From the NCBI GenBank assembly GCA_028278525.1, contig JANQEE010000017.1, forward strand, positions 66,274 to 130,273: 64,000 nucleotides of DNA, written 5' to 3'. A program made the position numbers and the translations under genes. This DNA is from Minwuiaceae bacterium (GTDB lineage: Bacteria; Pseudomonadota; Alphaproteobacteria; Minwuiales; Minwuiaceae). The notes under the pieces are model-generated. The model saw only the letters and a list, made by a program, of their open reading frames with translations, had not been told where the DNA came from and made no database searches. This document shows positions 1-64,000 of this stretch, in pieces. How positions within the stretch are numbered: position 1 is the first letter of the stretch; each line of letters starts with the position of its first letter.

Positions 1-852
1 GACGCCGTCGTCGGTCAGCAGCGAGCGGCATTTGTCGAAGAAGGCGCGGTAGTTGGGGCGGCCGACATGCTCGAACATGCCGACCGAGACGACGCGGTCG
101 AAGCGGCCGCCGACGTCGCGATAGTCCGTCAGGCCGAAACGCACGCGATCGGCGACACCCGTCTCGGCCGCCCGCGCGTTGGCGACGGCCAATTGCTCCT
201 CGCTCAACGTAATGCCGGTCACGTCGGCGCCGGACACGCTGTTCAAGTAGAGCCCCATACCGCCCCAGCCGCAGCCGATATCCAGCACCTTGTGGTCGGG
301 TTCCAACAGCAGCTTGGCCGCAATATGGGCCTTCTTGTCGTGCTGCGCCGTCTCCAGATCGACCACGCCGTCCCGGAAATACCCGCAGCTATATTGCCGG
401 TCCCGATCGAGAAACAGATCGTACAGGGCATCGGACAGATCGTAATGATGGGCGACATTGGCTTTCGCGCGGCCGATCAGGTTGCGTTCGCGCAGCCAGA
501 CCATCGCCTTGCCGCCGCCCGCGCCGAGCTCGTGCAGGGGATTGTCCGGCTCCCATGCCATATTCAACAGAACCAGATCGACGAAGTCGCGGATATCGTG
601 CTCGCCCTCCACCGTCAGGCGGCCGTCCATGAAGGCCTCGCCCGCTTTCAGACCGGGGTTCGACGCAATCGCCCAGTTCACACCGGCATCGTGCAGGCGA
701 ACGGTCATCTCCGGCCCTGCCTCCCCCTGATAGACATGCGGCCGGCCCTTGTGGTCCACAACAGTCAGCCGCCCCTTGCGGACCAGCTTGCGCAATAGCA
801 AAGACAGCGGAAAAATGGCGTCACCTCTCAAGTGTCGAGCGCGCGCCAACAT
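1..852 (-). CDS. Cyclopropane-fatty-acyl-phospholipid synthase-like SAM-dependent methyltransferase, 3' end truncated at the window edge
   Basis: The minus-strand translation reads MLARARHLRGDAIFPL...VLDIGCGWGGMGLYL, which includes the SAM-binding motif I (VLDIGCGWG). The start ATG is the complement of 850-852. The supplied ORF track shows only the antisense 67..798 + frame. Confidence 0.55.
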   Translation of the reverse strand, partial: MLARARHLRGDAIFPLSLLLRKLVRKGRLTVVDHKGRPHVYQGEAGPEMTVRLHDAGVNWAIASNPGLKAGEAFMDGRLTVEGEHDIRDFVDLVLLNMAWEPDNPLHELGAGGGKAMVWLRERNLIGRAKANVAHHYDLSDALYDLFLDRDRQYSCGYFRDGVVDLETAQHDKKAHIAAKLLLEPDHKVLDIGCGWGGMGLYLNSVSGADVTGITLSEEQLAVANARAAETGVADRVRFGLTDYRDVGGRFDRVVSVGMFEHVGRPNYRAFFDKCRSLLTDDGV

Positions 853-915
853 AGTAAAATCTTCGGCGTGCGCCTATAGGCTGCACGCTATGACGGGGGA
901 TGACCTATCTAGTCT

Positions 916-1887
916 CTAGTCGGCTGGCCCGCGGTCCGGGCCGTCGCGCCGGCCCAGATCGGCGAGCGCCCGGCTGACGAACCGGCCGGCGATCAGTTCT
1001 TGCGGCACGACCGACGGCAGCTGCGGATTGAGCGCGGCGAAGGAAGCGATCTGGCGTTGCCAATGGTCGGGTGTGAGCTCGCCATTGACGGCGAAACCTT
1101 CCGATGCGCATTCCTGTGCCCAGATCGCCTCGATTTCGGCGGCCGGCAGCGTTACCGACACATAGTGCTCAAAGGTTTTGACAAAGGCGCCGAAATCGTC
1201 GCGCAGCCGACGCGACGCGGCGATGATGCCGCGTGCGAGCTTCGACAGGGTTTGCGGATTGGCCTGCTCGAAGGCTTCGGTGGTCGCCAGGACGCCATGC
1301 GGCTGCACCGCCACCAATTGCTTCAGTTCTGCGAAACCCAGAAGCATCTTCAGATCGTTGGCGGAATCTCTTGTTAGCGCCAGCGCTTCCTCGACACGAA
1401 TGAGCGATACATCGACCTCACCCGCCAATAATTGCGCGATACGCTCCGGCGGCGGCCCGGCCACCCGCCAGTCGATCGCCTGCTCGTCGATGCCGAGCGC
1501 GGCCACGATACAACGCGCCATGTGGTGGCTGAGCGCGCCCATGCCGTCCACGGCCCACGACACGCCGCGCAGTTGGTCGACGTGTTCTATATGCGGCTGG
1601 ACGACCAGGTTTTGCGCCAGCGCCCTTGCCATGGACGCAACGATGCGCAGCTTCTCGCCCTCCGCACGCAATTGCAGCACGGGCCCAAGCCCGCCATAGG
1701 CGGCATCGACCTCGCCGGCAAGCACCTTTTTCATGGCCGCAATGCCACCGAGCGCCGGTGTCCATTCGACCGCCAGGCCTTCGTCTTCCCAACAGCCCAA
1801 ATGGGTCGCCGCCGCGCAGGCGAGATCGTCAACGCCGAACGTGGGGCCGGAACCGGCGGCGAGGCGAATGGATTGGGGAAGGCTCAT
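916..1887 (-). CDS. NMT1/THI5-like (SsuA/TauA-type) substrate-binding domain protein
   Basis: The 323-aa ORF resembles periplasmic nitrate/sulfonate/bicarbonate-binding proteins. No obvious signal peptide was seen. Confidence 0.5.
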   Translation of the reverse strand: MSLPQSIRLAAGSGPTFGVDDLACAAATHLGCWEDEGLAVEWTPALGGIAAMKKVLAGEVDAAYGGLGPVLQLRAEGEKLRIVASMARALAQNLVVQPHIEHVDQLRGVSWAVDGMGALSHHMARCIVAALGIDEQAIDWRVAGPPPERIAQLLAGEVDVSLIRVEEALALTRDSANDLKMLLGFAELKQLVAVQPHGVLATTEAFEQANPQTLSKLARGIIAASRRLRDDFGAFVKTFEHYVSVTLPAAEIEAIWAQECASEGFAVNGELTPDHWQRQIASFAALNPQLPSVVPQELIAGRFVSRALADLGRRDGPDRGPAD

Positions 1888-1963
1888 ATCAGATCCAGTC
1901 AGCGTTTACCGGCGCGGGTCCGGTATCGGTTTCGGGGCAGGCGCAGAGCGCACCGGCCGCGTC

Positions 1964-3184
1964 TCATTCGATGCGCGCCGCATCACGCAGCGAAGCGATC
2001 ATCGAGGATCGCAGCACATAGGCATGATGGGCTTCGGGGTCGGAGACGGTCCGGCGCAACTCGTCGTGGAAGGCGCGCCGCTGTTCCGGATCCTTCTCTC
2101 CCATCATGCGCCGGTTGCGGATCGATTGCTGCTGCACGGTGTCCAGGCAGACCTGGCGGCGCTGGCGCTCGTAGACGCCGAGCAGGGCGTCCGCCGGCTC
2201 GCCGGCCCAGATCCGCGCGAGCCTGTCGACCAGATTGACCGCGTCATGAATGCCGCCGTTCAGGCCCATGCCACCGAGCGGGTTGTTGAGATGGGCAGCA
2301 TCGCCGGCAAGGATAGCCCGGCCCGCGACGTAGCGGTCAGCCACGCGCTGCTGCACCCGATAAGCGGTCGCGTGGGCGATTTCATAGACGCCGTCCTGCG
2401 GGCAAAGCGCCTGAATACGCGCGTCCATATTGGCCGGATCGTACATCTCGGCTTCCGGCTGGTCGGGATCGTTGGGCAGCAGCACGCGCCACAATGTCGG
2501 CGTGCGCAGCAGCACGACCCACTCATCCGGATCGGTGATGTAGGCGATATTGGCCAGATCCGATATCGCTTCGTCGAACCGAAACGGCGTCGACATGGAC
2601 AGGAACAGTTCCGGGATCGTGGTGCCCTCAAGCGTCAGACCGAAGGACCTGCGCACGATGCTGCCGGCGCCGTCGGCGCCGACGACATAGCGGCCGCGAA
2701 AGTCTTCCCGCGTGCCGTCGGAACGTTGAATCGTAACCACCGCGCCGTCATCGTCCTGGGCAACCGCCACGGCCTCGGCGTCGAACACCAGATCGATAGC
2801 GTCGTTGTCGGCGGCGCGCCGGCGCAGCGCCTCGGACAGTTTCCACTGCTCGCATTGCAGCCGGTAGGGGTGGCCGGTTTCATCTTTCAACAATCCCAGG
2901 TCGAAAGTCGCGACCTCGCCTTCCTGGCGGTCGCGGAACTGCCAGGTCGGGCAGATAAGACCGCGCTCGATCAATTCGCCGGTCACGCGGATCTCGTCGA
3001 GCATGTCCAGGGTCGGCGGATGAAAGGTGGAGGCGCGCAAATCCTTCGGAATGTCCGGCGACTGTTCAAGCACGGTCGAGGCAATGCCACGCTCTGCAAG
3101 AAACGCGGACAGAACCAGCCCGACCGGGCCGCCGCCGACGATGACCACGCGATCAAAGGCCTTTTCCATTCCGTTCAATTCCAT
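1964..3184 (-). CDS. FAD-dependent aromatic-ring monooxygenase (UbiH/PheA/salicylate hydroxylase family)
   Basis: It carries the VVIVGGGPVGL Rossmann fingerprint, a GADGAGSIVRR (DG) motif, and a GDAAHLNNPLGGMGLN FAD-binding motif. The start was trimmed from the 616-aa ORF to MELNGMEKAF (ATG at 3184 or 3169). Confidence 0.8.
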   Translation of the reverse strand: MELNGMEKAFDRVVIVGGGPVGLVLSAFLAERGIASTVLEQSPDIPKDLRASTFHPPTLDMLDEIRVTGELIERGLICPTWQFRDRQEGEVATFDLGLLKDETGHPYRLQCEQWKLSEALRRRAADNDAIDLVFDAEAVAVAQDDDGAVVTIQRSDGTREDFRGRYVVGADGAGSIVRRSFGLTLEGTTIPELFLSMSTPFRFDEAISDLANIAYITDPDEWVVLLRTPTLWRVLLPNDPDQPEAEMYDPANMDARIQALCPQDGVYEIAHATAYRVQQRVADRYVAGRAILAGDAAHLNNPLGGMGLNGGIHDAVNLVDRLARIWAGEPADALLGVYERQRRQVCLDTVQQQSIRNRRMMGEKDPEQRRAFHDELRRTVSDPEAHHAYVLRSSMIASLRDAARIE

Positions 3185-3227
3185 TCGTACAATTGATATG
3201 CGTTGGTCATGCCGGGCGCTTGCGGCG

Positions 3228-4094
3228 TCAAAGGATCGCCGGTTCGCCGGCGGCCGGCGAGCGTGCCGCCTGCGCCGCTTGTGCCGGCGGCAGCGTCTCA
3301 TCCCAAAGCCGGGCGATGAATCGGGCGCCACTGATCCCGTCGGACTGAGCGGAACAAAGCCAAACGATGCTGCGCCGCATGATCGACGCCGGCAACAGAT
3401 TGCCGTCGGCGCCGGCGCGGCCTTTCCCGCCGGGAATGAAGTCGGTATCGGAGGCACCGCCCGGCAGATAAACATTGAGGTCGATACCGGTACCGGCGAG
3501 GTCCTGCGCCCAGATGCGCGAGGCCGCTTCGAGCGCCGCCTTGCTGGGTCCGTATGGCGAGTAGCCGCGGCGCACCATGGTTTGTGCGCTGGTCGAGATA
3601 TTGACGATCTTGCCATAGCCACGCTCAAGCATGGGCCGGACGGCAGCGCGGGCAGCACAAAACGCCCCATTGACGTTGGTATCGATAATCCGGCGCCAAG
3701 CTTCCGGTTCGGTCTCCCAGAACTTCGTCGGCTCGGTGTTGAAGGTTTCGCTAACGGCGCGCATGCCGAGCCCGGCGTTGTTGACCAGTGCATCGAGTCG
3801 ACCGAACCGCGCAACCGTTTCGGCGACCATGCGGTCGCAAGCGGCGGGATCAGTCACATCGGCCACCATCGCAGCCGCATCGGCACCTTCCTGCAACGCG
3901 GCCCGGACGAGCGTAAGGCTGCGGTCCAGCGCATCACTTTGGCGCGCGCCGGTGACGATGACGCTGGCGCCGGCTTCCACCAGGGCGAGCGCCATTTCGC
4001 GCCCCAGGCCGCGCGAGCCACCGGTGACAATGGCAACGCGGCCAGCCAGTGAAATCGGCTCGCCCGTGGATCGCGACGCGTCGGACCGGCTCAT
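3228..4094 (-). CDS. SDR-family oxidoreductase
   Basis: It has the TGGSRGLG cofactor motif, NNAG, and a YxxxK (YGPSK) catalytic motif. There is a 4-bp overlap with the upstream ALDH stop, suggesting an operon. Confidence 0.85.
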   Translation of the reverse strand: MSRSDASRSTGEPISLAGRVAIVTGGSRGLGREMALALVEAGASVIVTGARQSDALDRSLTLVRAALQEGADAAAMVADVTDPAACDRMVAETVARFGRLDALVNNAGLGMRAVSETFNTEPTKFWETEPEAWRRIIDTNVNGAFCAARAAVRPMLERGYGKIVNISTSAQTMVRRGYSPYGPSKAALEAASRIWAQDLAGTGIDLNVYLPGGASDTDFIPGGKGRAGADGNLLPASIMRRSIVWLCSAQSDGISGARFIARLWDETLPPAQAAQAARSPAAGEPAIL

Positions 4095-5590
4095 CCGTTC
4101 AGACCCATATGCGGAAACTGACGCTTGCCACGCGCGATGATGGTCGCCTTTTCCTCTGTGAACATGGCGCGCGAGCCCTTGGCGCCTTCGCGGCCCAACC
4201 CTGACATCTTATAGCCGCCGAAACCGGTGCGCAGATCGCGAACGATCGGTGTGTTGACCATCACCGTGCCGGTCCGCAACGCCGAAGACACACGAAGACC
4301 GCGTTCCAGCCCCTCGGTCCATACGTAACCGACCAAGCCGAAATCGGAATCATTGGCCTTTGCGATCACCTCGTCTTCCTCATCGAAAATCTGCAGTGTG
4401 GCGAAGGGGCCGAAAATCTCCTCGCGGCAGATAGCCAGGTCGTTGTCCGGCGCCAGCATCGCCGTCGGCTCCGCGAAAAAGCCGCGGTTGCTTGCCTGAT
4501 GCAGCCTGCCGCCAGTCAGCAAGGTGGCGCCCTGCTTCGCGCCGCTTTCGGCGTAGTGCAGCATGCGCTCGCATTGCGCGCCGTTGATCATCGGGCCGAT
4601 TTCGGTTTCTTCGACCAACGGATCCCCAACCGCCATCCGCCCGGTCCGCTGCGCGAAACGCTCGATGAATTGCTCGGCGACGGCGCGCTGCACGAAAATG
4701 CGACTGCCGGCGAGACACATCTGGCCGTTGTTCATGAAGCTGCCCAGCAGCGCGCCGTTCAGCGCGTAGTCGATATCGGCGTCGGCGAAGACGATGCTCG
4801 CCGATTTGCCGCCAAGCTCCATCGCCGGCAGTTTGATACCCTCGGCAAGCGCGGCCAGAATCGCCCGGCCGGTCTCGGTACCGCCGGTAAACGACACCAT
4901 GTCGATCCGGGGATGCGAGACGAGAGCGGCGCCGGTGATGTGGCCCCTGCCGTTGACGAGGTTGAGCACGCCTTCGGGCAGAAGGCCGGAGACCAGCTCG
5001 ACCAGCCGCGCCACTGTAAGCGGCGTCAGTTCCGACGGCTTGACCACACAGGTATTGCCGAAGGCAAGCGCGCCGGCGATTTTCATCGCCGTCAGCCCAA
5101 GCGGCATGTTCCACGGGCCGATGAGGCCGCAAACCCCGATCGGCTCGTGCGTGACCATGGAAAGGATGCCCTGCTCCTGGGTGAAGACGTCGCCGCCCGA
5201 CTGGTTGATGGTTTCGGCAAAGAACCGGAAGTTATAGGCGGCACGGGGCACATGCATACCGCGCGTCTGGCTCAGCGGGATACCGGTATCGACAGATTCC
5301 AGCTCGGCCAGTTCCGCGGCGTTTTCCAGGATGCAATCGTGGATGGCCATCAACGCCGCCTGGCGCTGCGCGGTCGTGGCCGTTCGCCATTGCCCGTTTT
5401 CGAAGGCGTTGCGCGCCACGGAGACCGCACGGTCGACCTCAGCGTCATCCGCTTCATGCAGCACGGCGACAACGGCTTCGTTTGCCGGATCTACGATGTC
5501 GATCGGCTTACCCGCGGCCGCCACGAACCGACCGCCGATATGGCTGGTGACGGTCTTCGGCTCGTCCTGAAGCCGCCGGCGCAATGACAT
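4091..5590 (-). CDS. NAD(P)-dependent aldehyde dehydrogenase
   Basis: It is 499 aa with the ELGGKS catalytic Glu motif and the FMNNGQMCLAGSRIF catalytic Cys motif. Confidence 0.9.
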   Translation of the reverse strand: MSLRRRLQDEPKTVTSHIGGRFVAAAGKPIDIVDPANEAVVAVLHEADDAEVDRAVSVARNAFENGQWRTATTAQRQAALMAIHDCILENAAELAELESVDTGIPLSQTRGMHVPRAAYNFRFFAETINQSGGDVFTQEQGILSMVTHEPIGVCGLIGPWNMPLGLTAMKIAGALAFGNTCVVKPSELTPLTVARLVELVSGLLPEGVLNLVNGRGHITGAALVSHPRIDMVSFTGGTETGRAILAALAEGIKLPAMELGGKSASIVFADADIDYALNGALLGSFMNNGQMCLAGSRIFVQRAVAEQFIERFAQRTGRMAVGDPLVEETEIGPMINGAQCERMLHYAESGAKQGATLLTGGRLHQASNRGFFAEPTAMLAPDNDLAICREEIFGPFATLQIFDEEDEVIAKANDSDFGLVGYVWTEGLERGLRVSSALRTGTVMVNTPIVRDLRTGFGGYKMSGLGREGAKGSRAMFTEEKATIIARGKRQFPHMGLNG

Positions 5591-5662
5591 GGATGAAAGT
5601 CCTCCGCAGATTGTCGGGGTCCCGCCGTTCGGAAAGGGCCCCGTATCCCGTCGGCGATGAAG

Positions 5663-6409
5663 TCAGTATCGCGACAGCAGCGAGCCGAAGCCCTGGATCT
5701 TGTCGTCGATGCCGTTCTGGCGCAGCGCCCACCAGTAGGTTGCCGTATTGATGGCGATCACCGGTTTGTCGAGCCAGAACTCGGCGATGCCGGCGACGCG
5801 CGCCATGGCCAGGTTGGTGCCGACCTGGATGATGGCCTCCACGGAGGGGTCGTTCAGTTCGATAATGGCATCGCGCAGGGTCTGTTCCGATTCATGGGCG
5901 ATGAGCATCGGGCTATTGCATTTGAGCCCCTTGATCGCCGCGACCTCGTACCCGCAATCGGTGAAGAAGCGGTGCACCTGCGCGTCGCCGACCGGCATGT
6001 AAGGCGTAATCACGGCTATTTTCTTGACGTCGCCGAAGGCTTTGAGGGCGGCCTGACAGGCGTCCGAACCCATGGCGACCTTAACGCCGGCGCGCTCCTC
6101 GACCCGTTTTTGCAGTTCGACGGAACCTTCCAAGCCATCCCAAAACGTCTCCGCCGACATGCCCATTACCAGATAATCCGGGCTGCAGGACATCACCGCA
6201 TCAATCGACTGCATCATGGTTTCGCGAATATTGTTCATCAACGCGTTGAAGTCGTCGTCGCTGTGGACGGGATTGTCCGGAATGACAATGCGCGAGAAAT
6301 GATTGGTGACGCCGACAGGCCGCATGGCGTCGAATTCCGGCTGCACCGACGTATTGGTCGAAGGAGCGATCACGCCGAACTTTCTGCGATATCCAAGACT
6401 GTCCACCAT
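5663..6409 (-). CDS. Asp/Glu/hydantoin racemase-family protein (maleate isomerase / arylmalonate decarboxylase-like)
   Basis: The motif GVIAPSTNTSVQPE is typical of this family. The start was trimmed to MVDSLGY (ATG complement at 6407-6409) and the gene is about 249 aa. Confidence 0.75.
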   Translation of the reverse strand: MVDSLGYRRKFGVIAPSTNTSVQPEFDAMRPVGVTNHFSRIVIPDNPVHSDDDFNALMNNIRETMMQSIDAVMSCSPDYLVMGMSAETFWDGLEGSVELQKRVEERAGVKVAMGSDACQAALKAFGDVKKIAVITPYMPVGDAQVHRFFTDCGYEVAAIKGLKCNSPMLIAHESEQTLRDAIIELNDPSVEAIIQVGTNLAMARVAGIAEFWLDKPVIAINTATYWWALRQNGIDDKIQGFGSLLSRY

Positions 6410-6839
6410 GTCGTTTTTCCTCCGGTTTGGTGCCGCGCCAGATCGCCGCGCCGCTGCCTGATTATCCCCGGCGTCGCCACATGGCGCCATGGGCGCCACG
6501 GGCCCCGGCCCATCAGTTTCGGCGCCGGATACCAAAGCGAATGTTTCGCTTGACAGCTTGGGACGATGTTTTCAATCTGTCGGAAAGGTTTGGACAATTC
6601 AAGATTTATTTTCTAATTTGTCCAAATAGAAACAGATTGGCGGCCGGCCGAAAAGATCCGGCCGCGGGATTGGGAGAGCGTCGCAACCGCCTCGCCTAAT
6701 GCGTTGAGGCGAGAGATCATCCGCTGGGGTCAAAGCTCGGCAATCGCCGGTCGGATCGGCAAAGACGGGCCGTCGTTCCTGCGATTTGGCGGAAATGACG
6801 GTGCTCACAAGGGAAAACGAACCAGGGAGAATCTTAGAA

Positions 6840-7787
6840 ATGGTGTACAAATCGCTCTTGGCGGCGGCTTTCATGCTGGTCTCGTCGCAAGCCGCAATGG
6901 CGGAAGTGGTGGCGCTGGGCTCGACGGCGGCCGGCGGCACCAGCCAGATCGGCCGCGCGCTTTCGGCGGCGGTGTCCGAAGCTTCGCCGCTGCAGATGCG
7001 GCCGCAGGAAGTCGCCAATACCGCCGACTACATTCCTCTGGTCAATGCCGGCGAGATCGAGTTTGCCATCGCCAACGTTGTCCAGACGTATTACGCCTAC
7101 ACCGGAACGGGCATGTCGGAAGGCCGGCCCAACGAGAACCTGCGTATGGTAGCGACCTTGATGCCGTTCCGCGCCGGCTTCATCGTTCCCATCGACAGCG
7201 ACGTCAAGTCGATGGCCGATCTGCGCGGCAAACGCGTGCCGTCGTTCTCGAAAGGCGCACTCGGCCAGCATGCTTTCAATGCCGGTCTGGCCAACGGCGG
7301 ACTGACGCCGGACGATGTGAGCAGCGTTCCCGTGCCGAACTTCCCGCGCATGTGGGCGAGTTTCGCCGAAGGCACGACCGATGTCACCGTTGTCGTTGTC
7401 GGCGCGGCCAGGGCGCAGGAACTCCACGCAACCACGGGCGGCATTCGCTACATCGACCTGGAGAATTCGCCCGAAGCGCTTGCACGGATGCAGGAATGGC
7501 TGCCGCAGATGTTTTTGCTGGAAGTAGACGGTTCGGCCAAGGTTGCCGGCATCGAGGAATCGGCACATGTGATGGCGTATTACTACACGCTGTTCGCCTC
7601 CAAGGACACCAGCGACGAACAGGTCTACGAGGTCGTCAAGGCGCTTCATGCTTCCGAGGCCAAACTCCTGGCTTCCGGCCCCTTCTTCGATGGCTTCAAG
7701 GCCGAGAACATGGGCAAGAAGGTGGATATCCCGTATCATCCCGGCGCCATCAAGTTCTACCAAGAACAAGGCATCTGGGACCAATAG
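6840..7787 (+). CDS. TAXI-family TRAP transporter solute-binding protein
   Basis: A signal peptide (MVYKSLLAAAFMLVSSQAAMA) is followed by a TAXI receptor-like sequence. An RBS (gggaga) lies 10 nt upstream of ATG 6840. Confidence 0.8.
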   Translation: MVYKSLLAAAFMLVSSQAAMAEVVALGSTAAGGTSQIGRALSAAVSEASPLQMRPQEVANTADYIPLVNAGEIEFAIANVVQTYYAYTGTGMSEGRPNENLRMVATLMPFRAGFIVPIDSDVKSMADLRGKRVPSFSKGALGQHAFNAGLANGGLTPDDVSSVPVPNFPRMWASFAEGTTDVTVVVVGAARAQELHATTGGIRYIDLENSPEALARMQEWLPQMFLLEVDGSAKVAGIEESAHVMAYYYTLFASKDTSDEQVYEVVKALHASEAKLLASGPFFDGFKAENMGKKVDIPYHPGAIKFYQEQGIWDQ

Positions 7788-7808
7788 GAAGACCGAGAAG
7801 CCGCGCGG

Positions 7809-9719
7809 ATGCGACGCTTCATCCACAATGGCGCGTCCGTCTGCGCGGCGCTCATCCCTGTCCTTGCGCTTTTATGGGCGTCCGGCGCGCCGCTCTTTCT
7901 AGGCATCCTTGTCTGGACGGAGCAACTGCTGATCGCCTCAGCCACGCTCGCAATGGCGCTTTGCTTTCTGATGCGCTCGGCCAAGCGCGACGGGCGACAA
8001 GCCGAAGAGGCGCCGTGGTTTGACCGGGCCGCCGCGGTTTTCGCACTTGGCTACGGGGTCTTCCTGACCCTGCGCTTTCCCTATCTGACCGAGAACCTGT
8101 TTTACGCTCAGCAGGAGGCGCTGATCGTCGCCTCCATCGGCCTTGTACTGCTGCTTGAGACGGTGCGCCGAGCCATCGGCTGGCCGCTGATCCTCATTTT
8201 GGCGGCCATCTGCCTGTATGCCCTGTTTTCCGACCAATTGTCCGGCCCGCTGCAGTCGCGCGCTGTGAAGCCCGAAAGGCTGGTCGTCTTCGCCATCCTG
8301 GACAGCGCTTCGATGGTCGGCGCGGCATTGACCATCGCCGTGGTGGTGGTGGTTCCGTATGTCGTTTTGGCGCGCCTGCTTTTGGCCAGCGGCGGGTCGG
8401 CCGTGTTTTCAGACCTTTCCGTCAGCCTGATCGGCGGCACCCGCGGCGGGGCGGGCAAGATTGCCGTTCTGGGATCGGCTCTTTTCGGTTCGATTTCCGG
8501 CACCGCCGTCTCCAATGTGGCGTCCACGGGCGCGATTACGATCCCGCTGATGACCAAGGCCGGATACCGGCCGAAGACGGCCGCCGCGATCGAGGCTGCA
8601 TCATCCACCGGGGGGCAGCTGGTGCCGCCGATAATGGGCGCCTCGGCATTCCTGATGGCGGAGAACCTGCGCATTCCGTATTCCGAAGTCGTCATAGCCG
8701 CGCTGATCCCGTCGATCCTGTACTATGTGTCGCTGTTGGTATTCGCCGATTTCGAGGCGGCGCGGCGCAACCTCAAGCCGGTCGAAGGCGAGCGTCCTTC
8801 GGTCGCATCGGTGCTGCGGCGCGGCTGGTTCGTCCTGTTGCCTTTCGCCATTCTGATTACCGGCCTGTTCGCCTTCAACCTTCGTCCCGAGACCGCGGCC
8901 TTGGTGGCGTTGGGCGTGCTGTTCGTCATCGCCCTATACAAAACGTATGAAGGGCGCCAGCTTACGGCGCGCGACGTCGTCAAGACATTGGTGGATGCCG
9001 GCCACATCGCCGTCGACATCGTTCTCATCTGCGCCATAGCAAGCATCGTTATCGGCGTGTTCAATCTGTCCGGACTGAGCTTCGGACTCACCTTCTTTCT
9101 GGTTCAGGTCGGACAGGGATCTTTGATCCTGCTGCTCGGATTGACGGCCGTCCTGTGCATCATTTTGGGCATGGGCCTGCCCACGGTCGGCGTGTATCTG
9201 CTGCTTGCCGCCCTCGCCGCCCCGCCGTTGATAGAGCTGGGCATCGAGCCCATGGCGGCGCACCTGTTCGTTCTGTATTTCGGCATGCTGTCGATGATCA
9301 CGCCGCCGGTTGCCATTGCCGCGTTCGTCGCCGCCAACATGGCGCGCGCGCCGGCGATGCTGACAGCCGTCGAAGCGGTGCGGATCGGCTGGACCGCCTT
9401 TCTGGTGCCGATGCTGTTCGTCGCCTCGCCCGCCCTGCTGATGATGGGGTCGGGCTGGCTTGAAAGCGGGTTGGCCCTGGTCACCGCCATCTGCGGGATA
9501 GGCCTTGTAACGGCAGGGGTCGTCGGCTGGTTCCGCGTCATACTGGCGATACCCGCGCGGCTCGCCTGCATCGCCGCCGGCCTGTCGCTGTTCGTACCGC
9601 ATTCCATGGTCGACTTCGGCGTCGTGCTGAATGGCGCGGGGCTTATAGGCGGCGCGCTACTTTGGGTATTCGCGCAGAGACTGGGGAATGGCGCGGAAGC
9701 CGCGCAAGAGCGCGCCTAA
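7809..9719 (+). CDS. TRAP transporter fused permease (TAXI-associated DctQM-like)
   Basis: The 636-aa polytopic membrane protein lies immediately downstream of the TAXI solute-binding protein. Confidence 0.85.
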   Translation: MRRFIHNGASVCAALIPVLALLWASGAPLFLGILVWTEQLLIASATLAMALCFLMRSAKRDGRQAEEAPWFDRAAAVFALGYGVFLTLRFPYLTENLFYAQQEALIVASIGLVLLLETVRRAIGWPLILILAAICLYALFSDQLSGPLQSRAVKPERLVVFAILDSASMVGAALTIAVVVVVPYVVLARLLLASGGSAVFSDLSVSLIGGTRGGAGKIAVLGSALFGSISGTAVSNVASTGAITIPLMTKAGYRPKTAAAIEAASSTGGQLVPPIMGASAFLMAENLRIPYSEVVIAALIPSILYYVSLLVFADFEAARRNLKPVEGERPSVASVLRRGWFVLLPFAILITGLFAFNLRPETAALVALGVLFVIALYKTYEGRQLTARDVVKTLVDAGHIAVDIVLICAIASIVIGVFNLSGLSFGLTFFLVQVGQGSLILLLGLTAVLCIILGMGLPTVGVYLLLAALAAPPLIELGIEPMAAHLFVLYFGMLSMITPPVAIAAFVAANMARAPAMLTAVEAVRIGWTAFLVPMLFVASPALLMMGSGWLESGLALVTAICGIGLVTAGVVGWFRVILAIPARLACIAAGLSLFVPHSMVDFGVVLNGAGLIGGALLWVFAQRLGNGAEAAQERA

Positions 9720-10480
9720 GCGCCCCGGTGGCGCTCGATGCGCATCGTATACGTCAGTTGATCGGCCGGATGCCAGTTGAACGAGGCGATCATGACACCG
9801 CCCGCCGTAACGTAGCGGCGCAGCAATTGCAACGCCCATGAGTCTGCCGGCAAGCCGAGCGTGCGACTGATCTCCGGCGGCATGGCCACGGCGCGGATTT
9901 CCTGGATCACTTCGTCGATCGGCCCATCGGCATGGCGTTCAAGCAGGCTGAAGAACGGCCCGTCGTGGTTCTCCAGTTGGCCGATCACATCGGCGAACCG
10001 CAGCGGAATGAAGCTTTGGATGTGACAAACGGCCCGTCCGCCCGGACGGGTCCAGCGCACGCCGGTCACGCGAAACCACTCTTCGCCCTCACGTCCGCCT
10101 ACCCGCCGGGCCAGTTCTCCGTCGAGCGTTACCCGGGTCGTTTCGTGGAAGACGAACCAGGTCTCCACCGCCACCTGGACCAGTTCGTGCAGCGACTCGA
10201 AGGATTGGACATATTCCGCCTTCGGATCGGTAGCCACGACGCGTGTGCCGAGGCCCTGCTTACGCTTGATATAGCCGCGATCGGTCAGGTGTCGCAGGGC
10301 TTCGCGAACCGTGAACCGGCTGGTCGCGAATTCCGCCGCCAGTTCAATCTCCGTCGGCATCAACGACCCGACCGGGTATTGACCGGCCGTCAACCGTTCT
10401 TCGAGAACGCGCTGGATGCGCTGATAGCGCGGGCCCTTCTCGGCCACCATGTCACCATGATTGGAGGGTGGTGTGGACAT
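9716..10480 (-). CDS. GntR-family transcriptional regulator (HutC/UTRA subfamily)
   Basis: An N-terminal winged HTH (YQRIQRVLEERLTAGQYPVGSLMPTEIELAAEFATSRFTVREALRHL) is followed by an effector-binding domain. The start was trimmed to MSTPPSN. Confidence 0.8.
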   Translation of the reverse strand: MSTPPSNHGDMVAEKGPRYQRIQRVLEERLTAGQYPVGSLMPTEIELAAEFATSRFTVREALRHLTDRGYIKRKQGLGTRVVATDPKAEYVQSFESLHELVQVAVETWFVFHETTRVTLDGELARRVGGREGEEWFRVTGVRWTRPGGRAVCHIQSFIPLRFADVIGQLENHDGPFFSLLERHADGPIDEVIQEIRAVAMPPEISRTLGLPADSWALQLLRRYVTAGGVMIASFNWHPADQLTYTMRIERHRGA

Positions 10481-10668
10481 CGGATGCAATCTCGCTTCGC
10501 TAGATTGTCTATCGCCTGAATTGCGGTGATTTGTCCAATCATTTGTGGAAATGATCGCGTGTTTCAATCGGTTCCTGCCGCTGCGAACCGGCTTCTCGCC
10601 CAATAAACATATGGACAAATCCTCTAGAAAACGCCATAATAATCGGACATTTAGCCAGGAATTCCAGG

Positions 10669-11421
10669 GTGACGCGTTTGTCCGAGCGGCATCATTCGAC
10701 ATATGGATGGCGGGCGAAGATCGGGCTGATCGTCCCGCCGACCAACACGGTCAATGAAAGCGAGTGGCGCCTCGCGGTGCCGGATGGCGTGTCCTTTCAC
10801 ACCCACCGCATGGCGCTGCACAGCGACATTGACAGCGAGACCGGGCGGGCGCGGCTCGACAGCGACCTCGATAGCGCTTTCGCGATGCTGCTGCCGGCCG
10901 GACCGGACGTTATCGCCTATGCCTGCACGGCGGGCTCCATGGTCAAGCCGGCGGAATCCCTGCCCGACGCGCTGTCCGAGCGCCACGGGGTGAAGGCGGT
11001 GACCACATCGGCCGCCATCGTCGCCGCGCTCAGATCGCTCGGCGCCGCCCGCCTGTCGGTCGCCACGCCGTACGGCGACACGCTCAACGCCCATGAGACC
11101 TGTTTTCTGGAAGATCACGGCTTTCGCGTCGAGCGGATCATCGGGCTCGGCATCGGAGAGGGTGGGCCTTCGGAGTTTCCACTGATCGCCCAAACCGGCA
11201 TCGAGCAGGTGCACGCGCATGCCTCAGCGGCATTTGCGCCGGAAAGCGATGCGCTGGTGCTGCTGTGCACCGATTTTCCGACTCAGGCCCTGATCGGCCG
11301 ATTGGAGGCCGAGCTCGGCGTGCCGGTGGTCACCTCCAATCAGGCCACGCTGTGGGCATGCCTCCGGGCCGCCGGCCTTGACGACCGGCCCGCGGCGCTC
11401 GGCCGGCTTGCCAGGCAATGA
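10669..11421 (+). CDS. Asp/Glu/hydantoin racemase-family protein (second copy; maleate isomerase / arylmalonate decarboxylase-like)
   Basis: The motif KIGLIVPPTNTVNESE and a conserved Cys pair identify the family. It has a GTG start. Confidence 0.75.
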   Translation: MTRLSERHHSTYGWRAKIGLIVPPTNTVNESEWRLAVPDGVSFHTHRMALHSDIDSETGRARLDSDLDSAFAMLLPAGPDVIAYACTAGSMVKPAESLPDALSERHGVKAVTTSAAIVAALRSLGAARLSVATPYGDTLNAHETCFLEDHGFRVERIIGLGIGEGGPSEFPLIAQTGIEQVHAHASAAFAPESDALVLLCTDFPTQALIGRLEAELGVPVVTSNQATLWACLRAAGLDDRPAALGRLARQ

Positions 11422-11469
11422 CCAGCAACTTCAAACCACGGCGATGGCCGACAACGAGATAGAGAGAGA

Positions 11470-12330
11470 TTGATGGCTGATTCCGCACTCAAGGCTGCAC
11501 TAGCAGATGGCGATTTCGTTTTGGCGCCCGGCGTCTTCGACCTGATATCGGCCAAGATCGCCGATGGTATGGATTTCAGGGCGCTTTACGTTACGGGGTA
11601 CGGCACCGTCGCGTCCTATCTGGGTCTCCCCGATGCCGGCATCGCCACCTATCGCGACATGCTGGAGCGCATCGAACAGATCATCAAGATGACCCGGCTG
11701 CCGGTCATCGCCGATGCCGATACCGGCTATGGCGGTCTGTTGAACGTACGCCAGACCGTGCTGGGCTACGAGGCGGCGGGCGTCAGTGCGATGCAGATGG
11801 AGGACCAGGAATTCCCGAAACGTTGCGGCCACACACCGGGGCGTCGCGTCATCGCGCTGGAGGACATGGTGCGCAAGATCGAGGTGGCCGTCGACAGCCG
11901 CAAGAGCGATGACTTCCTGATCATCGCGCGCACGGATTCGCGCACCGCGCTCGGCATCGACGAGGCAATCCGCCGCGGCCAGGCATTCCGACGGGCGGGC
12001 GCCGATGTCGTGTTTATCGAAGCGCCGGAATCGGTCGAGGAAATGCGCAAGGTGCGCGAGGAGATCGAAGGGCCGCTCTTCGCCAATATGGTCAACGGCG
12101 GCAGCACGCCTTTATTGTCCGCCGCGCAACTGGCGGAGATGGGCTATCAGATCGCCATTCACCCGGCGCTCGGTTTCCTTGCAGCGGGCGCGGCGCTGGA
12201 AAAGGCCTATGGCGATCTGCTCGCCAACGGCAAGACCAGCGACGATATCGATCTCTACCCCTTCGAGGCGTTCAACAAGCTCGTCGGTTTCGAGGATGTT
12301 TGGGCGTTCGAGAAGAAGTACGCCAGTTGA
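11470..12330 (+). CDS. Isocitrate lyase/PEP mutase-family enzyme (methylisocitrate lyase / carboxyvinyl-carboxyphosphonate phosphorylmutase / oxaloacetate decarboxylase-like)
   Basis: It carries the K(R)CGH signature (EFPKRCGHTPGRRV), has a TIM-barrel layout, and is 286 aa. Confidence 0.85.
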   Translation: MMADSALKAALADGDFVLAPGVFDLISAKIADGMDFRALYVTGYGTVASYLGLPDAGIATYRDMLERIEQIIKMTRLPVIADADTGYGGLLNVRQTVLGYEAAGVSAMQMEDQEFPKRCGHTPGRRVIALEDMVRKIEVAVDSRKSDDFLIIARTDSRTALGIDEAIRRGQAFRRAGADVVFIEAPESVEEMRKVREEIEGPLFANMVNGGSTPLLSAAQLAEMGYQIAIHPALGFLAAGAALEKAYGDLLANGKTSDDIDLYPFEAFNKLVGFEDVWAFEKKYAS

Positions 12331-12353
12331 TCGCGCGTTAGCGGGCGACGGCC

Positions 12354-13037
12354 ATGGCTCAACAAGCGGGAGGAGAGGTCGTGAACGAAAGCGCGCAGGA
12401 AAACTATGCCAACGTCTACGACAACAAAGCGGGCTTCGGCAAAGCGCCAGCCTTGGTGATGGTCGATTTCGCCCATGCCTATTTCGATCCGCAATGCAGC
12501 CTGTATGCCGGCGTCGACGACGCGCTCGCATCCGCGTTACGGGTGCGCGACCATGCGCGCGCCGCCAGCGTGCCGGTGGTGTTGACGCGCGTCATCTATC
12601 AGGAAGGCGGCTTGGACGGCGGCCGCTTCTTCGAGAAGGCGAAGCCGCTCGCCGCGTTCATCGAAGGCCGGCGCACCGCGGAATTCGCGGACGGACTGGT
12701 GCCGCAGGCCGACGAATTGATCGTTACCAAGCAATATCCCAGCGCCTTTTTCGGCACCTCTCTTGCTTCGACCCTGCATGCGCGCGGCATCGACAGCGTC
12801 ATCCTTACCGGGCTGACGACCAGCGGCTGCGTGCGCGCCTCCTGCGTCGACGCCATGTCGCACGGCTTCATTACAAGCGTCGTGGCCGATGCCTGCGGCG
12901 ACCGCCACGCGGGACCGCACGAGGCCAATCTGTTCGACATGAACGCCAAATACGCCGATGTCGTCTCCGAGGCCGAGATCATCGCCTTTCTCGACCGGCT
13001 CGGCGGGCCTCTCGCCGGCGAGGCAAGGGCTTCTTGA
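12354..13037 (+). CDS. Isochorismatase-family cysteine hydrolase (maleamate/N-carbamoylsarcosine amidase-like)
   Basis: The conserved LTGLTTSGCVRAS catalytic-Cys block is present, together with a D...K...C triad layout. Confidence 0.85.
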   Translation: MAQQAGGEVVNESAQENYANVYDNKAGFGKAPALVMVDFAHAYFDPQCSLYAGVDDALASALRVRDHARAASVPVVLTRVIYQEGGLDGGRFFEKAKPLAAFIEGRRTAEFADGLVPQADELIVTKQYPSAFFGTSLASTLHARGIDSVILTGLTTSGCVRASCVDAMSHGFITSVVADACGDRHAGPHEANLFDMNAKYADVVSEAEIIAFLDRLGGPLAGEARAS

Positions 13038-13780
13038 GCGCGGCAAGCAAGCCGCGCCGGATCGCGGTAATCGGCGCGGCCGGCGGCATCGGGCGCGCCG
13101 TGGTGCAATCGCTTGCCGGTGGCGGCCATCGCGTCATCGCGCTCGACCTGCCCGCATCGCTCGAGCGTCATTCCCTCGACGTGCCGACAATCCCCATCGA
13201 CGTGCTGTCGGCGGACGCGGTCGACACGGCGGCGGCCGCGCTTGCCGGCACAGATGAGCCATTGGACGGGCTGGTCAATCTGGCCGGCTATACGCGCGGC
13301 GTCATGCCGCTCGCCGATACCGGGACAGAGGCTTTCGACGATACGGTCGCCGGCAATCTGCGCGGCATGTTTCTGGCGACCAAGGCGCTGCTGCCCTCGA
13401 TGGCGCAGGACGCCTCCATTGTGATGGTCTCTTCCGGCCTGGCGCAATTCATCCGGCCGGGGCACGGCGCCTATGCCGCGTCGAAGGCGGGCGTGATCGC
13501 GCTTGCCAAGACCTTCGCGCTCGAATGCGCGCCGAAAATAAGGGTCAACGCGGTTGCGCCCGGCCCGGTTCAAACCGCATTCCTGACCGGCGGCACAGGG
13601 CGGTCGGACGAGGGCGAGGCAAGCCTGGTAGAGGTCGAGCAGTTTGCCGCCGCCGTGCCGATGGGCCGAATTGCCCAGCCTGAAGACATCGTCGGCCCGA
13701 TCGAATTCCTGCTTGGGCCGCAAAGCGGATTCATGACGGGCCAGGTTTTGTGGGTCAATGGCGGCGCCTACATGCCTTGA
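13034..13780 (+). CDS. SDR-family oxidoreductase
   Basis: It has the VIGAAGGIGRAV motif and a YAASK catalytic motif. A TTG start overlaps the stop of the upstream gene (cTTGA), indicating translational coupling. Confidence 0.75.
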   Translation: MSAASKPRRIAVIGAAGGIGRAVVQSLAGGGHRVIALDLPASLERHSLDVPTIPIDVLSADAVDTAAAALAGTDEPLDGLVNLAGYTRGVMPLADTGTEAFDDTVAGNLRGMFLATKALLPSMAQDASIVMVSSGLAQFIRPGHGAYAASKAGVIALAKTFALECAPKIRVNAVAPGPVQTAFLTGGTGRSDEGEASLVEVEQFAAAVPMGRIAQPEDIVGPIEFLLGPQSGFMTGQVLWVNGGAYMP

Positions 13781-14323
13781 CGGGCTTGTCCGTGCAGCGT
13801 CGCCGATTAGGGTGGCTTGTATGAAGTTTTAGGATTCGTCCGTGCGGGCCGGCGAGAAGGTTTTGCGATAGCCCCAATTGGTGTAAAGCTTCGGGGGCTC
13901 AAGAATCCCCGCTTCAAGAGTGGATTGACCTATCGGGCTATTTCTTTGTGCAAGCGGTCGCTCGATATGCAGCCGATGCCGTCACCAAAGAAACCCTTAG
14001 TCCAACAAATTGTGTAATTGATAGGCAGGCGCGAGCACGGCAAAATCTTGCCAAAATTGGCTGGCATAATGGACCTTCGATTGTTGTTGGGACAAATCCA
14101 GACAGTGACGCTCCGCAAATCGAACCATTGGCATCGAAACCTAGCAATGAAATCGAAAACGCGACCCATGCCATGAGGGACGGAAGCTATGTTCCACGCC
14201 CCCGAGGCGAGGCCGAAAGGAATGCGTATGCAATAGGCGTCTAGCTAGCTTAAGCGGTGCCGCTCGCAGCGAGCCCTGGCGATCGGCATCGAATCGACGC
14301 CGCGAGGGAGCAAGGGAGTACGA

Positions 14324-14533
14324 GTGGACAATTTCAACGACGGCTTGTCACATAAATCCCAGAAGGAACTACAGACCCAATACGGTCCGCTGAAAGGCCA
14401 CGAGTGGCTTGAACTCGACAATTGGGCCTTTCAGGAACTGCCAAAGTCGGCCTACAAGCTGCTTCGGAAGATCTATCGGCATCACAAAGTGCCGATAGCT
14501 AAATGGCTCAAGCAGTCGCCTCGGCGCACCTGA
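14324..14533 (+). CDS. Hypothetical small protein in a low-GC spacer
   Basis: The 69-aa ORF has a protein-like composition and lies in a roughly 900-bp AT-richer stretch. No homology was recognised. Confidence 0.25.
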   Translation: MDNFNDGLSHKSQKELQTQYGPLKGHEWLELDNWAFQELPKSAYKLLRKIYRHHKVPIAKWLKQSPRRT

Positions 14534-14686
14534 TCTTCCATTGCATGGCTAGGTGGCCGCTCGGAGTCCCGCCGCGAGGCCTACACCCGTAGCCCAACGA
14601 CGGCGTTCGCCGCCGATAAGGCAGCCTTTCCGGGCCACTGGCCATTCGGCCGGTCAACGAACGCCGTCTATCGGTTCCATCCGGGA

Positions 14687-15931
14687 CTAGAACCTTGGCA
14701 CATCGAACCGAACCGGCAGTGACAGAATAACGGCGTATTCGGGGCCGTCATCGGTCAAACCGACCACGCCGGCAAGATCGAGCAATACGCCACGGCCAAG
14801 CACCGACGATGCACCGATGGTAAAGGAACCAACAGTCCGATCCGAGCCGTCAACCTTGTCACCGTCGACTTCAGCCTCTTGCGAAAACTGCTGATCAAAG
14901 AAAAACCGCAAGGATGTGGATGGGCTGGCGGCCAGGACGGCACCAAGCGAGAAAGCAAGCTCGTCGCCCGGTTCGATATCGTCCTCTTCGAAGGTACTCT
15001 CGTACAAAAAGCTGGCAACGAATGCGAGAGGATCCTGTCTTTTGACCGCCGTCAACGACCCCCTGATCTCGTTGAAACCCGCGCCGAGCGCAACACCGTC
15101 GTCGAACCTTTCGCCGGTGTCGGAATCCCACGTAATTCTCCCGACAAGATCGGGCCACCACCGGTCTTCACGCAGTAAAGCCTTGGCCAGCCCGATGCGA
15201 AAATCGCCGAACCCCGAGCCGAATCCGCTTTCTTCGTCGCGTGCGCCGAAAACCACGCTTGTTACCGCCGATTGATCGACGAAATTGTACGGCAGGCCGA
15301 CCTCGAACTGGGCGTCCCAAGGCAAGCCGAGACGCAATTCCAGTTCGGCCTCGAATTCATTGCGGCGAACGTTCCGTTCCGCAAGAAACGTCGTAGCGCC
15401 CTCCGTGAAGAAAACCGGCGCATCGTTCTCTCTTCTCGTATAGCTGAAGCTGGGTTCTATTTGCGCTTTTCCGAACGGCAGCAAAAGAGCGCCCTCTTGC
15501 ACGAGCGTACGCTCCAACGCGCGGTCGATCGCGTCCTCGTCAATTTCGAACTCGCCGGGCGCCGGTTGTGGCGCTTGGTCGGTTACGGGCTCCGACGCCG
15601 CGGTCCGATAATTTGGAGATTGGATAATATCGGGGACGGCCGCACGCGAGGCGGGGGCGCCATTGAATGCCGCCGTTGCCAGGTCCGTTGCGTTGGGCGA
15701 GGCGCTTCCAGCCATCGCCCGCTCGAGCTGTTGCACGCGCTGTATGAGGTCCAAGATGACCGCGTCGCGGTCTTCGAGCAGCTCCTGCAGATGTTGGATG
15801 GTCGGCTCTTCGTCGGCTGCGTATGCAGCCGCCGGAACGAATACAGATGCCGACAACGCGCAAAGACAAGCCAGCATCCTGTTTACCGAGTAGACACTCG
15901 TCCGGGTCGGCAGTTTATTCATGTCCCCCAC
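14687..15931 (-). CDS. FapF-like outer-membrane beta-barrel secretion channel (signal peptide, periplasmic coiled coil, Ala/Pro linker, barrel with C-terminal Phe)
   Basis: The N-terminus (MNKLPTRTSVYSVNRMLACLCALSASVFVPAAAYAADE) is a signal peptide, followed by a heptad coiled coil (IQHLQELLEDRDAVILDLIQRVQQLERAMAG), then a low-complexity A/P/S linker. After that come alternating amphipathic beta-strands ending in ...VRFDVPRF. The probable true start is the ATG at 15922. Confidence 0.6.
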   Translation of the reverse strand: MGDMNKLPTRTSVYSVNRMLACLCALSASVFVPAAAYAADEEPTIQHLQELLEDRDAVILDLIQRVQQLERAMAGSASPNATDLATAAFNGAPASRAAVPDIIQSPNYRTAASEPVTDQAPQPAPGEFEIDEDAIDRALERTLVQEGALLLPFGKAQIEPSFSYTRRENDAPVFFTEGATTFLAERNVRRNEFEAELELRLGLPWDAQFEVGLPYNFVDQSAVTSVVFGARDEESGFGSGFGDFRIGLAKALLREDRWWPDLVGRITWDSDTGERFDDGVALGAGFNEIRGSLTAVKRQDPLAFVASFLYESTFEEDDIEPGDELAFSLGAVLAASPSTSLRFFFDQQFSQEAEVDGDKVDGSDRTVGSFTIGASSVLGRGVLLDLAGVVGLTDDGPEYAVILSLPVRFDVPRF

Positions 15932-15961
15932 CCCATCTTTTTCGAAAGGCCATGCCTTGGC

Positions 15962-16645
15962 TCAGCGAAGCATGACGAAGTCCTCGGGTCGGGGGGCGAG
16001 CCTGTTGGGAAGTACGGTACCGTCGCGTCGCGCGACCACGAACCCTACCCTTCCGACCTGCGGATACTTTATCCAGGAACTTTCGAACTTGCCCGCGAGC
16101 ATCGTGCGATTGCCGAACGCCGGGTCGGCCAAGAGGACCCGATTGCCGCGCATCCCCCGGAACACCACGAAATGGTTGTATCCGTCGAAATTGACGGGAA
16201 CCATTATCGGCGCACGCTGCTTCAGGTCGTCCAGAGTCAGGCTCCCGTAACCGATCCCTTCGTAGCCTCGGTCGTCGACATATTTCTTCAAGTCAAGCAG
16301 CGAGAAACCATGACGCAACCGAAGCAGACGGGGATTTGCGATGTATTCCTCGCGACTGATCAGCCCCGAGGCGACCTCTTTCTCGGATACAGGGTCGCCA
16401 TGCTGATAGTTGAGGATGGTAGCGAGAGCGGCCGCTCCGCAGCTTAGATCCCACTTCTGAACGACCACCCGGTCTTGGCGGATTTCGAGAAAGGAACGGA
16501 CGGGCTTCGACCCTTCGGCAAGTGCAGCAAAACACGGCGATATGCCGACCAGAATCGTAGCAATGAAAACACGTAACCGAACGTTGATGCGTCCGGTAGC
16601 TCGCCGGGCGTCGGCCCGGCGGCGGGTCTCATTTTGGCTCGACAT
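15962..16645 (-). CDS. Standalone peptidase C39-like cysteine peptidase (FapD-like), secreted
   Basis: The C39 catalytic block WDLSCGAAALATILNYQHG is present, with a signal peptide-like N-terminus (RVFIATILVGISPCFAALA). The start was trimmed to MSSQNE (ATG complement at 16643-16645). It ends 31 bp upstream of the outer-membrane protein gene. Confidence 0.7.
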   Translation of the reverse strand: MSSQNETRRRADARRATGRINVRLRVFIATILVGISPCFAALAEGSKPVRSFLEIRQDRVVVQKWDLSCGAAALATILNYQHGDPVSEKEVASGLISREEYIANPRLLRLRHGFSLLDLKKYVDDRGYEGIGYGSLTLDDLKQRAPIMVPVNFDGYNHFVVFRGMRGNRVLLADPAFGNRTMLAGKFESSWIKYPQVGRVGFVVARRDGTVLPNRLAPRPEDFVMLR

Positions 16646-16834
16646 GGGCCCATCCCCTGTTAGACCGAATCGAGTACTCCAGGTTGACCTTAGCCCAACA
16701 GCACATCCATTGAACGTAAAATCGACGCTTGGGACAACCGCTACTACGCTGCGCCACAATCGGAAATCGATGCGGCTTCAGCGGTAAACGGACCCGTTGA
16801 AGCCCGATCTGTCGAACTCTTTGCCTCTGTGGAG

Positions 16835-16921
16835 GATGACACAGTCAAACTGCGAATAGCGAGATAACTAATCAACATATCACCCGTTTGGGGGACCTGC
16901 GGACCGTCAGACTGTGTCATT
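16835..16921. promoter_or_regulatory. Inverted repeat (gatgacacagtc ... gactgtgtcat) in the divergent promoter region between the C39 peptidase gene and the LuxR-type regulator
   Basis: The 11/12-nt arms lie at 16835-16846 and 16910-16921 within the 300-bp intergenic region. Confidence 0.4.
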
Positions 16922-16947
16922 CTTGGAATTGGGGGTAGCAAGGTCGA

Positions 16948-17658
16948 ATGACTACCACGATTGCGCTGATCGACGAGAGAACACTCACCCGCCAATGCTT
17001 GGCCCGTTGGCTGGAACGCAGCAGCAAGGATTTCAAGATCATCGCAGTTGGAAGACTGGCCGAGCTTGACCAGCGATATGAGCAAAATGAGGACCCTCAT
17101 CTGGTGCTGCTCAGCGTCGGCCACCTGACGGTGACGGACGATGAGGTGCGATCGTCGCTCAAGCAAGTGACCGACCGATTGCCTGACGTGCCTATTATTG
17201 TCCTTTCCGATTCTGAAGACCCTACCGCAGTAGCAGAAGCGATACGCAACGGCGTCAAAGGCTACATTCCAACAACACTCGATTTATCCGTTGCCCTGGA
17301 AGCGCTGCGGCTGGTCCAGGTGGGCGGCACATATGTACCGGCCAGCACTTTCCTTACGGCGCTGGAAAGTCGGGCGCCGGCTTGTCAGCACCAGGAGCCG
17401 CGGCCTGGCGAGCCGCACTCGCTGAAAGGGTTCACACCACGCGAGTTGCAGGTCCTGGAGCTACTTCGAGAGGGCAAGCCGAACAAGATCATCGCCTACG
17501 ACCTGAACATGCAGGAAAGCACCGTGAAAGTTCACGTTCGACACATCATGAAAAAGCTTAAAGCGAGCAATCGTACCCAGGCGGCGTTTCTGGCGCAGCA
17601 GCTGGTGGAAGCGGAACGAGAATACGGGTTGGTGGAGGAGTCCATTCTTACGCACTGA
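16948..17658 (+). CDS. LuxR/FixJ-family response regulator (receiver-like domain plus LuxR HTH)
   Basis: The C-terminal LTPRELQVLELLREGKPNKIIAYDLNMQESTVKVHVRHIMKKL is an HTH_LuxR domain. The N-terminal region is a receiver-like fold. No cognate kinase is adjacent. Confidence 0.8.
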   Translation: MTTTIALIDERTLTRQCLARWLERSSKDFKIIAVGRLAELDQRYEQNEDPHLVLLSVGHLTVTDDEVRSSLKQVTDRLPDVPIIVLSDSEDPTAVAEAIRNGVKGYIPTTLDLSVALEALRLVQVGGTYVPASTFLTALESRAPACQHQEPRPGEPHSLKGFTPRELQVLELLREGKPNKIIAYDLNMQESTVKVHVRHIMKKLKASNRTQAAFLAQQLVEAEREYGLVEESILTH

Positions 17659-17957
17659 CCCCGCCAGATCTTTTTGACCGGCTGACAAGAGGACGCGTCG
17701 TATCGCCGGAGATACGGCTAGAACGTCGAATTAGGGGCCGCCTGCGGGCATGTCACCGGTGGCCGCTCGATTCTCCTGACTCCGTCATACCGTGCGGTCG
17801 GTTTTGCGTAGAGCATTTACATGCGCAAAGCACAAGCCGGACGCGCGCCAGGCGATTGAGCACAACGGAGATAAAAATGCCAAACCTCTACCATTTGGGT
17901 GAAGCGGGAACCGACCAAAAGCGGTAAGGCTGCTGGTATAGTCAGCGGGAGGTCAAT

Positions 17958-18374
17958 ATGAAGAAGCTACTGCTTTTGTCTGTCGTCCTCGGTCTCTCCA
18001 CGTCAACAGCGTGGTCCCAAGAGATTTCAATCAAACCGTCCGAACCGCTTCGCCTGACCCTCAGTCAGATGGAATCGGTTACGGCCGGAGGCTCGCTCGC
18101 ATTGACACTTATCTCTGCGTTGGCATCCGGAGATTCGACGTTGATCAATGGGGTGGCGAGTAGTTTCGCAACAGACGATGTCGCGAACTCGAGCGGGACG
18201 GTTTTTGTCGGCTCGAGTGTGGAACCGGATTCCGACATCGCGGGCAATCAATCAGCGGGCCAGGCGTCAGCGGACGCGTTTGGCGACAACACACTGACGA
18301 TAACGGACGCCTTTGCCCAAACGACGAGTTTGTCTTCTGCGTTGATGCTGTTGTCGCTGGCCGGCGTGGACTGA
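17958..18374 (+). CDS. Small secreted S/T/A/G-rich protein, member 1 of a three-member paralog family (N-motif EPLRLTLSQMESVTAGG; C-motif ASADAFGDNTLTITDAFAQTTSLSS)
   Basis: It has a Sec signal peptide (MKKLLLLSVVLGLSTSTAWSQE). It shares both terminal motifs with the ORFs at 21822 and 23925. Confidence 0.7.
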   Translation: MKKLLLLSVVLGLSTSTAWSQEISIKPSEPLRLTLSQMESVTAGGSLALTLISALASGDSTLINGVASSFATDDVANSSGTVFVGSSVEPDSDIAGNQSAGQASADAFGDNTLTITDAFAQTTSLSSALMLLSLAGVD

Positions 18375-18413
18375 GACGCGGAACATCACCACGGCGGGAC
18401 GAGGCCCGACAAG

Positions 18414-20699
18414 ATGGACGATCCGCCCGAAACGCCGTCAGCGCATACCAGAGACGCCGAAGGCGCAATGTCCCTGTATCGATCGGGTCGCCTGGCGGAC
18501 GCCGAGCAGGCGTACAGGCATCTACTCGACCAGGACGCGGACAACGCGGACAGTCTGCATATGTTGGGCGTAATAGCCTGGCGGCGCGGAGCGGCAGACG
18601 ACGCGAAGTCGCTGATCGAGCAGGCCTTGCGACAAGAGCCGCAAAATGCGCGCTATTACAATAGCCGCGGCATTGTCCTGGCGAACCAAGGGCAACTGGA
18701 GGATGCCCTAAGCTGCTTCGAACAGGCTATCGGTTTAGATTCCGATCTCGTCGAGGCGCACAACAACTACGGCAACGTTCTCAAGTCGCTCGGGCGACTG
18801 GAAGCGGCTTTGGTTGCCTACGATACAGCGATTGAGTCTCGCCCCGGCTATGCCGAGGCGCATTGCAACCGCGGCGGTGTTCTCGAAGCCCTAAGCCGGC
18901 CCGACGACGCGCTGGCGGCTTACGATGAAGCCGTTCGCATCGATCCCCGTTCCGCGAGCGCGCACAACGGTCGAGGCAACGTTCTGGTTGGTCGGGACAA
19001 TCTGAAAGCTGCCTTGGTTGCCTACGACACAACGATCGAGCTTCGTCCGGAAGGCGCGAAAGCCCACTACAATCGCGGCAATGTCCTGAAAGCACTGGGA
19101 CGCTTCGCCGAGGCATTGACCGCCTACGATCGTTCGCTCCGCATCGATGGCGAATTCATCGATGCACAAAACAACTACGGCACCGTTCTCGAATCTCTGG
19201 ATCGGCCCGACGAGGCGCTGGCCGCCTATGATCGGGCGATCCGCATCGATCCCAATTGCGCCAAGGCGCACAACAATCGAGGCAACATATTGAGGGATCA
19301 AGGACGGCTGAAGGACGCCCTGGCGGCATTCGAAACGTCGATTCAGTTGGATCCGGATTCGGCGATCGCCCACAACAATCTCGGCACCCTGCTGAAGGAC
19401 CAAGGCCGCCTCGACGCCGCCTTGGCCCACTTTGAGAAGGCCATCCGCATCGATCCGAATTCGTCGAAACCGCACAGCAACTATCTGATGTGCCTGACGT
19501 GCGATCCCGAACAGGATGACGACGCACTGTTTCAGGCCCACAAGAGATGGGGTGAACGGCATGGCCGTCCGCACGGCGCCTTCACTTGTTACGAGAATTC
19601 CAGGACCGTGAACAAGACGTTGCGCGTCGGTCTGGTCTCCGAGGAATTTGGGCGGACCCCGACCGGCTGGTTCCTGGAATCCGTCCTCTGCGAATTGAAC
19701 GATAAAACTGTCCAGGCCATTTGCTATTCGGACCGTCTGCTAGAGGACGCTTTGACCGACCGTCTGCGGTCCTGTGCTTTCGCTTGGCATTCGACCAGTA
19801 CGCTGACGGATGCAAAGCTCGCTGAATCAATCCGCGCCGATGGGATCGACATCCTGATCGATCTTTCCGGTCACGCCGGCGGCAATCGCCTGGGCTGTTT
19901 TGCCCTGAAACCCGCGCCTGTCCAGGTAAGCTGGATCGGTTACCATGAGACAACCGGACTTCCTGCCATGGATTACATACTGATGGATCCGGTGGTCGTT
20001 CCGATAGGCGCAGAGCGCTGGTTCACGGAGACGGTGGTTCGGTTGCCGCATAGCCGGTTCTGTTACACGCCGCCGGAATATTCGCCTGTCGTCGTTGACC
20101 CGCCGGCCATCGCCAATGGGCACATGACCTTCGGCAGCTTCAACAATCTGGCGAAAGTCAACCCGGAGGTCATTCGCGTTTGGGCGCGCATCCTGACGGA
20201 GGTTCCCGGTTCCAGGTTAATTCTGAAGTGGACGACACTGGACGATTCGGAAGAATGCAAACGGATGGAGAATGCATTCGCCGACTTTGGGATCGAGTCG
20301 GACAGGATCGACATGCGCGGACGGTCGCGCCACCACAGGCTGTTGGCCGAGTACGGCGACGTCGATATCGCTTTGGATCCGTTTCCCTATTGCGGCGGCC
20401 TGACAAGCTGCGAGGCGTTGTGGATGGGCGTTCCGATCGTCACGCTGCCGCACACGCGACCCGTATCGCGCATGACGACGGCCTTCCTGACAGCCATGCA
20501 GAAAACCGAATGGATCGCCGAAAGTACTGCCGACTACATTCGCATCGCGACCGAGCTCGCGAGCGATTTGGATGGCTTGACCGTCCAAAGGTGCGAACAA
20601 CGCGAGAGCATGAGAGTGTCCCCATTGTGCGACGGAGCGCGAGCGGCGCGCGATCTAGAGGCCGCCTTGCGCCTTATGTGGCGTAGATGGTGCGCGTAA
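18414..20699 (+). CDS. TPR-repeat protein with C-terminal O-GlcNAc transferase-like (GT41/SPINDLY-type) domain
   Basis: About ten 34-aa TPR units (AxxxYxxAIxxxP pattern) are followed by a roughly 350-aa glycosyltransferase 41-like C-terminus. The gene is 761 aa. Confidence 0.8.
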   Translation: MDDPPETPSAHTRDAEGAMSLYRSGRLADAEQAYRHLLDQDADNADSLHMLGVIAWRRGAADDAKSLIEQALRQEPQNARYYNSRGIVLANQGQLEDALSCFEQAIGLDSDLVEAHNNYGNVLKSLGRLEAALVAYDTAIESRPGYAEAHCNRGGVLEALSRPDDALAAYDEAVRIDPRSASAHNGRGNVLVGRDNLKAALVAYDTTIELRPEGAKAHYNRGNVLKALGRFAEALTAYDRSLRIDGEFIDAQNNYGTVLESLDRPDEALAAYDRAIRIDPNCAKAHNNRGNILRDQGRLKDALAAFETSIQLDPDSAIAHNNLGTLLKDQGRLDAALAHFEKAIRIDPNSSKPHSNYLMCLTCDPEQDDDALFQAHKRWGERHGRPHGAFTCYENSRTVNKTLRVGLVSEEFGRTPTGWFLESVLCELNDKTVQAICYSDRLLEDALTDRLRSCAFAWHSTSTLTDAKLAESIRADGIDILIDLSGHAGGNRLGCFALKPAPVQVSWIGYHETTGLPAMDYILMDPVVVPIGAERWFTETVVRLPHSRFCYTPPEYSPVVVDPPAIANGHMTFGSFNNLAKVNPEVIRVWARILTEVPGSRLILKWTTLDDSEECKRMENAFADFGIESDRIDMRGRSRHHRLLAEYGDVDIALDPFPYCGGLTSCEALWMGVPIVTLPHTRPVSRMTTAFLTAMQKTEWIAESTADYIRIATELASDLDGLTVQRCEQRESMRVSPLCDGARAARDLEAALRLMWRRWCA

Positions 20700-20783
20700 T
20701 TGTTTCGCAAAAAGCCACGGCGAAGTCGACGAATCCCGCCGACAAAAGAGAGCACAGCCTGGGCCGGGTTGGCGGACGTTCTC

Positions 20784-21125
20784 TCAGCCCGAACCGACGC
20801 GATTGTCGTCGTGCGCAGGTAGCCAAACGTCCGCCGCAGCTCTGTGTGCCTGCCGAGCCGACTTGGCATAGATCCGAGCCTGAAAGACGTTGTCGATATC
20901 GGCGCCGCCGAAACGGTCGATCAGCTTTTCAATGAACAACGGGAAGGTCGCGTGGAGAACATCCACATCCTGCATATCTTCATGGAGCTGATCCAGTAAC
21001 TCCGCCAGCGCGTTCAGCCGCGACGGCCAGGAGCGATGACGGAGCGGCTCGTAGACGCGTTCGACCAACTCGTCGGCCAAGCGCTCCGGCGTTACGGGCA
21101 ATGGGCTATGGGGTTTCACACGCAT
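20784..21125 (-). CDS. Hypothetical protein
   Basis: The 113-aa ORF has a balanced composition. The opposite-strand ORF is Arg-rich and likely spurious. Confidence 0.3.
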   Translation of the reverse strand: MRVKPHSPLPVTPERLADELVERVYEPLRHRSWPSRLNALAELLDQLHEDMQDVDVLHATFPLFIEKLIDRFGGADIDNVFQARIYAKSARQAHRAAADVWLPAHDDNRVGSG

Positions 21126-21152
21126 TTTGCAGACCTGATTTAAGGCGCACGA

Positions 21153-21449
21153 TCATCGAGACGTCGACGCATGGGCTTTGGCGCGCGCGCTTTGTCGCGA
21201 AACGGAAAGATATACGGACGCCTTGCCGCCGCGTGAACTCGCGGAAGCCCTTGCCGTCGCCCGGCCTTGCATGTCGGTCAATGTTTCAGACAGATAAAGG
21301 TCTCCGCCAATGACTGTTCGTTCGTGGACAATCGGGCGTCGGTCAGGGGCTGACCCCTCATCCGCAAATACCGGTTCCCCACCGGCCGTGGAGACGAAAC
21401 CGACCGCGGCACAAACCATGACGGCAACGCGGACAACCATTGCGCTCAT
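21153..21449 (-). CDS. Hypothetical small secreted protein
   Basis: A signal peptide (MSAMVVRVAVMVCAAVGFVSTAGGEP) is present. It shows weak resemblance to the EP...LTD.Q N-motif of the small-protein family. Confidence 0.3.
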   Translation of the reverse strand: MSAMVVRVAVMVCAAVGFVSTAGGEPVFADEGSAPDRRPIVHERTVIGGDLYLSETLTDMQGRATARASASSRGGKASVYLSVSRQSARAKAHASTSR

Positions 21450-21821
21450 GACCTTCGACGTTGAAATCCACCAATCCGATAACGTCGGCATAACCAACCA
21501 TGGCTGACGTCAAAGGATTAAAGTCTGGCGCCGGAACCTGGCCAAGCTGTCAATAGGTCGTAGCATTGCGGGCATGGGCCATCGTTGCTTCGGAAGACCG
21601 GGCAACGAAGCCCCCTTTTTGACGATTTGGCGTCGCCGTCTACAGCCATGGTTGTAGGCGCGGATCTGACCTCCCCAATTCGTCGCACCGATCACCGCCG
21701 AACGGCGGGCCAACCTTTTGGGTGGTTGTCCGGTGTCTCTACCAACACGCACACTCGATACACTGGCGCTGACGCCTCGCGCGGGCGCCGGTCGACAGAA
21801 CAATCGGAGGAGTGTTCGAAC

Positions 21822-22178
21822 ATGTCGAAGACAATGCTTTCCCTGCTTGCCGGTGTTTCGTTTGTGGCGTTGACGGGCGCCGCCGGCGCGGTGGAGCCGA
21901 TCAAGCTCACCGACAACCAGATGGACAAAGTCACGGCCGCCGGCTTTGTGGACTTCGATACCGACATCGATGTCAACGTCGACATCGACAAGGATGTCGA
22001 TATCAACGTGGATGCCGATGTGGACGCGGATGTCGATGTCGACGGCCATCTCGCCGTGGCAGAGGCCTCGGCCGACGCGTTTGGCAGCTTCGGCACCTTG
22101 TCGATTACCGATGCGTTTGCGCAGACGACGAGCAACTCTTCGGAGTCGTTCTCGTTCGCCTTGGCCGCGACGGACTAA
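21822..22178 (+). CDS. Small secreted acidic-repeat protein, member 2 of the paralog family (DVDIDKDVDINVDADVDADVDVD core)
   Basis: An RBS (ggagg) lies 11 nt upstream of the ATG. It has a Sec signal (MSKTMLSLLAGVSFVALTGAAGA), the N-motif EPIKLTDNQMDKVTAAG, and the C-motif ASADAFGSFGTLSITDAFAQTTSNSS. A terminator follows. Confidence 0.8.
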   Translation: MSKTMLSLLAGVSFVALTGAAGAVEPIKLTDNQMDKVTAAGFVDFDTDIDVNVDIDKDVDINVDADVDADVDVDGHLAVAEASADAFGSFGTLSITDAFAQTTSNSSESFSFALAATD

Positions 22179-22234
22179 GGCATCACCCGGCCTGATACGT
22201 GACCGAGGCCGGAAGTCCCTTAAACAAACTGAGC

Positions 22235-22265
22235 GCCCCGTGTCATCGCACGGGGCCATTTTTCT
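22235..22265 (+). terminator. Rho-independent terminator (gccccgtg-N6-cacggggc followed by a T-run)
   Basis: A GC-rich hairpin followed by TTTTTCT lies 57 nt after the stop of the 21822 gene. It is conserved in the paralog copy. Confidence 0.75.
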
Positions 22266-22347
22266 GCGACTCTTCGCTCGGACCCGTATTGCACGAAATC
22301 GGGCGGCAAGCTCTTCTGTCCTCCCAAACGTACGGGACGACCTCTGC

Positions 22348-23490
22348 CTAGCCGCTTTCCACCTGGCCATCACCGGCGTCGGGCACGCGCGAAGCCAGTG
22401 CACGGCGCCGGGCAGCGTTGGTCTTGTCGAAGAAGAAGCCGAAGATCCCGAAGCGTCTGCCCGATGTCACGGGCAGAGCCTCATGCAGCAGCTCAGCCGA
22501 GAAAACCACGGCGCCGCCGGCATCCGGCTTATAGAGCTGGCGCCCGAACTCCGGGAACCAGAGTTCGCCGCCTTCGTACTCGTGCGTGTTCAGATTAATC
22601 GTAAGCGCGAACTGCCGAAGTTTCGTGGCCGGCGTCGCTGTGGTATCGCGGTGGCGCAGAAACCTTCCTTGGACGGCGGAATCGTAACAACCGACGCGCA
22701 GCAACTGCCAGCTCTGCAGCTCGAAGTGAAACGCCTTCAGCAATTGCGGCGCGATGCGACGATTTATTCTCGCTCGCAGCTCGATGTTCAGGGCGCGGCT
22801 TGTTATGTGGACATCGGCCCGCCGCTTTTGGCCGTAGTCCGCACGGACGGCAGTTCCATGCGTTGTGGAGGTTACCTGATCGACCAACTTGTTGCCGGCT
22901 TGCCAATAGTCCATCAGCTTTCGGCAGAGATCCGGCTCAAGCACGTCATGAACGATCAGGGCCGGCGCCGCGGCCCGCACCTGCTGCGGCGCTGTCCGCT
23001 CAAAGATCCGGGTGCAATCTTCAAGCGCCGCCCCGAACGCGGCCCCCGGCCGGACGGAGACGATGCGCCCATCCGCATCCAGGACCACGACACCCGGACC
23101 GGTCAGGCCGACGGCACGCGCGACCCGCCGGTTTGGGTCGAGGAGCGTCCGCAATCCGATCGGCGATGGCACCGCCGCGGCCGACCCGTTGCGCGCGCGC
23201 ACGACCAGCCATGGATTGGCGCCGACCGCCTCGAAATCCGGCTGACGTTGGGCGAAAAGCCCTGCAACAACGGGATCCGGAGCGGCGTCCGCGATCCAGA
23301 GAACGAACGGCATGCCGATCCAGGATCCGTTCGCAATATGGACCTTGTTGCCTTGCGTGCTCTCGAGTTCGATAGCCTCCAGCGTATCGCCGCATGCAAC
23401 TTTGGCGGGCTTCGAAACCGGACCGATATCAAATCGATCGGCGGCCTTCGCCGGCTGTTTTTGCGTCGACTTATCGTCTGCCAAGGACAT
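22348..23490 (-). CDS. Thioredoxin-like (AhpC/TSA-type) N-domain fused to a 2OG-Fe(II) oxygenase (prolyl/aspartyl hydroxylase-like) C-domain
   Basis: The C-terminal part has HxD...H spacing (FLRHRDTT ... LLHEALPV) and RxS (SGRRFGIFGF) 2OG-binding features. The N-terminal 150 aa is redoxin-like. The gene is 380 aa. Confidence 0.65.
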   Translation of the reverse strand: MSLADDKSTQKQPAKAADRFDIGPVSKPAKVACGDTLEAIELESTQGNKVHIANGSWIGMPFVLWIADAAPDPVVAGLFAQRQPDFEAVGANPWLVVRARNGSAAAVPSPIGLRTLLDPNRRVARAVGLTGPGVVVLDADGRIVSVRPGAAFGAALEDCTRIFERTAPQQVRAAAPALIVHDVLEPDLCRKLMDYWQAGNKLVDQVTSTTHGTAVRADYGQKRRADVHITSRALNIELRARINRRIAPQLLKAFHFELQSWQLLRVGCYDSAVQGRFLRHRDTTATPATKLRQFALTINLNTHEYEGGELWFPEFGRQLYKPDAGGAVVFSAELLHEALPVTSGRRFGIFGFFFDKTNAARRRALASRVPDAGDGQVESG

Positions 23491-23924
23491 CCGGGCCTCG
23501 CGTCTTCTTCGCCTGTGCGATCGCCTCCGGCATCAGACTGCCCGGGGGTTTGTCGCCAAGACATGCGGGGGCACTAACCGTTAGTTTAAGTCCGGCCCCC
23601 CGCCCCCGGCCTACTTGACAATTTGAGGTACGTCTTTCGTTCGGCAGCATGGCCACCGGACGAACCCGACGAGTCACTTTGATATCTTCGTAGGACCGCC
23701 TATTGGCTGCACGCGGCCGAACCGGCGGCAGCAAATTGCGTCTACCACCGTGGCGGTAGACGCGGACCGGAACTCAGCATTTCGTCGCACCGGTCACCGT
23801 CGAACGGCGGGCCAACCTTTTGGGCGGTTGTCCGTCATCTGCACCCACACGCAAACTCAATCCACTGGTGCCGACGCTCGGCGCGGGCGCCGGTTGACAG
23901 ACCCAATTGGAGGAGTGCTCGAAC

Positions 23925-24278
23925 ATGTCGAAGACAATGATTTCCCTGCTGGCCGGCGTGTCGTTTGCCGCATTGACCGGAGCCGCCGGGGCGGCGGAGC
24001 CGGTCAAGCTGACCGACGGCCAGATGGACAGGATCACGGCCGCCGGCGGTGTGACGTTCGATACCGACATCAATGTCATGGTCGACATCGATAAGGACGT
24101 CGATATCGACGTGGACGCCGATGTGAACGCGGATGTCGACATCGAAGGCAATCTTGCGGTGGCCGAAGCCTCGGCCGATGCCTTTGGCAGCGATACCTTG
24201 TCGATTACCGACGCGTTCGCGCAGACGACGAGTTTCTCTTCGGAGTCGTTCTCGTTTGCTCTGGCCGCGACCGATTAA
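23925..24278 (+). CDS. Small secreted acidic-repeat protein, member 3 of the paralog family
   Basis: It is about 85% nucleotide-identical to the 21822 gene, including the RBS, the leader and the terminator. The N-motif is EPVKLTDGQMDRITAAG and the C-motif is ASADAFGSDTLSITDAFAQTTSFSS. Confidence 0.8.
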   Translation: MSKTMISLLAGVSFAALTGAAGAAEPVKLTDGQMDRITAAGGVTFDTDINVMVDIDKDVDIDVDADVNADVDIEGNLAVAEASADAFGSDTLSITDAFAQTTSFSSESFSFALAATD

Positions 24279-24333
24279 CGCATTACCCGGCCTCACACCT
24301 CGTCGAGGCCGGAAGCGCTTCAATTAAACTGAA

Positions 24334-24365
24334 AGCCCCATGTTTGCACATGGGGCTACTTTTTG
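24334..24365 (+). terminator. Rho-independent terminator (agccccatg-N5-catggggct followed by a T-run)
   Basis: This hairpin plus TTTTTG sits after the 23925 gene and is paralogous to the 22235 terminator. Confidence 0.75.
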
Positions 24366-24414
24366 CGCCGGTTCAGAAAAGCACGTAGAACGGGAAGAGA
24401 GTCCTCGATCGGAA

Positions 24415-25716
24415 TTAGCGGCCGACGTCGACCGCGCCGTCGGACGGCAATTTCGTGGGGTAATCTCCGAACACCTTGCCGGCGGGCTCGGCGGGCCGGT
24501 CAGCCAGTGTGGCTTCTCCGTAGGTTCGATAATAGTACGCCACGGTCTCGAGCAGCGTGTCATAGAGCGAAATCCGGGGCGTCCATCCCAATAGTTCCCT
24601 GGCCTTCGCCAGCACCGGCATCCGACGATCACAGTCTTCATAGCCCTCGCCATAGAAGTCCCGCGACGAAACCGACACGATCGGATGGGAGAGGTAGGAC
24701 GGGTCGCCGGTCACTTCGGCATAGACCAGCCGCATCAACTCCGCCAGCTCTGCCATCGTGACCTCATTCTCGCGGTTTCCGATATTGAAGATCTGGTTCG
24801 CCGCCCGATCCGGCTTTTGCAACATCAGCACGACCGCGGCAATGGCGTCGTGGATGGACACGATGGTGCGTCGCGCCGCACCGCCATCGACCAATTGCAG
24901 GGGCGACCGGTCCAACAGGGCTGTCATAAAGCAGGCGAGAACCCGCGGTATGCCCTCGCCGTCCCGGCCGGGAATGAAATCCATCTTCGGCCCAAAGAAG
25001 TTGAGCGGGCGAACGATCGTATATGGCAGGCCGCGTTCCCTGTGGTGCGCATAGATGAAGCGCTCCAACATCTGTTTCGCGCAGGCGTAGCTCCAGCGTT
25101 GGTTCTGGATGGGTCCCATGATCAACGGCGTTGCGGTTTCTTCCAGCTCGAATAGATCCGGATTCGAATAGTCGGGCGCCGGCAGATAGCTCGAAACCGT
25201 GCGCCCGTAGACCTCGCTGGTGGAGAAATGAATCAGCCACGTGCCGTGATGCGAACAGAGCTCGACCAGGCGATAGACGTCCAGGAAATTGGATTTGATC
25301 ACTTCCAGCGGGTTCGTGTTGTACTGCGACGGATTGCAAATGGCAGCCAGGTTGATGACCGCATCCGCCCACCTGACCGCTTCAATTAGTCCCGCGGGAA
25401 TCCGCGTATCGCTGAACGCTTCCCGATGGAACGTGAATTTCGGATTGGCCAGATGCGCGGCGATCTTCTCGTCATGCAGATCCCAGCCTTCGATCCGGAT
25501 CGCCCCTTGATCCAGAAGCCTGTCCAGAAGGTGGCTGCCGATAAAGCCACCGCATCCCAGGACAACCAAGTTCCGGACAGGTGGGAGGGAACGACGACCG
25601 TTGCCGACCCGCAAAGAGTGTTGCTCGACGCCATTTCGGCCATTGGCTGGAGGCCCATCTTGAGCCGACTTCCTTGTTCGTTTCCCGTCGCTTCGAAGCT
25701 CGGACTTGGCAGCCAT
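24415..25716 (-). CDS. NAD-dependent epimerase/dehydratase (UDP-glucuronate decarboxylase / ArnA C-domain-like)
   Basis: It has the LGCGGFIGSHL Rossmann motif and a YACAKQMLER (YxxxK) catalytic motif. The gene is 433 aa. Confidence 0.8.
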   Translation of the reverse strand: MAAKSELRSDGKRTRKSAQDGPPANGRNGVEQHSLRVGNGRRSLPPVRNLVVLGCGGFIGSHLLDRLLDQGAIRIEGWDLHDEKIAAHLANPKFTFHREAFSDTRIPAGLIEAVRWADAVINLAAICNPSQYNTNPLEVIKSNFLDVYRLVELCSHHGTWLIHFSTSEVYGRTVSSYLPAPDYSNPDLFELEETATPLIMGPIQNQRWSYACAKQMLERFIYAHHRERGLPYTIVRPLNFFGPKMDFIPGRDGEGIPRVLACFMTALLDRSPLQLVDGGAARRTIVSIHDAIAAVVLMLQKPDRAANQIFNIGNRENEVTMAELAELMRLVYAEVTGDPSYLSHPIVSVSSRDFYGEGYEDCDRRMPVLAKARELLGWTPRISLYDTLLETVAYYYRTYGEATLADRPAEPAGKVFGDYPTKLPSDGAVDVGR

Positions 25717-26272
25717 GGTCCCACTCCCGTCTTGTTTTCGTTACACACCGCGTCACGCAGGTCATTCGCCGTAACGGCCATCTCCTGCCGCTCACCCTCG
25801 CCTCTGGGTTGCGCATGCGCGCGGCCGGCCACGCGCCTGAACGGCCTCGAACAATTCAAGCCGCATGACAATCGCCCGGCTAGAAGCCAATCCGATGTAG
25901 GCGAGCGCTCGAAAGAGGTAGAGCAGCCCGGGTAAGCACCGGGCCGGACAATGCCGAACCGGCGCGCGTCGGCACGCCGCGCCCGCCGTTGTTCTTCGTT
26001 CGGTCGTTTTGCCGGTAAGAGAACCGAGAACGCCCGCGTGTCGGATGTACGAACGCGGCCCGGCCTCGATCACCGATCAATTTACCTACCTCCAAATCGG
26101 TAGGAAGGAGCAAATTGATGAACGTTTGGACAGCGCTTAATGCCAAAGGCGAATTGTCACCCCGCGAGAACGCAAGCAAAATTCCAAGAAGTCTTTTTGT
26201 CTTGGTGGTTTATGACGTTGCTTGTACGTACGGCATTCGTGCGGCCGAGCGCATATCGGGGAGGGTGGACCT

Positions 26273-27565
26273 ATGTTTATTCGGGGCACGCGAGGCGACG
26301 ACATTCTGATCGGCACGGCTGCGGATGACTTCATCTTGGGTAACGGTGGCAACGACATTATCGATGCCACCCTGGGCGGCAACAACACGATCATTACCCG
26401 CAGCGGCGACGACCAAATTTTGGCTGGATTGGGCAACGACGTCATCAACGACCGTGGCGGCGACAACACCATCATGGATCTCGGCGGCAACAACTTCATA
26501 CGAACCCGCGATGGCGACGATGATATCACCACCGGCGACGGCGATGACGAAATCTATGCGGGCGACGGGACCAACATCATCGACGCCGGCGACGGCAACA
26601 ATACCGTCATCGGCGGCGATGGTTTCGACGATATCAGGGTCGGTTTCGGGAGCGATTTCGTCAAACTTGGAAGTGGCAACGAGCCCATCGACGTAAGCGG
26701 CACCGGCGCGACGGTCGATTTCTCGATTGGCGGCGCCATCTCGATCAACGGCGAGCCGCTGTTCGACTTTAGCGGCATCGGTGCCGATGATCCCAATCAG
26801 CTTATCGATCTGGCCAACTTCGGCCTGGCATCACTTGGTTTTGGCGTCGTGAGCGCGAGTAATCTGAGCATCGACTTCGGCGGGAGCGACACCATCCTCG
26901 GTTCGGGCCGCGACGACGTCATTTTGAACGACTTCTTTTTTCTCGGCGGCTCCGGCCCGGCAGCCAGCGACGACGAGATCCATGCCGGCGAAGGCGAAAA
27001 CATCGTCATCGATGTCGGCGGCAACAACCTGATCACCTCCGGCGAGGGCGACGACATCATTTTTACGTCGCTGGTGGCGGCGGTCGCCGGTGACGACGAA
27101 GTCATCAGCGGCGGCGGTGACGACAACGTTCAGACCGGCGCCGGCAGCGACAATGTCCAGACCGAAGAGGGCAACGACATATTGGTGGGCGGCACGGGTC
27201 CGGACATACTGGCAGGCGGAACAGAGCAAGATCGCATCTTTCCCGGGACAATGAACGCCTTCGATGGGCAGACCGACATCATCGATTACAACTCGCTGGC
27301 CGAAACCACGCCGGACCCAAGTCAGGTCGATCTGGTATTCGGTTTCGAGCCGGGCGCCGGCGGCGACCAGATCGACTTCAGTGATTTAACCGGGCCGGCG
27401 TTCGACATCGGTTCCGACCTCAAATTCCTGGTCGGCAATGTCGGCGTTACGCCGAGCACTTTCGTGCTGCTCGACCCCGATGGCGGCGCCGACGGCTTCG
27501 TCTTCACAGCGGCTTTGGTCGGCACAAATCCGGCGTTGCTCACCCCGGACAATTTTATCGTCTGA
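26273..27565 (+). CDS. RTX-type calcium-binding repeat protein (putative T1SS substrate)
   Basis: It contains many GGxGxDxU nonapeptide repeats (GGNDIIDATLGGNNTIITRSGDDQILAGLGNDVIND...). It lies directly upstream of the T1SS ABC/MFP genes. An RBS (gggagggtgga) precedes ATG 26273. Confidence 0.8.
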   Translation: MFIRGTRGDDILIGTAADDFILGNGGNDIIDATLGGNNTIITRSGDDQILAGLGNDVINDRGGDNTIMDLGGNNFIRTRDGDDDITTGDGDDEIYAGDGTNIIDAGDGNNTVIGGDGFDDIRVGFGSDFVKLGSGNEPIDVSGTGATVDFSIGGAISINGEPLFDFSGIGADDPNQLIDLANFGLASLGFGVVSASNLSIDFGGSDTILGSGRDDVILNDFFFLGGSGPAASDDEIHAGEGENIVIDVGGNNLITSGEGDDIIFTSLVAAVAGDDEVISGGGDDNVQTGAGSDNVQTEEGNDILVGGTGPDILAGGTEQDRIFPGTMNAFDGQTDIIDYNSLAETTPDPSQVDLVFGFEPGAGGDQIDFSDLTGPAFDIGSDLKFLVGNVGVTPSTFVLLDPDGGADGFVFTAALVGTNPALLTPDNFIV

Positions 27566-27673
27566 GGCGCCGACAGAAGCCGGAACACGCAGGTTCCATC
27601 GGCAGTAATGTAGCGGCGAACGCCGGGGCGGCCCACAGATGACGCAACTGCCGGATGGAAACCGTGCCTGAAG

Positions 27674-29416
27674 TTGACGTCAATGATGCTCGATCGAAAC
27701 GAAAACGGTGACCCGGCCGCAACGGCGGTACGAGCATCTCGCGGCGCCTTTGTCGCGGTTGCCCTGTTCAGTCTGTTTCACAATCTGCTGCTGCTGACCG
27801 TCCCCCTCTACATGCTGCAGATCTACGACCGGGTGCTCACGTCCGGCAGTCAGGCAACGTTGGCGATGCTGACCGTCGTCGCGCTTGGCATGTTGTTGGC
27901 GAGCGCCTTGCTCGAGCTCGTGCGTAATCGAATCCTGACACGTCTGGCAATGCGCCTCGACGATCGCCTGAACGCCGACGTGCTCACGGCGACCCATCGA
28001 CTTCGGCTCGACAAAGTTCAGCAAAACGGACAACCGCTGATCCGCGATCTCGAGATCGTGCGCGCCTTTCTTGCGGGCAACGGCCTCATCGCCCTTCTGG
28101 ATATGCCGTGGACGCCCGTGTTCATCGTGGTGATTTTCCTGTTTCACCCCCTTCTCGGGTCGGTCGCGCTCGGCGGCGTCATTCTGTTGTTCGGGCTTGG
28201 CGTTCTGAATGAGCTGGTGACAAGGAAGCCGCTTAGGGAAGCGCTTCGCGAACACGCGACGGGTCAGTCCTTCGCGGAGACGAGCCTGCAGAACGGCGAT
28301 GTCGTCGAAGCCATGGCAATGCTGCCCGGCCTACACCGGCGCTGGCGCGAGCATCATGAGCGGTCCCTTCTTTTGCAGACGAAATTGAGCGATCGCGCGG
28401 GAACGATTGCCGCCTTCGCCAAGTTTGCCCGCCAAGGCTTGCAGATAGCGATGCTTGGGCTTGGCGCCTATCTCGCGCTGCAGCAGGTAATTACGGCGGG
28501 CGTCATGATCGCCGCATCGATCATCCTCGCCCGTGCGTTGGCGCCAGTCGAATTGTCGATCATGGGTTGGCGGGGTTTCGTGCAGGCACGGGAGTCTTTC
28601 GCGCGGCTGCGGCGGGCCGTCACCTCGGCCGGGCCGGACACCGATCCAATGCGCCTTCCAGACCCGACGGGTCGCATCGCTATCGAGAATCTGTTCGCTG
28701 CGCCTCCGGGGGTCGCGAAACCGGTCCTCCGAAATGTCACCTGCGACCTCGAGCCCGGCCAGATACTCGGTGTGATCGGTCCGAGCGCCGCCGGCAAATC
28801 CACATTGGCACGAGTGCTGGTCGGTGTATGGCAGCCGAAGTCTGGCCATGTGCGCCTGGACGGTGCCGATTTCGCGACCTGGGATCGCCGCCAGCTTGGG
28901 CCGTGTATCGGCTATCTGCCTCAGGACGTCGAGCTGTTCGATGGCTCGATCAAAGAAAACATCGCGCGATTTGAGCTGCCGGTCACGGAGCGGGTCGTCG
29001 CCGCGGCACGGCGTGCGGGCGTCCATGACATGATCCTCGGCCTACCCGACGGCTACAATACGAGGATTGGCGATGGCGGAAGCGTGCTCTCAGGCGGACA
29101 GCGACAGCGTATCGCGCTGGCCCGGGCGCTTTACGGCGACCCGGTGCTGATCGTGCTCGACGAACCGAATGCCAGCCTAGACACCGACGGCGACCACTCC
29201 CTTCGAGTTGCACTGGAAACCCTGAAGGCCGAGCAAAAAACGGTTGTGATCATCTCCCATCGTCTCAATGTGCTGGCGGTGGCCGATCAGCTAATGCTGC
29301 TGCGCGACGGCGCGGTGGAACGATCCGGCCCCCGCGCCGAAGTTCTAACGGCCCTGACGCGGGTGGCGGCCAGCCAGTCGGTCAGCACCAGCCGCGACGC
29401 GGCTGTGGCGACATGA
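27674..29416 (+). CDS. Type I secretion system ABC transporter permease/ATPase (PrtD/HasD-type, no N-terminal C39 domain)
   Basis: A 6-TM domain is followed by an ABC ATPase with Walker A (GPSAAGKST), the signature LSGGQRQRIALARAL, and Walker B (IVLDEP). Confidence 0.9.
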   Translation: MTSMMLDRNENGDPAATAVRASRGAFVAVALFSLFHNLLLLTVPLYMLQIYDRVLTSGSQATLAMLTVVALGMLLASALLELVRNRILTRLAMRLDDRLNADVLTATHRLRLDKVQQNGQPLIRDLEIVRAFLAGNGLIALLDMPWTPVFIVVIFLFHPLLGSVALGGVILLFGLGVLNELVTRKPLREALREHATGQSFAETSLQNGDVVEAMAMLPGLHRRWREHHERSLLLQTKLSDRAGTIAAFAKFARQGLQIAMLGLGAYLALQQVITAGVMIAASIILARALAPVELSIMGWRGFVQARESFARLRRAVTSAGPDTDPMRLPDPTGRIAIENLFAAPPGVAKPVLRNVTCDLEPGQILGVIGPSAAGKSTLARVLVGVWQPKSGHVRLDGADFATWDRRQLGPCIGYLPQDVELFDGSIKENIARFELPVTERVVAAARRAGVHDMILGLPDGYNTRIGDGGSVLSGGQRQRIALARALYGDPVLIVLDEPNASLDTDGDHSLRVALETLKAEQKTVVIISHRLNVLAVADQLMLLRDGAVERSGPRAEVLTALTRVAASQSVSTSRDAAVAT

Positions 29417-30765
29417 CGCTCGTCAACGATATTCGATCGATCGTCCCGTCCGCGCGATCGGAGCACACGCGTTTCAAGGCGGTATTGCAGATGCGGCCGG
29501 CGATCCTAAGCGGCCTGTTCGTGTTGCTCATCACGTTCGGCGGGTTTGGGACGTGGGCGGCGCTCATTCCGATCGACGGCGGCGTGATCGCTCCCGGCTT
29601 CGTCACCGTCGCCACCAACCGCAAGGCCGTACAGCACCTGGATGGCGGTATCGTTGCGGCGGTGATCGTCCGGGACGGCGACGAGGTGCGCGCCGGCGAC
29701 ATTCTCGTTCGCCTCGACAACACCCGTGCCCGCGCCTCGGTGGCCATCTTGCAGGACAGATTGCACTCAGCATTGGCTATCAAGGCACGCCTGACCGCGG
29801 AGCAGACGGGGGCCGCCGAAATCCTGTTTCCACAAATCCTCCTTGATCGAGCGTCGGAACAGGACATCGCGGACATTATGAACGGGCAGCAGGTGTTGTT
29901 TCAGGCACGGCGGGACAGCCTGGTCGGCGAGACGACGATACTGAAGCAGCGCGTCGACCAGTTGACCGGAAAAATCGATGCGATCGAAGCGCAGAAGACG
30001 TCGAAGACCCGGCAACGCGCGCTGATCCATGAGGAGCTTGAAGGCCTTCGAGAGCTTTTTAAGAAAGGCTACACCGAGCGCTCTCGGATCCTGGCATTGT
30101 CACGCACGGCCGCGCGGCTGGAAGGCGAATATGGCGAGCATTCCGCCGACATCGTCCGGGTCGAGGAGGCGATCGGCGAAACGCGATTGCAGATGCTGCA
30201 GGCACAGAAGGCATTTCGCGAAGACGTCGTCGCCGAGCTTCGCGACATTCAGATGCAAATTTTCGATCTCGATGAAAGGGTGGGCGCTGCGCGGGACCTG
30301 GAGGACAAACTGGAGTTACGCGCGCCGGTCGCCGGCACCGTCGTCGCTACCGCAGTGCATGGCATCGGCCAGGTGATCAAGCCGGGAGAGACGATCCTCG
30401 AAATTGTACCCGCCGGGGATCCGCTTGTTATCGAAGCCCATGTCCGCCCTGTCGACATCGACAGCGTTTCCGTGGGGCAAGAGGTCACCGTGCGGCTAAC
30501 CGCCTTCAAGCAACGGACGACACCCACCCTGAGCGGCCGTGTCATCTATGTGTCCGCCGACAGCCTCGTCGGTCGGCAATCAGGCCATGCATACTACTTG
30601 GCGCGTATCGAGGTGCCGAAAGACGAGGCCCGACGTCTGGGCAACCGAAACCTGTTGCCCGGCATGCCCGCTGAAACATTGATACGAACGGGAGGCCGAA
30701 CTGCCATGCAGTATCTGCTGCAACCAATCGCCGATGGCATGGCCCGGGCCTGGCGGGAAGAGTAG
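29413..30765 (+). CDS. HlyD-family T1SS periplasmic adaptor (membrane fusion protein)
   Basis: It has a single N-terminal TM segment, long coiled coils, and a C-terminal beta-domain. It overlaps the ABC gene by 4 bp. Confidence 0.9.
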   Translation: MTLVNDIRSIVPSARSEHTRFKAVLQMRPAILSGLFVLLITFGGFGTWAALIPIDGGVIAPGFVTVATNRKAVQHLDGGIVAAVIVRDGDEVRAGDILVRLDNTRARASVAILQDRLHSALAIKARLTAEQTGAAEILFPQILLDRASEQDIADIMNGQQVLFQARRDSLVGETTILKQRVDQLTGKIDAIEAQKTSKTRQRALIHEELEGLRELFKKGYTERSRILALSRTAARLEGEYGEHSADIVRVEEAIGETRLQMLQAQKAFREDVVAELRDIQMQIFDLDERVGAARDLEDKLELRAPVAGTVVATAVHGIGQVIKPGETILEIVPAGDPLVIEAHVRPVDIDSVSVGQEVTVRLTAFKQRTTPTLSGRVIYVSADSLVGRQSGHAYYLARIEVPKDEARRLGNRNLLPGMPAETLIRTGGRTAMQYLLQPIADGMARAWREE

Positions 30766-30776
30766 AGATACGACGG

Positions 30777-32351
30777 CTATATGAATTTCGTCTTCAGATG
30801 ATCGGCCAACCGGATCGATAGGGCGACGATCGTCAGCGTGGGATTGACATAGCCGGACGTCGGAAAGACCGAACTGCCGGCAATGTAGAGATTTTCGACA
30901 CCGTGCACCCGACAGTTCCGGTCGACCACACCTTTCTTTGTATCTGTCGCCATCCTCGTCGTGCCTATGTGGTGGTTGCCGCCTCTGAGATCCGACGGTT
31001 GCCAACTGTCGTCATCGGACAGCAAGAATCTGCCAATTCGCACGCGCCCCACCCCCAGTCGGGCCAGTTCAGAGCCAACCGTCTTTGTCAGTACGGAAAG
31101 CGTTCGTTTGTCCAGTTCCGTCAATCGCCAATTCAGGTCGACCCGAGGCAGGCCCAGCGCGTCGCGCTTTTTCGACAAAACGACCCTGCTGTCGGGGTTT
31201 GGCGCCTGTTCGGACATGCTGAGAAGAAACGCGCGTTCAGGTTGGGGTGAGGAAATCCGCCGCGTCCCGCGGTTGGCGGCGGCGCGCGGCGCGCCTATCG
31301 CCTGGGAGACCCGCCATAGCTGCCGGCCGATTTCGTCATCCGCTTCGCTTTTCTTGCCGCGCGTCGCCGAACCATAGTCGTAATTCACTTTGAAGCCGGC
31401 GTTCAGAACTCGGTTCTCTCTTTGGGTGCTATCGGTTAAGCATATGGCCGGTTCGCACCATTGCGTCGGCGCCGGCTGCCGTGGCTTCTTCCGCCACACG
31501 TTGTAACGCCGATGTAGATTTTTGGCCGCATCCAACATCAGCATTGCGCAGGTGACGTGTGGATGTTCCATAAAGTAACGGCCGACCAAGCCGTCTCGGT
31601 TGCCCAAACCGGCCGGCTCTACTTTGTTGGAATACAATAGGATCCGCGCGTTCTCGATACCACCGCAGGCCAGTACGTAGTGACGCGCCTTTACCGTGCC
31701 AGATCGGCCGGAAAGCGACCTGATTTCAATGCACTCGACGGCTCGGCCCGTCCCATCGGTTCGAATATCGACGACATTGGCATTCAATAATGCCTTGACG
31801 GTTTTCCGTCTCTCAATGGCGGCGCGATAGACGTGGCCGAAGTTCGTCGGGCCAGAAGAATCTCTGCTGAACCGCCAAAAGCGATGGGCGATTTTGTCCC
31901 GCGTAAATGCCAGAGGTTCGATACCCAGTTCCTGCCACGCGCGTTCGTCGAATGCGCCGGAGCCAAGCCGACAAAGCTCGGCCGCCCGGGGATAAAAGGA
32001 TGCCAGATCTTCCTCGGTCAGGGGCCACCCGCTATGCGGGACCCACGGCCGCTCGACCAGATCAATTCGGTTCAGGACGCCGCATCGTCCGCTCCAGTGA
32101 TTTGTCGTGCCGCCGAAGTACCGGAGTCGAGCTGCGTCGAGATCGTAATACGGTCGACCTGTGTTTTCGCCGTTATAGAGTGCCTGTGTGGCATCGTCGA
32201 AGTCGAGCCCTCCACTCTCGACGAGGCATACGCTGACCGCCGCGTTGGCAAACTCATTGGCGATTACTATTCCGGCTGCACCGCCACCGATTATGCACAG
32301 GTCGGCTGTGATCTCGGTGCCGTCGTCAAGCGCCCTAAAATCAAGCAACAT
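30777..32351 (-). CDS. GMC-family FAD-dependent oxidoreductase
   Basis: It has an ADLCIIGGGAAG Rossmann motif and a C-terminal GMC His-containing block (GGNHHIGTTRM). The gene is 524 aa. Confidence 0.85.
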   Translation of the reverse strand: MLLDFRALDDGTEITADLCIIGGGAAGIVIANEFANAAVSVCLVESGGLDFDDATQALYNGENTGRPYYDLDAARLRYFGGTTNHWSGRCGVLNRIDLVERPWVPHSGWPLTEEDLASFYPRAAELCRLGSGAFDERAWQELGIEPLAFTRDKIAHRFWRFSRDSSGPTNFGHVYRAAIERRKTVKALLNANVVDIRTDGTGRAVECIEIRSLSGRSGTVKARHYVLACGGIENARILLYSNKVEPAGLGNRDGLVGRYFMEHPHVTCAMLMLDAAKNLHRRYNVWRKKPRQPAPTQWCEPAICLTDSTQRENRVLNAGFKVNYDYGSATRGKKSEADDEIGRQLWRVSQAIGAPRAAANRGTRRISSPQPERAFLLSMSEQAPNPDSRVVLSKKRDALGLPRVDLNWRLTELDKRTLSVLTKTVGSELARLGVGRVRIGRFLLSDDDSWQPSDLRGGNHHIGTTRMATDTKKGVVDRNCRVHGVENLYIAGSSVFPTSGYVNPTLTIVALSIRLADHLKTKFI

Positions 32352-32781
32352 GTCGGTCGAATACCAGCGTCGCGAGGGCGCACACCAGAACCTCCGACCG
32401 CGCCACGATCCAGCCGTCCAAAACTACGATATCGCCGTTCTGAAAATCGTAGTCCCGCCGCGCCAGGAGCCGAGTGCGTAGATCGCCGGGAAACCTCGTC
32501 CAAGCGGGACCAAACAGGTCGGCGGCGATTTCATGCCACCCGATAGGCTTAGCCGAGTTGTCCAAATACCGGCGGCCAATTGTCGACACGACCCCGGTGT
32601 CGCCGAATATTGCCTGGAGCGCATTTCGCAGACTATTGAAATCGAAGCCGCCGTTGGACACGACGGTTCGGTTTAACGCTATGCCGGGTTCGCCAATGAT
32701 CAGCGACTGAGCGCCGAAAAGAGCAATCAGCACATCCCGCCGGCTTGGCCCGCACGTCCCTCTGTGTGCAACCGCAGACAC
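32341..32781 (-). CDS. Gluconate 2-dehydrogenase subunit 3-family small subunit (Tat signal)
   Basis: It carries the twin-arginine motif SRRDVLIALFGA. The gene overlaps the start of the downstream GMC oxidoreductase by 11 bp, the usual arrangement for this pairing. Confidence 0.6.
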   Translation of the reverse strand: MSAVAHRGTCGPSRRDVLIALFGAQSLIIGEPGIALNRTVVSNGGFDFNSLRNALQAIFGDTGVVSTIGRRYLDNSAKPIGWHEIAADLFGPAWTRFPGDLRTRLLARRDYDFQNGDIVVLDGWIVARSEVLVCALATLVFDRHVA

Positions 32782-32794
32782 CCCGTTTACTCGG

Positions 32795-33526
32795 TCAATC
32801 CGTTCGAACCACGCCGAAAAGGGCGTCGAAGAACCGATACAGTCCGAGTTGCCTGTCCGTATAGGTTTTGGAGAACGTTTGTTTTAGATGACCGCGCGCA
32901 GTATTCGTCGAAATACCTATCGTGGCGGCGATTTGGTCGAGACGATCACCGCGCAGCAACTCCGATGTTATGTGCGCCTGAACCCTTGTCAGTCCGCACA
33001 ATCCGGTCAGATGTTCGGGATTGATCGCCAGGTCACGATTCGGATCAGCAACGAAGACAGCCGCGATCGATATCTGTTCATCCTCGAGTGTGAGGGTTCT
33101 TTCCAAAGGAACGGCCCATGCCAGAAGCGGCCATGCATTGCCGGTGCGTTCCAACGCGACAATCTCGGCGCTGCCGCTGGATCCGTTCTCGTTCTTCGAC
33201 AGGGCGGCGCGAATTTGCTTTCGTAGTTCCCGCGTGTCGCGCGCCGACTCCGCACGGAGGCCGTCGGGCGCCAGTGTGAGACCTTGTTCTTCCGACATCA
33301 ACTGATCGGCGAATTGGTTCGTTATGAAGGGTTTACCCGTGTCGTCGACGATCAGCACGCCAATGAGTATTCGATCCAGAATTTCTCCGAGAAAAAACTC
33401 TCGCTGAGCGGCCGCCCGCAGCAGCCTTTCGATTTTCTTGAAATGCGACGCGACGACGGGATCGAGACTGCAGGTCGACTTGAGCGATTCAAGCTCCCCG
33501 AGTAGTTTTTTCGCGTCGTTGAACAT
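32795..33526 (-). CDS. LuxR-family transcriptional regulator
   Basis: The C-terminal HTH_LuxR is LTRVQAHITSELLRGDRLDQIAATIGISTNTARGHLKQTFSKT. Confidence 0.8.
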   Translation of the reverse strand: MFNDAKKLLGELESLKSTCSLDPVVASHFKKIERLLRAAAQREFFLGEILDRILIGVLIVDDTGKPFITNQFADQLMSEEQGLTLAPDGLRAESARDTRELRKQIRAALSKNENGSSGSAEIVALERTGNAWPLLAWAVPLERTLTLEDEQISIAAVFVADPNRDLAINPEHLTGLCGLTRVQAHITSELLRGDRLDQIAATIGISTNTARGHLKQTFSKTYTDRQLGLYRFFDALFGVVRTD

Positions 33527-33861
33527 GGACTTCCTTGGATACCCAGGGTCAATGCAGGACTCCGATACGATGGCTTGCGGCCTCCACCACGCAACAGAAG
33601 AGACAACTCAGGTATCTTGGAAAACACTAAACTCCGCGGAATGTAGGCGTTAGATAAGCAAGAAATGCTATTAGTAGACCAATTTACTGACGCACATTTG
33701 TATGCAGAATGGTATGCTATTAATTTCTAGCATTTCAAGCGATCAAGTGATGCATCGTCGACCAGAACCGACCAGCGCCTCACCCCGTGACAAACACTCC
33801 AAAGGTTGCTGCAGTACTTGAACAGCGCCCCAGCTTGTCGTTGCCAGGGTCGTTTTATGTA

Positions 33862-34599
33862 TTACGCACTACATCTACGCAACGGCCGGCGAACGATCAA
33901 CGCCAACCCCACAAAGCCGAGGCCTAGCAGAAAAAGCGCAGTGGGTGCGGGAACGGCCTTGGCCATGCCAAGCAGTTGAAGCGCCAAGTCGACGGTTTTC
34001 GTCTCACCAGGGTCGAGAGAGAAGGAATCGAAGCCGGTGAAACCGTCTTCAATTGCGTCGTTGCCCGAGACCCAAGCATCCAAATCGAAGATCGGTTCGT
34101 CATCCACACTGAGCAGAAAGTGTACATCCGCTTTGGCCATCTCGTATTGAGGCGGCGCGTCGATCGACGTCGCCAGAACAACGAACAGATCGACAAGAAA
34201 GTCCAGTTCCAAGGGGTCCGCCGAGACGTTGGACAAATCGAACGACGCCTGCCCGTCGGCCAGAACGCTTGACATGCCGGGCTTATCCGCGGTGCCAAAC
34301 GCCTGGTGCGTCGCGACCAGAAACTGACCTGCAGCATTCGCGTCGACGTCGGAATCCAAGAACGCAATGGCATTGCCGGACGTGGTCGGTGACTGGATAA
34401 GGGAGGTCGTGGGATTACTGACGATCAGCCCATCGTCTTCAGTAAGGACAGCGAAGGCAAAGGCCGCTTCGCCGAAAAAAATAGCGGTCGCTTCCGCGCG
34501 GCTAGCAAATCCAGCTGTCGCAGCGACAATTAGTGTGAAAGCCGCCAAACCTCTTGTTGCCCGGGACGCGGTCACATGCAATGCACGATCGATCTTCAT
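33862..34599 (-). CDS. PEP-CTERM (VPAP variant) sorting-domain secreted protein
   Basis: It has an N-terminal signal peptide. The C-terminus VPAPTALFLLGLGFVGLALIVRRPLRR has the pattern of a PEP-CTERM motif, TM helix and Arg cluster. Confidence 0.65.
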   Translation of the reverse strand: MKIDRALHVTASRATRGLAAFTLIVAATAGFASRAEATAIFFGEAAFAFAVLTEDDGLIVSNPTTSLIQSPTTSGNAIAFLDSDVDANAAGQFLVATHQAFGTADKPGMSSVLADGQASFDLSNVSADPLELDFLVDLFVVLATSIDAPPQYEMAKADVHFLLSVDDEPIFDLDAWVSGNDAIEDGFTGFDSFSLDPGETKTVDLALQLLGMAKAVPAPTALFLLGLGFVGLALIVRRPLRRCSA

Positions 34600-35039
34600 C
34601 GTATCCCTCCCTTGTCGACACGTTCAGTAACGCAACCGGGCCAGCGATCTTATTGATCCTTAGTGGAATAACCCTCCCAAGTGATCTTCAAATGGTAGTC
34701 TAACAGTGTTACGGAGCTGAGACCGACAACCCCCGAACCGTCATTCGCTTCCCAACAACGTCACTTGAACCGCATCACCGATTGAGCTGAGCGCAAGCCG
34801 GTAATGCGCGAACACTCTATCGCTGGCCTTGCGGCAGTTATGAAATCTGCCACCGCGGCGATACTCGCTATTCACGGAACGAAACAGTACTCACGGAACG
34901 AAGAACCGGTGCCTTCTATTTTTCCGTGCTTGCGCGGAATGGGGCACTCGTGATACGAGAAGCAAATTTTATGCCAAGATCGCAGCACCGTGCAACTTCA
35001 ATAGCTTAGTAGTTTAGAGTTTGGTTGCGCTGACGTTAG

Positions 35040-35245
35040 TTGTAAAATTTTTCGACATTTATGCGCGGATTTGGCGAATTGACGAGGCTACAGGACGTAA
35101 TCGCCGCCCGCGAACCTTTCATTCAGAGCCGGCCTGGATCCATGCCTCACGATTTCAACAGGTTAGGCCTGCCAAGGCATCATTTGTTTGGGTCCAGACT
35201 GTAAAATTCTCCGACATTTACGCTCGTATTTGGCGATTGGCGGCC
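35040..35245. repeat. About 45-bp imperfect direct repeats in an AT-rich non-coding stretch
   Basis: ttgtaaaatttttcgacatttatgcgcggatttggcgaattg matches ctgtaaaattctccgacatttacgctcgtatttggcgattg, about 160 bp apart. Confidence 0.6.
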
Positions 35246-35659
35246 TCAGCCGGCATAGAATTTCCTGTCGAAACCTAGGATTTCCGGCGCCTGAAAATCA
35301 CGGACTGCAATTTGTGGATCAATGCTTGTGAATGGCAAACTCGTCGTAATAGAGACGGCTTGACGATTTTCCATTCGGTTTTGGCGCCGGCCGAGCCGCA
35401 TCGGCCGGCGCCAAGAGCGGTAGGCATCGTCGCCGGCTGGGCCCGCGATCCGCCGCGCGGCTGAAACGCCTGCACTAAAATCATCACGTGCTTCTATTCC
35501 GCGTCGACCTTGCCGGCCGCCCTCGAAACGCCATACCCTAAGCACGTCTTGGAACTTTTATGAAAACCGGAGTTCCAATCGTGCGCGGGCTGATCGTCCC
35601 ATCTGCTCGGTACGGCAATCGCGAATGGGGGCGACGGGTAGATCTCCGCCGGGCAGACG

Positions 35660-36394
35660 ATGGCAATGGATGACAAGACTGAACGCCTGACCAGCGACCC
35701 TGTACCGGCACCACAATTAAGCGCCGACGTGGAACGCCTGTTGGCAACGCTTTACGACGGCGGCATCGGCATTGTGCCGCTGGATGTCGCCTATGCCATT
35801 CTGGCCGCGACGCCTGACGGTATTCGCAGCATCTTCGACGCCAAGCAACGCTCCTACGACAAACCGAGCGGCATGTTCGCCAACGTCGAAATGTCGGCGG
35901 CGCTGCATGTCATGGATGTCGACCGGCATGCGATCGTGGCGACCCTGGTCCGCGAGGTCGGACTGCCGTTCTCCGTGGTCGCACCGTTCCGCGAGGATCA
36001 TCCGCTACTCGCCGGCGTCGATCCGTTCGTCCTGCAATCGTCCAGCAAGGCCGGGACACTGGACATGCTGTTGAATGCCGGCCAGTTCCACGACGAGATC
36101 GCCCGTCAGGCGCTGGCCACGGGGCGGCCGGTGTTCGGGTCGTCGGCGAACAGATCGTTGAGCGGCAGCAAGTACCGCCTGGAAGACGTCGAAGCGCCGG
36201 TGCGCGCGGCCGCCGACATCAGTTTCGATTACGGTCGTTCGCGCTATGCTAACGCCGAGGGCCGGTCGAGCACGATCATCGACTTCCGCGATTTCACGGT
36301 GATCCGGGTCGGCGTGTGCTTTGACCGGTTGCGCGCCGCCTTCCTGGAACGCTTCGATATCGCGCTACGAACCGAAGGGGAAACGAGCACATGA
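35660..36394 (+). CDS. YrdC/Sua5 (L-threonylcarbamoyladenylate synthase-like) domain protein, paralog 1
   Basis: It carries the YrdC fingerprint ...GGIGIVPLDVAYAI... and a SGS(A/K) nucleotide loop (GSSANRSLSGSK). Confidence 0.7.
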   Translation: MAMDDKTERLTSDPVPAPQLSADVERLLATLYDGGIGIVPLDVAYAILAATPDGIRSIFDAKQRSYDKPSGMFANVEMSAALHVMDVDRHAIVATLVREVGLPFSVVAPFREDHPLLAGVDPFVLQSSSKAGTLDMLLNAGQFHDEIARQALATGRPVFGSSANRSLSGSKYRLEDVEAPVRAAADISFDYGRSRYANAEGRSSTIIDFRDFTVIRVGVCFDRLRAAFLERFDIALRTEGETST

Positions 36395-37023
36395 CGGACA
36401 TCTACAAGGAGATCGGCTTCGAGGCCCACCGCATCGGGTTCGGCGAACGCCCGGGCATTGCCGTGGTCGACTTCCAACGCGGCTTCACCGATGCCGAGTT
36501 TCCCTTAGGAGGCCGACCGATGGTACAGGACGCCGTGGACAGCACGGCACGACTGCTGGAGGTGGCGCGAGCCAACAACGTTCCGGTCGCCTCATGCTAC
36601 ACCGCCTATACAAGCGGCCGCGACGCGCCCTACTGGAAAATCCCCGCCGTGGTCGAGCAGTTCCATCACGGCCATCCCTGCACCGAACTGGAGCCGAAGA
36701 TCTACGATGCCGAGTACGACGTCGTGATCTGCAAAAGCGCGCCGTCGATCTTCTTCCAGACGGCGATCACGCAGTTCTTCGTCAAAGAGCGGGTCGACAC
36801 CGTTATCGTCGTAGGCTGTAATACCAGTGGATGCATCCGCGCCTCGGTCATCGATGCCTTTTCCAACGGCTTTCGCGTGATCGTGCCCGAGGAATGCGTC
36901 GGCGACGTCGAAGAAGACCCGCACCGAGCCAACCTGACCGACGTGCATCGGCGCTACGCCGACGTGGTCGGACTGGACGAGGTGCTCGACTACCTCGAAG
37001 AAGTGCGCAAACGCAACGCCTAG
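36391..37023 (+). CDS. Isochorismatase-family cysteine hydrolase
   Basis: The catalytic-Cys block VVGCNTSGCIRAS is present. There is a 4-bp overlap with the upstream YrdC-like gene. Confidence 0.85.
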   Translation: MTDIYKEIGFEAHRIGFGERPGIAVVDFQRGFTDAEFPLGGRPMVQDAVDSTARLLEVARANNVPVASCYTAYTSGRDAPYWKIPAVVEQFHHGHPCTELEPKIYDAEYDVVICKSAPSIFFQTAITQFFVKERVDTVIVVGCNTSGCIRASVIDAFSNGFRVIVPEECVGDVEEDPHRANLTDVHRRYADVVGLDEVLDYLEEVRKRNA

Positions 37024-37038
37024 CCACAATGCCAAGGC

Positions 37039-38127
37039 TTGACGAGGTGGTGTTCGAGGGTTCCTGTGGACGATAGATCGGCCATCTTTCTGCAGGTGAT
37101 GATCGCAATCGCGATCGTCGGCATTTTGGCGTTTCTGGTTTCTTTGGCGGTGAGGCGCGTGCGCCGGACGCATGCAGTCGGCGAGGCCGCGGAAGGCCAG
37201 CCGCAATGGCATGAGTTCGTGCTCGGGCTGGTTCTGCTCGCCGTGGTAACCGTCGTCGTGGTTTGGCAGGTCTCTGTTGGCGGCTTGTGGACATGGGGCG
37301 AGGCCGCCATCGACTGGGGTTCCGACCGGCGGGCAGTCGTCTTCATGGTCGTCATGGCGATCGTGGCGGTCCTCGGTCTGCTGGTATTTCTCATCCATTC
37401 GATCGTGCACTCGCCCGCGCGCCGAGCCGCCGCGGCGGCGCCGGATGCCGCTCCGCCCGCGCAGGAAGCAGGCACTGTCAGGACACCGTCCGCCGTTCGC
37501 CTCCTCGGATTGCTGCTGCTGGCGATCGCTTTCCTGTTGCTGAGCGCCGTTTACCTGCCGCGCGACGCGCAGCACCAGTTCATGGTAGCGCTCATCTACC
37601 CGGCCAGCCTGGCAGTCGCCCTGGTGCTGCTGTTCGACAAGGCCAGCCGGGTCTGGAACGCCAAGTCCGGGGCCGAGGTCGTGCGCGAATGGCTGTTCTG
37701 CGATGCCTTGGTATTCCTGCTGTTCCTGGGCTACCTCAATCTGCGGGCGCTGCCGACGCCGGCCGAGTACGCAAACGTCTTCTGGGACGTGCTCGGTCTG
37801 GCGTTATTCTTCGTCGTGTTCTGGCTGCTCGACCGCAAGGTAACCCGCTTTCGTTTCCTGGTCGCCTACGGGTACTTCGTCGCGCTGCCGCTGTTGCTGC
37901 TGATCTGGCGCGCGGTCCAGGGCATCGCCGAGCCGGAGGGGCTGTCGTGGTGGAGCACCATCTGGCCGTTTCTGATCCTGGCGGTCGTGTTCTTCGTACT
38001 GGAGATCGCCGCCCTGCTGGCGGATCGGGGCGCCGGCAAACACGCAATACCGGCGGTGAAGGACGCGGTGTTCCTTGTGCTTTATGGGATCCTCCTGATC
38101 ATTGCTATCCCTGAGGCGGCCGCCTGA
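37039..38127 (+). CDS. Polytopic membrane protein of unknown function
   Basis: It has 8 or more hydrophobic helices. The exact start is uncertain, with several in-frame GTG/ATG candidates. Confidence 0.5.
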   Translation: MTRWCSRVPVDDRSAIFLQVMIAIAIVGILAFLVSLAVRRVRRTHAVGEAAEGQPQWHEFVLGLVLLAVVTVVVVWQVSVGGLWTWGEAAIDWGSDRRAVVFMVVMAIVAVLGLLVFLIHSIVHSPARRAAAAAPDAAPPAQEAGTVRTPSAVRLLGLLLLAIAFLLLSAVYLPRDAQHQFMVALIYPASLAVALVLLFDKASRVWNAKSGAEVVREWLFCDALVFLLFLGYLNLRALPTPAEYANVFWDVLGLALFFVVFWLLDRKVTRFRFLVAYGYFVALPLLLLIWRAVQGIAEPEGLSWWSTIWPFLILAVVFFVLEIAALLADRGAGKHAIPAVKDAVFLVLYGILLIIAIPEAAA

Positions 38128-38242
38128 TGCCACACCGGCGGATATCAACGGCGCCCATGGCGGTTGCCACCGTCTCATGCCTTCGGATAACGTTTTCCTG
38201 TGCCGGGGCTGCCTGGCACCTGCTGCGTTACTTTAAGGTCGC

Positions 38243-38719
38243 GTGAACATGTTGGGTTGGCACTGGTTCTGGACGCTGGTCGGATTTCTGGTCTACATCG
38301 TCGTCCTGATCTTCCTCTACTTCTACCAGCCGTTCGAGGACCTGTTCACCCTCGTGGTCAACGGCCTGAGCTACGACAATGCGATCTTCTGGGCGGTGGT
38401 GACCATCGCAATCATCGGCTTTTGCGGTTACCACTGGCGAGCCTACAGACTCTATATCGTCGAGCAGAGCAGCGTTGAGCGCATGGTCCTGGCCTCGCTG
38501 CGCGGGTCGACCTTCGTCGCCGTTCTGTTGAGCGCGGGGGCAGCCCTGCAGGCGGTGCAGATCCTCTGCGTCTACCTGCTTCGGGACGATTTCGGTCTGG
38601 ACCGTGAATTCGGCCTGCGCTTGGCCGCGGTCCTCGCGCTGGTCATCCTGACCGGCATCTTCTGCATCATTTTCTGGCTGCTGCGAGTCGTTCGTACCGC
38701 GCCGGCCCGTTCAGGCTGA
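38243..38719 (+). CDS. Small 4-TM membrane protein (LFLYFYQPFE family, paralog A)
   Basis: It has four hydrophobic helices. It shares the LFLYFYQPFE, TLQAVQ and LLxxVVRxA blocks with the 52390 ORF. Confidence 0.6.
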   Translation: MNMLGWHWFWTLVGFLVYIVVLIFLYFYQPFEDLFTLVVNGLSYDNAIFWAVVTIAIIGFCGYHWRAYRLYIVEQSSVERMVLASLRGSTFVAVLLSAGAALQAVQILCVYLLRDDFGLDREFGLRLAAVLALVILTGIFCIIFWLLRVVRTAPARSG

Positions 38720-38743
38720 CGCGGCGACGCTCGCTCTCCGCAT

Positions 38744-40213
38744 CTAGCGTACGCCGGGCGTGCCGAGACCGGGCCGCGACGCCAGCGGGTCGCGCTGCAG
38801 CTGCGCGGACGTATTGGCGTACTGGCCGCCGTAAGGGCCGCGCTTGACGAAGCGGCCGTCGCCGGCACGGCCAACATACTGACCCTTGTCGACGATGACC
38901 CGGCCGCGCGACAGCACCGTTTCGGTGACACCCTTCACGGCGAAGCCCTCATAGGCGTTGTAGTCGATGTTCATGTGATGGGTGTGCGGATTGTGCCGGC
39001 TGATGATCTCCTCGCGTTCCGGGTCGAAAATGACGATGTCGGCATCGCTGCCAACGGCAATCGTGCCCTTGCGCGGAAACAGGCCGAAGATCATTGCCGG
39101 CCGTGTCGACGTGATTTCGACGAAACGATTGAGCGTGATCCGGCCCAGGTTGACGCCATAGTGATAGATCAAACTCATGCGGTTCTCGACGCCGGGACCG
39201 CCATTGGGGATCTGGGAGAAGTCGTCGCGGCCCAGTTCCTTCTGCTCGCGCAGGCAGAACGGGCAATGATCGGTCGAGATGACGTCGAGCGAGCTGGTCC
39301 TGAGCCCGTTCCACAACTCGTCCTGGTTCCAGTCCTCGCGCAGCGGCGGCGTTAGAACGTATTTCGCACCGTCGAAACCGGGCTCGTCATACCGGTTGAC
39401 GTCGAGCAGCAGGTATTGCGGGCAGGTTTCGGCATGCGCCATCACGCCGCGCGCCTGTGCCTGACGGAGTTCGTGCAACGCGTCATAGCAGCTTAGGTGG
39501 ACGATATAGACCGGCGCTTGTGCGACCTCCGCGATCGCCAGGGCGCGGTGCGCGCCTTCCGCCTCAAGCCGGGTCGGCCGGGTGCGGGCGTGGTATTTCG
39601 GCGTGGTGTGGCCCTGGGACAGCGCGATCTTCACCAGTTCGTCGATTACGATGCCGTTTTCCGCATGCATGCAGACCAGCGTGCCGTCTTCCCCGGCCTT
39701 GCGCATGGCCCGAAAGATCGTGCCGTCGTCGGAAAGCAGAACCCCCGGGTAGGCCATGAACATCTTGTAGCTGGTCACTCCCTCGTCAGCGAGCTGCCGC
39801 ATCTCCGGTATGCGCTCTTCCGGCATATCGGTGATAATCATGTGAAACGCGTAATCGATCGCAGTCTTGCCCTCCGCCTTTGCATGCCACTGGTCGAGAG
39901 CGGCGATGGTCGACGTACCGCGGCTTTGAATGGCGAAGTCGACGAGGCAGGTGGTACCGCCAAACGCCGCCGCGCGGGTCCCGGTTTCGAATGTATCGGA
40001 CGTGGTGGTGCCGCCGAACGGCATCTCAAGGTGGGTATGCGGGTCGACACCGCCCGGGATAACCAGCCGTCCGCTGGCATCGATCACCGTGTCCGCTTCG
40101 ATCGACAAATCGCGACCGATCAGCGAAACCGTCTGGTCGGCAATGAAGATATCGGCACGGTAGTCATCGGCGGCGGTGACGATGCGGCCGTTCTTGATCA
40201 ATATGCTCACCAT
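38744..40213 (-). CDS. Dihydropyrimidinase / D-hydantoinase (cyclic amidohydrolase)
   Basis: The metal ligands PGGVDPHTHLEMPF are present, along with a carboxylated-Lys region. The gene is 489 aa. Confidence 0.9.
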   Translation of the reverse strand: MVSILIKNGRIVTAADDYRADIFIADQTVSLIGRDLSIEADTVIDASGRLVIPGGVDPHTHLEMPFGGTTTSDTFETGTRAAAFGGTTCLVDFAIQSRGTSTIAALDQWHAKAEGKTAIDYAFHMIITDMPEERIPEMRQLADEGVTSYKMFMAYPGVLLSDDGTIFRAMRKAGEDGTLVCMHAENGIVIDELVKIALSQGHTTPKYHARTRPTRLEAEGAHRALAIAEVAQAPVYIVHLSCYDALHELRQAQARGVMAHAETCPQYLLLDVNRYDEPGFDGAKYVLTPPLREDWNQDELWNGLRTSSLDVISTDHCPFCLREQKELGRDDFSQIPNGGPGVENRMSLIYHYGVNLGRITLNRFVEITSTRPAMIFGLFPRKGTIAVGSDADIVIFDPEREEIISRHNPHTHHMNIDYNAYEGFAVKGVTETVLSRGRVIVDKGQYVGRAGDGRFVKRGPYGGQYANTSAQLQRDPLASRPGLGTPGVR

Positions 40214-40381
40214 TTGCCTCCCAGCACATAGCAGTTGGCAGCTACGACAAGTTATGTATCATTTGAGGCACTGGCTCTCTTGACAAGGTTTTTTGCCGGC
40301 ACGGTCAACAGGGTTCGGTACGTAGCAGTGCGGCGCAACGCGAACGCCGCATAAACAACGTGCAGTAATGGGGAGGCAGTT

Positions 40382-41668
40382 ATGACAACCAAACAAAAAC
40401 GCAAGACAGAGCGCTCGAGTTCACGCGGAGTTTCCCGCCGAACGCTTATGGGTACGGCCGCTGGTGCGGCGGCGGTCGGGGCGATCGGAGGATTTCCGGC
40501 AATCGTGCGTGCTGCGGATCCGATCCGCACCATCGGGCTCGGCGTCAGCATTATCAATGAAATCCAGGGCCAGGCTTCCACGGACCTTGGTTTTCCCGTG
40601 CGCGGTCAAGCGCTCGGCTATGGCGCGATGTTCGGCAAGATGCTGAACCAGAACGACCAATACGAGATTGCCGAGGGCTACTTCAATGACATGGACGTGT
40701 TCATTCCGTCCAAGGTGTGGCAACCGATCGACACCACACGCATCAAGGAATGGGACAAGGTCACCAACCTGTCGAAGACCGGCAAGCTGACGCCGGAATC
40801 GGCTGTCGGTCAGGGCGATGCGCCGTTCCGCCATCTCTGGCTTGACGAGAACGGCGAACGTGTCGACGGACCGTCGCGCTATATCTCTATGGTGCCGGCT
40901 TGGCATAACGCCGATTCCATCGGCTACAACCCGGAGGAAACAGGGCGCAAGATCGAGAGCTGGGCAGAACTGTTACACCCGGATTTCGCCGGTCGAGTGG
41001 CCCTTTTGAACGTCCCGCAGATCGGCGTCATGGATGCCGCAATGGCGGTCGAAGCCATGGGCATAATGACCTTTAAGGACAAGGGTGACATGTCGAAGGC
41101 GGAGATCGACGAGTTGATCAACATCCTGATCGACAAGAAGAGGGCCGACCATTTCCGCGCCTTCTGGGAATCGTTCGGTCAGTCGGTCAACCTGATGGTC
41201 AGCGGCGAAGTCGCAATACAAAGCATGTGGTCGCCGGCGGTGACGGCGATCAAAGCCGAGGGCGTGCCCTGCATCTACGCCTTCCCGAAGGAAGGCATGC
41301 GCGGCTGGCACGGCGGTCTGGCGATTTCCGCCAAGGTCACCGGTAAAGCGCTCGACCAGGCCTACGAATACATCAACTGGTGGCTCGCCGGCTGGCCCGG
41401 CGCCTTCGTCGCCCGGCAAGGCTACTACATGTCGGTGCCGGAAAACGTGAAGAAGCACCTCGAGCCTGAGGAATGGGATTTCTGGTACGAGGGCAAGCCG
41501 GCCGCCAAGGAACTGCCGGATCCGTTCGACACCATCATCGTCGAGAAGGACGAAGTGCGCGATGGCGGCTCCTATTGGGACCGTTTCAAGAATATCGCCG
41601 TGTGGAACTCGTTGATGACGGAGAACGACTACCTGGTCAAACGCTGGACGGAATTCCTGACCGCCTGA
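40382..41668 (+). CDS. ABC transporter periplasmic substrate-binding protein (PotD/PotF polyamine-type family) with Tat/Sec signal
   Basis: The leader SRRTLMGTAAGAAAVGAIGGFPAIVRA is a Tat/Sec signal. The gene is 428 aa and lies upstream of two permease genes. Confidence 0.8.
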   Translation: MTTKQKRKTERSSSRGVSRRTLMGTAAGAAAVGAIGGFPAIVRAADPIRTIGLGVSIINEIQGQASTDLGFPVRGQALGYGAMFGKMLNQNDQYEIAEGYFNDMDVFIPSKVWQPIDTTRIKEWDKVTNLSKTGKLTPESAVGQGDAPFRHLWLDENGERVDGPSRYISMVPAWHNADSIGYNPEETGRKIESWAELLHPDFAGRVALLNVPQIGVMDAAMAVEAMGIMTFKDKGDMSKAEIDELINILIDKKRADHFRAFWESFGQSVNLMVSGEVAIQSMWSPAVTAIKAEGVPCIYAFPKEGMRGWHGGLAISAKVTGKALDQAYEYINWWLAGWPGAFVARQGYYMSVPENVKKHLEPEEWDFWYEGKPAAKELPDPFDTIIVEKDEVRDGGSYWDRFKNIAVWNSLMTENDYLVKRWTEFLTA

Positions 41669-41759
41669 CCAGCCGTGATGTAATAACCGGGACCGGCTGG
41701 CCCAGGCCAGCCGGTCTTGTTTTGTCGGGCCGAACGGTCGGCCTCGGCACCGTCAGAGG

Positions 41760-42812
41760 ATGGCGGTCAGTGTGAGCACAGTCGATTCAACATCGAAACC
41801 GCCGGGTGACGTGGAACTGCCCACTACACCGGACGATGCCGAACGGCGGGTGCCGCCGCCGGCGCTGGTCGGCGGGACGCCGGCGGCACCCGCCGGCTTC
41901 GCCGCGGTCAAGGCCGACAATCGCGAAGGCGGCTTTCCGACATTGTGGCTGATCGCGCCGGCGACGCTGTGGCTGCTGGTCTTCCTTGTGCTGCCGCTGC
42001 TCGGCATCATTGTGTTCAGTTTTTGGGACACCGAAGGCGGCAAGCTGATCGCCGACCCGACGTTGGAACACTATCGCGACTATTTCTACACGGAAGGCTT
42101 CTTCGACTCCGAGTCGCGCAACTTCCTGACCCTCAGCGTATTTATCCGCACCCTCGGCTCGACATTTTACTTCACCGCCCTGGTAATGGTGCTGTGTCTG
42201 ATCGTCGGCTATCCGATCGCGTACTTCCTGGCCATGCAGGTGGGAAGCTTCAAGTGGCAGATGGCACTGTTCCTGCTGTGCATGGTGCCATTCTGGACCA
42301 GCTATCTGATCCGTGCCGTTGCCTGGCTGCCCATGCTGGGCCGGCGCGGGCTGCTTAACGAGCTGTTGTTGCTGACTGGCGTCGTCGACAAGCCGGTCAG
42401 CTTTCTGCTCTATTCCGAGTTCGGCTATGTGATGGCGCTGGTGCAGATCTACGTTGTGCTTGGCGTCGGCCCGATATTCTTCTCGCTTGCAAAAATCGAC
42501 AAGGCGATCATCGAAGCCGCCCGCGACATGGGCGCGACGCCCTTCCAGATCTTCCGTGAGATCATCGGTCCCCTGTCGCTGCCGGGCGTGGCGATCGGAA
42601 TGATCTTCATCTTCGTTATGCTTATGGGTGAGTTCGCGACCGCGGTCGTGGTTTACGGCGGCAAGGCATCGACCACCGGCACCGTGATCCTGAACTACTA
42701 CGCGATTGCCAATTATCCGTTCGCGGCGGTAAACGCCCTTATGCTCATGCTGGCGATGATGATCGGCGTCGTCATCATTCTGCGCGTCGTCGATATCCGG
42801 AAGGAGCTCTGA
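41760..42812 (+). CDS. ABC transporter permease (PotB-like)
   Basis: It has 6 TM segments and an EAA-like loop (AARDMGATPFQIFREI). The true start is probably downstream of the first in-frame codon. Confidence 0.75.
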   Translation: MAVSVSTVDSTSKPPGDVELPTTPDDAERRVPPPALVGGTPAAPAGFAAVKADNREGGFPTLWLIAPATLWLLVFLVLPLLGIIVFSFWDTEGGKLIADPTLEHYRDYFYTEGFFDSESRNFLTLSVFIRTLGSTFYFTALVMVLCLIVGYPIAYFLAMQVGSFKWQMALFLLCMVPFWTSYLIRAVAWLPMLGRRGLLNELLLLTGVVDKPVSFLLYSEFGYVMALVQIYVVLGVGPIFFSLAKIDKAIIEAARDMGATPFQIFREIIGPLSLPGVAIGMIFIFVMLMGEFATAVVVYGGKASTTGTVILNYYAIANYPFAAVNALMLMLAMMIGVVIILRVVDIRKEL

Positions 42813-42814
42813 AC

Positions 42815-43642
42815 ATGGCCAGGTGGACACCGGAACGTCGGCGCCGGACCTGGATCAAGGGTGGCTTCAGCGTCTACTACGTGATCTTTCTGGTGTTCAT
42901 CTACGGGCCGATGTTCGCGATGTTCGTCCTGTCCTTTCAGGGCCGGCGTGGCGGCACCAGCTTTCCCATGCGGGGGGTGAGCCTGCATTGGTGGGAGAAG
43001 CTGATCGAACCGTCGACGGTCGGCGATCTGCAGGGTGCCCTTATGCGTTCGCTGATCCTGGCGCTGATTGTCATGGTCATCACGGCGCTGTTCTCGACCA
43101 TGCTGGCAATGGCTTTCCGCAAGCGCTTCTTCGGCTCCGACGCACTGTTCTTCACCGTTATGGCCGGCCTGATGGTGCCCGGCGTCCTGCTCAGCCTGGG
43201 GCTCGCCACCATGATGAGGCAATTGGGCATTCCGACCAACTGGTGGTCGTCCGGTCTGGGCGTGCACGTGGTCTGGACCCTGCCGTTCGGCTTCCTGGTC
43301 ATGATGGCGGTGTTCAACCGTTTCGATGCGCGCCTGGAAGAAGCCGCCCGCGACATGGGCGCCGACGAATGGACAGTATTCAAGGAGGTCACGCTACCGC
43401 TGATTACGCCGGGCATCGTCGCGGCCGGCCTGTTCGGCTTCACGCTGTCTTACGACGAGTTCGCTCGCACGACGTTGCTGGCCGGCGCCAATAACACCCT
43501 GCCGCTCGACATCAATGCGTCGATGACCCAGCGCATTCGACCGACGCTGTTCGCGCTTGGAACCGCCTCGACCGTCTTTTCGTTGTTTATGATCGGGCTT
43601 TTTCTGGTGATCTACACGGCGCTGACACGCCGGCTGCGCTAG
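42815..43642 (+). CDS. ABC transporter permease (PotC-like)
   Basis: It has 6 TM segments and an EAA loop (EAARDMGADEWTVFKEVTLP). Confidence 0.8.
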   Translation: MARWTPERRRRTWIKGGFSVYYVIFLVFIYGPMFAMFVLSFQGRRGGTSFPMRGVSLHWWEKLIEPSTVGDLQGALMRSLILALIVMVITALFSTMLAMAFRKRFFGSDALFFTVMAGLMVPGVLLSLGLATMMRQLGIPTNWWSSGLGVHVVWTLPFGFLVMMAVFNRFDARLEEAARDMGADEWTVFKEVTLPLITPGIVAAGLFGFTLSYDEFARTTLLAGANNTLPLDINASMTQRIRPTLFALGTASTVFSLFMIGLFLVIYTALTRRLR

Positions 43643-43647
43643 CCTCG

Positions 43648-44772
43648 TTAAGCGGCGGCCGGCCCAAGGATATCTTCGGGGCGGATCGAGTCCCGCAGCA
43701 GCACACCAGCCTCGGCGCTCCAGCATATGAACTCGCGCTCGCCCATCTTGCGGACGCTGTCCGACAGATGCCGGTGCTGCTCGACATGCACGTATTGGCC
43801 GGGCGCCAGCTCAAACACGTCGGTCTCGAGCGTGCCGAGAAACTCCGTCGCGATATAGCTGCCCTCGACCCGGTTCGCCATGTCCGGATGGTCGCCGGTG
43901 TGCATCAGGTCGGCGCGCACCGAGAACCAGACGGTCTTGCCGACAGGCACGTGCTGGATGTGCGACGGCACTTTGACATAGAACAACTCGCCCAGGCTTT
44001 CGACAAACACCATCGTGCCCGAGCGCGATTTCACGATGCCCTGGAACAGGTTGTTGTTACCGATGAACTCGGCGACGAACTTGGTCTCCGGATGCTCGTG
44101 CACCTCGCGGCTGGTGCCGATCTGCTGCACCACCGAATCCGACATTACCACGACCTTGTCGGCCATCGACATGGCTTCCTGCTGCGAGTGGGTAACCATG
44201 ACGAACGTGATGCCGAGTTCGCGCTGGATGCGTTTAAGTTCCACCATCATGGTCTGCCGCAAGTTGAAGTCCAGCGCTCCCAGCGGCTCGTCAAGCAGCA
44301 GCACGGTCGGCCGGCTGATCAGGGCGCGAGCCAGCGCCACGCGCTGTTGCTGACCGCCCGATAACTCGCCCGGCCGACGGCTGGCGAAATCGTGCAGGCC
44401 GACCATCTCCAACATTTCCCAAACCCGGTGCGCCCGCGAATCCGGCTCCATGCCCTTCATTTTCAGGCTGAACTCGACGTTCTGAAACACCGTGCGATGC
44501 GGGAACAGCGCGAACGACTGAAACATCATCGACGTGTCGCGCTGCGAGGGCGGCAGGTCGGTCACGTCTTTGCCGCGGATGAAGATGCGCCCTTCGGTGA
44601 CCTCCTCCAGCCCCGCCATCATGCGCAGTGTGGTGGTTTTGCCGCAGCCCGACGGCCCGAGCATTGAGACGAATTCGCCCCGTTCGATTTCGGCGTTGAA
44701 ATCGATCACCGCCCGCGTGCCGTCCGGATAGGTCTTGTAGGCGTTTTCGAGAACGATATCGAAATCAGTCAT
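43648..44772 (-). CDS. ABC transporter ATP-binding protein (PotA/MalK-type with C-terminal TOBE domain)
   Basis: It has Walker A (GPSGCGKTT), the signature LSGGQQQRVALARAL, and Walker B (LLLDEPL). It is convergent with the permease genes. Confidence 0.85.
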   Translation of the reverse strand: MTDFDIVLENAYKTYPDGTRAVIDFNAEIERGEFVSMLGPSGCGKTTTLRMMAGLEEVTEGRIFIRGKDVTDLPPSQRDTSMMFQSFALFPHRTVFQNVEFSLKMKGMEPDSRAHRVWEMLEMVGLHDFASRRPGELSGGQQQRVALARALISRPTVLLLDEPLGALDFNLRQTMMVELKRIQRELGITFVMVTHSQQEAMSMADKVVVMSDSVVQQIGTSREVHEHPETKFVAEFIGNNNLFQGIVKSRSGTMVFVESLGELFYVKVPSHIQHVPVGKTVWFSVRADLMHTGDHPDMANRVEGSYIATEFLGTLETDVFELAPGQYVHVEQHRHLSDSVRKMGEREFICWSAEAGVLLRDSIRPEDILGPAAA

Positions 44773-44832
44773 CGCGGATCACGACCGGTCCAATCCAATG
44801 CCACCCGACCGTCCGGGCACGAACAGCCGAAT

Positions 44833-47658
44833 TCAATCGGCCGCGCGCGCCGCCGCCTGCACCAGGGTCCAGACGGTATCGAACGAAACCTCATCCAGGA
44901 CGCCATTCTGATTGAAGGCGCGCAGTTGCTGCACGGCATCGCGGATCGCTTCGTTGTCGCCGGCATGGCCTTCCAGCTTGTCCAGCGCTTCCGGCAACGG
45001 AATGTCGCGGGACCGCTTGGTGCTCATATGCTCCTGCACCAGCGCGTTGACGTGATCGTAGAGTTCGCGCATCGAACCGGCGGTGTACGGCCGGCCGATC
45101 AGACCGCGCAGGCCGTTGGCGTTGAAGCGTTGTCGCAGTCCCTCCGGCAACGACTGTGCGAAGCCCTCCAGCACTTCGCCAAGACCGAAGCCTTGCGTGA
45201 AGAGGCCGCGCAGCGTGTCGACGGTGCCGTCCTTGCCGCCACCGCCGCCATACATGCGGATCTGCGCGTTCTGCAGGGCGTTGCCCATGGCTTTGGCCTG
45301 ATCGATATGCACGTCGCGTTCGGCCTCGATGTAGAGCTTGGCCAGTTCGAGGAACGTGGCCGCCTCGTTGTATTTCTTCAATGCACCGGCTTTGGCTTCC
45401 AGCCCCGCCGCTTCGCTTTCGAGCATGCGCTGCGTGTTGGCGACCCGCAGGGTTTCAATCTCCATCTCGGCGCGGCCGACGGCGCCGGCCTCGCGCTCGA
45501 TCCCATCGGCCGCAATCTTCTGCGCTTCGCTGTTCGCCTTGGCGCGGGTCAGCGTCGCGTCGGATTCCAGCTCGGCCGCCTGCTTCCGGGCCTCGGACTG
45601 GACGACCACGTGCATGCGCGAGACCTCGGCCTTGCTCTCCTCGTCGACGCGCCGTGCCTCCGCGATCTTCTCCGCCTCGATCCGCTGCAGATCCTTGGCG
45701 CGTCCGGCATCGGCAACGATACGGACCGACTCGACGGCATGTTCGGCCCGCTCCTTATCGGCTGTCGTCGACAACCGCTCGACCTCGGCCTGCTCCAGTT
45801 CCCGGGTCTTGCCGACCAAGGCGATCTCGCGATTGCGTTCCTCGAGTTCGCGCGCCAGAAAGCGCTCGATATCCGCCTTCTCGCGCTCTTTCTCCTTGCC
45901 GATCAAGGAGATCTCGCGGTTCTTCTCCTCGAGTTCCAGGGCGAGCGAGGTGTCGATCTCGGCCTGACGCAGCTCGCGGTCCTTGCCGATCAACGCGATC
46001 TCGCGATCGCGTTCTTCCTGCTCACGGGCCAGGACTCGGCGGATTTCAGCGCGCTCGAGCTCCTGGGCCTTGGCCACCAGTGCAATCTCGCGGTCGCGCT
46101 CCTCCTGTTCGCGCGCCAATGCGCGCTGGATCTCGGCGGCCTCGCGCGCGCGGGTTTCCTGAAAGATCTCGGCATCTTTCTGAATCTGCTTACGCTCCAG
46201 CGCCAGCGCCTTTTCAATCTCTTCCTGCTCAACCTCCCAGCGCCGGTCCAGGATGTAGCGTTGCTGCTCCGAAAGGATGCGCGCCCGCTCGTTCGAAACG
46301 TCGTGTTCCTGCTGTGCCGCGGCCAGCGTCTCGTCACGGTCGATATCGAGCATCGCAAGCCTGGTCTCGAGTCCGCGCTTGCGCACCGACAGGGCAATCG
46401 CTTCGGAGACCTGGTGCCGCTCGTCGCGCGCCCGTTCTTCGGCCGCGGACACGGCGGTTTGACGGGCGATTTCCTCTTCCTGCCGTTGCCGCTCCTTCTG
46501 AGACAGCTCGATGTCCTTGCCTTTTTCGGCGCTCTCGCGCGCTAGATTTCGGGCGATTTCGGCCAGTTCCGCTTCGCGAGCCTTGTCGGTGAGTTCGATC
46601 TGCCGATCCCGCTCCGCTTTCTCCAAGGCAAGGTTTCGGCCGATGTTCGCCAGCTCTTCTTCCCGATTTTTCGCGATCAGAGCGATCTCGCGGTCCCGCC
46701 GCTCCTGCTCCACAATCAGGTCTTTCTGGATCTCGCGCGCCTCGCGCTTCTCAGCTTCTTCGGTGACGGCGATCTCACGTTCGGTGCGCAGACGCTCCAG
46801 CAGTTTTTCGTTGTCGATTTCCTTCTGCTCGACCGACAGGCGCTGGTCGAGAATATAGATCTGCTTCTCGCCGAGTTGCTTGGCCTGCTCGTTCGATACG
46901 TCCTTGTCCTGGTTCGCGCGGGCGAATGCCTCCTCGCGTTCGATCTGCAAAAGCTCGAGCTGGGTGTCGAGGTCCTTCTGGCGGATCGCCACGGTGGTAC
47001 GCTTTTCCGTGTCGTGCACCTTACGCCGCGCTTCGCTGGTAACCTCGGTGATCACCTTCAAGCCCTCGGCGTCGAAGACGTTGTCGCCCTTGAAATACTC
47101 CTTCGATGTCTGCTCGAGCGCGACGATGGTGACTTCCTCCAGCTCCAGTCCGTTGGCGCGGAAGCTTTCGATCACGTTCTCCTTGATATCCTTGGCAAAG
47201 GCGTCGCGGTTCTTGTGCAATTCCTGAAGCGTTTTGGTCGCCGCGTAACTGCGCAGCGCACTGATCACCTTGGCTTCCAGCAGGGTGCGCACTTTCTCGG
47301 CGTCGAATGTCTTTTCGCCCAAGCTGCGGCTGGCGGTGAGCACGTCGGCATCGTTGTGTCCGACATGGGCGTAAAGCTCTGTGTTGACGTCGATTCGGAT
47401 GTTGTCTGAGGTCAGGATCGCCTGCTCGCGCGACCGACCGACGATCAGCTTCATGGTTTCCAGCGAGACCCAGGTAACCTCGTGAAACACCGGCAGGACG
47501 ATGGCGCCCTTACCCAGGCAAACCTTCGTGCCCATGAAACCGGTGCGGATGAAGCACATGTTCGACGGCGCCCGTTTGTATATCCAGATCGAGATCACAT
47601 AGAGAATGGCGATAACGATGATCGCCGTGATCAGCAGGGTAATTCCGATCTCTAACAT
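44833..47658 (-). CDS. Flotillin/SPFH (band-7) family protein with long internal coiled-coil repeat array
   Basis: An N-terminal TM segment and SPFH domain are followed by about ten 29-aa tandem repeats (REQEERDREIALVAK..ELERAEIRRVLA) and a flotillin-like C-terminus. The gene is 941 aa. Confidence 0.75.
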   Translation of the reverse strand: MLEIGITLLITAIIVIAILYVISIWIYKRAPSNMCFIRTGFMGTKVCLGKGAIVLPVFHEVTWVSLETMKLIVGRSREQAILTSDNIRIDVNTELYAHVGHNDADVLTASRSLGEKTFDAEKVRTLLEAKVISALRSYAATKTLQELHKNRDAFAKDIKENVIESFRANGLELEEVTIVALEQTSKEYFKGDNVFDAEGLKVITEVTSEARRKVHDTEKRTTVAIRQKDLDTQLELLQIEREEAFARANQDKDVSNEQAKQLGEKQIYILDQRLSVEQKEIDNEKLLERLRTEREIAVTEEAEKREAREIQKDLIVEQERRDREIALIAKNREEELANIGRNLALEKAERDRQIELTDKAREAELAEIARNLARESAEKGKDIELSQKERQRQEEEIARQTAVSAAEERARDERHQVSEAIALSVRKRGLETRLAMLDIDRDETLAAAQQEHDVSNERARILSEQQRYILDRRWEVEQEEIEKALALERKQIQKDAEIFQETRAREAAEIQRALAREQEERDREIALVAKAQELERAEIRRVLAREQEERDREIALIGKDRELRQAEIDTSLALELEEKNREISLIGKEKEREKADIERFLARELEERNREIALVGKTRELEQAEVERLSTTADKERAEHAVESVRIVADAGRAKDLQRIEAEKIAEARRVDEESKAEVSRMHVVVQSEARKQAAELESDATLTRAKANSEAQKIAADGIEREAGAVGRAEMEIETLRVANTQRMLESEAAGLEAKAGALKKYNEAATFLELAKLYIEAERDVHIDQAKAMGNALQNAQIRMYGGGGGKDGTVDTLRGLFTQGFGLGEVLEGFAQSLPEGLRQRFNANGLRGLIGRPYTAGSMRELYDHVNALVQEHMSTKRSRDIPLPEALDKLEGHAGDNEAIRDAVQQLRAFNQNGVLDEVSFDTVWTLVQAAARAAD

Positions 47659-47713
47659 CTGCGCTTACCTTGTTCTTTCTGCTTATGTTCTTTTTTTGAC
47701 GGCATTGCGGACA

Positions 47714-50035
47714 TCAGGATCGTCCGCCTCCCAGACCCGTACTCGACTCGACGCCGTTGGCCGGCGCACCGGCGCCGCGGCGTTCACCGTGGTCGAACAA
47801 TTCTAACGGCTTTCTGCTGCGCCGTTGTTTTTCGCGTAACGCCTCGGTGGCGCGCTGGTCTACCTCAAGCCGCGACCCGACCAACATCACACCATAATCG
47901 TCTCTCGCCTTCGCGGGCGAGACAAGACGGCGCGCCACGTCGGCCCGCACGCGCTCCACGTCGCGCTTCAGGGGATCGCCCCAGCCGCCGGCCCCGGCGG
48001 TACGAAAGATCACCCGGTCACCCGCCCCCACCCGGATATTATCGGCCTTGGCGGGCAGCGCTTCGCGCTCGCCGCCCTCGCGTTGCAGCCACTTCTGAGA
48101 GCAGGCGCCGGCCTTTCCGCCAAGAATGCCCCAGGGTGCGCTGGCATGGCGGTCATCGCTAATCGAAATCACGCCGGGTTCAAGCAGCAGATAGATCTTC
48201 TCGAAGGCGTTGCCACCGCGATGGGTGCCGGCACCGCCGGAATCGGCAATGCTTTCACAACTTTCGATGATAATGGGATAACGGCTTTCGAGATGCTCCA
48301 GCGAGGCGCTCGCGTGATGCGGCGACGCGAAATACCCGTCGGGGCCGTCCCCGTCCGGCCGGCCCGGCAGGCCGCCGGCGACGATATCGGTCAAATGAAA
48401 GGCTCGCCCGGACTTCCGGCGGCCGGCATATTGGAATGTCGGGTGGGCCCCATAGCCGGCGGCCGGCGCTTTGTCGGGCGCATGACGCCCAAGCGCACCG
48501 CCTAACACGTCGAACTGACGCGCCCGGGAATGGCTGCCTCCGCCCAATGCCGCCGGAAAATCCGGTTGGAGCAGCGAACCTTTCGGCAGATTGACGTGAA
48601 TGAGGTCGTGGAAGCCGTCGTTGGCCTGGATAGCCGGATCGAAAGCGGCGAACAAGTAAGCGCCGACGGACAACCGGAACAATCCGTCATGCAGATAGAA
48701 ATTTATCGGGCCGGGCGCCTGAGGCGCCGTCCCTGTCCAGTCGAAGTAGGCATTGTCGCCTTCGCGCCAGACCGTGAGCCGCATGCGGAAGGGCCCATTG
48801 CCAAGGCCATCGTCGTCGACCACGTCCTCGAACGTCTGCGGCTCTTCGGGCAGAGTCTGCGCGATCAACCGCCGCATCACATGGTTGGCACGCTCTAGCA
48901 GGCCGTCGCACGCCCCGCGGTAGCCATCGACGCCGAAGCGGGCGCAGAGCTCGACGACGCCCCGGGCGCCCGCCCGGCAGGCAGCGATCAACGCCGCCAG
49001 GTCGTGGTCGTTCATGTCAGCGTTGCGCGAATTGCCCCGCAGGATGTCGAGCGCTGCCTGGTTGGGCTGGCCGCGATCGTGAATCTTCACCGGCGGGATG
49101 CGCATCCCCTCGCCGAACACCGACGTCGCCGCCACCGGCCGGCTGCCGGCAACGGGACCACCGACATCCGCCATGTGGCCGTACATCGACGTGAAACCGA
49201 CGAGCGCGTCATCGAAAAATACCGGAACCAGAACCGTCCAGTCATTGATGTGGCTGACCGCTCCGCCGCAGCCATACGGATCGCTTTGCAGGATAACGTC
49301 GCCCGGATGCAGGTCGAAGTCGTTCGCCTTTAGCATCTCAGCGACATAGGAGCCGAACTGTCCGGCGATCATTCGTCCGCGCGGATCGGTGATGATCGCA
49401 CCGGCGTCACGCTGTCCGCTGATCGACGGCGATGCCGCCGACTGCAACAGAACCGCTTCCATCTCCCGCTGCACGTCGCGCAGCGCGCCTTCGACCACGT
49501 CGAGGGTGATACCGTCGACCGCCACGGGGACGCCCGCCGTCGGCAGGAATGCCCCGCCCTCGCCCGCGGGCGGCGCCTTCTGCCGCTGCCCATCGCCGGC
49601 CGCCGGCGCCGGCTCGATCTGAGCGACCGGCCGCACGTCGTCGCCGAACATCCCGATGCAGCGGCCCAGGGCGTCATCTACCGCCTCGCTCATTGCCTCG
49701 CCCTGGCTGCGGCCGATCCGGGCGCTGCCGAACTGCTCCTTGACGATGCCGTCGACGGTGAGCCGGCACAGCACGGTGACGACGCCGCGCTCCACCTTGT
49801 GTTCGACGATCTGCGACGACCAGCCGCCGCCAAACCGGGCAAGCAGCATATCCGTGGCGCCACCGCGAGCGCGTGTCGGCGTGGAGAGTGTGGTTGCGGA
49901 CGGCTGCTCAGCGGTTTGGGCTGCTGTCGCCGCACCGCCCATCTGTGCCGAAAACACACGCTCGAACTGCTCGCGATTTGCCTTCAGCAAATCGTCAAGC
50001 GAGGTCCGGCTGCTATGTGGTGTCATCTCGGGCAT
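47714..50035 (-). CDS. Hydantoinase B/oxoprolinase (HyuB) family protein with a roughly 150-aa N-terminal extra domain
   Basis: The HyuB core is recognisable (DPYGCGGAVSHINDWTVLVPVFFD...). The N-terminal extension is homologous to the freestanding ORF at 56308-56781. Confidence 0.85.
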   Translation of the reverse strand: MPEMTPHSSRTSLDDLLKANREQFERVFSAQMGGAATAAQTAEQPSATTLSTPTRARGGATDMLLARFGGGWSSQIVEHKVERGVVTVLCRLTVDGIVKEQFGSARIGRSQGEAMSEAVDDALGRCIGMFGDDVRPVAQIEPAPAAGDGQRQKAPPAGEGGAFLPTAGVPVAVDGITLDVVEGALRDVQREMEAVLLQSAASPSISGQRDAGAIITDPRGRMIAGQFGSYVAEMLKANDFDLHPGDVILQSDPYGCGGAVSHINDWTVLVPVFFDDALVGFTSMYGHMADVGGPVAGSRPVAATSVFGEGMRIPPVKIHDRGQPNQAALDILRGNSRNADMNDHDLAALIAACRAGARGVVELCARFGVDGYRGACDGLLERANHVMRRLIAQTLPEEPQTFEDVVDDDGLGNGPFRMRLTVWREGDNAYFDWTGTAPQAPGPINFYLHDGLFRLSVGAYLFAAFDPAIQANDGFHDLIHVNLPKGSLLQPDFPAALGGGSHSRARQFDVLGGALGRHAPDKAPAAGYGAHPTFQYAGRRKSGRAFHLTDIVAGGLPGRPDGDGPDGYFASPHHASASLEHLESRYPIIIESCESIADSGGAGTHRGGNAFEKIYLLLEPGVISISDDRHASAPWGILGGKAGACSQKWLQREGGEREALPAKADNIRVGAGDRVIFRTAGAGGWGDPLKRDVERVRADVARRLVSPAKARDDYGVMLVGSRLEVDQRATEALREKQRRSRKPLELFDHGERRGAGAPANGVESSTGLGGGRS

Positions 50036-50046
50036 GGCTACACAGA

Positions 50047-52092
50047 CTAGGCTAACGCGCCTTCCGGCGAGATCAGGATGTTGAGATGTGGGTCGACGCG
50101 GGCGCTATGGCCCGGGTGTACGACGGTTGTGGTATCCGCCTGTATGACAATGGCCGGGCCGCGCAATACGTGACCGGGCCGCAGCAAAGCGCGGTCGTAG
50201 ACTTTGGTGTTGACCGGCTGACCGTCGAAATGGACATGTCGTTCCTCGATTACCGCCGCCGCCTGGTCTTCAACACCGTCGTCGGGACGGCGCATTACGG
50301 TCGCGCCCGTGGCCGCACTGCCAATAGCACGAAGATTGACAAGCTCAACCGGCTGGTCGGGGCGGAACCCGAACTGGCGCTCGTGCCGAGCGGCGAACCG
50401 TTCGGCCATGTCGCGCACACCGCTTCCACTAAGGGTGTCCAGGCTGAGCGATAACGACAGCTCGCGCTCCTGTCCGAAAAAGCGCAAATCGGCTTCGAAC
50501 GTCAGCCGCTGCCGGTCATTATCTATACCCTCTGCGGCCAGCCCATCGCGGGCATAGCGCCCAAGTTTCGTCAGGATTTCGCCAACCCGCCCGTCGCTCA
50601 GCTCGGCCAGTTCGCGCATCACCGCCTGCACGAACTCGTTGCGCGTATCCGCCTGCATGTAACCCTGGGCCGCTAACACTCCGGCGTTCGGCGGTACGAC
50701 AACCGGGAAGCTGCCGACCAGTGCCGCCAGGGCGTTGGCATGCAGCGGACCGGCGCCACCGAACGCGATCAACGCCGCGTTGTTCGGCGCGATTGCGCCG
50801 CGCGCCGCGATCCGCCGCAACGAGCCGGCAATGCGTTCGTTGGCGACATCGACGATACCCTGTGCCGCGCGATGCGGCTCAACCTCGAGCTCCCGGGCGA
50901 CACGTCCGACCGCTTCTTCGGCGGCGCGGATATCCAGCGTCATGCCGCCGCCAAGCAACGTCGCAGGCAGCCGGCCCAGCAAAAGATTTGCGTCGGTGAC
51001 GGTCGCCCGGTTTCCGCCGCGGCCGTAGCATGCCGGTCCAGGCACGGCGCCGGCGCGCCCAGGGCCGACGCGCAACGCACCGGTCATCGGCACATGGGCA
51101 AGCGAATCGCCGCCGGCGTCGACACTGCGCACATCCATTGCCGCCACACGCAGCGGATAGCCGTCGACCACGGCCTGCCTGCCGATAGGCGCCTCGCCAT
51201 CCCGGATCAGCGACAGAACGGTCGACGTGCCGCCCATGTCGACAGCGAACGTGTCCGACAGGCCGGCCTGGCGGGCGATTTGCGCCGCCGCGGCGACACC
51301 ACCGGCCGACCCTGACGCCATGGCCGTCGTTGCCACTTCCGCGATCTGATCCGCGTTGGTCGCACCGCCATCGGCACGCATGACGCTGATCTGCGCATTG
51401 CCGCCGAGTTCCCCCAGCCGCCGACCGAAGTCGGCCAGATGACGGCCGATGCCCGGACCGACATAGGCGTTCAGCGCGGTCACCAGCGTGCGCTCATACT
51501 CGCCGCACTCGCGGCGGGTTTCCGATGACAAGTATACCGGCATGTCCTCGTCGATCTCGCGTACGATGTCGCGCAGCAGCCGCTCGTGCGCCGCATTGGC
51601 ATAGGCATGCAGCAGCGAGACCGCAATGGCGTCAACGCCGAGCTCGACCAACTCCTGCACCACGCCGCGCGCTGCCGCTTCGTCGAGCGGCGCAACCACC
51701 TCGCCACGCGCGTTCATGCGTTCCGGCACGCCTCTTGTGAACTCGAGATCGACCAGTGGTGTAGGCTTGGCCATGGGCTGCGACGACCGCATCTCGCCTC
51801 GCGCCAGATGCAGCACTTGTTCGAAATTCCTGGTAACCAGCAAACCAACCCTGGCGCCCCTGCGTTCGAGGAGAATATCGGCGGGTGCCGTGGTGCCGTA
51901 GCGCACGCTGGCGATATCGCCGGGCGCGATTCCTGCTTCGGCGATCAGACGCTCGATCCCCATCAGCACTGCCGCTGCCTGGTCATCCGGTGTGGTGGGG
52001 GTCTTGAGCAGCCGGACGGCGCCGTCCTGCTCGTTGAAAAGGAGCAGGTCCGTGAACGTACGTCCGACCTCGATGCCAAGCCGGCAACTCAT
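50047..52092 (-). CDS. Hydantoinase/oxoprolinase A (HyuA) family protein
   Basis: The gene is 681 aa and lies 12 bp upstream of the HyuB gene on the same strand. Confidence 0.85.
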   Translation of the reverse strand: MSCRLGIEVGRTFTDLLLFNEQDGAVRLLKTPTTPDDQAAAVLMGIERLIAEAGIAPGDIASVRYGTTAPADILLERRGARVGLLVTRNFEQVLHLARGEMRSSQPMAKPTPLVDLEFTRGVPERMNARGEVVAPLDEAAARGVVQELVELGVDAIAVSLLHAYANAAHERLLRDIVREIDEDMPVYLSSETRRECGEYERTLVTALNAYVGPGIGRHLADFGRRLGELGGNAQISVMRADGGATNADQIAEVATTAMASGSAGGVAAAAQIARQAGLSDTFAVDMGGTSTVLSLIRDGEAPIGRQAVVDGYPLRVAAMDVRSVDAGGDSLAHVPMTGALRVGPGRAGAVPGPACYGRGGNRATVTDANLLLGRLPATLLGGGMTLDIRAAEEAVGRVARELEVEPHRAAQGIVDVANERIAGSLRRIAARGAIAPNNAALIAFGGAGPLHANALAALVGSFPVVVPPNAGVLAAQGYMQADTRNEFVQAVMRELAELSDGRVGEILTKLGRYARDGLAAEGIDNDRQRLTFEADLRFFGQERELSLSLSLDTLSGSGVRDMAERFAARHERQFGFRPDQPVELVNLRAIGSAATGATVMRRPDDGVEDQAAAVIEERHVHFDGQPVNTKVYDRALLRPGHVLRGPAIVIQADTTTVVHPGHSARVDPHLNILISPEGALA

Positions 52093-52389
52093 CGCGCGTC
52101 CCCCAATTACCGGCTTGTGCCGACGACGCTACGAACTCAGGCCACGCCGCCCCGGAACCTGTCATGAGATGACGTCCGTATCGGCCTGCGCACGCACCCG
52201 TCTTCAGGTGCTCAAACCGTATTTTCTCCTTGCATGATCAACGAGCCTGCGCACGCGGTCAACTAAGCGCTGTCGCCGATGGGCCGAATTTCGGCCAGCC
52301 GGCGCTTGTTATGCATCAACAATTTTGCAGTCACCGCCGATTGGGCTACGATCCGATGCATTCCGAGGCGGGCAGAAACGGCACGTGAG

Positions 52390-52917
52390 ATGGCAGGCGA
52401 CAGTTTGAACGACAGGCGAACCAAGTTCTGGATCGGCGTGATTGCGATCATCATCCTGTTGCTGTTTCTATATTTCTATCAGCCGTTCGAGACCTACCTG
52501 ACGGCGCACATCCCGCACATCCATTTCTCCAATGTGGTGTTCTGGTTCGCATCCCTGGTCGGCGTTGTCGGCTATGTGATTGCCCAATGGCAGTCGTTCA
52601 AGACACAGATCTTCCGTTCCGGCGGCGAACTCCGCGTCGACAACCTGCTGTTCGACACGCTGCAGGCCTCGATCTTGATCGCGGTCATTTTCGCCGCCGG
52701 CGCGACATTGCAGGCCGTCGTGATGCTGGGCGAGCACCTGGTGAACCGCGGACCGATCATCGACCCGTCATTCGGCGGAAAACTGCTGGCGATCGTCCTC
52801 CTACTGATCCTGGCGTTGTTGTTCTGCCTGCTGCATTACGTCGTGCGGGCCTTTCGCGACGGCTGGACCAGTCGTCGCACGCACCCGGCGTCTGCACGTC
52901 CGTCCGGCGCCGACTAG
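52390..52917 (+). CDS. Small 4-TM membrane protein (LFLYFYQPFE family, paralog B)
   Basis: It shares the LFLYFYQPFE, ATLQAVVMLGEHL and HYVVRAFR blocks with the 38243 ORF. The start was trimmed to MAGDSLN. Confidence 0.55.
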   Translation: MAGDSLNDRRTKFWIGVIAIIILLLFLYFYQPFETYLTAHIPHIHFSNVVFWFASLVGVVGYVIAQWQSFKTQIFRSGGELRVDNLLFDTLQASILIAVIFAAGATLQAVVMLGEHLVNRGPIIDPSFGGKLLAIVLLLILALLFCLLHYVVRAFRDGWTSRRTHPASARPSGAD

Positions 52918-53984
52918 CGGTCTCCGACGTCAACCGGTACACGACCCGACAGCCTCGCCTGGACGTCCGGATTGGCGAGGGCGTTGAACACATCGAGCGA
53001 CGCGCGGATCTTCGCTTCGTCGAGCCCACGGACAATGAAAATCAGCCGCGAGCGCCGGTCGTCATCGGGCCATACGTCAAGATGGCTCGGCGGATGCACG
53101 ATGTGCTGCACGCCATTGATGAGCACTGGCGTCGCCACATCGACAACGTTCAGCAGGCCTTTGACCCGCAGGATGTTCTCGCCATGCCTGTTCAGCAGCA
53201 TGGTCAGCCAGATGCCGAACGCGGTCCAGTCAAGCGGCCGGTCGACGCGAACCGTGAAAGAATGGACGTCGCTGCCGTGCTCGTGCCCTAGCGGACCGTC
53301 CGCGTCCGGACCCGAGGCCCGGAGCCAGTTGTCGATTTCACGCGCCTTGCCCTCATGCCGGTAGATGTCGTCGAGCAGCAGCCCATCGTCAGGCGCCGCG
53401 CCCGGCGCCAGTTGCAGGATCGGCGCCGAACCGTTCAGCCGGCGCAGCCGTGCGCAGAGCGACGACACTTCCTGCGCGTCTGCCATATCGACCTTGGTCA
53501 GGATCAATCGGTCGGCTACGGCGATCTGCTTCACCGATTCCGGGTAATTGTCGAGAGTGTGCCCGGCGGATACGGCATCGACGGTGGCGACAATGTTGCC
53601 AAGGCGGAAGTGATGCTGGATTACCGGATCGGCCAGGAGGGTGTAGGCGATCGGCACCGGGTCCGCGAGACCCGAGGTCTCGATGACGACCCGACTGAAA
53701 TAAGGGATCGTGCCGCGGCTGCGCTGCGACAGCAAATCGCGCAGCGCTTCCTGCAGATCGCCGCGCACGGCGCAGCACAGACAGCCGTTATCGAGCAGCA
53801 GGGTGGTTTCGCTGACGTGCTGGAGCAACTGGTGGTCGAGCCCAACCTCGCCGAATTCGTTGATCAGCACCGCCGTATCCCGCAGGCGCGGCGACCGCAG
53901 CAGCCCCTGCAGCAGGGTGGTCTTGCCGCTGCCGAGAAAACCGGTGACGACGTTGAGACCGGTCAGGCTGGCATAGTCCGCCAC
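52914..53984 (-). CDS. CobW/COG0523-family G3E GTPase (metallochaperone-like)
   Basis: It has the P-loop GFLGSGKTTLL and a C-terminal CobW_C domain. Confidence 0.8.
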   Translation of the reverse strand: MADYASLTGLNVVTGFLGSGKTTLLQGLLRSPRLRDTAVLINEFGEVGLDHQLLQHVSETTLLLDNGCLCCAVRGDLQEALRDLLSQRSRGTIPYFSRVVIETSGLADPVPIAYTLLADPVIQHHFRLGNIVATVDAVSAGHTLDNYPESVKQIAVADRLILTKVDMADAQEVSSLCARLRRLNGSAPILQLAPGAAPDDGLLLDDIYRHEGKAREIDNWLRASGPDADGPLGHEHGSDVHSFTVRVDRPLDWTAFGIWLTMLLNRHGENILRVKGLLNVVDVATPVLINGVQHIVHPPSHLDVWPDDDRRSRLIFIVRGLDEAKIRASLDVFNALANPDVQARLSGRVPVDVGDR

Positions 53985-53988
53985 GCGC

Positions 53989-54318
53989 TTAGTTTCCCCG
54001 CTGCGAGAGTGTCGCCAACAGGGCCGGATCGAGCGGGTCGCAGTCGCGCCGGCTCAGCCGCTCAGCCTCGGCCCACAGTTCGCCGAGATTGTTGATGATG
54101 GCTGTCTGCCCGGTCCGGCCGCGCAGGATGTAGGCGTTGCCCGACCAATCCTTCAGCGACAACCCGTAGGGCCGCAGCACGGCGTTGAGTAGGCGCGTGC
54201 GGGTCTGACGCTCGCGATGCCACGTGTGACGCTGCTGCCGGCTACTGAACGCCGCCGGGCTGGCGGCGCTGTCCGTCCAGTGATCGCGCCCGCCAATGAT
54301 GCCGCAAAGGCTGCACAT
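53989..54318 (-). CDS. Hypothetical small protein upstream of the CobW-like gene
   Basis: The 109-aa ORF is on the same strand and lies 5 bp upstream of the GTPase gene. No homology was recognised. Confidence 0.3.
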   Translation of the reverse strand: MCSLCGIIGGRDHWTDSAASPAAFSSRQQRHTWHRERQTRTRLLNAVLRPYGLSLKDWSGNAYILRGRTGQTAIINNLGELWAEAERLSRRDCDPLDPALLATLSQRGN

Positions 54319-54327
54319 ATGCTGGTG

Positions 54328-55404
54328 TCACTCAGCCTGCGCCTCGGCACCGGCCTCAACGCGCGGATAGCGGCGGGCAAAGTCGTCGGCGATGGCGTCG
54401 AATGTCGTGAACGTAACGCCGGCGTGGCTGTCGATGTATTCGAACAGCCGCTCCAGCATAAGCAACACCTGCGGACGGCCCGACACGTCGGGATGGATGG
54501 TCATGGTGAACACCGCGTAGTCGTACTCGCGGTACACCCAATCGAACTGGTCACGCCACAGTTCTTCGATATCGCGCGGATTGACGAAGCCGAAGCTGTT
54601 CGGCGCCGCCTTGATGAACATCATCGGCGGCAGGTCGTCGAGGTACCAACTGCCGGGTATGTCGATCAGGTCGGTTTCCTCGCCGCGCACCAGCGGCACC
54701 ATCCATTCGTCCGGGTGCTTGGAATAGTCGATCGGCGTCCAGCTATCGCCGACCCGGACGTAAAATGGATGAAAGTCGTTGTTCATCAGGCTGTGGTCGT
54801 ACTTGATGCCCTTGGCCAGCAGCAACTCGTTGGTCACCGGGCTGAACTCCCACCAGGGCGCGACGTAACCGGTCGGACGGCGGCCGCTGAGGCGCTCGAT
54901 CAGGTCGATGCACTTGTCCATCACCCGCTCTTCCTGCTCGGGCGTCATGGCGATGGGGTTTTCATGGCTATAGCCGTGCATGCCGATCTCATGGCCGGCA
55001 TCGACGACCATGCGGCACTGCTCGGGAAAGGTCTCGATCGAATGGCCGGGAATGAACCAACTGGTCGGAATTTTCATGCGGTCGAACAGGCGCACCAGTC
55101 GCGGTACGCCGACTTCCCCCGCAAACAGGCCGCGCGAAATATCGCAAGGCGAATCCTCGCCACCGTAGGAGCCGAGCCAGCCTGCCACGGCGTCGACGTC
55201 GACACCGAATGCGCAAAAGATTTCCTTCTTGCCGCCTGCCCTCGAGACATGCCGGCTGCCAATGGCCGAACTGCCTGAGCTACCCGACGGCGTGACCAGT
55301 GAGCGCGGCTGATAGCGCGGGCCGGTCGGTCCGTGTCGGTCCTGTGCGCCATAGCCGGCGCGTCCCGAATATACCGAACCCGGACGTCCGGAGTTCTCGT
55401 TCAT
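54328..55404 (-). CDS. Polysaccharide deacetylase-family protein (PuuE allantoinase-like cyclic-ureide hydrolase)
   Basis: It has NodB-type motifs (FGVDVD..., HGYSHE). The start was trimmed to MNENSGR. The N-terminus is Ser/Gly-rich. Confidence 0.7.
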
Positions 55405-55552
55405 GTCGTCGCTCCAACGCGTGGAAAACCGGTAGACCGGAAGCCTTCCATGTCGGCCGCGCAACGGCAAGAGGAAGATCGCACATTAACGCCAGCCAAA
55501 GGCCGGGCTGGCGCGTTCGTGAATCCTGCTGCATCATCTGCTCTGTTGCAGG

Positions 55553-56296
55553 GTGCGGCCAACATTTGGCAAGGAGGTTGCGATGGCGGAGTGGGAACGC
55601 GAAACGCGCCACGACTACGAGAGCAAGGGTTTCGCCCAGCGCTCCGGTTACGGCGACAAACCGGCATTGTTGGTCGTCGACTTCATCAACGGGTTCACCG
55701 ATCCGACGACACCGTTGGGCGGCGACTTCTCGTCCGAAGTGGCGGTGACCGCCGACCTGCTGCGGGTGTTCCGCGCCGCTGCGCTGCCGGTCGTCTTTAC
55801 CACCGTGGTTTACGAGCGCGACCTGAGCGATGGCGGCGTCTTCATCAAGAAGGTTCCTTCGCTCGCAATCCTGACCCGCGGTTCGCCGATGGTCGATGTC
55901 GACGAGCGCATCCGCCCGCAGCCCGGCGAATATGTGGCGGAAAAAAAGTTCGCCAGTTCTTTCTTCGGCACGGACCTCGACACCTATCTGAAGGCGCGCG
56001 GTGTCGATACGCTGGTCATCACCGGCTGTACGACAAGCGGCTGCGTCCGCGCCTCCGCCGTGGACTCGCTGCAGTACGGATACATCACCCTGGTGGTTCG
56101 CGACGGCGTCGGCGACCGGGCGCAGGGACCGCACGACGCCAACCTGTTCGATATCGATGCCAAATACGGCGACGTCGTGCCGTCGAGCGACGTGCACGCC
56201 TATCTGAAGTCGATCACGTCGGGCGGCGGTTTCGCGGAACGCGCGCAGGCCGAGTTCGGCGCATGGTGGAACGAGAGCCGGCGTTCAGGCGGTTGA
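55553..56296 (+). CDS. Isochorismatase-family cysteine hydrolase (N-carbamoylsarcosine amidase-like)
   Basis: The catalytic-Cys block ITGCTTSGCVRAS is present. It is the third paralog of this family in the window. Confidence 0.85.
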   Translation: MRPTFGKEVAMAEWERETRHDYESKGFAQRSGYGDKPALLVVDFINGFTDPTTPLGGDFSSEVAVTADLLRVFRAAALPVVFTTVVYERDLSDGGVFIKKVPSLAILTRGSPMVDVDERIRPQPGEYVAEKKFASSFFGTDLDTYLKARGVDTLVITGCTTSGCVRASAVDSLQYGYITLVVRDGVGDRAQGPHDANLFDIDAKYGDVVPSSDVHAYLKSITSGGGFAERAQAEFGAWWNESRRSGG

Positions 56297-56307
56297 ACGG
56301 GGGCGGC

Positions 56308-56781
56308 ATGAGCAACGGACGGGAGACAGGGCTGACGTCGGCATTCGACGAACTCCTGGCGCGCAACCGTCAGCAGTTCGACGGCCTGTTCGGCGGCGCC
56401 GGGTCGCAGCCCCGACGAGCAAAAAGCATAACTCGGCCTGCAGCGACCGATCCCACATTCATCGTACTCGATGCCTTGACCTCACCGACGGCGCGCGCCC
56501 TGGACACTCGGTTCGAAGACGGCTGGCACTATGAGATCCTCGAACAGCGGGACGCCGGAGATGAGGTGGTCGTAACATGTCGCCTGGCCGTTCCCGAGCT
56601 CGGGACAACGGTAATCGGACACGGACGGGCCTCGCGCGGTGCAGGTGACCGGGTCGAAGGCCGCCTTGGGGATATCCCGTTTAGTGCCGGCGCGGCGACG
56701 GACAATACCACTCCGCGGTCCGCGTTGCAGGCGGCGGCGGAGATGGCGCTCGCCGACTGCCGCGCGCAGATCGACGCGTGA
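56308..56781 (+). CDS. Small protein of unknown function homologous to the N-terminal extension of the HyuB at 47714-50035
   Basis: FDELLARNRQQFDGLF...VVVTCRLAVPELGTTVIGHGRASRG aligns with LDDLLKANREQFERVF...VVTVLCRLTVDGIVKEQFGSARIGRSQG. The ATG lies 12 nt after the isochorismatase stop. Confidence 0.55.
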   Translation: MSNGRETGLTSAFDELLARNRQQFDGLFGGAGSQPRRAKSITRPAATDPTFIVLDALTSPTARALDTRFEDGWHYEILEQRDAGDEVVVTCRLAVPELGTTVIGHGRASRGAGDRVEGRLGDIPFSAGAATDNTTPRSALQAAAEMALADCRAQIDA

Positions 56782-56791
56782 ATATGACCTC

Positions 56792-57028
56792 CTACGACAC
56801 CGCCTTGTCGCCTTGGCCGAACTGGTAGGACATGTCGTCCTTGTGCACATATTCACCGCACCAGTCGGTCGGCAAGGTGATCGGCCAGGCGCCAATCCCG
56901 TTCTCGCGCCGTTCCGGCGGCATCCGCCGGCAATAACCCAGCGCTTTCGCGTCGTCGCGGCTACTGGCTTCCTCCGTGGTCTGGAAATGCCACCAGCGAC
57001 AGTCGGCGCAGGTCAGTCGTGCGGTCAT
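56792..57028 (-). CDS. Small Cys-containing protein downstream of hyuB (possible zinc-ribbon accessory subunit)
   Basis: MTARLTCADCRWWHF...C...C is about 78 aa. It ends 74 bp downstream of the HyuB gene on the same strand. Confidence 0.35.
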   Translation of the reverse strand: MTARLTCADCRWWHFQTTEEASSRDDAKALGYCRRMPPERRENGIGAWPITLPTDWCGEYVHKDDMSYQFGQGDKAVS

Positions 57029-57101
57029 CCTCTGTATCTCCCGTCCTGGACTGGCCGGCTTATACGACCGATGGCGATTGACAGCCGCAAGCCGGGCCGG
57101 T

Positions 57102-59036
57102 TCAGCCTGTACCAACCCGCCGGCGCGCGTCCTCACCGTTCTGCGCTGAGCTGCCGGTCGACATGCCGCCTGTCATCCATTTCTGGAAAACCGGCGTCTT
57201 TGGCGGCTCGAGATTGGTATCGGCAACACAGCGCGCCTTCAATTCCTCGACCGTACCACCGAAATCGAACAGCCGGACATCGCCGCGATCGCTTTCCATC
57301 TGCCGCCGCAGATCCGTCGTCGCTTTCTGATCCACCCGCCCATCGGCATCGATGACCACGCCATAGCGCCTGGCGCCGTCGCGCGTGACCAGGCCGCGTT
57401 CGACATCGAGAGCGACCTTTGCCGCATCGCGTTTCAGCGGGTCGCCCCAGCCACCGCCACCCCAGGTATTGAAGTAAAGCGTGTCGCCGGCCTCGACCTT
57501 GATGCGGTCGCACTTCGATTCCATCCATTGACTGCTGCCGTCGGCCCGCACCATCAGCTTGGTGCTGCGGCCGCCCGGCAGCCCACCATTGACGCCCCAG
57601 GGATGGGTCAGCCAGCGGTCGTCATGGATCGAGATCTCGCCGGGTTCGAGGAACTGGTAGCCCATCGACAGGCCGTTGCCGCCGCGATGCAGGCCCGGTC
57701 CGCCCGTATCGGCAATGGTCTCGTACTTCACGATACGCAGCGGGAAATAAGCCTCAAGGAACTCGTTCGGCACATTGGTGAAGGCCGGCCATAGCGAATG
57801 TCCGTCAGGACCGTCGCCTGCCGGACGGCCGGGAATGCCGCCGAAACCAATCTGGTAGAGCTGGTACCACTCGCCATGCCGGTCATGGCCCGAATACATG
57901 AAATGCGGGCTGTCCGAGAAACCGGCCGCGGCCAGCGCATCCGGCGAGCCCTGACCCAGCAAACCACTCATGATGTCGAAGATACGGCCCAGCATGTGGG
58001 TGCGGCACGACAGCGCCGCCGGCCGCACCGGCTTGAGGATCGAGCCGCGCGGAATGCGCACCTCCACAAGGTCGTAGAAGCCGTCGTTGAACAGAATCTG
58101 CGGATCGAACAGATTGATGAAGAAGGCGCCGAGGAACATCTTGAACATCTCCTCGTTGAGGAGAAAGTTCACCGAGCTGATCGACTGCGGATCGGTGCCT
58201 TCGAAGTCGAAGATCGCGGTATCGCCCTCGCGCCACAGAGTGCAGGCGATCTTGTACGGGCCCATGCCGACACCGTCGTCGTCGATGTAATCCTCGAAGT
58301 ACTGTTTCGTTTCGGGGATCACCATTTTCAGGATCTCGCCCATGGCCCGCTTGTTGCGATCCAGCATCTCGTCCATGGCGGCGATGAATGTGTCGACGCC
58401 GAAGCGTTCGCAGATCTCGTTGACCCGACGTTCGGCAAGTCGCAGGGCGGCAATGATGGCGTTGAAGTCGGAACGATTCCAATCCGGCAGCCGGCAATTG
58501 CGCAGGATCAGCTCGAGGATTTCCGTGTTGAGCTCGCCGTTTCGATAGATTTTGGTCGGCGGGACTTGGATGCCTTCCTCGAACACCTGCGCGGCGTCGG
58601 TCGGCAGGCTGCCCGGCACCTTGCCGCCGATGTCGGTCATGTGGCCGAACATCGCCGCCCAGGCGACCATGCGGCCGTCGATGTAGATCGGCATCATGGT
58701 CAGCCAGTCGTTCAGATGGCTGATGGCGCCGTTGCAGGAATAGGGGTCGTTCGTCAGGAAGATATCGCCTTCCTCGATTTCGCCGTCGTAGCCCTGCTGA
58801 AAACCGTGGAAGAAAGAGCCGAACTGGCCGACGACCATCTTGCCTTCGTTGTTGGCGATCATCGGGAAGGCGTCGTGTTGCTCGCGGATACCCGGTGACA
58901 TGGCGGTGCGGAACAGCACCGCATCCATTTCGGTACGGGCGTTGCGGAGCGCGTTCTCGACGATATCGAGGGTGATCGGATCGACCTCGACCTTGCGGAA
59001 CGGCGTGGCGTTGCGTTGGATGATCCTGGCTGGCAT
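57102..59036 (-). CDS. Hydantoinase B/oxoprolinase (HyuB) family protein
   Basis: The gene is 644 aa and carries the HyuB block DPYSCNGAISHLNDW. Confidence 0.9.
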   Translation of the reverse strand: MPARIIQRNATPFRKVEVDPITLDIVENALRNARTEMDAVLFRTAMSPGIREQHDAFPMIANNEGKMVVGQFGSFFHGFQQGYDGEIEEGDIFLTNDPYSCNGAISHLNDWLTMMPIYIDGRMVAWAAMFGHMTDIGGKVPGSLPTDAAQVFEEGIQVPPTKIYRNGELNTEILELILRNCRLPDWNRSDFNAIIAALRLAERRVNEICERFGVDTFIAAMDEMLDRNKRAMGEILKMVIPETKQYFEDYIDDDGVGMGPYKIACTLWREGDTAIFDFEGTDPQSISSVNFLLNEEMFKMFLGAFFINLFDPQILFNDGFYDLVEVRIPRGSILKPVRPAALSCRTHMLGRIFDIMSGLLGQGSPDALAAAGFSDSPHFMYSGHDRHGEWYQLYQIGFGGIPGRPAGDGPDGHSLWPAFTNVPNEFLEAYFPLRIVKYETIADTGGPGLHRGGNGLSMGYQFLEPGEISIHDDRWLTHPWGVNGGLPGGRSTKLMVRADGSSQWMESKCDRIKVEAGDTLYFNTWGGGGWGDPLKRDAAKVALDVERGLVTRDGARRYGVVIDADGRVDQKATTDLRRQMESDRGDVRLFDFGGTVEELKARCVADTNLEPPKTPVFQKWMTGGMSTGSSAQNGEDARRRVGTG

Positions 59037-59059
59037 GGCTAAAGTGCGTCCCCCTGATG

Positions 59060-61513
59060 TCAGCTTGACGGACGAATGAGGATGTTGCCGACCCGGTCGA
59101 CCTCGCCCGTGTGGCCGGGCAGGATCAGGGTGGTCGAATCCATTTCCATCACGATTGCCGGTCCGTTGATACGGTCGCCGACGCGCAGACCGGCGCGGTC
59201 ATAGATCTTGGCCGTCTGGTCCCTGTCCTCGACAAAAACCTGCGTTTCCTCAATCTCGGCGCGGGCCGGATTGCCGTCGCCCTGTGGGAGTTCCTCAGCC
59301 TGCGCCGCCGTCTCTTCACCCTGTACAAGCGCCCGCAGATTGTATAGCTCATGCTCCGCATCGAGCTTGAACGTGAAAAGCTGCTCGTGCATCTGGTCGA
59401 ACTGCTGGGAGATGTTGGCGAGGCCGTTGGCGCGGAACTGCTCGGGCGTGGCGTCGACCGTAAGGCGCATGCCCTGCCCGCCATAGCGCAGATCGATCTG
59501 GTAAAGCGTCGACTGCAGCTCGCGCGGCACGCCCTCGGCGTCGAGCGTTGCGGCGGCGCTTTCCGCCAATTCCTCGAGGATCGTCAGAACCTCGCCGTCG
59601 CTGGTCTCGGAAAAGCGGCGCACGAAGGTGCGCGATGCTTCGTCGCGCACCCGCGTCGTCGCGTCGCCGTAGGCGCAAAGCACGCCCGGCCCGGGCGGAA
59701 TGATCACCGGCCAGGAGTTGCTCAGCTTGCCGAGCGCATTGGCGTGCAGTGGACCGGCGCCGCCAAAGGCGACCAGCGCGAAATCGCGCGGGTCGAAGCC
59801 CTGCTCGACCGACACCAGGCGCAAGGCGCCGAACATGTTCTCGTTGACGATATCGATGATGCCGGCCGCCGCCTGCTTCAGCGACAGGCCGATGGCATCC
59901 GCTACCTTCTGCACCGCCTTTTCAGCCCGGGCACGGTCAATCTGCATGTCGCCACCCAGACGCTGGCTTGCCGGCAGGTAACCCAGCACCACATTGGCGT
60001 CGGTCACCGTCGGCTCCTCACCCCCCTTGGCGTAGGCCGCCGGGCCGGGTTCGGCGCCGGCCGACTGCGGGCCGACGCGCAGTGCCTTGGTCAGTTCCGG
60101 CACATAGGCGATCGAGCCGCCGCCGGCGCCGACCGTGCGGACATCGATCGACGAGGCGCGCACGGTCACGTCGCCGACCCGGGTCTCCCGACGGGTTTGA
60201 GCCACGCCGTCCTGGATCAGCGCCACATCGGTCGAAGTACCGCCCATGTCGAAGGTCAGTAGATTGTCGTGGCCCGCCTGGCGGGCGATCCAGATCGCCC
60301 CGGAGACGCCGCCGGCGGGGCCGCTCAACAGCAGGTTCACCGGCGCCGCCTTGGCCGCCTCGGCCGATGCCAGGCCGCCGTCGGAGCGCAGGATGTTGAG
60401 CTGCGCGCCGTTCATGCGGCGGTTCAGTTCGCTTTGCAGGTTCTCGATATACTTCGACACCACCGGACGGATGTAGGAGTTGACCACCGTGGTTTCGGTG
60501 CGCTCGTACTCGTACATCTCCGGGATCACCTCGGATGAGATCGACACCGGAACGCCCGGCATGATCTGCTCGGCGATGCTGCGCACGCGTTGCTCATGCG
60601 TGCCGTTGGTGTAGGCGTTCATCAGCGATACCGTCAGCGCCTCGACATTGCGTTGCTTCAGTCGCTCAAGATCTTGCCGCAGCCGGTCTTCATCCAAGGG
60701 TTCGACGATTTCGCCCTTGGCGCCGATCCGTTCGTGCGCTTCGATCGTCAGTTCCAACGGCGCCAGCGGCTCGCTTTTGTTGAAGATCACCCAGCCGCCG
60801 AGCCCCCCCGGCACGTAGGAGCGGGCGATCTGCAGCACCTGCTTGTAGCCCTCGGTCGCGACCAGACCGACGAGGGCGCCGCTCCCCGTCAGTACGGTGT
60901 TGGTGGCCACCGTTGTGCCATGCATCACCTGGGAAATTTCATGCGGTTCGATGCCGGCCTGCTCGCAGATCCGCTCGATGCCGTTCAACACCCCGATCGA
61001 GGAATCCTGAGGCGTCGACGGCACTTTGGCGGTGTAGGGATGACCGGTGCTCTGATCGATCAGAAGTAGATCGGTGAAGGTGCCGCCGACGTCGACGCCG
61101 AGGCGATAGCCGGTTCCCGCCGTCGTTGCCCGGCGCGGCCGCGGCGATGGCGCCACGCCGGGCCGGGCGCGCACCGCCTTTGGCGCTTCGCGCGTCTCGG
61201 CCGGTTCGCGGGCCCGGGCTTCAGGCGCCGGCGATACGGGTGCCTTACGCTCTGCCGGTGCGACCGGTGGCGCGATCGTCGGAGGAGCGATCCTAGGCGG
61301 TGGCGCGATCGTCGGCGGAGACGCCACCTCGGCTTTCGGCGAGGACGGACGGCGATCCTGATTGTCGCTACGGCCGCGTTGGTTCGGCTCTGTTCCCCCG
61401 GCCCCACTGCGCTGTGGCGTGCCGCGACCGCCGCCAAGCTTGTCCCATTCGTTATTCAAGTCCGACAGATGATCGTCGAACCAGCTTGTCAGGCGATCGT
61501 CTTTCGATGCCAT
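59060..61513 (-). CDS. Hydantoinase/oxoprolinase A (HyuA) family protein with Pro-rich N-terminal extension
   Basis: The HyuA core begins around GYRLGVDVGGTFTD. The N-terminal roughly 150 aa is low-complexity (IAPPPRIAPPTIAPPVAPAERKAPVSPAPE). The likely start is MASKDD (ATG complement at 61511-61513) with an RBS (ggggga). Confidence 0.85.
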   Translation of the reverse strand: MASKDDRLTSWFDDHLSDLNNEWDKLGGGRGTPQRSGAGGTEPNQRGRSDNQDRRPSSPKAEVASPPTIAPPPRIAPPTIAPPVAPAERKAPVSPAPEARAREPAETREAPKAVRARPGVAPSPRPRRATTAGTGYRLGVDVGGTFTDLLLIDQSTGHPYTAKVPSTPQDSSIGVLNGIERICEQAGIEPHEISQVMHGTTVATNTVLTGSGALVGLVATEGYKQVLQIARSYVPGGLGGWVIFNKSEPLAPLELTIEAHERIGAKGEIVEPLDEDRLRQDLERLKQRNVEALTVSLMNAYTNGTHEQRVRSIAEQIMPGVPVSISSEVIPEMYEYERTETTVVNSYIRPVVSKYIENLQSELNRRMNGAQLNILRSDGGLASAEAAKAAPVNLLLSGPAGGVSGAIWIARQAGHDNLLTFDMGGTSTDVALIQDGVAQTRRETRVGDVTVRASSIDVRTVGAGGGSIAYVPELTKALRVGPQSAGAEPGPAAYAKGGEEPTVTDANVVLGYLPASQRLGGDMQIDRARAEKAVQKVADAIGLSLKQAAAGIIDIVNENMFGALRLVSVEQGFDPRDFALVAFGGAGPLHANALGKLSNSWPVIIPPGPGVLCAYGDATTRVRDEASRTFVRRFSETSDGEVLTILEELAESAAATLDAEGVPRELQSTLYQIDLRYGGQGMRLTVDATPEQFRANGLANISQQFDQMHEQLFTFKLDAEHELYNLRALVQGEETAAQAEELPQGDGNPARAEIEETQVFVEDRDQTAKIYDRAGLRVGDRINGPAIVMEMDSTTLILPGHTGEVDRVGNILIRPSS

Positions 61514-61667
61514 CTTTGATCGTTCCCCCGGAGCTTTGTTGGCCGTCCGTGTCTTCAGTTTCCAATGCGACAACCTTATGCTGCCACGATGAGCCACGCA
61601 AAGTCCGGATATGTCGATGGGCCGGCCGACGCATGGTTATGACCCTCATGGGGCCGGTGATGCAGTG

Positions 61668-62354
61668 ATGACGGGACGGTATGACATCGAGCGCGATGCC
61701 GAACGCGCCTTCGCCGTGCTGCGCGATGGCGGCATCGCTATTCTGCCGATGGACGTCGGCTATTCCCTGATTGGCGGTTCGGCCGAAGCGCTCGGCCGGA
61801 TCTTCGCAACCAAGCGCCGCGCCGCCGGCAAGCTGAACGCGATGCTTGGCGACCGTGAGATCCACGAGGCGCTGCACGTGGTCGACGAACGCGCCCGCGA
61901 CATTGTCGCTGCCATTACCATCGATGCCGACCTGCCGCTCGGCATCATCGCGCCGGCACGCATGACGCATCCGTTGCTGGCGGCGATGGACCCGGACACC
62001 CTGAACGCCAGCACCACGGGCGGCACCCTCTGCATGCTCATCAATGCCGGCGCCTTTCACGCAGCGATCTGCCGGCTGAGCCACCAAGCGACGCACCCGC
62101 TGTTCGGCTCCTCCGCCAACCTGTCGCTTAGCGGCACCAAGTTCCGGGTCGAGGATATCGAGCCGGAGATCCGTGCCATCGCCGACATCGTCATCGATCA
62201 CGGCCTGCGCAAGTACCACGCTTACAAAGCCTCCTCGACCCTGCTCGATTTGCGCACTTACACGGTGGTGCGCCACGGCTCCTGTTTCGAGCTGATTGCA
62301 GACATCCTACGACGCCAATTCGCCATCGAGCTGCCACCACCGTCGTCACGGTGA
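61668..62354 (+). CDS. YrdC/Sua5-like domain protein, paralog 2
   Basis: DGGIAILPMDVGYSL and GSSANLSLSGTK are paralogous to the 35660 gene. The start could also be 61611. Confidence 0.7.
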   Translation: MTGRYDIERDAERAFAVLRDGGIAILPMDVGYSLIGGSAEALGRIFATKRRAAGKLNAMLGDREIHEALHVVDERARDIVAAITIDADLPLGIIAPARMTHPLLAAMDPDTLNASTTGGTLCMLINAGAFHAAICRLSHQATHPLFGSSANLSLSGTKFRVEDIEPEIRAIADIVIDHGLRKYHAYKASSTLLDLRTYTVVRHGSCFELIADILRRQFAIELPPPSSR

Positions 62355-62783
62355 GCACTGACCGGACTCCTGTGCTTGCTTCGGCATATGTCGTAACTTC
62401 GGTTAACTCGACCCGGGACAATTGTCCCGACCATCCGGGTCTGATACGGCCCCTAGCCGGAGTGGCCGACGTCGACGTTCCGAACCCTGCTGACCTGATG
62501 GTTGCGGGTGCAGGATTTGTGTTTCGTAGACTCTTTCACGCTGAAAGGCTCATCGCGCAAAGAGTCAGATGAAGAGTGCTTCCCAGATGGTCATGTATTC
62601 AATGGATTGTCGTAGCTTGAGAGTCTCTTCGTTAGCAAATATGAAGAATTCTCCAAAAATTACCGCCTCAACGACACGCCTTACAGTCTCCATATCCGGA
62701 CTATTTGGCCCCCGAGCGATCAGGAGCGGGCCGCAGGACGTGAGAGCATACCTATATCAAACCCGCCTTCGCGGCCCAATCCA

Positions 62784-64000
62784 TCAAGATGGCGTTGTGC
62801 CCTCCCACGCGGCGGTCAGTGCAGGATCCAGGTCTGCGCGGACGTCCGGTGACAAGTCGAGTTGGCCGATTGGCGGCGGGTCGAATGCCGCCATTGCGGA
62901 AACTAACTGATCTACCTTGCTGCGGAGCAACACGGCACCTGCCGACGTCTCAATCTGACCCAGGTCGTTATTCGGATCAAAGAAATCGGAGATTGTCGTC
63001 TGGTCGGTGGTTCCGACGATCGTTGTCAACAGATCATTGCCGGATTGCTGCAGCCAGATCTGGTCAAATGCTACTGTAGCGCCGTACAGAAGACGATCAT
63101 CAGCGCTACCGGTCCCGGCAAACACCGAGTCCTGACCGGCGCCACGTTCTATGACATATGTATCGCTGCCTCCGTTACCGTGGAGTTGATCATTACCGAC
63201 ACCACCATTAAGTGTGTCATTACCGCCGCCGCCATTCAGCGTGTCGTCGCCCCCGCCCCCGCTAAGTGTGTCGCCGCCAAAATCTCCATTGATGGTATCG
63301 CCGGCGGCTGAGCCGATGATCGTGTCGTTCCCATCTAGCCCGCTAATTTGTTCTACATTGAGGATCGTAACGCCACTGAAGTCGAGCGTGTTACTGGCGC
63401 TCGTCCCCCGAACACTATCGAAGCCATCGCCGCCGTCGATTGTTTCGATACTGTCTGTCGGGTCCAGCCCGATCAATCCTATCGTGTCGTCGCCGATACC
63501 GCCAAGAATTCGGTCGAAACCGGCACCGCCGTCAACATGGTCAGAGCCGTTGCTGCCGCCTTCGTAAATGAAGTCGTCGTTGCCGTCGCCGCCGCTCAGC
63601 GTGTCGTTGCCTGAACCACCGTCGATGATGTCGTCACCGGCCGATCCGATGATCGTATCGTTGCCTTCGCGCCCTCTGATCCGTTCAACATTGACAATAG
63701 TAACGCCACTGAAGTCGAGCGTGTTGCTGAGGCTCGTGCCTTGAATCGAGTCGATACCGGCGCCGCCGTCAATCATCTCGATGCCGTCGGTCGGACTGAG
63801 ACCGATCAATCCTATGGTATCATTACCGTCACTGCCAAGAATTCGGTCGAAACCGGCACCGCCGTCGACATGGTCAGAGCCGTTGCTGCCGCCTTCGTAA
63901 ATGAAGTCGTCGTTGCCGTCGCCGCCGCTCAGCGTGTCGTTGCCTGAGCCGCCGTCGATGATGTCGTCACCGGCCGACCCGATGATCGTATCGTTGCCCG
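62784..64000 (-). CDS. RTX-type calcium-binding repeat protein, N-terminus beyond the window end (C-terminal T1SS-signal region inside the window)
   Basis: It contains GGxGxD repeats throughout and near-identical 111-aa/333-bp tandem units. The C-terminal roughly 90 aa is non-repeat and resembles a secretion signal. Confidence 0.8.
   Translation of the reverse strand, partial: GNDTIIGSAGDDIIDGGSGNDTLSGGDGNDDFIYEGGSNGSDHVDGGAGFDRILGSDGNDTIGLIGLSPTDGIEMIDGGAGIDSIQGTSLSNTLDFSGVTIVNVERIRGREGNDTIIGSAGDDIIDGGSGNDTLSGGDGNDDFIYEGGSNGSDHVDGGAGFDRILGGIGDDTIGLIGLDPTDSIETIDGGDGFDSVRGTSASNTLDFSGVTILNVEQISGLDGNDTIIGSAAGDTINGDFGGDTLSGGGGDDTLNGGGGNDTLNGGVGNDQLHGNGGSDTYVIERGAGQDSVFAGTGSADDRLLYGATVAFDQIWLQQSGNDLLTTIVGTTDQTTISDFFDPNNDLGQIETSAGAVLLRSKVDQLVSAMAAFDPPPIGQLDLSPDVRADLDPALTAAWEGTTPS
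63511..64000. repeat. Near-identical 333-bp tandem repeat units inside the RTX gene
   Basis: The unit starting at 63511 recurs at 63844 with only a few substitutions. The array runs off the window. Confidence 0.8.

Follow-up and report, generated by a model that had tools for sequence, protein, structure and literature searches.

The window analysed here, a stretch of 64,000 nucleotides from a Minwuiaceae bacterium (contig JANQEE010000017.1), encodes a secreted standalone C39 peptidase and a FapF-like outer-membrane channel, and with a probability of roughly 0.7 in our estimate this pair forms the core for processing and export in a FapD/FapF-type two-step secretion module with its own cargo. 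Both proteins are recognizable by homology and architecture, the catalytic residues of the peptidase are conserved, and a distinct leader motif is found directly behind the signal peptide of small proteins whose genes are linked to the pair. The initial annotation had proposed a Fap-like module with different cargo, and this is the right reading, since the pair does not represent Fap orthologs and no Fap subunits are found among the neighbours scanned; all checks that it had suggested turned out in its favour. The idea is less unprecedented than was then assumed, because a locus that combines a C39 peptidase, a FapF-like protein and GG peptides has already been proposed in Neisseria (PMC11798529).

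Features of the secretion locus and its neighbours (window coordinates)
Feature	Position	Strand	Basis
FapF-like outer-membrane channel, 411 aa from ATG	14687..15922	-	AlphaFold model, Foldseek, NCBIfam, PDB, homolog alignment
Secreted standalone C39 cysteine peptidase	15962..16645	-	Pfam/NCBIfam match, conserved Gln63/Cys69/His158/Asp174
Divergent intergenic region between peptidase and regulator genes, 302 bp, 53% GC	16646..16947		Sequence
LuxR/GerE-type regulator with pseudo-receiver domain	16948..17658	+	Pfam/NCBIfam, family alignment
Candidate cargo P1: 94-aa mature part, acidic and rich in Ser/Thr, behind signal peptide and EPLRLTLSQMESVTAG leader	17958..18374	+	Leader profile
Cytoplasmic TPR + GT41 glycosyltransferase, 40 bp downstream of P1	18414..20699	+	Pfam, locus survey
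Candidate cargo P2: 78-aa mature part, very acidic (net charge -18), behind signal peptide and EPIKLTDNQMDKVTAAG leader	21822..22178	+	Leader profile
380-aa protein between P2 and P3	22348..23490	-	Minwuiales ortholog with PF13640 (2OG-Fe(II) oxygenase)
Candidate cargo P3: P2 paralog	23925..24278	+	Leader profile, duplication

Architecture of the channel and the peptidase

The initial annotation had recognized the hallmark order of FapF in the outer-membrane protein, namely signal peptide, heptad coiled coil, Ala/Pro-rich linker and a beta-barrel ending in Phe, and this order is borne out by model and sequence. The AlphaFold model (pLDDT 80.9) places a signal helix at residues 13-26, a helix at 42-72, a disordered stretch at 75-116, a further helix at 129-142 and the beta-barrel at 152-407; the helix at 129-142 is predicted to be the plug helix, and the barrel appears roughly 12-stranded. 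Ala and Pro make up 37.5% of residues 73-128, and the chain terminates in ...VPRF. The coiled coil at 42-72 has I42, L45, L49, R52, I56, L59, V63, L66 and M70 at its heptad a/d positions and contains the sequence R62-V-Q-Q-L66-E67, which is invariant in 49 homologs and corresponds to R-h-x-x-h-E, the trimerisation motif described for the FapF coiled coil (PMC6173795). The channel is probably a trimer. According to the model, the protein combines all elements of the FapF type, i.e. signal peptide, R-h-x-x-h-E coiled coil, disordered linker, plug helix and 12-strand-type barrel.

FapF is the sole NCBIfam match of the channel (33 bits, E 2.7e-8), a match that covers the C-terminal part only and lies far below the 700 bits required for the FapF equivalog (NF058560), and FapF also provides the sole significant sequence matches in the PDB (E about 1.5e-3). 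When the channel model was compared with Foldseek, FapF was found as best match (E 2.8e-16, target TM 0.81, 20% identity), and the top 18 matches are all FapF chains. FilC (NF050079; cut-off 630 bits) was not matched in the NCBIfam scan, and the Pfam scan gave no match at E 0.1 or below, PF13557 included. The channel family comprises 607 clusters at E 1e-30 or below, with homologs of about 370 to 930 aa in which the linker is conserved neither in sequence nor in length. Many of these homologs carry a precomputed PF13557 match or the name 'Putative MetA-pathway of phenol degradation'.

The peptidase gene lies 30 bp upstream of the channel gene in the same orientation. Its open reading frame spans 15962-16759 (-), and the ATG at 16645 is the likely start, as the resulting 227 aa match the length of the Minwuiales ortholog. 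The protein contains the sequence WDLSCGAAALATIL, begins with a basic and hydrophobic signal segment, lacks an ABC-transporter part and passes the cut-off of 22 of Pfam Peptidase_C39 (PF03412) with 51.4 bits (E 1.3e-13). In 70 family members, Gln63, Cys69, His158 and Asp174 reach a conservation of at least 95%, and identical residues stand opposite them in the nearest solved structure, the double-glycine protease LahT150 (6mpz), so that the Cys/His pair is kept. Among the named NCBIfam models, FilB (100.7 bits) and FapD (87.8 bits) match best, both far below the 475 and 330 bits that the FilB (NF050078) and FapD (NF058616) equivalogs require. The peptidase is also 34% identical to Neisseria NapP over 151 aa.

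The small secreted proteins, their leader and the neighbouring genes

P1, P2 and P3, the small secreted paralogs of the initial annotation, would be the cargo of the pair, as we infer from a conserved double-glycine-type leader. In all three, the Sec signal peptide is followed by EPxxL[TS]xxQMDxVTA[G/A], which is in register with the consensus LSxxELxxIxGG (PMC1538908) at positions -12, -11, -8, -7, -4 and -1. The exact scissile bond is uncertain, because position -2 is Ala and not Gly and because some leaders end in TAAG instead of TAG. The peptide EPVKLTDGQMDRITAAGGVTFD is of this leader type and a candidate substrate of the C39 peptidase. The predicted mature parts of P1 to P3 comprise 77-94 aa with net charges of -10 to -18. 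P2 and P3 go back to a duplication (21637-22268 and 23739-24367, 82% identical) that begins at an inverted repeat. A 114-aa open reading frame at 21153-21497 (-) with the sequence '...ERTVIGG' was considered as fourth cargo protein and dropped, as it did not score with the leader profile.

The leader profile detected 181 open reading frames in 70 of 85 sources, and no match of 12 bits or more was obtained with reversed sequences. A hydrophobic signal segment (median 24 aa) precedes the leader in 177 of the 181, the median distance to the channel gene is 2 kb, and a locus can contain up to seven such reading frames. In a survey of 83 related loci of alpha-, beta- and gammaproteobacterial origin, 68 contain leader-bearing small open reading frames. 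The peptidase gene is found in 72 of the 77 loci with enough flank and is absent from the available flank in the other five; in 65 loci it immediately precedes the channel gene in the same orientation. Pair and small proteins are conserved together, and the alphaproteobacterial context that had been emphasized before holds for the window but is not specific, as the system is widespread in Beta- and Gammaproteobacteria too. Cultured carriers include nitrifiers, methanotrophs, purple sulfur bacteria, Caulobacter and Porphyrobacter; named strains are Nitrococcus mobilis Nb-231, Nitrosospira briensis Nsp8, Sulfuriferula sp. GW1, Porphyrobacter sp. MBR-155, Caulobacter sp. 17J80-11 and Lamprobacter modestohalophilus DSM 25653.

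A homolog search with P3 alone, which relied on a word index, gave four matches, and a profile of locus-derived cargo gave 218. The leader is present in 118 of 120 P3-type homologs from a global protein database and ends at about residues 35-44. In the cyanobacterial homolog P0124, which has no Sec signal, ...DVQGAG is followed by GVTFN with the junction aligned at exactly the same leader/mature boundary. Conservation of the mature domain starts exactly past the small-residue pair, also in P0124 with its different leader, and this alignment supports the predicted boundary. The mature parts have about 55-115 aa and few hydrophobic helices; they are mostly acidic and rich in Ala, Ser, Gly, Thr and Val. 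No family was assigned to P1 or P2 by Pfam and NCBIfam, nor to P0124 by Pfam. The AlphaFold model of P3 (80 sequences) is of low confidence (pLDDT 52.4) and contains no beta-solenoid, so that it lends a fibre or amyloid nature of the cargo no structural support.

The regulator gene is divergent from the peptidase gene, as described initially. The phospho-acceptor position of the regulator is occupied by Ser56, and in the family this position is Ser or Asn in 36 of 42 members and never Asp. A search for an operator common to the three cargo genes and the peptidase gene showed shared upstream sequence only for P2 and P3, owing to their duplication. The region upstream of the peptidase gene has a single 10-mer in common with that of P3, at a similar distance to the start codon and at about chance level: the 10-mer upstream of P3 recurs in reverse-complement form as GGACAACCGC at 16732-16741. 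The TPR-GT41 gene occurs in 10 of the 83 loci and in most of these ten is located directly downstream of a cargo gene, and its product is a candidate cargo-modifying enzyme. The link of the 380-aa protein between P2 and P3 to the secretion system is uncertain. On the other side of the pair, the low-GC spacer of the initial annotation does have a lower GC content, but the difference is modest (51-58% at 13800-14600, compared with about 60-70% for the genes on either side), and a conserved 69-aa open reading frame lies in this spacer. Of eight neighbourhood proteins scanned with the NCBIfam models of FapA, FapB, FapC and FapE, none matched at E 0.1 or below, in line with the original observation, and an immunity-like gene is not evident.

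Known systems and alternative explanations

The system in the window has precedents in Fap of Pseudomonas, Fil of Acinetobacter and the nap island of Neisseria. Fap (PMC5557850, PMC6173795; PDB 5o65, 5o67, 5o68) shares with it a periplasmic standalone C39 peptidase with Sec signal, the peptidase gene adjoining the channel gene, several Sec-exported subunits, and a channel with signal peptide, trimerisation-motif coiled coil, disordered linker, plug helix and 12-strand-type barrel. In contrast to Fap, barrel identity is only about 20% and both scores fall far short of the equivalog cut-offs, FapA, FapB, FapC and FapE are missing among the eight scanned neighbours, the cargo lacks Asn/Gln-rich repeats, and the partners are a LuxR-type regulator with pseudo-receiver and a GT41 glycosyltransferase. 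Moreover, the cargo carries a uniform double-glycine-type leader directly past the signal peptide, whereas Fap proteins reportedly have no canonical C39 site. The nap island (PMC11798529) comprises small GG-motif peptides, the periplasmic C39 peptidase NapP, the FapF-like NapF and a putative regulator, and the same combination of C39 peptidase, FapF homolog and small GG peptides is found in the window. The Nap peptides NapA-C, however, are cationic alpha-helical peptides predicted to be 16-36 aa long when mature; they have no obvious Sec signal, and that study leaves their inner-membrane route open (PMC11798529), while the cargo of the window is acidic, 77-94 aa long and equipped with a Sec signal. 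The nap island is also narrow in distribution compared with the 607 clusters of the window family. Similarity between the NapF allele of gonococcal strain FA1090 and the channel is marginal, a comparison that is affected by the shortness of the allele and by its sequence having been machine-read from a supplement.

The Fil system of Acinetobacter, labelled a 'putative pilus', provides with FilB the named model that the peptidase matches best, and its FilC is FapF-related, but the FilB score stays far below its cut-off and the channel does not match FilC. No experimental characterisation of Fil was found in the literature searched, and the same literature (on Fil, on FapF-like and periplasmic C39 proteins, and on FapD cleavage after 2019) contains no description of the window family. 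With the PCATs and their double-glycine leader peptides (LahT150, PDB 6mpz), the system shares peptidase fold, catalytic residues and a leader in register with the consensus. Unlike in PCATs, the peptidase is a periplasmic protein without ABC-transporter fusion, and the leader comes after a Sec signal peptide instead of forming the N-terminus of a cytoplasmic precursor, with Ala at -2.

Among the alternatives, the one that we take most seriously, although it is unlikely, leaves the machinery as it is and regards the cargo as diffusible bioactive peptides such as microcin-like toxins, autolysis peptides or signals, comparable to NapA-C, instead of structural subunits. Bacteriocins and signalling peptides are what C39 peptidases and double-glycine leaders classically serve to process (PMC1538908, PMC5557850), and in the nap island a C39 peptidase and a FapF homolog go together with small GG peptides (PMC11798529). 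The cargo proteins are also small, multi-copy and very diverse between genomes, and 54 of 178 contain exactly two Cys residues. Against this, 81% of the mature parts are neutral or anionic, with P1-P3 strongly so, while Naps and microcins are cationic (PMC11798529); the mature parts comprise 55-115 aa and have few hydrophobic helices, no immunity-like gene is evident, and the cargo-adjacent glycosyltransferase together with the number of leader-bearing reading frames per locus resembles a set of structural subunits more closely. It is rather doubtful that the leader is an uncleaved targeting or chaperoning tag for the channel, which could for example bind the periplasmic coiled coil, with the peptidase cutting the channel linker or another component as discussed for FapF and FapE. 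Rouse et al. suggested that FapD may cut the FapF linker or FapE and that the coiled coil may recruit substrates (PMC5557850), and the channel model indeed contains a long disordered linker. This linker, however, varies strongly among homologs, the leader fits the C39 recognition consensus position by position (PMC1538908), and the onset of mature-domain conservation coincides with the small-residue pair even where the leader differs.

That the locus is a genuine fap amyloid operon after strong divergence, with P1-P3 as unrecognisable orthologs of FapB, FapC and FapE, appears very improbable to us. The core architecture is the same, three secreted subunits are present as in Fap, and some genomes harbour second peptidase/barrel pairs scoring closer to Fap beside the window family. 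These second pairs, found in the genomes of L033, L039 and L011 of the survey, adjoin proteins with DELDKLRGG, VELAALSGG or SDLATLCGG past the signal peptide, and the Fap-like barrel in L033 matches both the FapF and the FilC model. Since the L033 and L039 genomes hold the window type as well as a distinct closer-to-Fap system, the two are paralogous lineages, which together with the low equivalog scores, the lack of Fap subunits among the scanned neighbours and the cargo without Asn/Gln-rich imperfect repeats speaks against a diverged fap operon. We give hardly any credence to the view that the barrel is an uptake channel of the COG4313/PF13557 type for hydrophobic small molecules and that the adjacent peptidase gene is functionally meaningless. 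It could draw on the PF13557 matches and phenol-degradation names of many homologs and on the COG4313 channel 4rl8, which is the second-best structural match (E 3.8e-12). FapF nevertheless ranks ahead of 4rl8, the channel itself does not match PF13557, its coiled coil has an invariant trimerisation motif, and peptidase and leader-bearing cargo accompany it in most loci.

Proposed pathway and its significance

We therefore return to the two-step secretion module, in which the small pre-pro-proteins P1, P2 and P3 would traverse the inner membrane via Sec. Removal of the signal peptide by signal peptidase would leave the leader, roughly 16 residues long, at the N-terminus, and the periplasmic C39 peptidase would then read this double-glycine-type leader and cleave past the small-residue pair. 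The unfolded mature protein may exit through the plug-gated barrel of the coiled-coil-bearing, probably trimeric channel. Expression would be governed by the LuxR-type regulator with its dead receiver domain, and in some lineages, including this one, the TPR-GT41 glycosyltransferase probably modifies the cargo before export. That leader and cleavage site serve the peptidase in this way is suggested by the motif and its conservation. In Fap, FapD is periplasmic and its catalytic Cys is needed for FapC secretion, while its substrate is open, the FapF linker being one suggested site of cleavage (PMC5557850). As to the nature of the cargo, we weakly prefer surface or matrix fibre subunits. For the wider statement that the family constitutes a distinct and widespread proteobacterial two-step pathway, in which a bipartite signal of Sec signal peptide and 16-residue double-glycine-type leader would be read by a periplasmic C39 peptidase as entry to a FapF-type trimeric pore, we see even odds.

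FapD is essential for Fap amyloid secretion (PMC5557850), and in the literature searched, no resolution of its substrate or recognition sequence newer than that study was found. The window family is a clean case in this respect: it combines a Sec signal with an explicit C39-type leader of strong conservation, and its peptidase and pore are tightly linked. If the proposed pathway is true, it would supply the missing rule by which FapD, NapP, FilB and other periplasmic C39 peptidases recognize their substrates, and this rule is directly testable because the system occurs in cultured organisms. It would likewise mean that a large and so far unannotated class of small acidic proteins, possibly glycosylated, is delivered to surface or matrix in this way, and a function would follow for hundreds of 'hypothetical' small proteins and for outer-membrane proteins labelled 'MetA-pathway of phenol degradation'. 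The leader could serve as a simple export tag for small proteins in Gram-negative cells. The findings point to a widespread, so far unnamed route by which small proteins are placed on the cell surface.

The peptidase and channel pair

The two genes of the pair lie on the same strand and together fill positions 14687-16645. The upstream member encodes a secreted standalone C39 peptidase, as had been claimed in the initial annotation. Its open reading frame extends to 16759, and the ATG at 16645 yields 227 residues, which equals the length of the Minwuiales ortholog. The N-terminus is a basic and hydrophobic signal segment; in a Pfam scan the protein matched Peptidase_C39 (PF03412; 51.4 bits against a cut-off of 22, E 1.3e-13), and the ABC-transporter part is absent. 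The closest solved structure is the LahT150 double-glycine protease domain (6mpz, E 1.1e-5). Gln63, Cys69, His158 and Asp174 each show at least 95% conservation across 70 aligned family members, and the Cys/His catalytic pair is thus in place.

The outer-membrane channel protein had no match in the Pfam scan. Its sole NCBIfam match is FapF (NF058560; E 2.7e-8, 33 bits against a cut-off of 700), and four FapF sequences are its only significant PDB sequence matches (E about 1.5e-3). An AlphaFold model built with 49 homologs as input (mean pLDDT 80.9) places a signal helix at residues 13-26, a second helix at 42-72, disorder over 75-116, a third helix at 129-142 and a barrel at 152-407. Residues 73-128 consist of Ala and Pro to 37.5%, and the chain ends in VPRF. 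DSSP assigns 14 strand segments, and as two pairs of these are only two or three residues apart, a barrel of about 12 strands would be consistent with the model. In a Foldseek search against the PDB, FapF chains occupied the top 18 places (best 5o67_A, E 2.8e-16, target-normalised TM 0.81, 20% identity), and the COG4313 channel 4rl8 ranked after them (E 3.8e-12). Helix 42-72 carries heptad-spaced hydrophobic residues (I42, L45, L49, I56, L59, V63, L66, M70) and a nearly invariant R52 at a core position of the coiled coil. Rouse and colleagues described a conserved trimerisation motif R-h-x-x-h-E in the FapF coiled coil (PMC6173795), and R62-V-Q-Q-L66-E67, invariant in 49 of 49 channel sequences, is this motif. 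The model, the FapF matches and the coiled-coil motif bear out the architecture read from the DNA at the outset, that is, a signal helix, a heptad coiled coil, an Ala/Pro-rich disordered linker and a barrel with terminal Phe; no unrelated porin family matched better than FapF.

Channel relatives are numerous: a word-indexed search, limited to 8000 scored candidates, gave at least 516, and when 1.84 billion representatives were searched with a full profile, 607 clusters reached E <=1e-30 and 2242 reached E <=1e-3. Species-representative genomes contributed 170, of which 80 were kept as loci. They occur in Alphaproteobacteria (Geminicoccaceae, Defluviicoccus, Porphyrobacter, Caulobacter, Pelagibius), Betaproteobacteria (Nitrosomonas, Nitrosospira, Sulfuriferula, Noviherbaspirillum) and Gammaproteobacteria (Nitrococcus, Methylobacter, Methylotetracoccus, Lamprobacter, Thiocapsa). 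Among the matches listed, a Minwuiales MAG is the nearest named relative; its channel is 75% identical and its gene order the same. Of the 77 loci whose upstream flank spans 900 bp or more, 72 contain a C39 peptidase, which lies directly upstream of the channel and on the same strand in 65.

Putative cargo proteins and their leader

Small open reading frames without family assignment adjoin the pair in unrelated genomes. Those aligned share a hydrophobic signal peptide with an AxA-type end, followed by EPxxL[TS]xxQMDxVTA[G/A]. A leader profile built from the aligned segments and searched against about 21,900 six-frame ORFs found 181 ORFs in 70 of 85 sources (1-7 per locus, median distance to the channel gene 2 kb), and a signal-like hydrophobic segment (median 24 aa) precedes the leader in 177 of them; the same ORFs reversed gave no match of 12 bits or more. 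The 64-kb window holds exactly three, P1, P2 and P3, all within 9 kb of the pair.

The motif and the consensus for double-glycine leaders, LSxxELxxIxGG (PMC1538908), align position by position: Leu at -12 and Gly at -1 are the same in both, and the consensus Ser at -11, Glu at -8, Leu at -7, Ile at -4 and Gly at -2 are here Thr/Ser, Gln, Met, Val and Ala, respectively. In an AlphaFold model of P3, a short helix is predicted with low confidence across the leader (residues 31-37).

A profile search with P3-type cargo returned 218 proteins. Among the 120 listed, 118 carry the leader at 12 bits or more, ending at about residues 35-44, and in a further one, P0232, it is visible by eye. Only P0124, a homolog of the P2/P3 mature domain from the cyanobacterium Leptothoe spongobia, departs from this pattern: it has no Sec signal and instead bears a classical GG leader, ...MIISDLNYMETVATDVQGAG then GVTFNSNIDKDV...; this boundary aligns with ...QMDRITAAG then GVTFDTDINV... 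of P3. No C39 transporter was found within 10 kb of P0124. As conservation of the mature domain starts exactly past the small-residue pair under two different leaders, the alignment agrees with what a propeptide boundary at this site would predict.

The mature parts have a median of 81 aa (10th-90th percentile 56-116) and are rich in Ala (15%), Ser (11%), Gly (11%), Thr (10%) and Val (8%); 81% have no net positive charge, and exactly two Cys occur in 54 of 178 proteins. P1, P2 and P3 are strongly acidic (net charges -10, -18 and -17). P2 and P3 share an alternating stretch (VDIDKDVDIDVDADV) and a conserved tail, AEASADAFG...TDAFAQTTS...SFSFALAATD, which is predicted to form a hairpin. Both belong to a 638-bp duplication of 82% identity that includes about 185 bp upstream of each gene. 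The P3 copy opens with the inverted repeat CGTCTACC-N8-GGTAGACG and the P2 copy with a one-mismatch version; these could be regulator sites.

Accessory and neighbouring genes

A LuxR-type regulator is found near the pair in 41 of 83 loci. In the window its receiver domain stays under the Pfam threshold (25.9 against 30.2), and the phospho-acceptor position is occupied by Ser56; among 42 family members this residue is Ser in 21, Asn in 15 and never Asp. The domain is a conserved pseudo-receiver.

A TPR-GT41 glycosyltransferase gene occurs in 10 of 83 loci. It starts 40 bp downstream of P1 in the window, directly follows a cargo gene in most of the other nine, and in L009 and L011 has the cargo genes on one side and the peptidase gene on the other. 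An oxygenase-like gene, whose Minwuiales ortholog has PF13640, is located between P2 and P3, and the window further encodes an epimerase and an RTX protein accompanied by a type I secretion pair. P0124 in Leptothoe adjoins a giant 1336-aa TPR-GT41-GT2 protein, sugar-nucleotide enzymes, a JmjC-type oxygenase and an RTX protein. This recurring company suggests that the cargo may be modified, probably by glycosylation.

Other genes were noted in the window. A 69-aa basic ORF without signal peptide, within the low-GC spacer that follows the channel gene, is 88% identical to the ORF in the corresponding position of the Minwuiales MAG, where the channel is only 75% identical. Two small ORFs between the GT41 gene and P2 are also conserved there (113 aa, E 2e-49; 114 aa, E 7e-33); the latter has a hydrophobic N-terminus and ...ERTVIGG, yet it did not match the leader profile and was not counted as cargo. 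A metabolic block on the other side of the channel gene retains the MAG gene order and seems to have no connection with the secretion module. The C-terminus of a 245-aa protein gives a weak PEP-CTERM match (E 0.0054, under the Pfam cut-off).

Features of the window and of two compared loci
Feature	Position	Strand	Remarks
Metabolic block	9716-13780		GntR regulator, Amdase-like protein, PEP mutase/isocitrate lyase family, isochorismatase, SDR
69-aa ORF	14324-14533	+	MAG counterpart L001:9016-9225
Channel gene	14687-15922	-	411 aa from ATG; downstream member of pair
C39 peptidase gene	15962-16645	-	upstream member of pair
LuxR-type regulator	16948-17658		GerE helix-turn-helix domain, 71.1 bits
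P1	17958-18374		putative cargo, leader profile
TPR-GT41 glycosyltransferase	18414-20699
113- and 114-aa ORFs	20784-21497	-
Duplication, P2 copy	21637-22268		inverted repeat 21637-21660
P2	21822-22178		putative cargo, leader profile
Duplication, P3 copy	23739-24367		inverted repeat 23739-23762
P3	23925-24278		putative cargo, leader profile
NAD-dependent epimerase/dehydratase	24415-25716	-	near cargo genes
RTX calcium-binding repeat protein	26222-27565	+	near cargo genes
Type I secretion ABC transporter without C39 domain, HlyD partner	27674-30765	+	near cargo genes
245-aa protein	33862-34599	-
P0124	L085 10001-10417		Leptothoe spongobia
Second pair	L033 11201-15217		peptidase and barrel

Related systems and a proposed secretion route

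Named relatives are the well-studied Fap system, the Acinetobacter Fil "putative pilus" system, which has NCBIfam models and for which no functional study was found in the open-access literature, and the Neisseria nap island, whose NapP shares 34% identity with the window peptidase. This peptidase scores far below the FapD equivalog cut-off (87.8 against 330), and its best named model is FilB (100.7 against 475). None of FapA, FapB, FapC and FapE had an NCBIfam match among eight neighbouring proteins scanned, in keeping with their absence as first noted. The channel likewise stays far under the FapF equivalog cut-off, and the pair is not a Fap operon.

Some genomes contain, a few kb from the family pair, another peptidase/barrel pair with scores nearer to FapD/FapF (in L033 129.7 and 146.8 bits, the barrel also matching FilC). 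The two types represent parallel lineages within one superfamily, and the second pair of L033, L039 and L011 looks like an intermediate Fap-like lineage directly adjoining the family studied here. In these loci it comes with three signal-peptide proteins sharing a C-terminal G-I/L-x-S-V-I-Q-N-S/N, two of which have GG-type sites (DELDKLRGG, EELDNARG). Since DELDKLRGG, VELAALSGG or SDLATLCGG occur about 35-45 residues into the mature chain of signal-peptide proteins beside these second systems, a double-glycine-type site in the secreted partner seems general for periplasmic C39/FapF-like pairs, which agrees with the suspected processing of FapE (PMC5557850).

According to the experimentally supported parts of the Fap model, FapD resides in the periplasm, secretion depends on its catalytic Cys, and FapF forms a gated pore that is trimeric (PMC5557850). 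Based on this, we propose that the putative cargo would be exported by Sec and lose its signal peptide, that the periplasmic C39 peptidase would then recognise and cleave the exposed leader, and that the unfolded cargo would pass through the plug-gated, coiled-coil-bearing and probably trimeric channel. What the analysis shows is the homology and architecture of the two proteins, their conserved catalytic residues, and the leader with its genomic linkage to the pair; cleavage and its site, passage through the barrel, and the modification and function of the cargo are inferred from these. The general idea has precedent in the Fap, Fil and nap relatives; for nap, a processing and secretion route made up of the C39 peptidase NapP, the FapF homolog NapF and GG peptides was put forward in 2025 (PMC11798529). 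Judged by the open-access literature, what is new is a large separate lineage without a curated model, its conserved partners (the pseudo-receiver LuxR and GT41), cargo of another class that is larger and acidic or rich in Ala, Ser, Gly and Thr, and a uniform bipartite signal made of a Sec signal peptide and a double-glycine-type leader. This bipartite signal would account for transport of the cargo across the inner membrane and may supply a concrete recognition motif.

Follow-up and report, generated by a model that had tools for sequence, protein, structure and literature searches.

Three paralogous genes beside a peptidase and an outer-membrane protein

The locus lies within a 64,000-nucleotide stretch of contig JANQEE010000017.1 from a Minwuiaceae bacterium (the window), and its features are collected in Table 1. 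Three open reading frames with signal peptides, here called copies A, B and C, had been described in a first-pass annotation, and all three were found on the plus strand, each with a basic n-region, an h-region and an AxA-type site. The signal peptides were called by reading the sequence, with sites at TAWS↓QE in copy A and at AGA↓VEP / AGA↓AEP in copies B and C. Shine-Dalgarno sequences precede the three genes (GGGAGG, 6 nt before the ATG, in copy A), and intrinsic terminators lie downstream of B and C. Copies B and C are 85% identical and have a dN/dS of 0.20, and copy A shows 41% identity to both. As judged from these sequence features, A, B and C are real paralogous genes, and B and C are the products of a recent duplication of ~625 bp that included upstream and terminator DNA.

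Table 1. Genes, predicted processing sites and duplicated units of the locus, in window coordinates (nt unless marked aa)
Feature	Position	Strand	Length	Remarks
Outer-membrane protein (OMP)	14687..15931	-		Signal peptide, putative coiled coil, linker, FapF-homologous beta-barrel
C39 (double-glycine) cysteine peptidase	15962..16645	-	227 aa	Stand-alone, periplasmic
LuxR/GerE-type response regulator	16948..17658	+		Divergent from the C39-OMP operon
Copy A	17958..18374	+	138 aa	Signal peptide aa 1-20; mature part with divergent S/T/G-rich core, then conserved C-terminal ASADAFG..TITDAFAQTTS module
Copy A leader	aa 21-44			QEISIKPSEPLRLTLSQMESVTAG; predicted mature start G45 (nt 18090)
TPR + GT41 glycosyltransferase	18414..20699	+		Downstream of copy A
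Duplication unit 1	21637..22263	+		Conserved upstream region, gene B, terminator 22235-22256
Copy B	21822..22178	+	118 aa	Signal peptide aa 1-23; mature part with D/V alternating amphipathic beta core and C-terminal three-strand module
Copy B leader	aa 24-40			VEPIKLTDNQMDKVTAA; predicted mature start G41 (nt 21942)
2OG-Fe dioxygenase-like gene	22348-23490			Between B and C
Duplication unit 2	23739..24363	+		Conserved upstream region, gene C, terminator 24334-24357
Copy C	23925..24278	+	117 aa	Predicted mature start G41 (nt 24045)
RTX (calcium-binding nonapeptide repeat) protein	26222..27565	+		Ends ..DNFIV
Type I secretion (T1SS) ABC transporter and AprE/HlyD-type adaptor	27674..30765	+		Transporter without C39 domain

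Alignment of the three products confirmed both the shared N-terminal motif (EP[LIV][RK]LT..QM[ED]..[VI]TA[AG]G) and the shared C-terminal motif (ASADAFG..TL[ST]ITDAFAQTTS.SS). The middle regions were also as first described, with an alternating D/V tract in B and C and an S/T/G-rich stretch in A; the middle of A also contains an insertion. Copy A and the TPR-GT41 gene likely form one operon because only 40 bp separate them, and the glycosyltransferase may modify the cargo in the cytoplasm. In other lineages, the reading frame of the GT41 continues past its C-terminus into the C39 gene. The RTX protein is probably exported by the neighbouring T1SS, whose ABC transporter has 580 aa.

The N-terminal leader and the peptidase-channel pair

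The C39 peptidase, whose length is given from the Met shared with its homologues, has an N-terminal signal or anchor segment visible in the sequence. Its catalytic Cys (LSCGAA), His (YNHFVV) and Asp are conserved, and it could be aligned to the double-glycine protease LahT150. It matched Pfam Peptidase_C39 at 1.3e-13, and its best NCBIfam match was FilB (1e-28, 100.7 bits versus a cutoff of 475). The FapD model matched at 6e-25, with 87.8 bits versus a cutoff of 330, and the peptidase is thus not an equivalog. A profile of the OMP built from 11 orthologues matched only FapF chains in the PDB (E 6.3e-15), with profile positions 191-414 aligned to the barrel at chain residues 69-332; a search with the single sequence reached E 1.5e-3. 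Because it scored 33 bits against the NCBIfam FapF model, which has a cutoff of 700, the OMP is a FapF homologue but not an equivalog. The protein ends in Phe, and its orthologues match Pfam Phenol_MetA_deg. The orthologues also conserve a heptad-like segment, LQELLEDRDAVILDLIQRVQQLERAM, that may form a coiled coil, and the PDB search gave only non-significant matches to coiled-coil trimers (E 0.04-1).

Behind the signal peptide, copies A, B and C carry a leader of 17-24 residues with the consensus EPxxL(S/T)xxx(M/L)Dx(V/I)TA(A/G)↓G, for which AlphaFold2 predicted a helix. The leader is not specific to this family, as it was also found on unrelated cargo beside orthologous pairs of C39 peptidase and OMP. 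Three extra loci were picked via C39 homologues only. The same OMP lay directly downstream of the peptidase in 3/3, and 1-3 leader-bearing ORFs lay within ~2 kb upstream, again in 3/3; these ORFs had a Sec signal and the same leader, each followed by a different mature sequence. A regular expression for the leader gave 37 matches in 437 kb (six frames), all directly behind a signal peptide. The leader therefore appears to travel with the machinery and not with the cargo.

In a register test, L[ST]xxx[ML]Dx[VI]TA[AG] fitted as a variant of the double-glycine consensus, and L-S-x-x-x-L-D-x-V-T-A-[AG] superimposed on the classical LSxxELxxIxGG leader. The Gly at position +1 is invariant. Because positions -2/-1 are A-A or A-G, not G-G, the cleavage site can be placed only putatively, with the bond in front of the invariant Gly (TA[AG]↓G) as the likeliest position and the bond one residue later, after the G, as a possible one. 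The two conserved ends had been proposed to serve recognition or processing. This fits the N-terminal motif, a generic double-glycine-type leader common to unrelated cargo families, whereas the C-terminal motif belongs to a mature domain of ~77 residues.

The C39 peptidase, the OMP, the LuxR/GerE-type regulator and the RTX protein accompanied the family in 10/10 informative proteobacterial loci, and the T1SS transporter and adaptor pair was syntenic in 8 of the 10. Co-occurrence with the peptidase/OMP pair had been set beforehand as the check on the proposal that A, B and C are candidate substrates of that pair; the homologues do accompany it, which favours the proposal. It is thus very probable that A, B and C are processed by the C39 peptidase next to them and exported through the FapF-like channel.

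The mature module and its relatives

No Pfam model matched the family across 50 diverse members, and no NCBIfam model matched 33 members at E <= 0.05, which bears out the initial remark that the family was unrecognised. The same searches ruled out homologues of FapB, FapC and FapE; curlin homologues were ruled out because Pfam PF07012 gave no match and CsgG/E/F-like genes are absent from the locus. No solved fold resembled the mature domain detectably, and neither did FapB/C/E or curlin. In a search of 1.84 billion proteins with a family profile, 403 cluster representatives reached E <= 1e-3. The source organisms are marine or mat-dwelling.

The middle regions of B and C show a two-residue hydrophobic periodicity (z = 6.5-7 versus shuffles), and the 36-residue core has an amphipathic beta pattern (z 4.4-7); no periodicity was found in the middle of copy A. 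The description of the core as hypervariable does not extend to the whole family, since homologues retain an x-V-x-[IVL] pattern. This pattern bears on the possibility that A, B and C are secreted or surface calcium-binding acidic proteins that do not polymerise, either as a cation-buffering or mineral-interacting coat or as partners or anchors of RTX proteins. The cores of B and C are indeed extremely Asp-rich, RTX proteins accompany the family in both Proteobacteria and Cyanobacteria, and the marine or mat habitat would suit such a role. However, homologues do not keep the acidic character of the core: their Asp is replaced by Lys, Asn or Thr while the hydrophobic alternation stays, which suggests that beta-structure, not metal ligation, is selected. 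Tandem paralogues and adhesin-fused variants also better suit an assembly module, and we consider the calcium-binding explanation unlikely.

AlphaFold2 predicted a three-stranded beta-meander for the C-terminal region (pLDDT 82-91), with low confidence for the core and no confident fold of the monomer outside the meander. The dN/dS of the part containing the C-terminal motif was 0.06 (B versus C). By both measures, no other region of the mature protein is as structured or as constrained as this C-terminal part, which counts against a role as a recognition element. It would have such a role if A, B and C were RiPP-like precursors, with the variable core modified by the dioxygenase-like protein, the GT41 or both. 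Modified-peptide precursors had been among the first suggestions, and the GT41 gene after A, the dioxygenase-like gene between B and C and the in-frame reading of GT41 into C39 in other lineages give this idea a weak, locus-specific footing. However, it does not carry over to most loci. The dioxygenase-like gene is unique to the window. In most loci (L001-L003, L007, L009-L013), the GT41, dioxygenase-like and UDP-xylose-synthase genes of the window had no detectable counterpart, except for one weak GT41/TPR match in L012. Glycosylation, if it occurs, would be compatible with the assembly module and is no alternative to it. RiPP-like precursors are therefore very improbable.

In larger homologues, the loop that links strands 1 and 2 of the module can hold big inserted domains, and VWA_2, SdrD_B and SpaA-like domains are fused to it in some of them. 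The module then forms the N-terminal part of proteins of 280-480 aa with VWA, SdrD_B or SpaA adhesin-type domains or large inserts.

The export signals of the homologues also differ. A cytoplasmic GG leader (MIISDLNYLEvv..GG) without a Sec signal was present in 38/112 small representatives. The sequenced examples with only this leader were cyanobacterial, with leaders ending in ..GG or ..GAGG. The Calothrix homologue of this type adjoins a C39-ABC exporter (PCAT) and HlyD, and Nif11 and radical-SAM/SPASM genes lie close to a PCAT-adjacent cyanobacterial homologue. More than 40 leaderless homologues begin with 'MG.V.F.T', exactly at the predicted +1 Gly, with an upstream stop only 3-31 codons away, and have T1SS-like tails in which an acidic residue is followed by hydrophobic residues at the end. 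Their M-G start gives indirect support to the predicted cleavage at TA[AG]↓G. The long leaderless variant was absent from the window and present in every other proteobacterial locus.

A GG-type leader with a C39 peptidase, tandem and multi-copy precursor genes, the cyanobacterial homologue among PCAT, Nif11 and radical-SAM/SPASM genes, the glycosyltransferase next to copy A and a mature size below 10 kDa would also be expected of class II microcin-, bacteriocin- or glycocin-like antimicrobials, possibly glycosylated by GT41, that kill competitors. However, the predicted mature proteins (~77-94 residues) are strongly acidic, with 18-19 D+E versus 1 K+R, and contain no Cys or membrane-active segment. 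No immunity-like gene was recognised in any locus inspected, the same module heads the 280-480 aa proteins with adhesin-type domains or large inserts, and the proteobacterial members would leave by Sec and an outer-membrane barrel, not by PCAT. Glycocins involve GT2 enzymes and are not known to use GT41, which also counts against this explanation. We regard an antimicrobial function as quite unlikely.

Related systems and the proposed export pathway

FapD, a periplasmic C39 peptidase, and FapF, a trimeric barrel, belong to the 'hybrid' machine of functional-amyloid secretion in Pseudomonas (Rouse et al. 2017, PMC5557850). They export the amyloid subunits, and the target of FapD is not known (PMC5557850, PMC6173800), since no canonical cleavage motif is present in Fap proteins (PMC5557850). 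Pairs resembling fapD/fapF have been reported in five other phyla, with the cargo not named (Rouse et al. 2018, PMC6173800). As in Fap, a stand-alone periplasmic C39 peptidase here adjoins a sequence homologue of the FapF barrel, and several paralogues of a small Sec-exported protein make up the cargo; a putative coiled coil may also stand in front of the barrel. However, the cargo is unrelated to FapB/C/E and bears a recognisable double-glycine-type leader as opposed to the Fap proteins, FapA is missing, and the locus also holds a T1SS, an RTX protein and a GT41. Since the C39 peptidase and the OMP score far below the FapD/FapF equivalog cutoffs, we view the locus as a sister system, to which Fap biology may not be transferable, and classify it as a Fap-type hybrid secretion variant with a new cargo family.

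The leaders read by the C39 domains of PCAT/AMS exporters (class II bacteriocins, microcins; LahT, ComA) agree with the present one in hydrophobic register (L..xxL..V/I.xx) and in having small residues at -2/-1, and the C39 fold and catalytic residues are conserved here. Cyanobacterial members of the family use a plain N-terminal GG leader, in Calothrix beside a PCAT. In the window, by contrast, the leader stands behind a Sec signal peptide and not at the extreme N-terminus, its -2/-1 residues are A-A or A-G before an invariant Gly, the peptidase is a separate periplasmic protein, and exit through the outer membrane would use a FapF-like barrel instead of an ABC/MFP/TolC conduit.

We propose, with a probability of roughly 60% for the whole account, that A, B and C pass by Sec to a periplasmic C39 cleavage and by FapF-like export to an extracellular fibre, matrix or surface layer. 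The Sec signal peptide would carry the pre-pro-proteins into the periplasm, where the stand-alone peptidase would recognise and remove the double-glycine-type leader. The processed, largely unfolded acidic protein would leave through the FapF-homologous barrel, and the mature module, made up of a long amphipathic beta core and the three-strand C-terminal meander, would probably self-associate once it is extracellular. At other loci, related subunits with adhesin-type domains would join the assembly. The locus would be under control of the LuxR-type regulator, and TPR-GT41 may glycosylate the cargo before export. The export route appears well supported by the comparative evidence, which covers the genes, the leader and its association with the C39/OMP pair, the homology of the OMP to FapF, and the other export signals seen on homologues. 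Where the leader is cut, that the cargo crosses the OMP and that it polymerises or forms fibres are inferred. A fibre or adhesin role is suggested by the tandem paralogues, the amphipathic beta core, the loop inserts and the adhesin-type fusions, together with the little confident fold of the monomer. Some of the export ascribed here to the OMP could in fact be the work of the co-occurring T1SS.

An explicit conserved leader on the cargo of a sister system would offer a testable recognition signal and cleavage site for periplasmic C39 peptidases, and hence a candidate substrate signal for a protease class whose targets are still unknown. Since close homologues of the peptidase number in thousands and accompany several cargo families, the leader is a possible genomic marker and could mark a widespread but unannotated export pathway. 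The A/B/C cargo family is undescribed. Because it matches no Pfam or NCBIfam model, has three export signals and occurs in adhesin-type fusions, it may represent a new component from which marine Alphaproteobacteria and Cyanobacteria build bacterial surface fibres or biofilm matrix.

A broader reading, which we put forward tentatively and at somewhat less than even odds as a whole, is that Sec, C39 peptidase and FapF-type channel form a general unnamed route. A periplasmic C39 peptidase would read a double-glycine-type pro-leader on many unrelated cargo families in thousands of mostly marine bacteria. One assembly module of ~77 residues would be exported interchangeably by Sec/C39/FapF-like, by PCAT or by T1SS with a C-terminal signal, each of the three yielding the same free N-terminal Gly needed for assembly, and a cytoplasmic TPR-GT41, sometimes apparently TM-fused to C39, would glycosylate cargo before export. 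If true, this would also suggest the recognition target of FapD-type peptidases.

For the cyanobacterial members of the family, EbfG1-4/PteB of Synechococcus elongatus appears to be the best functional analogue. It likewise combines tandem small GG-leader proteins with an exporter carrying a C39 domain, and its products are extracellular matrix or cell-surface, amyloid-prone proteins, not antibiotics. The EbfG GG-motif proteins have been described as biofilm matrix or amyloid proteins, and mature EbfG has no homologues in other cyanobacteria according to its authors (PMC4997328, PMC9981879). In contrast to the system in the window, EbfG has no Sec signal, periplasmic step or FapF-like OMP.

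The FilB match of the peptidase points to the Fil system of Acinetobacter (FilA subunit; FilB C39 peptidase, NF050078). Copy C alone, 1/50 members, matched DUF6160 (PF19657), which we take to be FilA, at E 0.006 and 17.3 bits versus a cutoff of 27, over the signal peptide and leader region only. However, the FilB and DUF6160 matches are far below the curated cutoffs, and the OMP matches FapF and no Fil component. A study of Acinetobacter sp. Tol 5 names FilA, as subunit of the Fil pilus, among the cell-surface fibre proteins reported earlier, and its whole-cell proteomics detected the protein (PMC11784438).

A new cargo family and a proposed Fap-like export locus

The analysis identified a new cargo family, together with a new form of the Fap-type export system in which the leader is explicit. 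The three open reading frames of the small Sec-secreted paralogues A, B and C were confirmed as the first-pass annotation had described them, each with a basic n-region, a hydrophobic h-region and an AxA-type site as read from the sequence. Alignment showed that the N-terminal and C-terminal motifs are indeed common to all three. A shares 41% identity with B and C, and B and C are 85% identical to each other, with a dN/dS of 0.20 overall, 0.06 in the C-terminal third and 0.63 in the core. All three genes have good Shine-Dalgarno sequences, and the duplicated unit spans, besides B or C, an intrinsic terminator and ~180 bp of conserved sequence on the upstream side. Chance ORFs were ruled out by the dN/dS values, homologues, ribosome-binding sites and terminators. 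Residues 1 to 36 of mature B and C follow a strict two-residue hydrophobic periodicity (z = 6.5 to 7 vs shuffles), which is absent from the S/T/G-rich core of A. Strong acidity (D+E 18 to 19 vs K+R 1 in B and C) and a lack of Cys characterize the predicted mature proteins. A BLAST comparison of the divergent core of A with all other cargo classes showed no relation, and a chimeric origin of A involving such a class was rejected.

Coordinates of the features, in the window unless a comparison locus from another genome (L number) is named
Feature	Position	Strand	Remark
Outer-membrane protein (OMP)	14687-15931	-	after C39
Stand-alone C39 peptidase	15962-16645	-
LuxR/GerE response regulator	16948-17658		divergent
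Copy A	17958-18374	+	138 aa
TPR-GT41 glycosyltransferase	18414-20699		starts 40 bp after copy A
Duplicated unit, ~625 bp	21637-22263		holds B
Copy B	21822-22178	+	118 aa
Dioxygenase-like gene	22348-23490	-	between B and C
Duplicated unit, ~625 bp	23739-24363		holds C
Copy C	23925-24278	+	117 aa
RTX protein, then T1SS ABC/adaptor pair	26222-30765
UDP-xylose-synthase-like gene			member of window cluster
Other leader-bearing cargo	L001 7112-8101
Other leader-bearing cargo	L012 6612-7616
Other leader-bearing cargo	L007 3134-4081
Other leader-bearing cargo	L022 7759-8367 and 8695-9237
Other leader-bearing cargo	L023 8758-9225
Other leader-bearing cargo	L024 8540-9664	-
Long leaderless variant	L001 1487-2380	-
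Long leaderless variants	L003; L009-L014
Long leaderless variant	L007 11748-12953

A 23-mer was kept at 21693-21715 and 23795-23817, only upstream of B and C (chance expectation 0), and contains the palindrome CCGCCGAACGGCGG; a binding site for a regulator and a hairpin in the 5'-UTR are two possibilities. A sigma-70 scan found no promoters. An Rfam scan of 14 to 31 kb of the window returned nothing, and no known RNA family fitted the conserved stretch that precedes B and C. The product of the dioxygenase-like gene (380 aa) weakly resembles PKHD/YbiX-type Fe(II)/2OG dioxygenases in its C-terminal half (NCBIfam 8e-10, below the cutoff), with no Pfam match and no counterpart in related loci. Between the GT41 gene and B are two small putative ORFs, at 20784-21125 (-, 113 aa) and 21153-21497 (-, 114 aa); neither has a family match, and the latter has a signal-peptide-like N-terminus. 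Local jackhmmer with the RTX protein as seed also brought up a second RTX-like ORF near the window end, at 62787-63998 (-). The AT skew was strongly negative (-0.19 to -0.26) at 8001-10000 and 42001-48000, against values close to 0 across the cluster and over most of the window's initial 35 kb.

A double-glycine-type leader behind the Sec signal

We analyzed synteny by local jackhmmer over all fetched loci. The C39 peptidase, the OMP, a GerE-type regulator and an RTX protein were present in 10/10 informative proteobacterial loci carrying the family, and the T1SS pair in 8/10. This synteny and the shared leader uphold the earlier proposal that A, B and C are substrates of the peptidase and channel, but not its picture of a hypervariable core processed via both ends. 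The C39 protein has an N-terminal signal/anchor, retains the Cys, His and Asp of the catalytic site, and can be aligned to LahT, a double-glycine protease. Its homologues number over 3800, many more than those of the cargo family, and the top 120 are 61 to 78% identical. A PDB search with a profile of 11 OMP orthologues returned FapF only (E 6.3e-15), over the barrel, and a heptad-like segment precedes the barrel. The orthologues match Pfam Phenol_MetA_deg, which belongs to COG4313, a class with which FapF has been compared (PMC6173800).

The N-terminal motif of the cargo, in the register L-S-x-x-x-L-D-x-V-T-A-[AG], could be superimposed on the classical double-glycine leader LSxxELxxIxGG. Positions -2/-1 are A-A or A-G, followed by an invariant Gly; in EPVKLTDGQMDRITAAGGVTFD, A39, A40 and G41 surround the predicted C39 cleavage site. 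AlphaFold2 placed a short helix over this stretch. A leader pattern searched in 437 kb in six frames gave 37 matches, all immediately 3' of a signal peptide; the 64-kb window contained no leader-bearing ORFs beyond A, B and C. In three loci selected via C39 alone (L022 to L024), the same OMP lay directly downstream of C39 in each, and leader-bearing ORFs were found within ~2 kb upstream. These ORFs carry a Sec signal and the same leader, e.g. AQA/EPLSLSTDQMDVITAAG, with different mature sequences. The leader was also present on larger Ala/Ser/Thr-rich proteins in L001, L002, L012 and L007. Other cargo families near C39/OMP pairs are Ala/Ser/Thr-rich proteins of 150 to 370 aa with a Sec signal and the same leader, and their mature parts match no Pfam family.

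Mature module and leaderless variants

A, B and C scored above threshold for no Pfam or NCBIfam model, and a scan of 33 to 50 members likewise gave no family. A word-indexed search found 40 relatives, and in an exhaustive profile search 403 of 1.84 billion representatives scored E <= 1e-3. The genomic matches belong to Cyanobacteria that are filamentous or form mats (Leptothoe, Leptolyngbya, Pleurocapsa and Calothrix) and to marine Alphaproteobacteria, namely Pelagibius litoralis, Pelagibius sp., Rhodovibrionaceae, Limibaculum and a Rhodospirillales MAG recovered from black-band disease of coral. The core, previously regarded as hypervariable, conserves an x-V-x-[IVL] pattern family-wide, followed by LATAEASADALG / LAETDTFAQV / AFAFSESLAA. 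AlphaFold2 was run on full-length B (33 sequences, pLDDT 65) and mature C (115 sequences, pLDDT 50). Only the leader helix and a C-terminal three-stranded meander (LAVAEASADAF / TLSITDAFAQT / SESFSFALAAT, pLDDT 82 to 91) were usable; the amphipathic core had low confidence that a deeper alignment did not improve. Foldseek against the PDB gave no significant structural neighbor (best E 0.067), and no fold was assigned. Membership in the curli or Fap subunit families was ruled out by the absence of hits.

We sorted 112 small family representatives by N-terminal type: 67 have the Sec signal plus leader, 38 only a cytoplasmic GG leader (MIISDLNYLEvv..GG; the sequenced examples are cyanobacterial), and 7 only Met plus Gly. 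A Calothrix member adjoins a 1025-aa C39-ABC exporter and an HlyD-type adaptor. More than 40 longer representatives (280 to 480 aa) begin with MG.V.F.T, exactly at the post-leader position. In the inspectable loci, the in-frame stop lies only 3 to 31 codons before this start, leaving no room for a signal peptide. Met removal in these variants would expose the Gly that C39 cleavage is predicted to expose, which independently supports the predicted site between TA[AG] and G. The variants end in an acidic residue and hydrophobic residues (..DLVLA, ..DFLIA, ..DFDFI, ..DFTIA), tails that resemble the AprA/PrtG-type T1SS C-terminal signal. One such variant occurs in every proteobacterial locus except the window, whose 64 kb hold no long or leaderless member. 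These proteins either carry a large domain between ASADAxG and LAETDTFAQ or are extended at the C-terminus. In many, the loop joining strands 1 and 2 is the precise site of a ~250-residue domain insertion; others have a VWA_2, SdrD_B or SpaA-like domain after the module. Its behavior is therefore that of a self-contained unit of extracellular scaffolding or assembly onto which adhesin-type domains are grafted.

The Calothrix sp. NIES-4101 cluster (L005 3413-14159) comprises a cNMP-binding C39-ABC exporter, an HlyD-type adaptor, a rotamase, further small ORFs, a Nif11-type peptide and a radical-SAM/SPASM enzyme, and is a RiPP-like neighborhood.

Proposed export route and the GT41 link

The pre-pro-protein would reach the periplasm via Sec, lose its leader to the periplasmic C39 peptidase and pass through the FapF-like barrel, with the locus controlled by the LuxR-type regulator. 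The comparative evidence for these three steps is strong but indirect. Outside the cell, the processed protein would self-associate into a fiber, matrix or surface layer; we infer this step because the machinery is homologous to the Fap amyloid exporter, the paralogues occur in tandem, the core is beta-periodic and adhesin fusions exist. The system works like Fap hybrid secretion without being Fap: the cargo is unrelated and both C39 and OMP score far below the equivalog cutoffs. The leader works like a PCAT double-glycine leader, except that it lies behind a Sec signal and would be read in the periplasm. Rouse et al. reported fapD/fapF-like pairs in other phyla and described the FapD target as unknown (PMC5557850, PMC6173800). 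The proposed mechanism is supported by the precedents of Synechococcus EbfG1-4/PteB, GG-leader proteins acting as biofilm matrix or amyloid proteins (PMC4997328, PMC9981879), and of A. baumannii microcins, which reportedly self-assemble in biofilms (PMC13188072). Neither the cargo family nor a route combining Sec, a GG leader, C39 and a FapF-like channel was found described in searches of the open-access literature on the Fil pilus, DUF6160, periplasmic C39, homologues of FapD/FapF and the leader of the cyanobacterial members.

Large TPR + GT41 (+GT2) proteins and nucleotide-sugar genes are neighbors of the family in the window and, across phyla, in four loci from Cyanobacteria (L004/L018 5398-9408, L019, L020 and L015). 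Among the C39 cluster representatives are three from other lineages (P0206, P0227 and P0243, one of them annotated Geminicoccaceae) in which the GT41 C-terminus continues in frame, without a stop, into a signal/anchor and C39 domain. This could be either a true GT41-TM-C39 fusion or very tight adjacency; both would link the glycosyltransferase functionally to the C39 system, and a fusion of cytoplasmic GT41, TM and periplasmic C39 would be topologically consistent. The flanking genes and this read-through suggest that the cargo may be glycosylated before export, a link that the main explanation does not require. HMW1C similarly glycosylates HMW1 in the cytoplasm before Sec export.

What the first reader, a model, noticed from the sequence alone, without database searches (positions are those of the whole stretch)
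21630..24370. About 640-bp direct duplication (leader hairpin, gene, two 3' hairpins) bracketing an oxygenase gene
The two acidic-repeat genes lie on about 85%-identical direct repeats. These extend roughly 190 bp upstream, including a conserved palindrome (gcgtctacc..ggtagacgc) and a ggccaacc-ttttgggt-ggttg stem, and about 90 bp downstream, including a conserved stem-loop and terminator. Conservation of the non-coding flanks implies a duplicated regulatory cassette, possibly a shared cis-regulatory RNA or operator. It is also a substrate for recombination that could invert or delete the intervening oxygenase gene.
Basis: seen in the sequence. Interest (0 to 1): 0.6.

Follow-up and report, generated by a model that had tools for sequence, protein, structure and literature searches.

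The report
Duplicated small secreted-protein gene unit
A whole small gene for a secreted acidic-repeat protein, with its upstream control region and its terminator, has been copied once in this alphaproteobacterial-type secretion gene cluster; this is an ordinary paralog pair, not a new RNA element or a recombination switch.

Summary
Two direct repeats of about 634 bp (A 21637-22270, B 23738-24369) are 80-86% identical and end sharply. Each holds about 185 nt of non-coding leader, a 118/117-aa gene, a 3' stem-loop and an intrinsic terminator. A distant 2OG-Fe(II) dioxygenase-like gene lies between them on the other strand.

The genes belong to an uncharacterised family, with a Sec signal followed by a double-glycine-like motif. 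They sit in a conserved cluster: FapF-like outer-membrane protein, C39 peptidase, REC+GerE regulator, RTX protein and a type I secretion ABC/MFP pair. A third, older paralog lies at 17958. In relatives the small genes are adjacent in one operon. Here each is a separate transcription unit, split by lineage-specific enzyme genes.

The two leader palindromes fit CWACC-N8-GGTWG, which recurs outside the repeat upstream of the RTX gene. That favours a shared operator over an RNA switch.

Evidence for a structured leader RNA is weak: no Rfam match, fold z about -1, and no significant result in an unbiased structure-preservation test. A few compensatory changes exist.

Flank divergence (16-20%) is not significantly below four-fold-site divergence (24%), so recency explains much of the conservation. 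Direct repeats cannot invert, and two strains keep the same arrangement.

The parts
21637..22270 (+). Repeat unit A: leader, small-protein gene A, 3' stem-loop and terminator
23738..24369 (+). Repeat unit B: the same layout, about 2102 bp downstream
21637..21660 (.). Palindrome 1 of unit A (CGTCTACA-GCCATGGT-TGTAGGCG). Imperfect, with core CTACA-N8-TGTAG.
23738..23763 (.). Palindrome 1 of unit B (GCGTCTACC-ACCGTGGC-GGTAGACGC). Matches CWACC-N8-GGTWG exactly. In the sister strain the arms are kept through a T-A to C-G double change and the spacer is changed.
21708..21731 (.). Palindrome 2 of unit A (GGCCAACC-TTTTGGGT-GGTTGTCC), inside the best-conserved leader block. Its right arm overlaps a TTGTCC -35-like hexamer (read by eye).
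23810..23833 (.). Palindrome 2 of unit B (GGCCAACC-TTTTGGGC-GGTTGTCC)
21762..21792 (+). GC-rich hairpin in leader A (ACUGGCGCUG..CGGGCGCCGGU), 30-60 nt upstream of the start codon. The matching hairpin in B is at 23864-23894. The copies differ only by C/U changes opposite G.
21747..21815 (+). Candidate helix in leader A that pairs ACGC..CUCGAU with AUCGGAG..GUGU and covers the Shine-Dalgarno GGAGGAG (21806-21812). The matching region in B is 23849-23918. It carries two double-sided changes, but it was predicted from these same sequences.
21822..22178 (+). Gene A, 118 aa: Sec-type signal peptide, EPIKLTDNQMDKVTAAG motif, V-D alternating acidic repeats and a conserved C-terminal domain
23925..24278 (+). 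Gene B, 117 aa, 84% identical to A. dN/dS is 0.2.
22187..22212 (+). 3' stem-loop of unit A (CCGGCCT...AGGCCGG). The stem is conserved and the loop has diverged. The matching stem-loop in B is at 24287-24312.
22235..22256 (.). Intrinsic terminator hairpin of unit A. It is preceded by an A-rich tract and followed by a T-run, so it probably also terminates the convergent oxygenase gene.
24334..24357 (.). Intrinsic terminator hairpin of unit B, flagged on both strands. It faces the convergent epimerase gene. One G-C to A-U compensatory change separates it from the A hairpin.
22348..23490 (-). Intervening 380-aa gene, a distant 2OG-Fe(II) dioxygenase-like protein. It is not part of the repeat and is absent from the relatives' clusters.
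26086..26103 (.). CTACC-TCCAAATC-GGTAG, the same palindrome type outside the repeat, about 175 nt upstream of the RTX gene start. In the sister strain the arms are conserved and the spacer is changed.
17958..18374 (+). Third, older paralog (138 aa, 43% identical to A). A looser site (ATACC-N8-GGTTT) lies at 17787-17804 upstream.
16948..17658 (+). REC + GerE (NarL/FixJ-type) response regulator, conserved in all related clusters. It is the candidate binder of the palindromes.
14687..16759 (-). FapF-like outer-membrane protein (14687-15931) and stand-alone C39 peptidase (15962-16759)

Best explanation
The repeat is a lineage-specific duplication of one complete monocistronic transcription unit. 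The unit encodes a small exported acidic-repeat protein that belongs to a FapD/FapF-like plus type I secretion cluster.

Each copy carries the following parts:
- Two 8-9-bp-arm palindromes of the form CWACC-N8-GGTWG. These most likely act as DNA operators for a cluster regulator, probably the adjacent REC+GerE response regulator. They would tie both copies to the RTX/T1SS operon and to the third paralog.
- A promoter somewhere inside the 185-nt leader, not located here.
- A 5' UTR with a GC-rich hairpin, possibly closed by a helix that covers the ribosome-binding site.
- The gene itself.
- A 3' stem-loop and a bidirectional intrinsic terminator that also serves the convergent neighbouring gene.

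Shown: the anatomy, the paralogy, the cluster context and the recurrence of the motif.

Inferred: operator function, the identity of the regulator, and the idea that two copies serve dosage or a two-subunit partnership, as paired subunit genes do in relatives.

Much of the flank similarity simply reflects how recent the duplication or gene conversion is.
For: - Sharp repeat boundaries that enclose leader, CDS and terminator.
- The CDS is under purifying selection (dN/dS 0.2, differences by codon position 13/9/31). The leader shows no codon periodicity (9/12/13).
- Terminator hairpins with T-runs in both copies. The B hairpin is flagged on both strands, and one compensatory pair separates the copies.
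- CWACC-N8-GGTWG has 4 exact hits in 64 kb against 0.07 expected. All lie in 5' regions of plus-strand genes of this cluster, and one is outside the repeat, upstream of the RTX gene.
- The looser WACC-N8-GGTW has 7 hits against 1.19 expected. Five are in cluster leaders, including upstream of the third paralog.
- In the sister strain the arms are conserved while the spacers changed, in unit B and at the RTX site.
- The cluster encodes a REC+GerE regulator that is conserved at 41-45% identity in every related cluster.
- Relatives carry the small genes as adjacent pairs or triplets in one operon, between the RTX-like gene and the ABC/MFP genes.
- The oxygenase and the epimerase are absent from the relatives' clusters. 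The split into separate units is therefore specific to this lineage.
Against: - The motif was defined from the repeat itself, so only the RTX site (and weakly the 17788 site) is independent evidence.
- Palindrome 1 of copy A departs from the motif at both inner positions.
- No sigma-70-like promoter was found by the scan, so the transcription start is unknown.
- The changes in palindrome 1 (A-T to C-G, and the series T-A / T-G / C-G) are what an RNA hairpin would also show.
- No motif hits occur in the relatives' loci.
- Binding by the regulator is untested.
Confidence: 0.6

Rival explanations
1. The leader is a structured cis-regulatory RNA, that is, a long 5' UTR. Its hairpins (palindrome 1, CCGCCGAACGGCGG, the GC-rich hairpin) and an anti-Shine-Dalgarno helix would control mRNA stability or translation, like an RNA thermometer or a protein- or sRNA-responsive leader. 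This could coexist with operator function.
For: - RNAalifold predicts a helix pairing CUC(G/A)AU with AU(C/U)GGAG over the ribosome-binding site. It carries a G-C to A-U double change. A second pair goes A-U, A.C, G-C across the copies and strains.
- All single-sided changes inside the local hairpins are C/U opposite G, which is tolerated only in plus-strand RNA.
- On the chosen structure, 3 pairs change on both sides, the covariation score is 0.176 against 0.117 in shuffles (4 of 500 reach it), and all slid controls give zero.
Against: - The structure was derived from the same four sequences, which amount to two lineages, so that test is circular.
- When each copy's own MFE structure is scored for preservation by the other copy, preservation is no better than for randomly placed substitutions (P=0.19-0.40).
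- Fold z-scores are -0.9 and -1.06.
- There is no Rfam family at gathering score and nothing relevant at E<=5.
- The leader is absent from homolog loci and metagenomes.
- The arm sequence recurs at a non-homologous site with a different loop. That points to sequence recognition rather than to shape.
Confidence: 0.25
2. The flank similarity has no functional meaning beyond carrying a promoter and a terminator somewhere. It simply reflects a fairly recent duplication, or gene conversion, of a 634-bp segment, with the flanks drifting almost neutrally since.
For: - Flank divergence of 16.3% (5') and 20.5% (3') against 24% at 58 four-fold degenerate sites is not significant (p=0.18 and 0.27 pooled).
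- Both copies are closer to each other than to any of the 22 database relatives, all of which are <=59% identical.
- Tandem arrays of the gene are common in relatives.
Against: - The flanks are significantly less diverged than all synonymous sites by Nei-Gojobori (p about 0.001).
- There are very few indels, only 3 gap columns in 185 nt.
- Conservation is uneven. A block of about 53 nt around palindrome 2 has 3 mismatches.
- Stems are kept while loops diverge in the 3' stem-loop and the terminator.
- The palindrome type recurs outside the repeat.
Confidence: 0.3
3. The repeats act as a recombination device that deletes or inverts the oxygenase gene, giving phase-variation-like switching.
For: Two direct repeats of about 634 bp flank the gene.
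Against: - Recombination between direct repeats deletes or amplifies and cannot invert (established knowledge).
- Identity is only about 84%, and the longest perfect run is 24 bp. That is near the minimal length for RecA-dependent exchange (established knowledge).
- The contigs of the sister strain and the window strain all keep A-oxygenase-B.
- The copies have diverged by 15%, so they have coexisted for a long time without deletion.
Confidence: 0.03

Closest known systems
Paralogous subunit gene pairs of secreted fibre systems (FapB/FapC of the Pseudomonas fap operon; CsgB/CsgA of curli)
   Same: - Two related small Sec-exported proteins are encoded side by side in a cluster.
- The cluster has a stand-alone C39 peptidase (as FapD) and an outer-membrane protein whose only significant PDB matches are FapF. 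That protein has an N-terminal coiled-coil-like segment.
- A GerE-type regulator is encoded in the cluster, comparable in type to CsgD.
   Different: - The small proteins have no detectable similarity to FapB/C or curli repeats.
- They are acidic V-D repeat proteins rather than Q/N-rich ones.
- No FapA or FapE was recognised.
- The cluster also carries an RTX protein and a T1SS.
- The Fap system was reported only in Beta-, Gamma- and Deltaproteobacteria (PMC3792158).
- Here the two genes are separate transcription units, not one operon.
- Fibre or amyloid formation is untested, and the AlphaFold model has low confidence (pLDDT 52).
Double-glycine (GG) leader peptides cleaved by C39 peptidases (class II bacteriocins, PCAT transporters)
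   Same: - The conserved motif L-x4-(M/L)-(D/E)-x-V-T-A-(A/G)-G has hydrophobic residues at about -12, -7 and -4.
- A family member (P0037) carries a classical cytoplasmic GG leader (..IFGAGG).
- Leaderless long members start exactly at the residue after the motif.
- The C39 protein's best PDB match is a double-glycine motif protease domain.
   Different: - Here the motif follows a Sec signal peptide.
- The C39 protein is stand-alone with its own N-terminal hydrophobic segment, so cleavage would be periplasmic, as proposed for FapD (PMC5557850).
- The site would be A-A/G or A-G/G rather than G-G.
- Cleavage is not shown.
Inverted-repeat operators of NarL/FixJ/LuxR-family (GerE HTH) regulators, for example NarL 7-2-7 sites and lux boxes
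   Same: - Palindromes of 18-26 bp lie upstream of several co-located operons.
- TACC-N8-GGTA has the same geometry as a 7-2-7 pair of TACYYMT heptamers (recalled from the literature, not tested).
- A REC+GerE regulator is encoded in the cluster.
   Different: - The sequence is not a NarL or lux box.
- Binding is untested.
- Positions relative to the transcription start are unknown.
Bidirectional intrinsic terminators between convergent genes
   Same: A GC-rich hairpin is flanked by an A-tract upstream and a T-tract downstream, between convergent genes (A and the oxygenase; B and the epimerase). The B hairpin was flagged on both strands.
   Different: None apparent. This is an ordinary feature.
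SD-sequestering 5' UTR elements (RNA thermometers such as ROSE or fourU)
   Same: A predicted helix covers GGAGGAG, with one compensatory pair.
   Different: - No Rfam match.
- No ROSE or fourU sequence signature.
- Statistical support is lacking.

Membership tests
Any curated RNA family (Rfam 15) | Covariance-model score at or above the family gathering threshold | tested here: not met
   There were 0 matches in the whole window at gathering score. At E<=5 in 21400-24500 only chance-level hits appeared (MIR4359, ClpQY_promoter, suhB; 17-21 bits against thresholds of 41-75).
Structured cis-regulatory leader RNA (generic) | Structure more stable than shuffled sequence | tested here: not met
   z = -0.90 for A and -1.06 for B. 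33 and 29 of 200 shuffles fold at least as well.
Structured cis-regulatory leader RNA (generic) | Covariation supporting the helices in independent homologs | tested here: inconclusive
   Only 4 sequences exist (two copies in each of two strains). The leader is absent from distant homolog loci and JGI metagenomes. Three double-sided changes occur on a structure derived from the same data. The unbiased preservation test is not significant.
Intrinsic (Rho-independent) terminator | GC-rich hairpin followed directly by a T-run at the 3' end of the gene | tested here: met
   22235-22256 has 9 pairs followed by CATTTTTCTG. 24334-24357 has 10 pairs followed by ACTTTTTGCG. One G-C to A-U compensatory pair separates the copies.
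Transcription-factor operator shared by a regulon | The same palindromic motif recurs upstream of several co-located, non-homologous transcription units more often than chance | tested here: met
   CWACC-N8-GGTWG has 4 exact hits against 0.07 expected, one of them (26086) outside the repeat. WACC-N8-GGTW has 7 hits against 1.19 expected, 5 of them in cluster leaders. Caveat: the motif was defined post hoc.
Transcription-factor operator shared by a regulon | Binding by a specific regulator and an effect on transcription | not testable with these tools
   Needs EMSA, ChIP or reporter assays.
Fap functional-amyloid system (fapABCDEF) | FapF-type outer-membrane channel | tested here: inconclusive
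   The only PDB matches below E=0.01 are FapF chains (5o67, 5o65, 5o68; E 0.0015-0.0032; residues 212-408 against 137-333). The protein is 45% identical to relatives annotated PF13557 Phenol_MetA_deg. It has no Pfam hit of its own. An N-terminal coiled-coil-like segment was read by eye.
Fap functional-amyloid system (fapABCDEF) | Stand-alone C39 peptidase (FapD) | tested here: met
   PF03412 at 1.3e-13 in a 265-aa ORF with an N-terminal hydrophobic segment. It is about 70% identical to the orthologs in relatives' clusters.
Fap functional-amyloid system (fapABCDEF) | FapB/FapC repeat-containing subunits | tested here: not met
   The small proteins have no Pfam or NCBIfam family match, apart from a sub-threshold DUF6160 hit at E=0.006. 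Their repeat chemistry is different (V-D alternation).
Fap functional-amyloid system (fapABCDEF) | Amyloid fibre formation by the subunits | not testable with these tools
   The AlphaFold2 model is low confidence (pLDDT 52). The repeat region is modelled as coil, with a C-terminal three-strand meander.
Double-glycine leader / C39 substrate | Leader with conserved hydrophobic spacing ending in GG, GA or GS, with the mature domain starting right after it | tested here: inconclusive
   The motif is conserved across the family. P0037 has a classical GG leader, and the leaderless long forms begin at profile position 40, directly after the motif. The site here is AA|G or AG|G and follows a Sec signal. 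Cleavage was not tested.
2OG-Fe(II) oxygenase (the intervening gene) | Significant match to a 2OG-Fe(II) oxygenase model that includes the HxD...H...R core | tested here: inconclusive
   NCBIfam PRK05467 scores 8.4e-10 (38.5 bits, below the 143-bit cut-off). PDB 3dkq scores 1.8e-4. There is no Pfam hit. An HRD...H...R pattern is visible by eye in residues about 290-360.
Recombination (deletion or inversion) switch | Repeats in the orientation and with the identity needed, and alternative arrangements in the population | tested here: not met
   The repeats are direct, so inversion is impossible. The longest identical run is 24 bp. All recovered contigs keep the same arrangement.

The most novel reading that the evidence does not exclude
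The two repeat units would be subunit genes of an undescribed Fap-like export pathway in Alphaproteobacteria. In this reading, small acidic V-D repeat proteins cross the inner membrane by Sec. They still carry a double-glycine-type propeptide, which a periplasmic stand-alone C39 peptidase removes. They then leave through a FapF-like channel to form a calcium-binding matrix or fibre. All of this would be co-regulated with an RTX/T1SS module through CWACC-N8-GGTWG operators bound by the cluster's REC+GerE regulator. If so, this would also give the long-sought substrate-recognition logic for FapD-type periplasmic C39 peptidases.
Probability: 0.3. Interest if true: 0.6.

Novelty: new member of a known kind. 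Interest (0 to 1): 0.3.

Why it matters
As posed, the finding is an ordinary paralog duplication that took its promoter region and terminator with it. It is not a new RNA class and not a genome-rearrangement switch, and establishing that closes the question.

Its value lies in what the context shows. The duplicated gene belongs to an uncharacterised protein family of about 460 clusters at 50% identity. The family is tied to a conserved FapD/FapF-like plus T1SS cluster.

The family's members carry three interchangeable export formats:
- a Sec signal followed by a GG-like motif;
- a classical double-glycine leader;
- a leaderless form with T1SS-like C-termini.

The repeated palindrome gives a concrete, testable regulon signature for the cluster.

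Tried and rejected
- Rfam at gathering threshold and at E<=5: nothing relevant.
- Sigma-70 promoter scan of 21300-24700: no hit. By-eye candidates (TTGTCC-N18-CA[A/C]ACT; sigma-54 and EcfG-like patterns) were weak or not conserved, so none is claimed.
- Search for the leader in relatives: blastn of leaders and tails against 24 loci gave only chance hits, apart from the same-species contigs L011 and L012.
- The single metagenome scan with GGCCAACCTTTTGGGNGGTTG returned two unrelated contigs of 52% GC, matching over 23 nt only.
- The genome-contig scan found 12 loci in Pelagibius, Rhodospirillales and Rhodovibrionaceae MAGs, Limibaculum and a few cyanobacteria. The window's own species was not among them and none had a similar leader.
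- Local alignment of the leaders against the upstream regions of the RTX gene, the third paralog and the regulator: no similarity beyond the short palindrome.
- Leader as a coding N-terminal extension: rejected. There is no codon periodicity, and a 1-nt indel breaks the frame in copy B.
- AlphaFold2 of protein A with the 23-sequence alignment: pLDDT 52, too poor for a fold search.
- Mobile-element or MITE reading: no terminal inverted repeats or target duplications at the unit ends, which coincide with a palindrome and a terminator.
- REP-like repeat reading: the motif occurs only in this cluster within the 64 kb.
- Literature search for a described system with this architecture: none found beyond the Fap papers.


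Full report
**Observation**

The region holds two direct copies of a segment of about 634 bp: A at 21637-22270 and B at 23738-24369, spaced about 2102 bp apart.

Identity by segment:
- 5' non-coding flank: 185/186 nt, 83.7%, with only 3 gap columns.
- Coding region (A 21822-22178, 118 aa; B 23925-24278, 117 aa): 85.6% nt and 84% aa.
- 3' flank: about 90 nt, 79.5%.

In 30-nt windows, identity drops from 70-90% to 20-45% immediately outside these limits. These are the palindrome at the 5' edge, the GGCCAACC-TTTTGGGY-GGTTG element (2 hits against 0.01 expected), a 3' stem-loop, and a hairpin with a T-run.

**Are the flanks conserved more than neutrality predicts?**

The coding region is under purifying selection. 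dN is 0.094, dS is 0.47 and dN/dS is 0.2. Differences by codon position are 13/9/31. The leader has no codon periodicity (9/12/13) and is therefore non-coding.

The comparison with neutral sites depends on the measure used:
- Against the Nei-Gojobori synonymous proportion (35%), the flanks (16.3% and 20.5% mismatches) are significantly less diverged (p about 0.001).
- That synonymous estimate is inflated by GAT/GAC switching in the Asp repeats, where 7 of 15 shared Asp codons switched.
- At 58 four-fold degenerate sites the divergence is 24%. This is not significantly above the flanks (p=0.18 for the 5' flank, 0.27 pooled).

So much of the flank similarity can be explained by the age of the duplication or by gene conversion. 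Some features argue for constraint on parts of the flanks but do not prove it. Indels are scarce. A block of about 53 nt around the second palindrome has only 3 mismatches. The 3' hairpins show conserved stems with diverged loops.

**What the genes are**

The two proteins have a Sec-type signal peptide with an AxA site. Next comes a conserved motif, EP-x-x-L-(T/S)-x-x-x-(M/L)-D-x-(V/I)-T-A-A-G. Then follows a run of alternating hydrophobic and acidic residues (VDFDTDIDVNVDIDKDVD...), and finally a conserved C-terminal domain (..AEASADAFG..TDAFAQTT..FSFALAATD).

They match no Pfam or NCBIfam family. A word-indexed search found 22 relatives, all <=59% identical. An exhaustive profile search found 463 clusters at E<=1e-3 and 125 at E<=1e-10.

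The window contains a third, older paralog at 17958-18374 (138 aa, 43% identical) with the same N- and C-terminal motifs.

Family members come in three N-terminal formats:
- the format seen here, a Sec signal followed by the motif;
- a classical cytoplasmic double-glycine leader (P0037: ..IFGAGG then TNFNTN..);
- leaderless proteins of 300-400 aa that begin M-G-x-V-x-F-x-T, exactly at the residue after the motif, and end in T1SS-like C-termini.

This suggests that the motif is a double-glycine-type propeptide. That is an inference.

**Cluster context**

In the window the cluster reads, in order:
- a 414-aa outer-membrane protein (14687-15931, minus strand);
- a stand-alone C39 peptidase (15962-16759, minus strand; PF03412 at 1.3e-13);
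- a REC+GerE response regulator (16948-17658);
- paralog 3 (17958-18374);
- a TPR-GT41 protein (18414-20699);
- unit A;
- a distant 2OG-Fe(II) dioxygenase-like gene (22348-23490, minus strand);
- unit B;
- an NAD-dependent epimerase (24415-25716, minus strand);
- an RTX repeat protein (about 26273-27565);
- an ABC transporter (27674-29416);
- a HlyD/AprE-type MFP (29413-30765).

The outer-membrane protein's only PDB matches below E=0.01 are FapF chains (E about 0.0015). It is 45% identical to relatives annotated Phenol_MetA_deg. That is the family of FapF's closest structural neighbour (PMC5557850). The C39 protein's best PDB match is a double-glycine motif protease domain.

The core set is conserved in relatives from Pelagibius, Rhodovibrionaceae and Rhodospirillales MAGs and from TARA metagenomes. 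The core set is the outer-membrane protein, C39 (about 70% identical), the regulator, the RTX-like protein, the small genes, the ABC transporter and the MFP. There the small genes are adjacent pairs 75-92 nt apart, placed between the RTX-like gene and the ABC gene. In one contig they form a triplet 55 nt apart.

The oxygenase, the epimerase, orf113 and the GMC oxidoreductase are absent from those clusters. In this lineage the subunit genes have therefore become separate monocistronic units, interleaved with lineage-specific enzyme genes on the other strand. The two copies are closer to each other than to any relative. That indicates an independent duplication or concerted evolution.

**The palindromes**

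Both leader palindromes of unit B, and palindrome 2 of unit A, fit CWACC-N8-GGTWG. Across the whole 64-kb window this pattern has exactly four hits against 0.07 expected. Three are in the repeat. The fourth is at 26086-26103, about 175 nt upstream of the RTX gene, outside the repeat and in sequence that is otherwise unrelated.

The looser WACC-N8-GGTW gives 7 hits against 1.19 expected. Five are in cluster leaders, including one 162 nt upstream of paralog 3.

In a sister strain about 97% identical (L011/L028), the arms of the unit B site and the RTX site are conserved while their spacers each changed. Recurrence of the arm sequence with unrelated spacers at non-homologous promoters is what a protein-recognised operator predicts. 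The cluster-encoded, conserved REC+GerE regulator is the obvious candidate (inference). The TACC-N8-GGTA geometry equals a NarL-type 7-2-7 site, but that is recalled from the literature and was not tested.

Caveats:
- The motif was defined from the repeat, so independent support rests on one strong site and one weak site.
- Copy A's palindrome 1 deviates at both inner positions.
- The relatives' loci have no such sites.

**RNA-level evidence**

- No Rfam family matches.
- Leader folds are not unusually stable (z = -0.9 and -1.06).
- The local hairpins are preserved with pairing-compatible changes. Palindrome 1 has one A-U to C-G double change and a U-A / U.G / C-G series. The CCGCCG..CGGCGG hairpin and the GC-rich hairpin show only C/U changes opposite G.
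- RNAalifold adds a helix pairing CUC(G/A)AU with AU(C/U)GGAG over the Shine-Dalgarno sequence. It has a G-C to A-U double change. A neighbouring pair goes A-U, A.C, G-C across copies and strains.
- On this structure the covariation score exceeds all but 4 of 500 shuffles, and the slid controls are zero. However, the structure was chosen from the same four sequences.
- In a non-circular test, I folded each copy alone. I then asked whether the other copy's substitutions break fewer pairs than randomly placed ones. The result is not significant (P=0.19-0.40).
- The leader could not be found in any other genome or metagenome.

A structured leader RNA remains possible, particularly the GC-rich hairpin and the anti-SD helix near the start codon. 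It is not established.

**3' flank**

The stem-loop after the stop codon keeps its 7-8 bp stem while the loop has diverged. One strain carries a mismatch in that stem.

The terminator hairpins keep pairing through a G-C to A-U double change. They are preceded by an A-rich tract (..AAACTGA..) and followed by a T-run. The B hairpin is flagged as terminator-like on both strands. Both units face a convergent gene (the oxygenase after A, the epimerase after B). The conserved A-tract is therefore best read as the U-tract of a bidirectional terminator.

**Recombination claim**

The repeats are direct, so they could mediate deletion or amplification but not inversion. The longest perfect match is 24 bp and overall identity is about 84%. 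All recovered contigs keep the A-oxygenase-B order. These are the window strain (L027, identical to the window) and the sister strain (L011/L028 and L012). There is no sign of a switch.

**Conclusion**

The finding is a duplicated, complete transcription unit for a small exported protein. The unit consists of a probable operator and promoter, a 5' UTR, the gene, a 3' stem-loop and a bidirectional terminator. The duplication itself and its anatomy are ordinary.

The most interesting by-products concern the context:
- an uncharacterised protein family;
- its apparent Sec-plus-double-glycine leader;
- the FapD/FapF-like plus T1SS cluster;
- a candidate regulon palindrome.

None of these is proven here.

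Noticed in passing
window 17958-18374 (+), with an upstream site at 17787-17804: A third, more diverged paralog of the two small genes (138 aa). It keeps the EPxxLTxxQMxxVTAGG and ASADAFG..TDAFAQTTS motifs but has a non-acidic central region. It appears to be co-transcribed with a TPR-GT41 glycosyltransferase-like gene.
   Followed up: partly
window 26086-26103: CTACC-N8-GGTAG palindrome about 175 nt upstream of the RTX repeat-protein gene. It is the same type as the leader palindromes and sits at a similar distance from the start codon (about 174 nt in units A and B).
   Followed up: partly
window 21126-21636 compared with L011/L028: Between two strains that are otherwise 97-98% identical, this segment just upstream of unit A differs at 65 of 511 positions. 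Unit A itself is almost invariant (3 of 634), while unit B differs at 17 of 631. This suggests a recombination mosaic or a recent sweep at unit A. The 114-aa ORF at 21153-21497 is not called in the sister strain.
   Followed up: no
proteins P0031, P0042, P0043, P0037: The same core domain occurs with three export formats. They are a Sec signal plus a GG-like motif, a classical double-glycine leader, and leaderless 300-400-aa proteins starting MG.V.F.T with T1SS-like C-terminal ends. Exchange of export route within one family looks like a lead worth following.
   Followed up: partly
window 14687-16759 (-): The outer-membrane protein has an N-terminal coiled-coil-like segment followed by a linker and a barrel, and its only significant PDB matches are FapF. 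The adjacent stand-alone C39 peptidase is the best-conserved protein of the cluster (about 70% identity to relatives, against 36-47% for the others).
   Followed up: partly
loci L018, L022, L024 (cyanobacterial MAGs and Leptothoe): Homologs of the small-protein domain also occur in cyanobacteria. There, as in this window, a TPR-GT41-like gene lies nearby. The alphaproteobacterial marine relatives lack it.
   Followed up: no
JGI contig of P0002: Three tandem copies of the small gene (117, 117 and at least 64 aa) lie about 55 nt apart. Tandem amplification of this gene therefore recurs across lineages. The DNA could not be fetched.
   Followed up: no
window 22348-23490 (-): The 'oxygenase' has an N-terminal half of about 170 aa with no detectable family. 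Only its C-terminal half resembles PKHD/PiuC-type 2OG-Fe(II) hydroxylases. It has no signal peptide. Whether it hydroxylates the Asp/Asn-rich neighbours is an open guess.
   Followed up: no
window 8001-10000, 37001-39000, 45001-47000: AT skew is strongly negative in these 1-kb windows (-0.2 to -0.36), far from the rest of the window.
   Followed up: no
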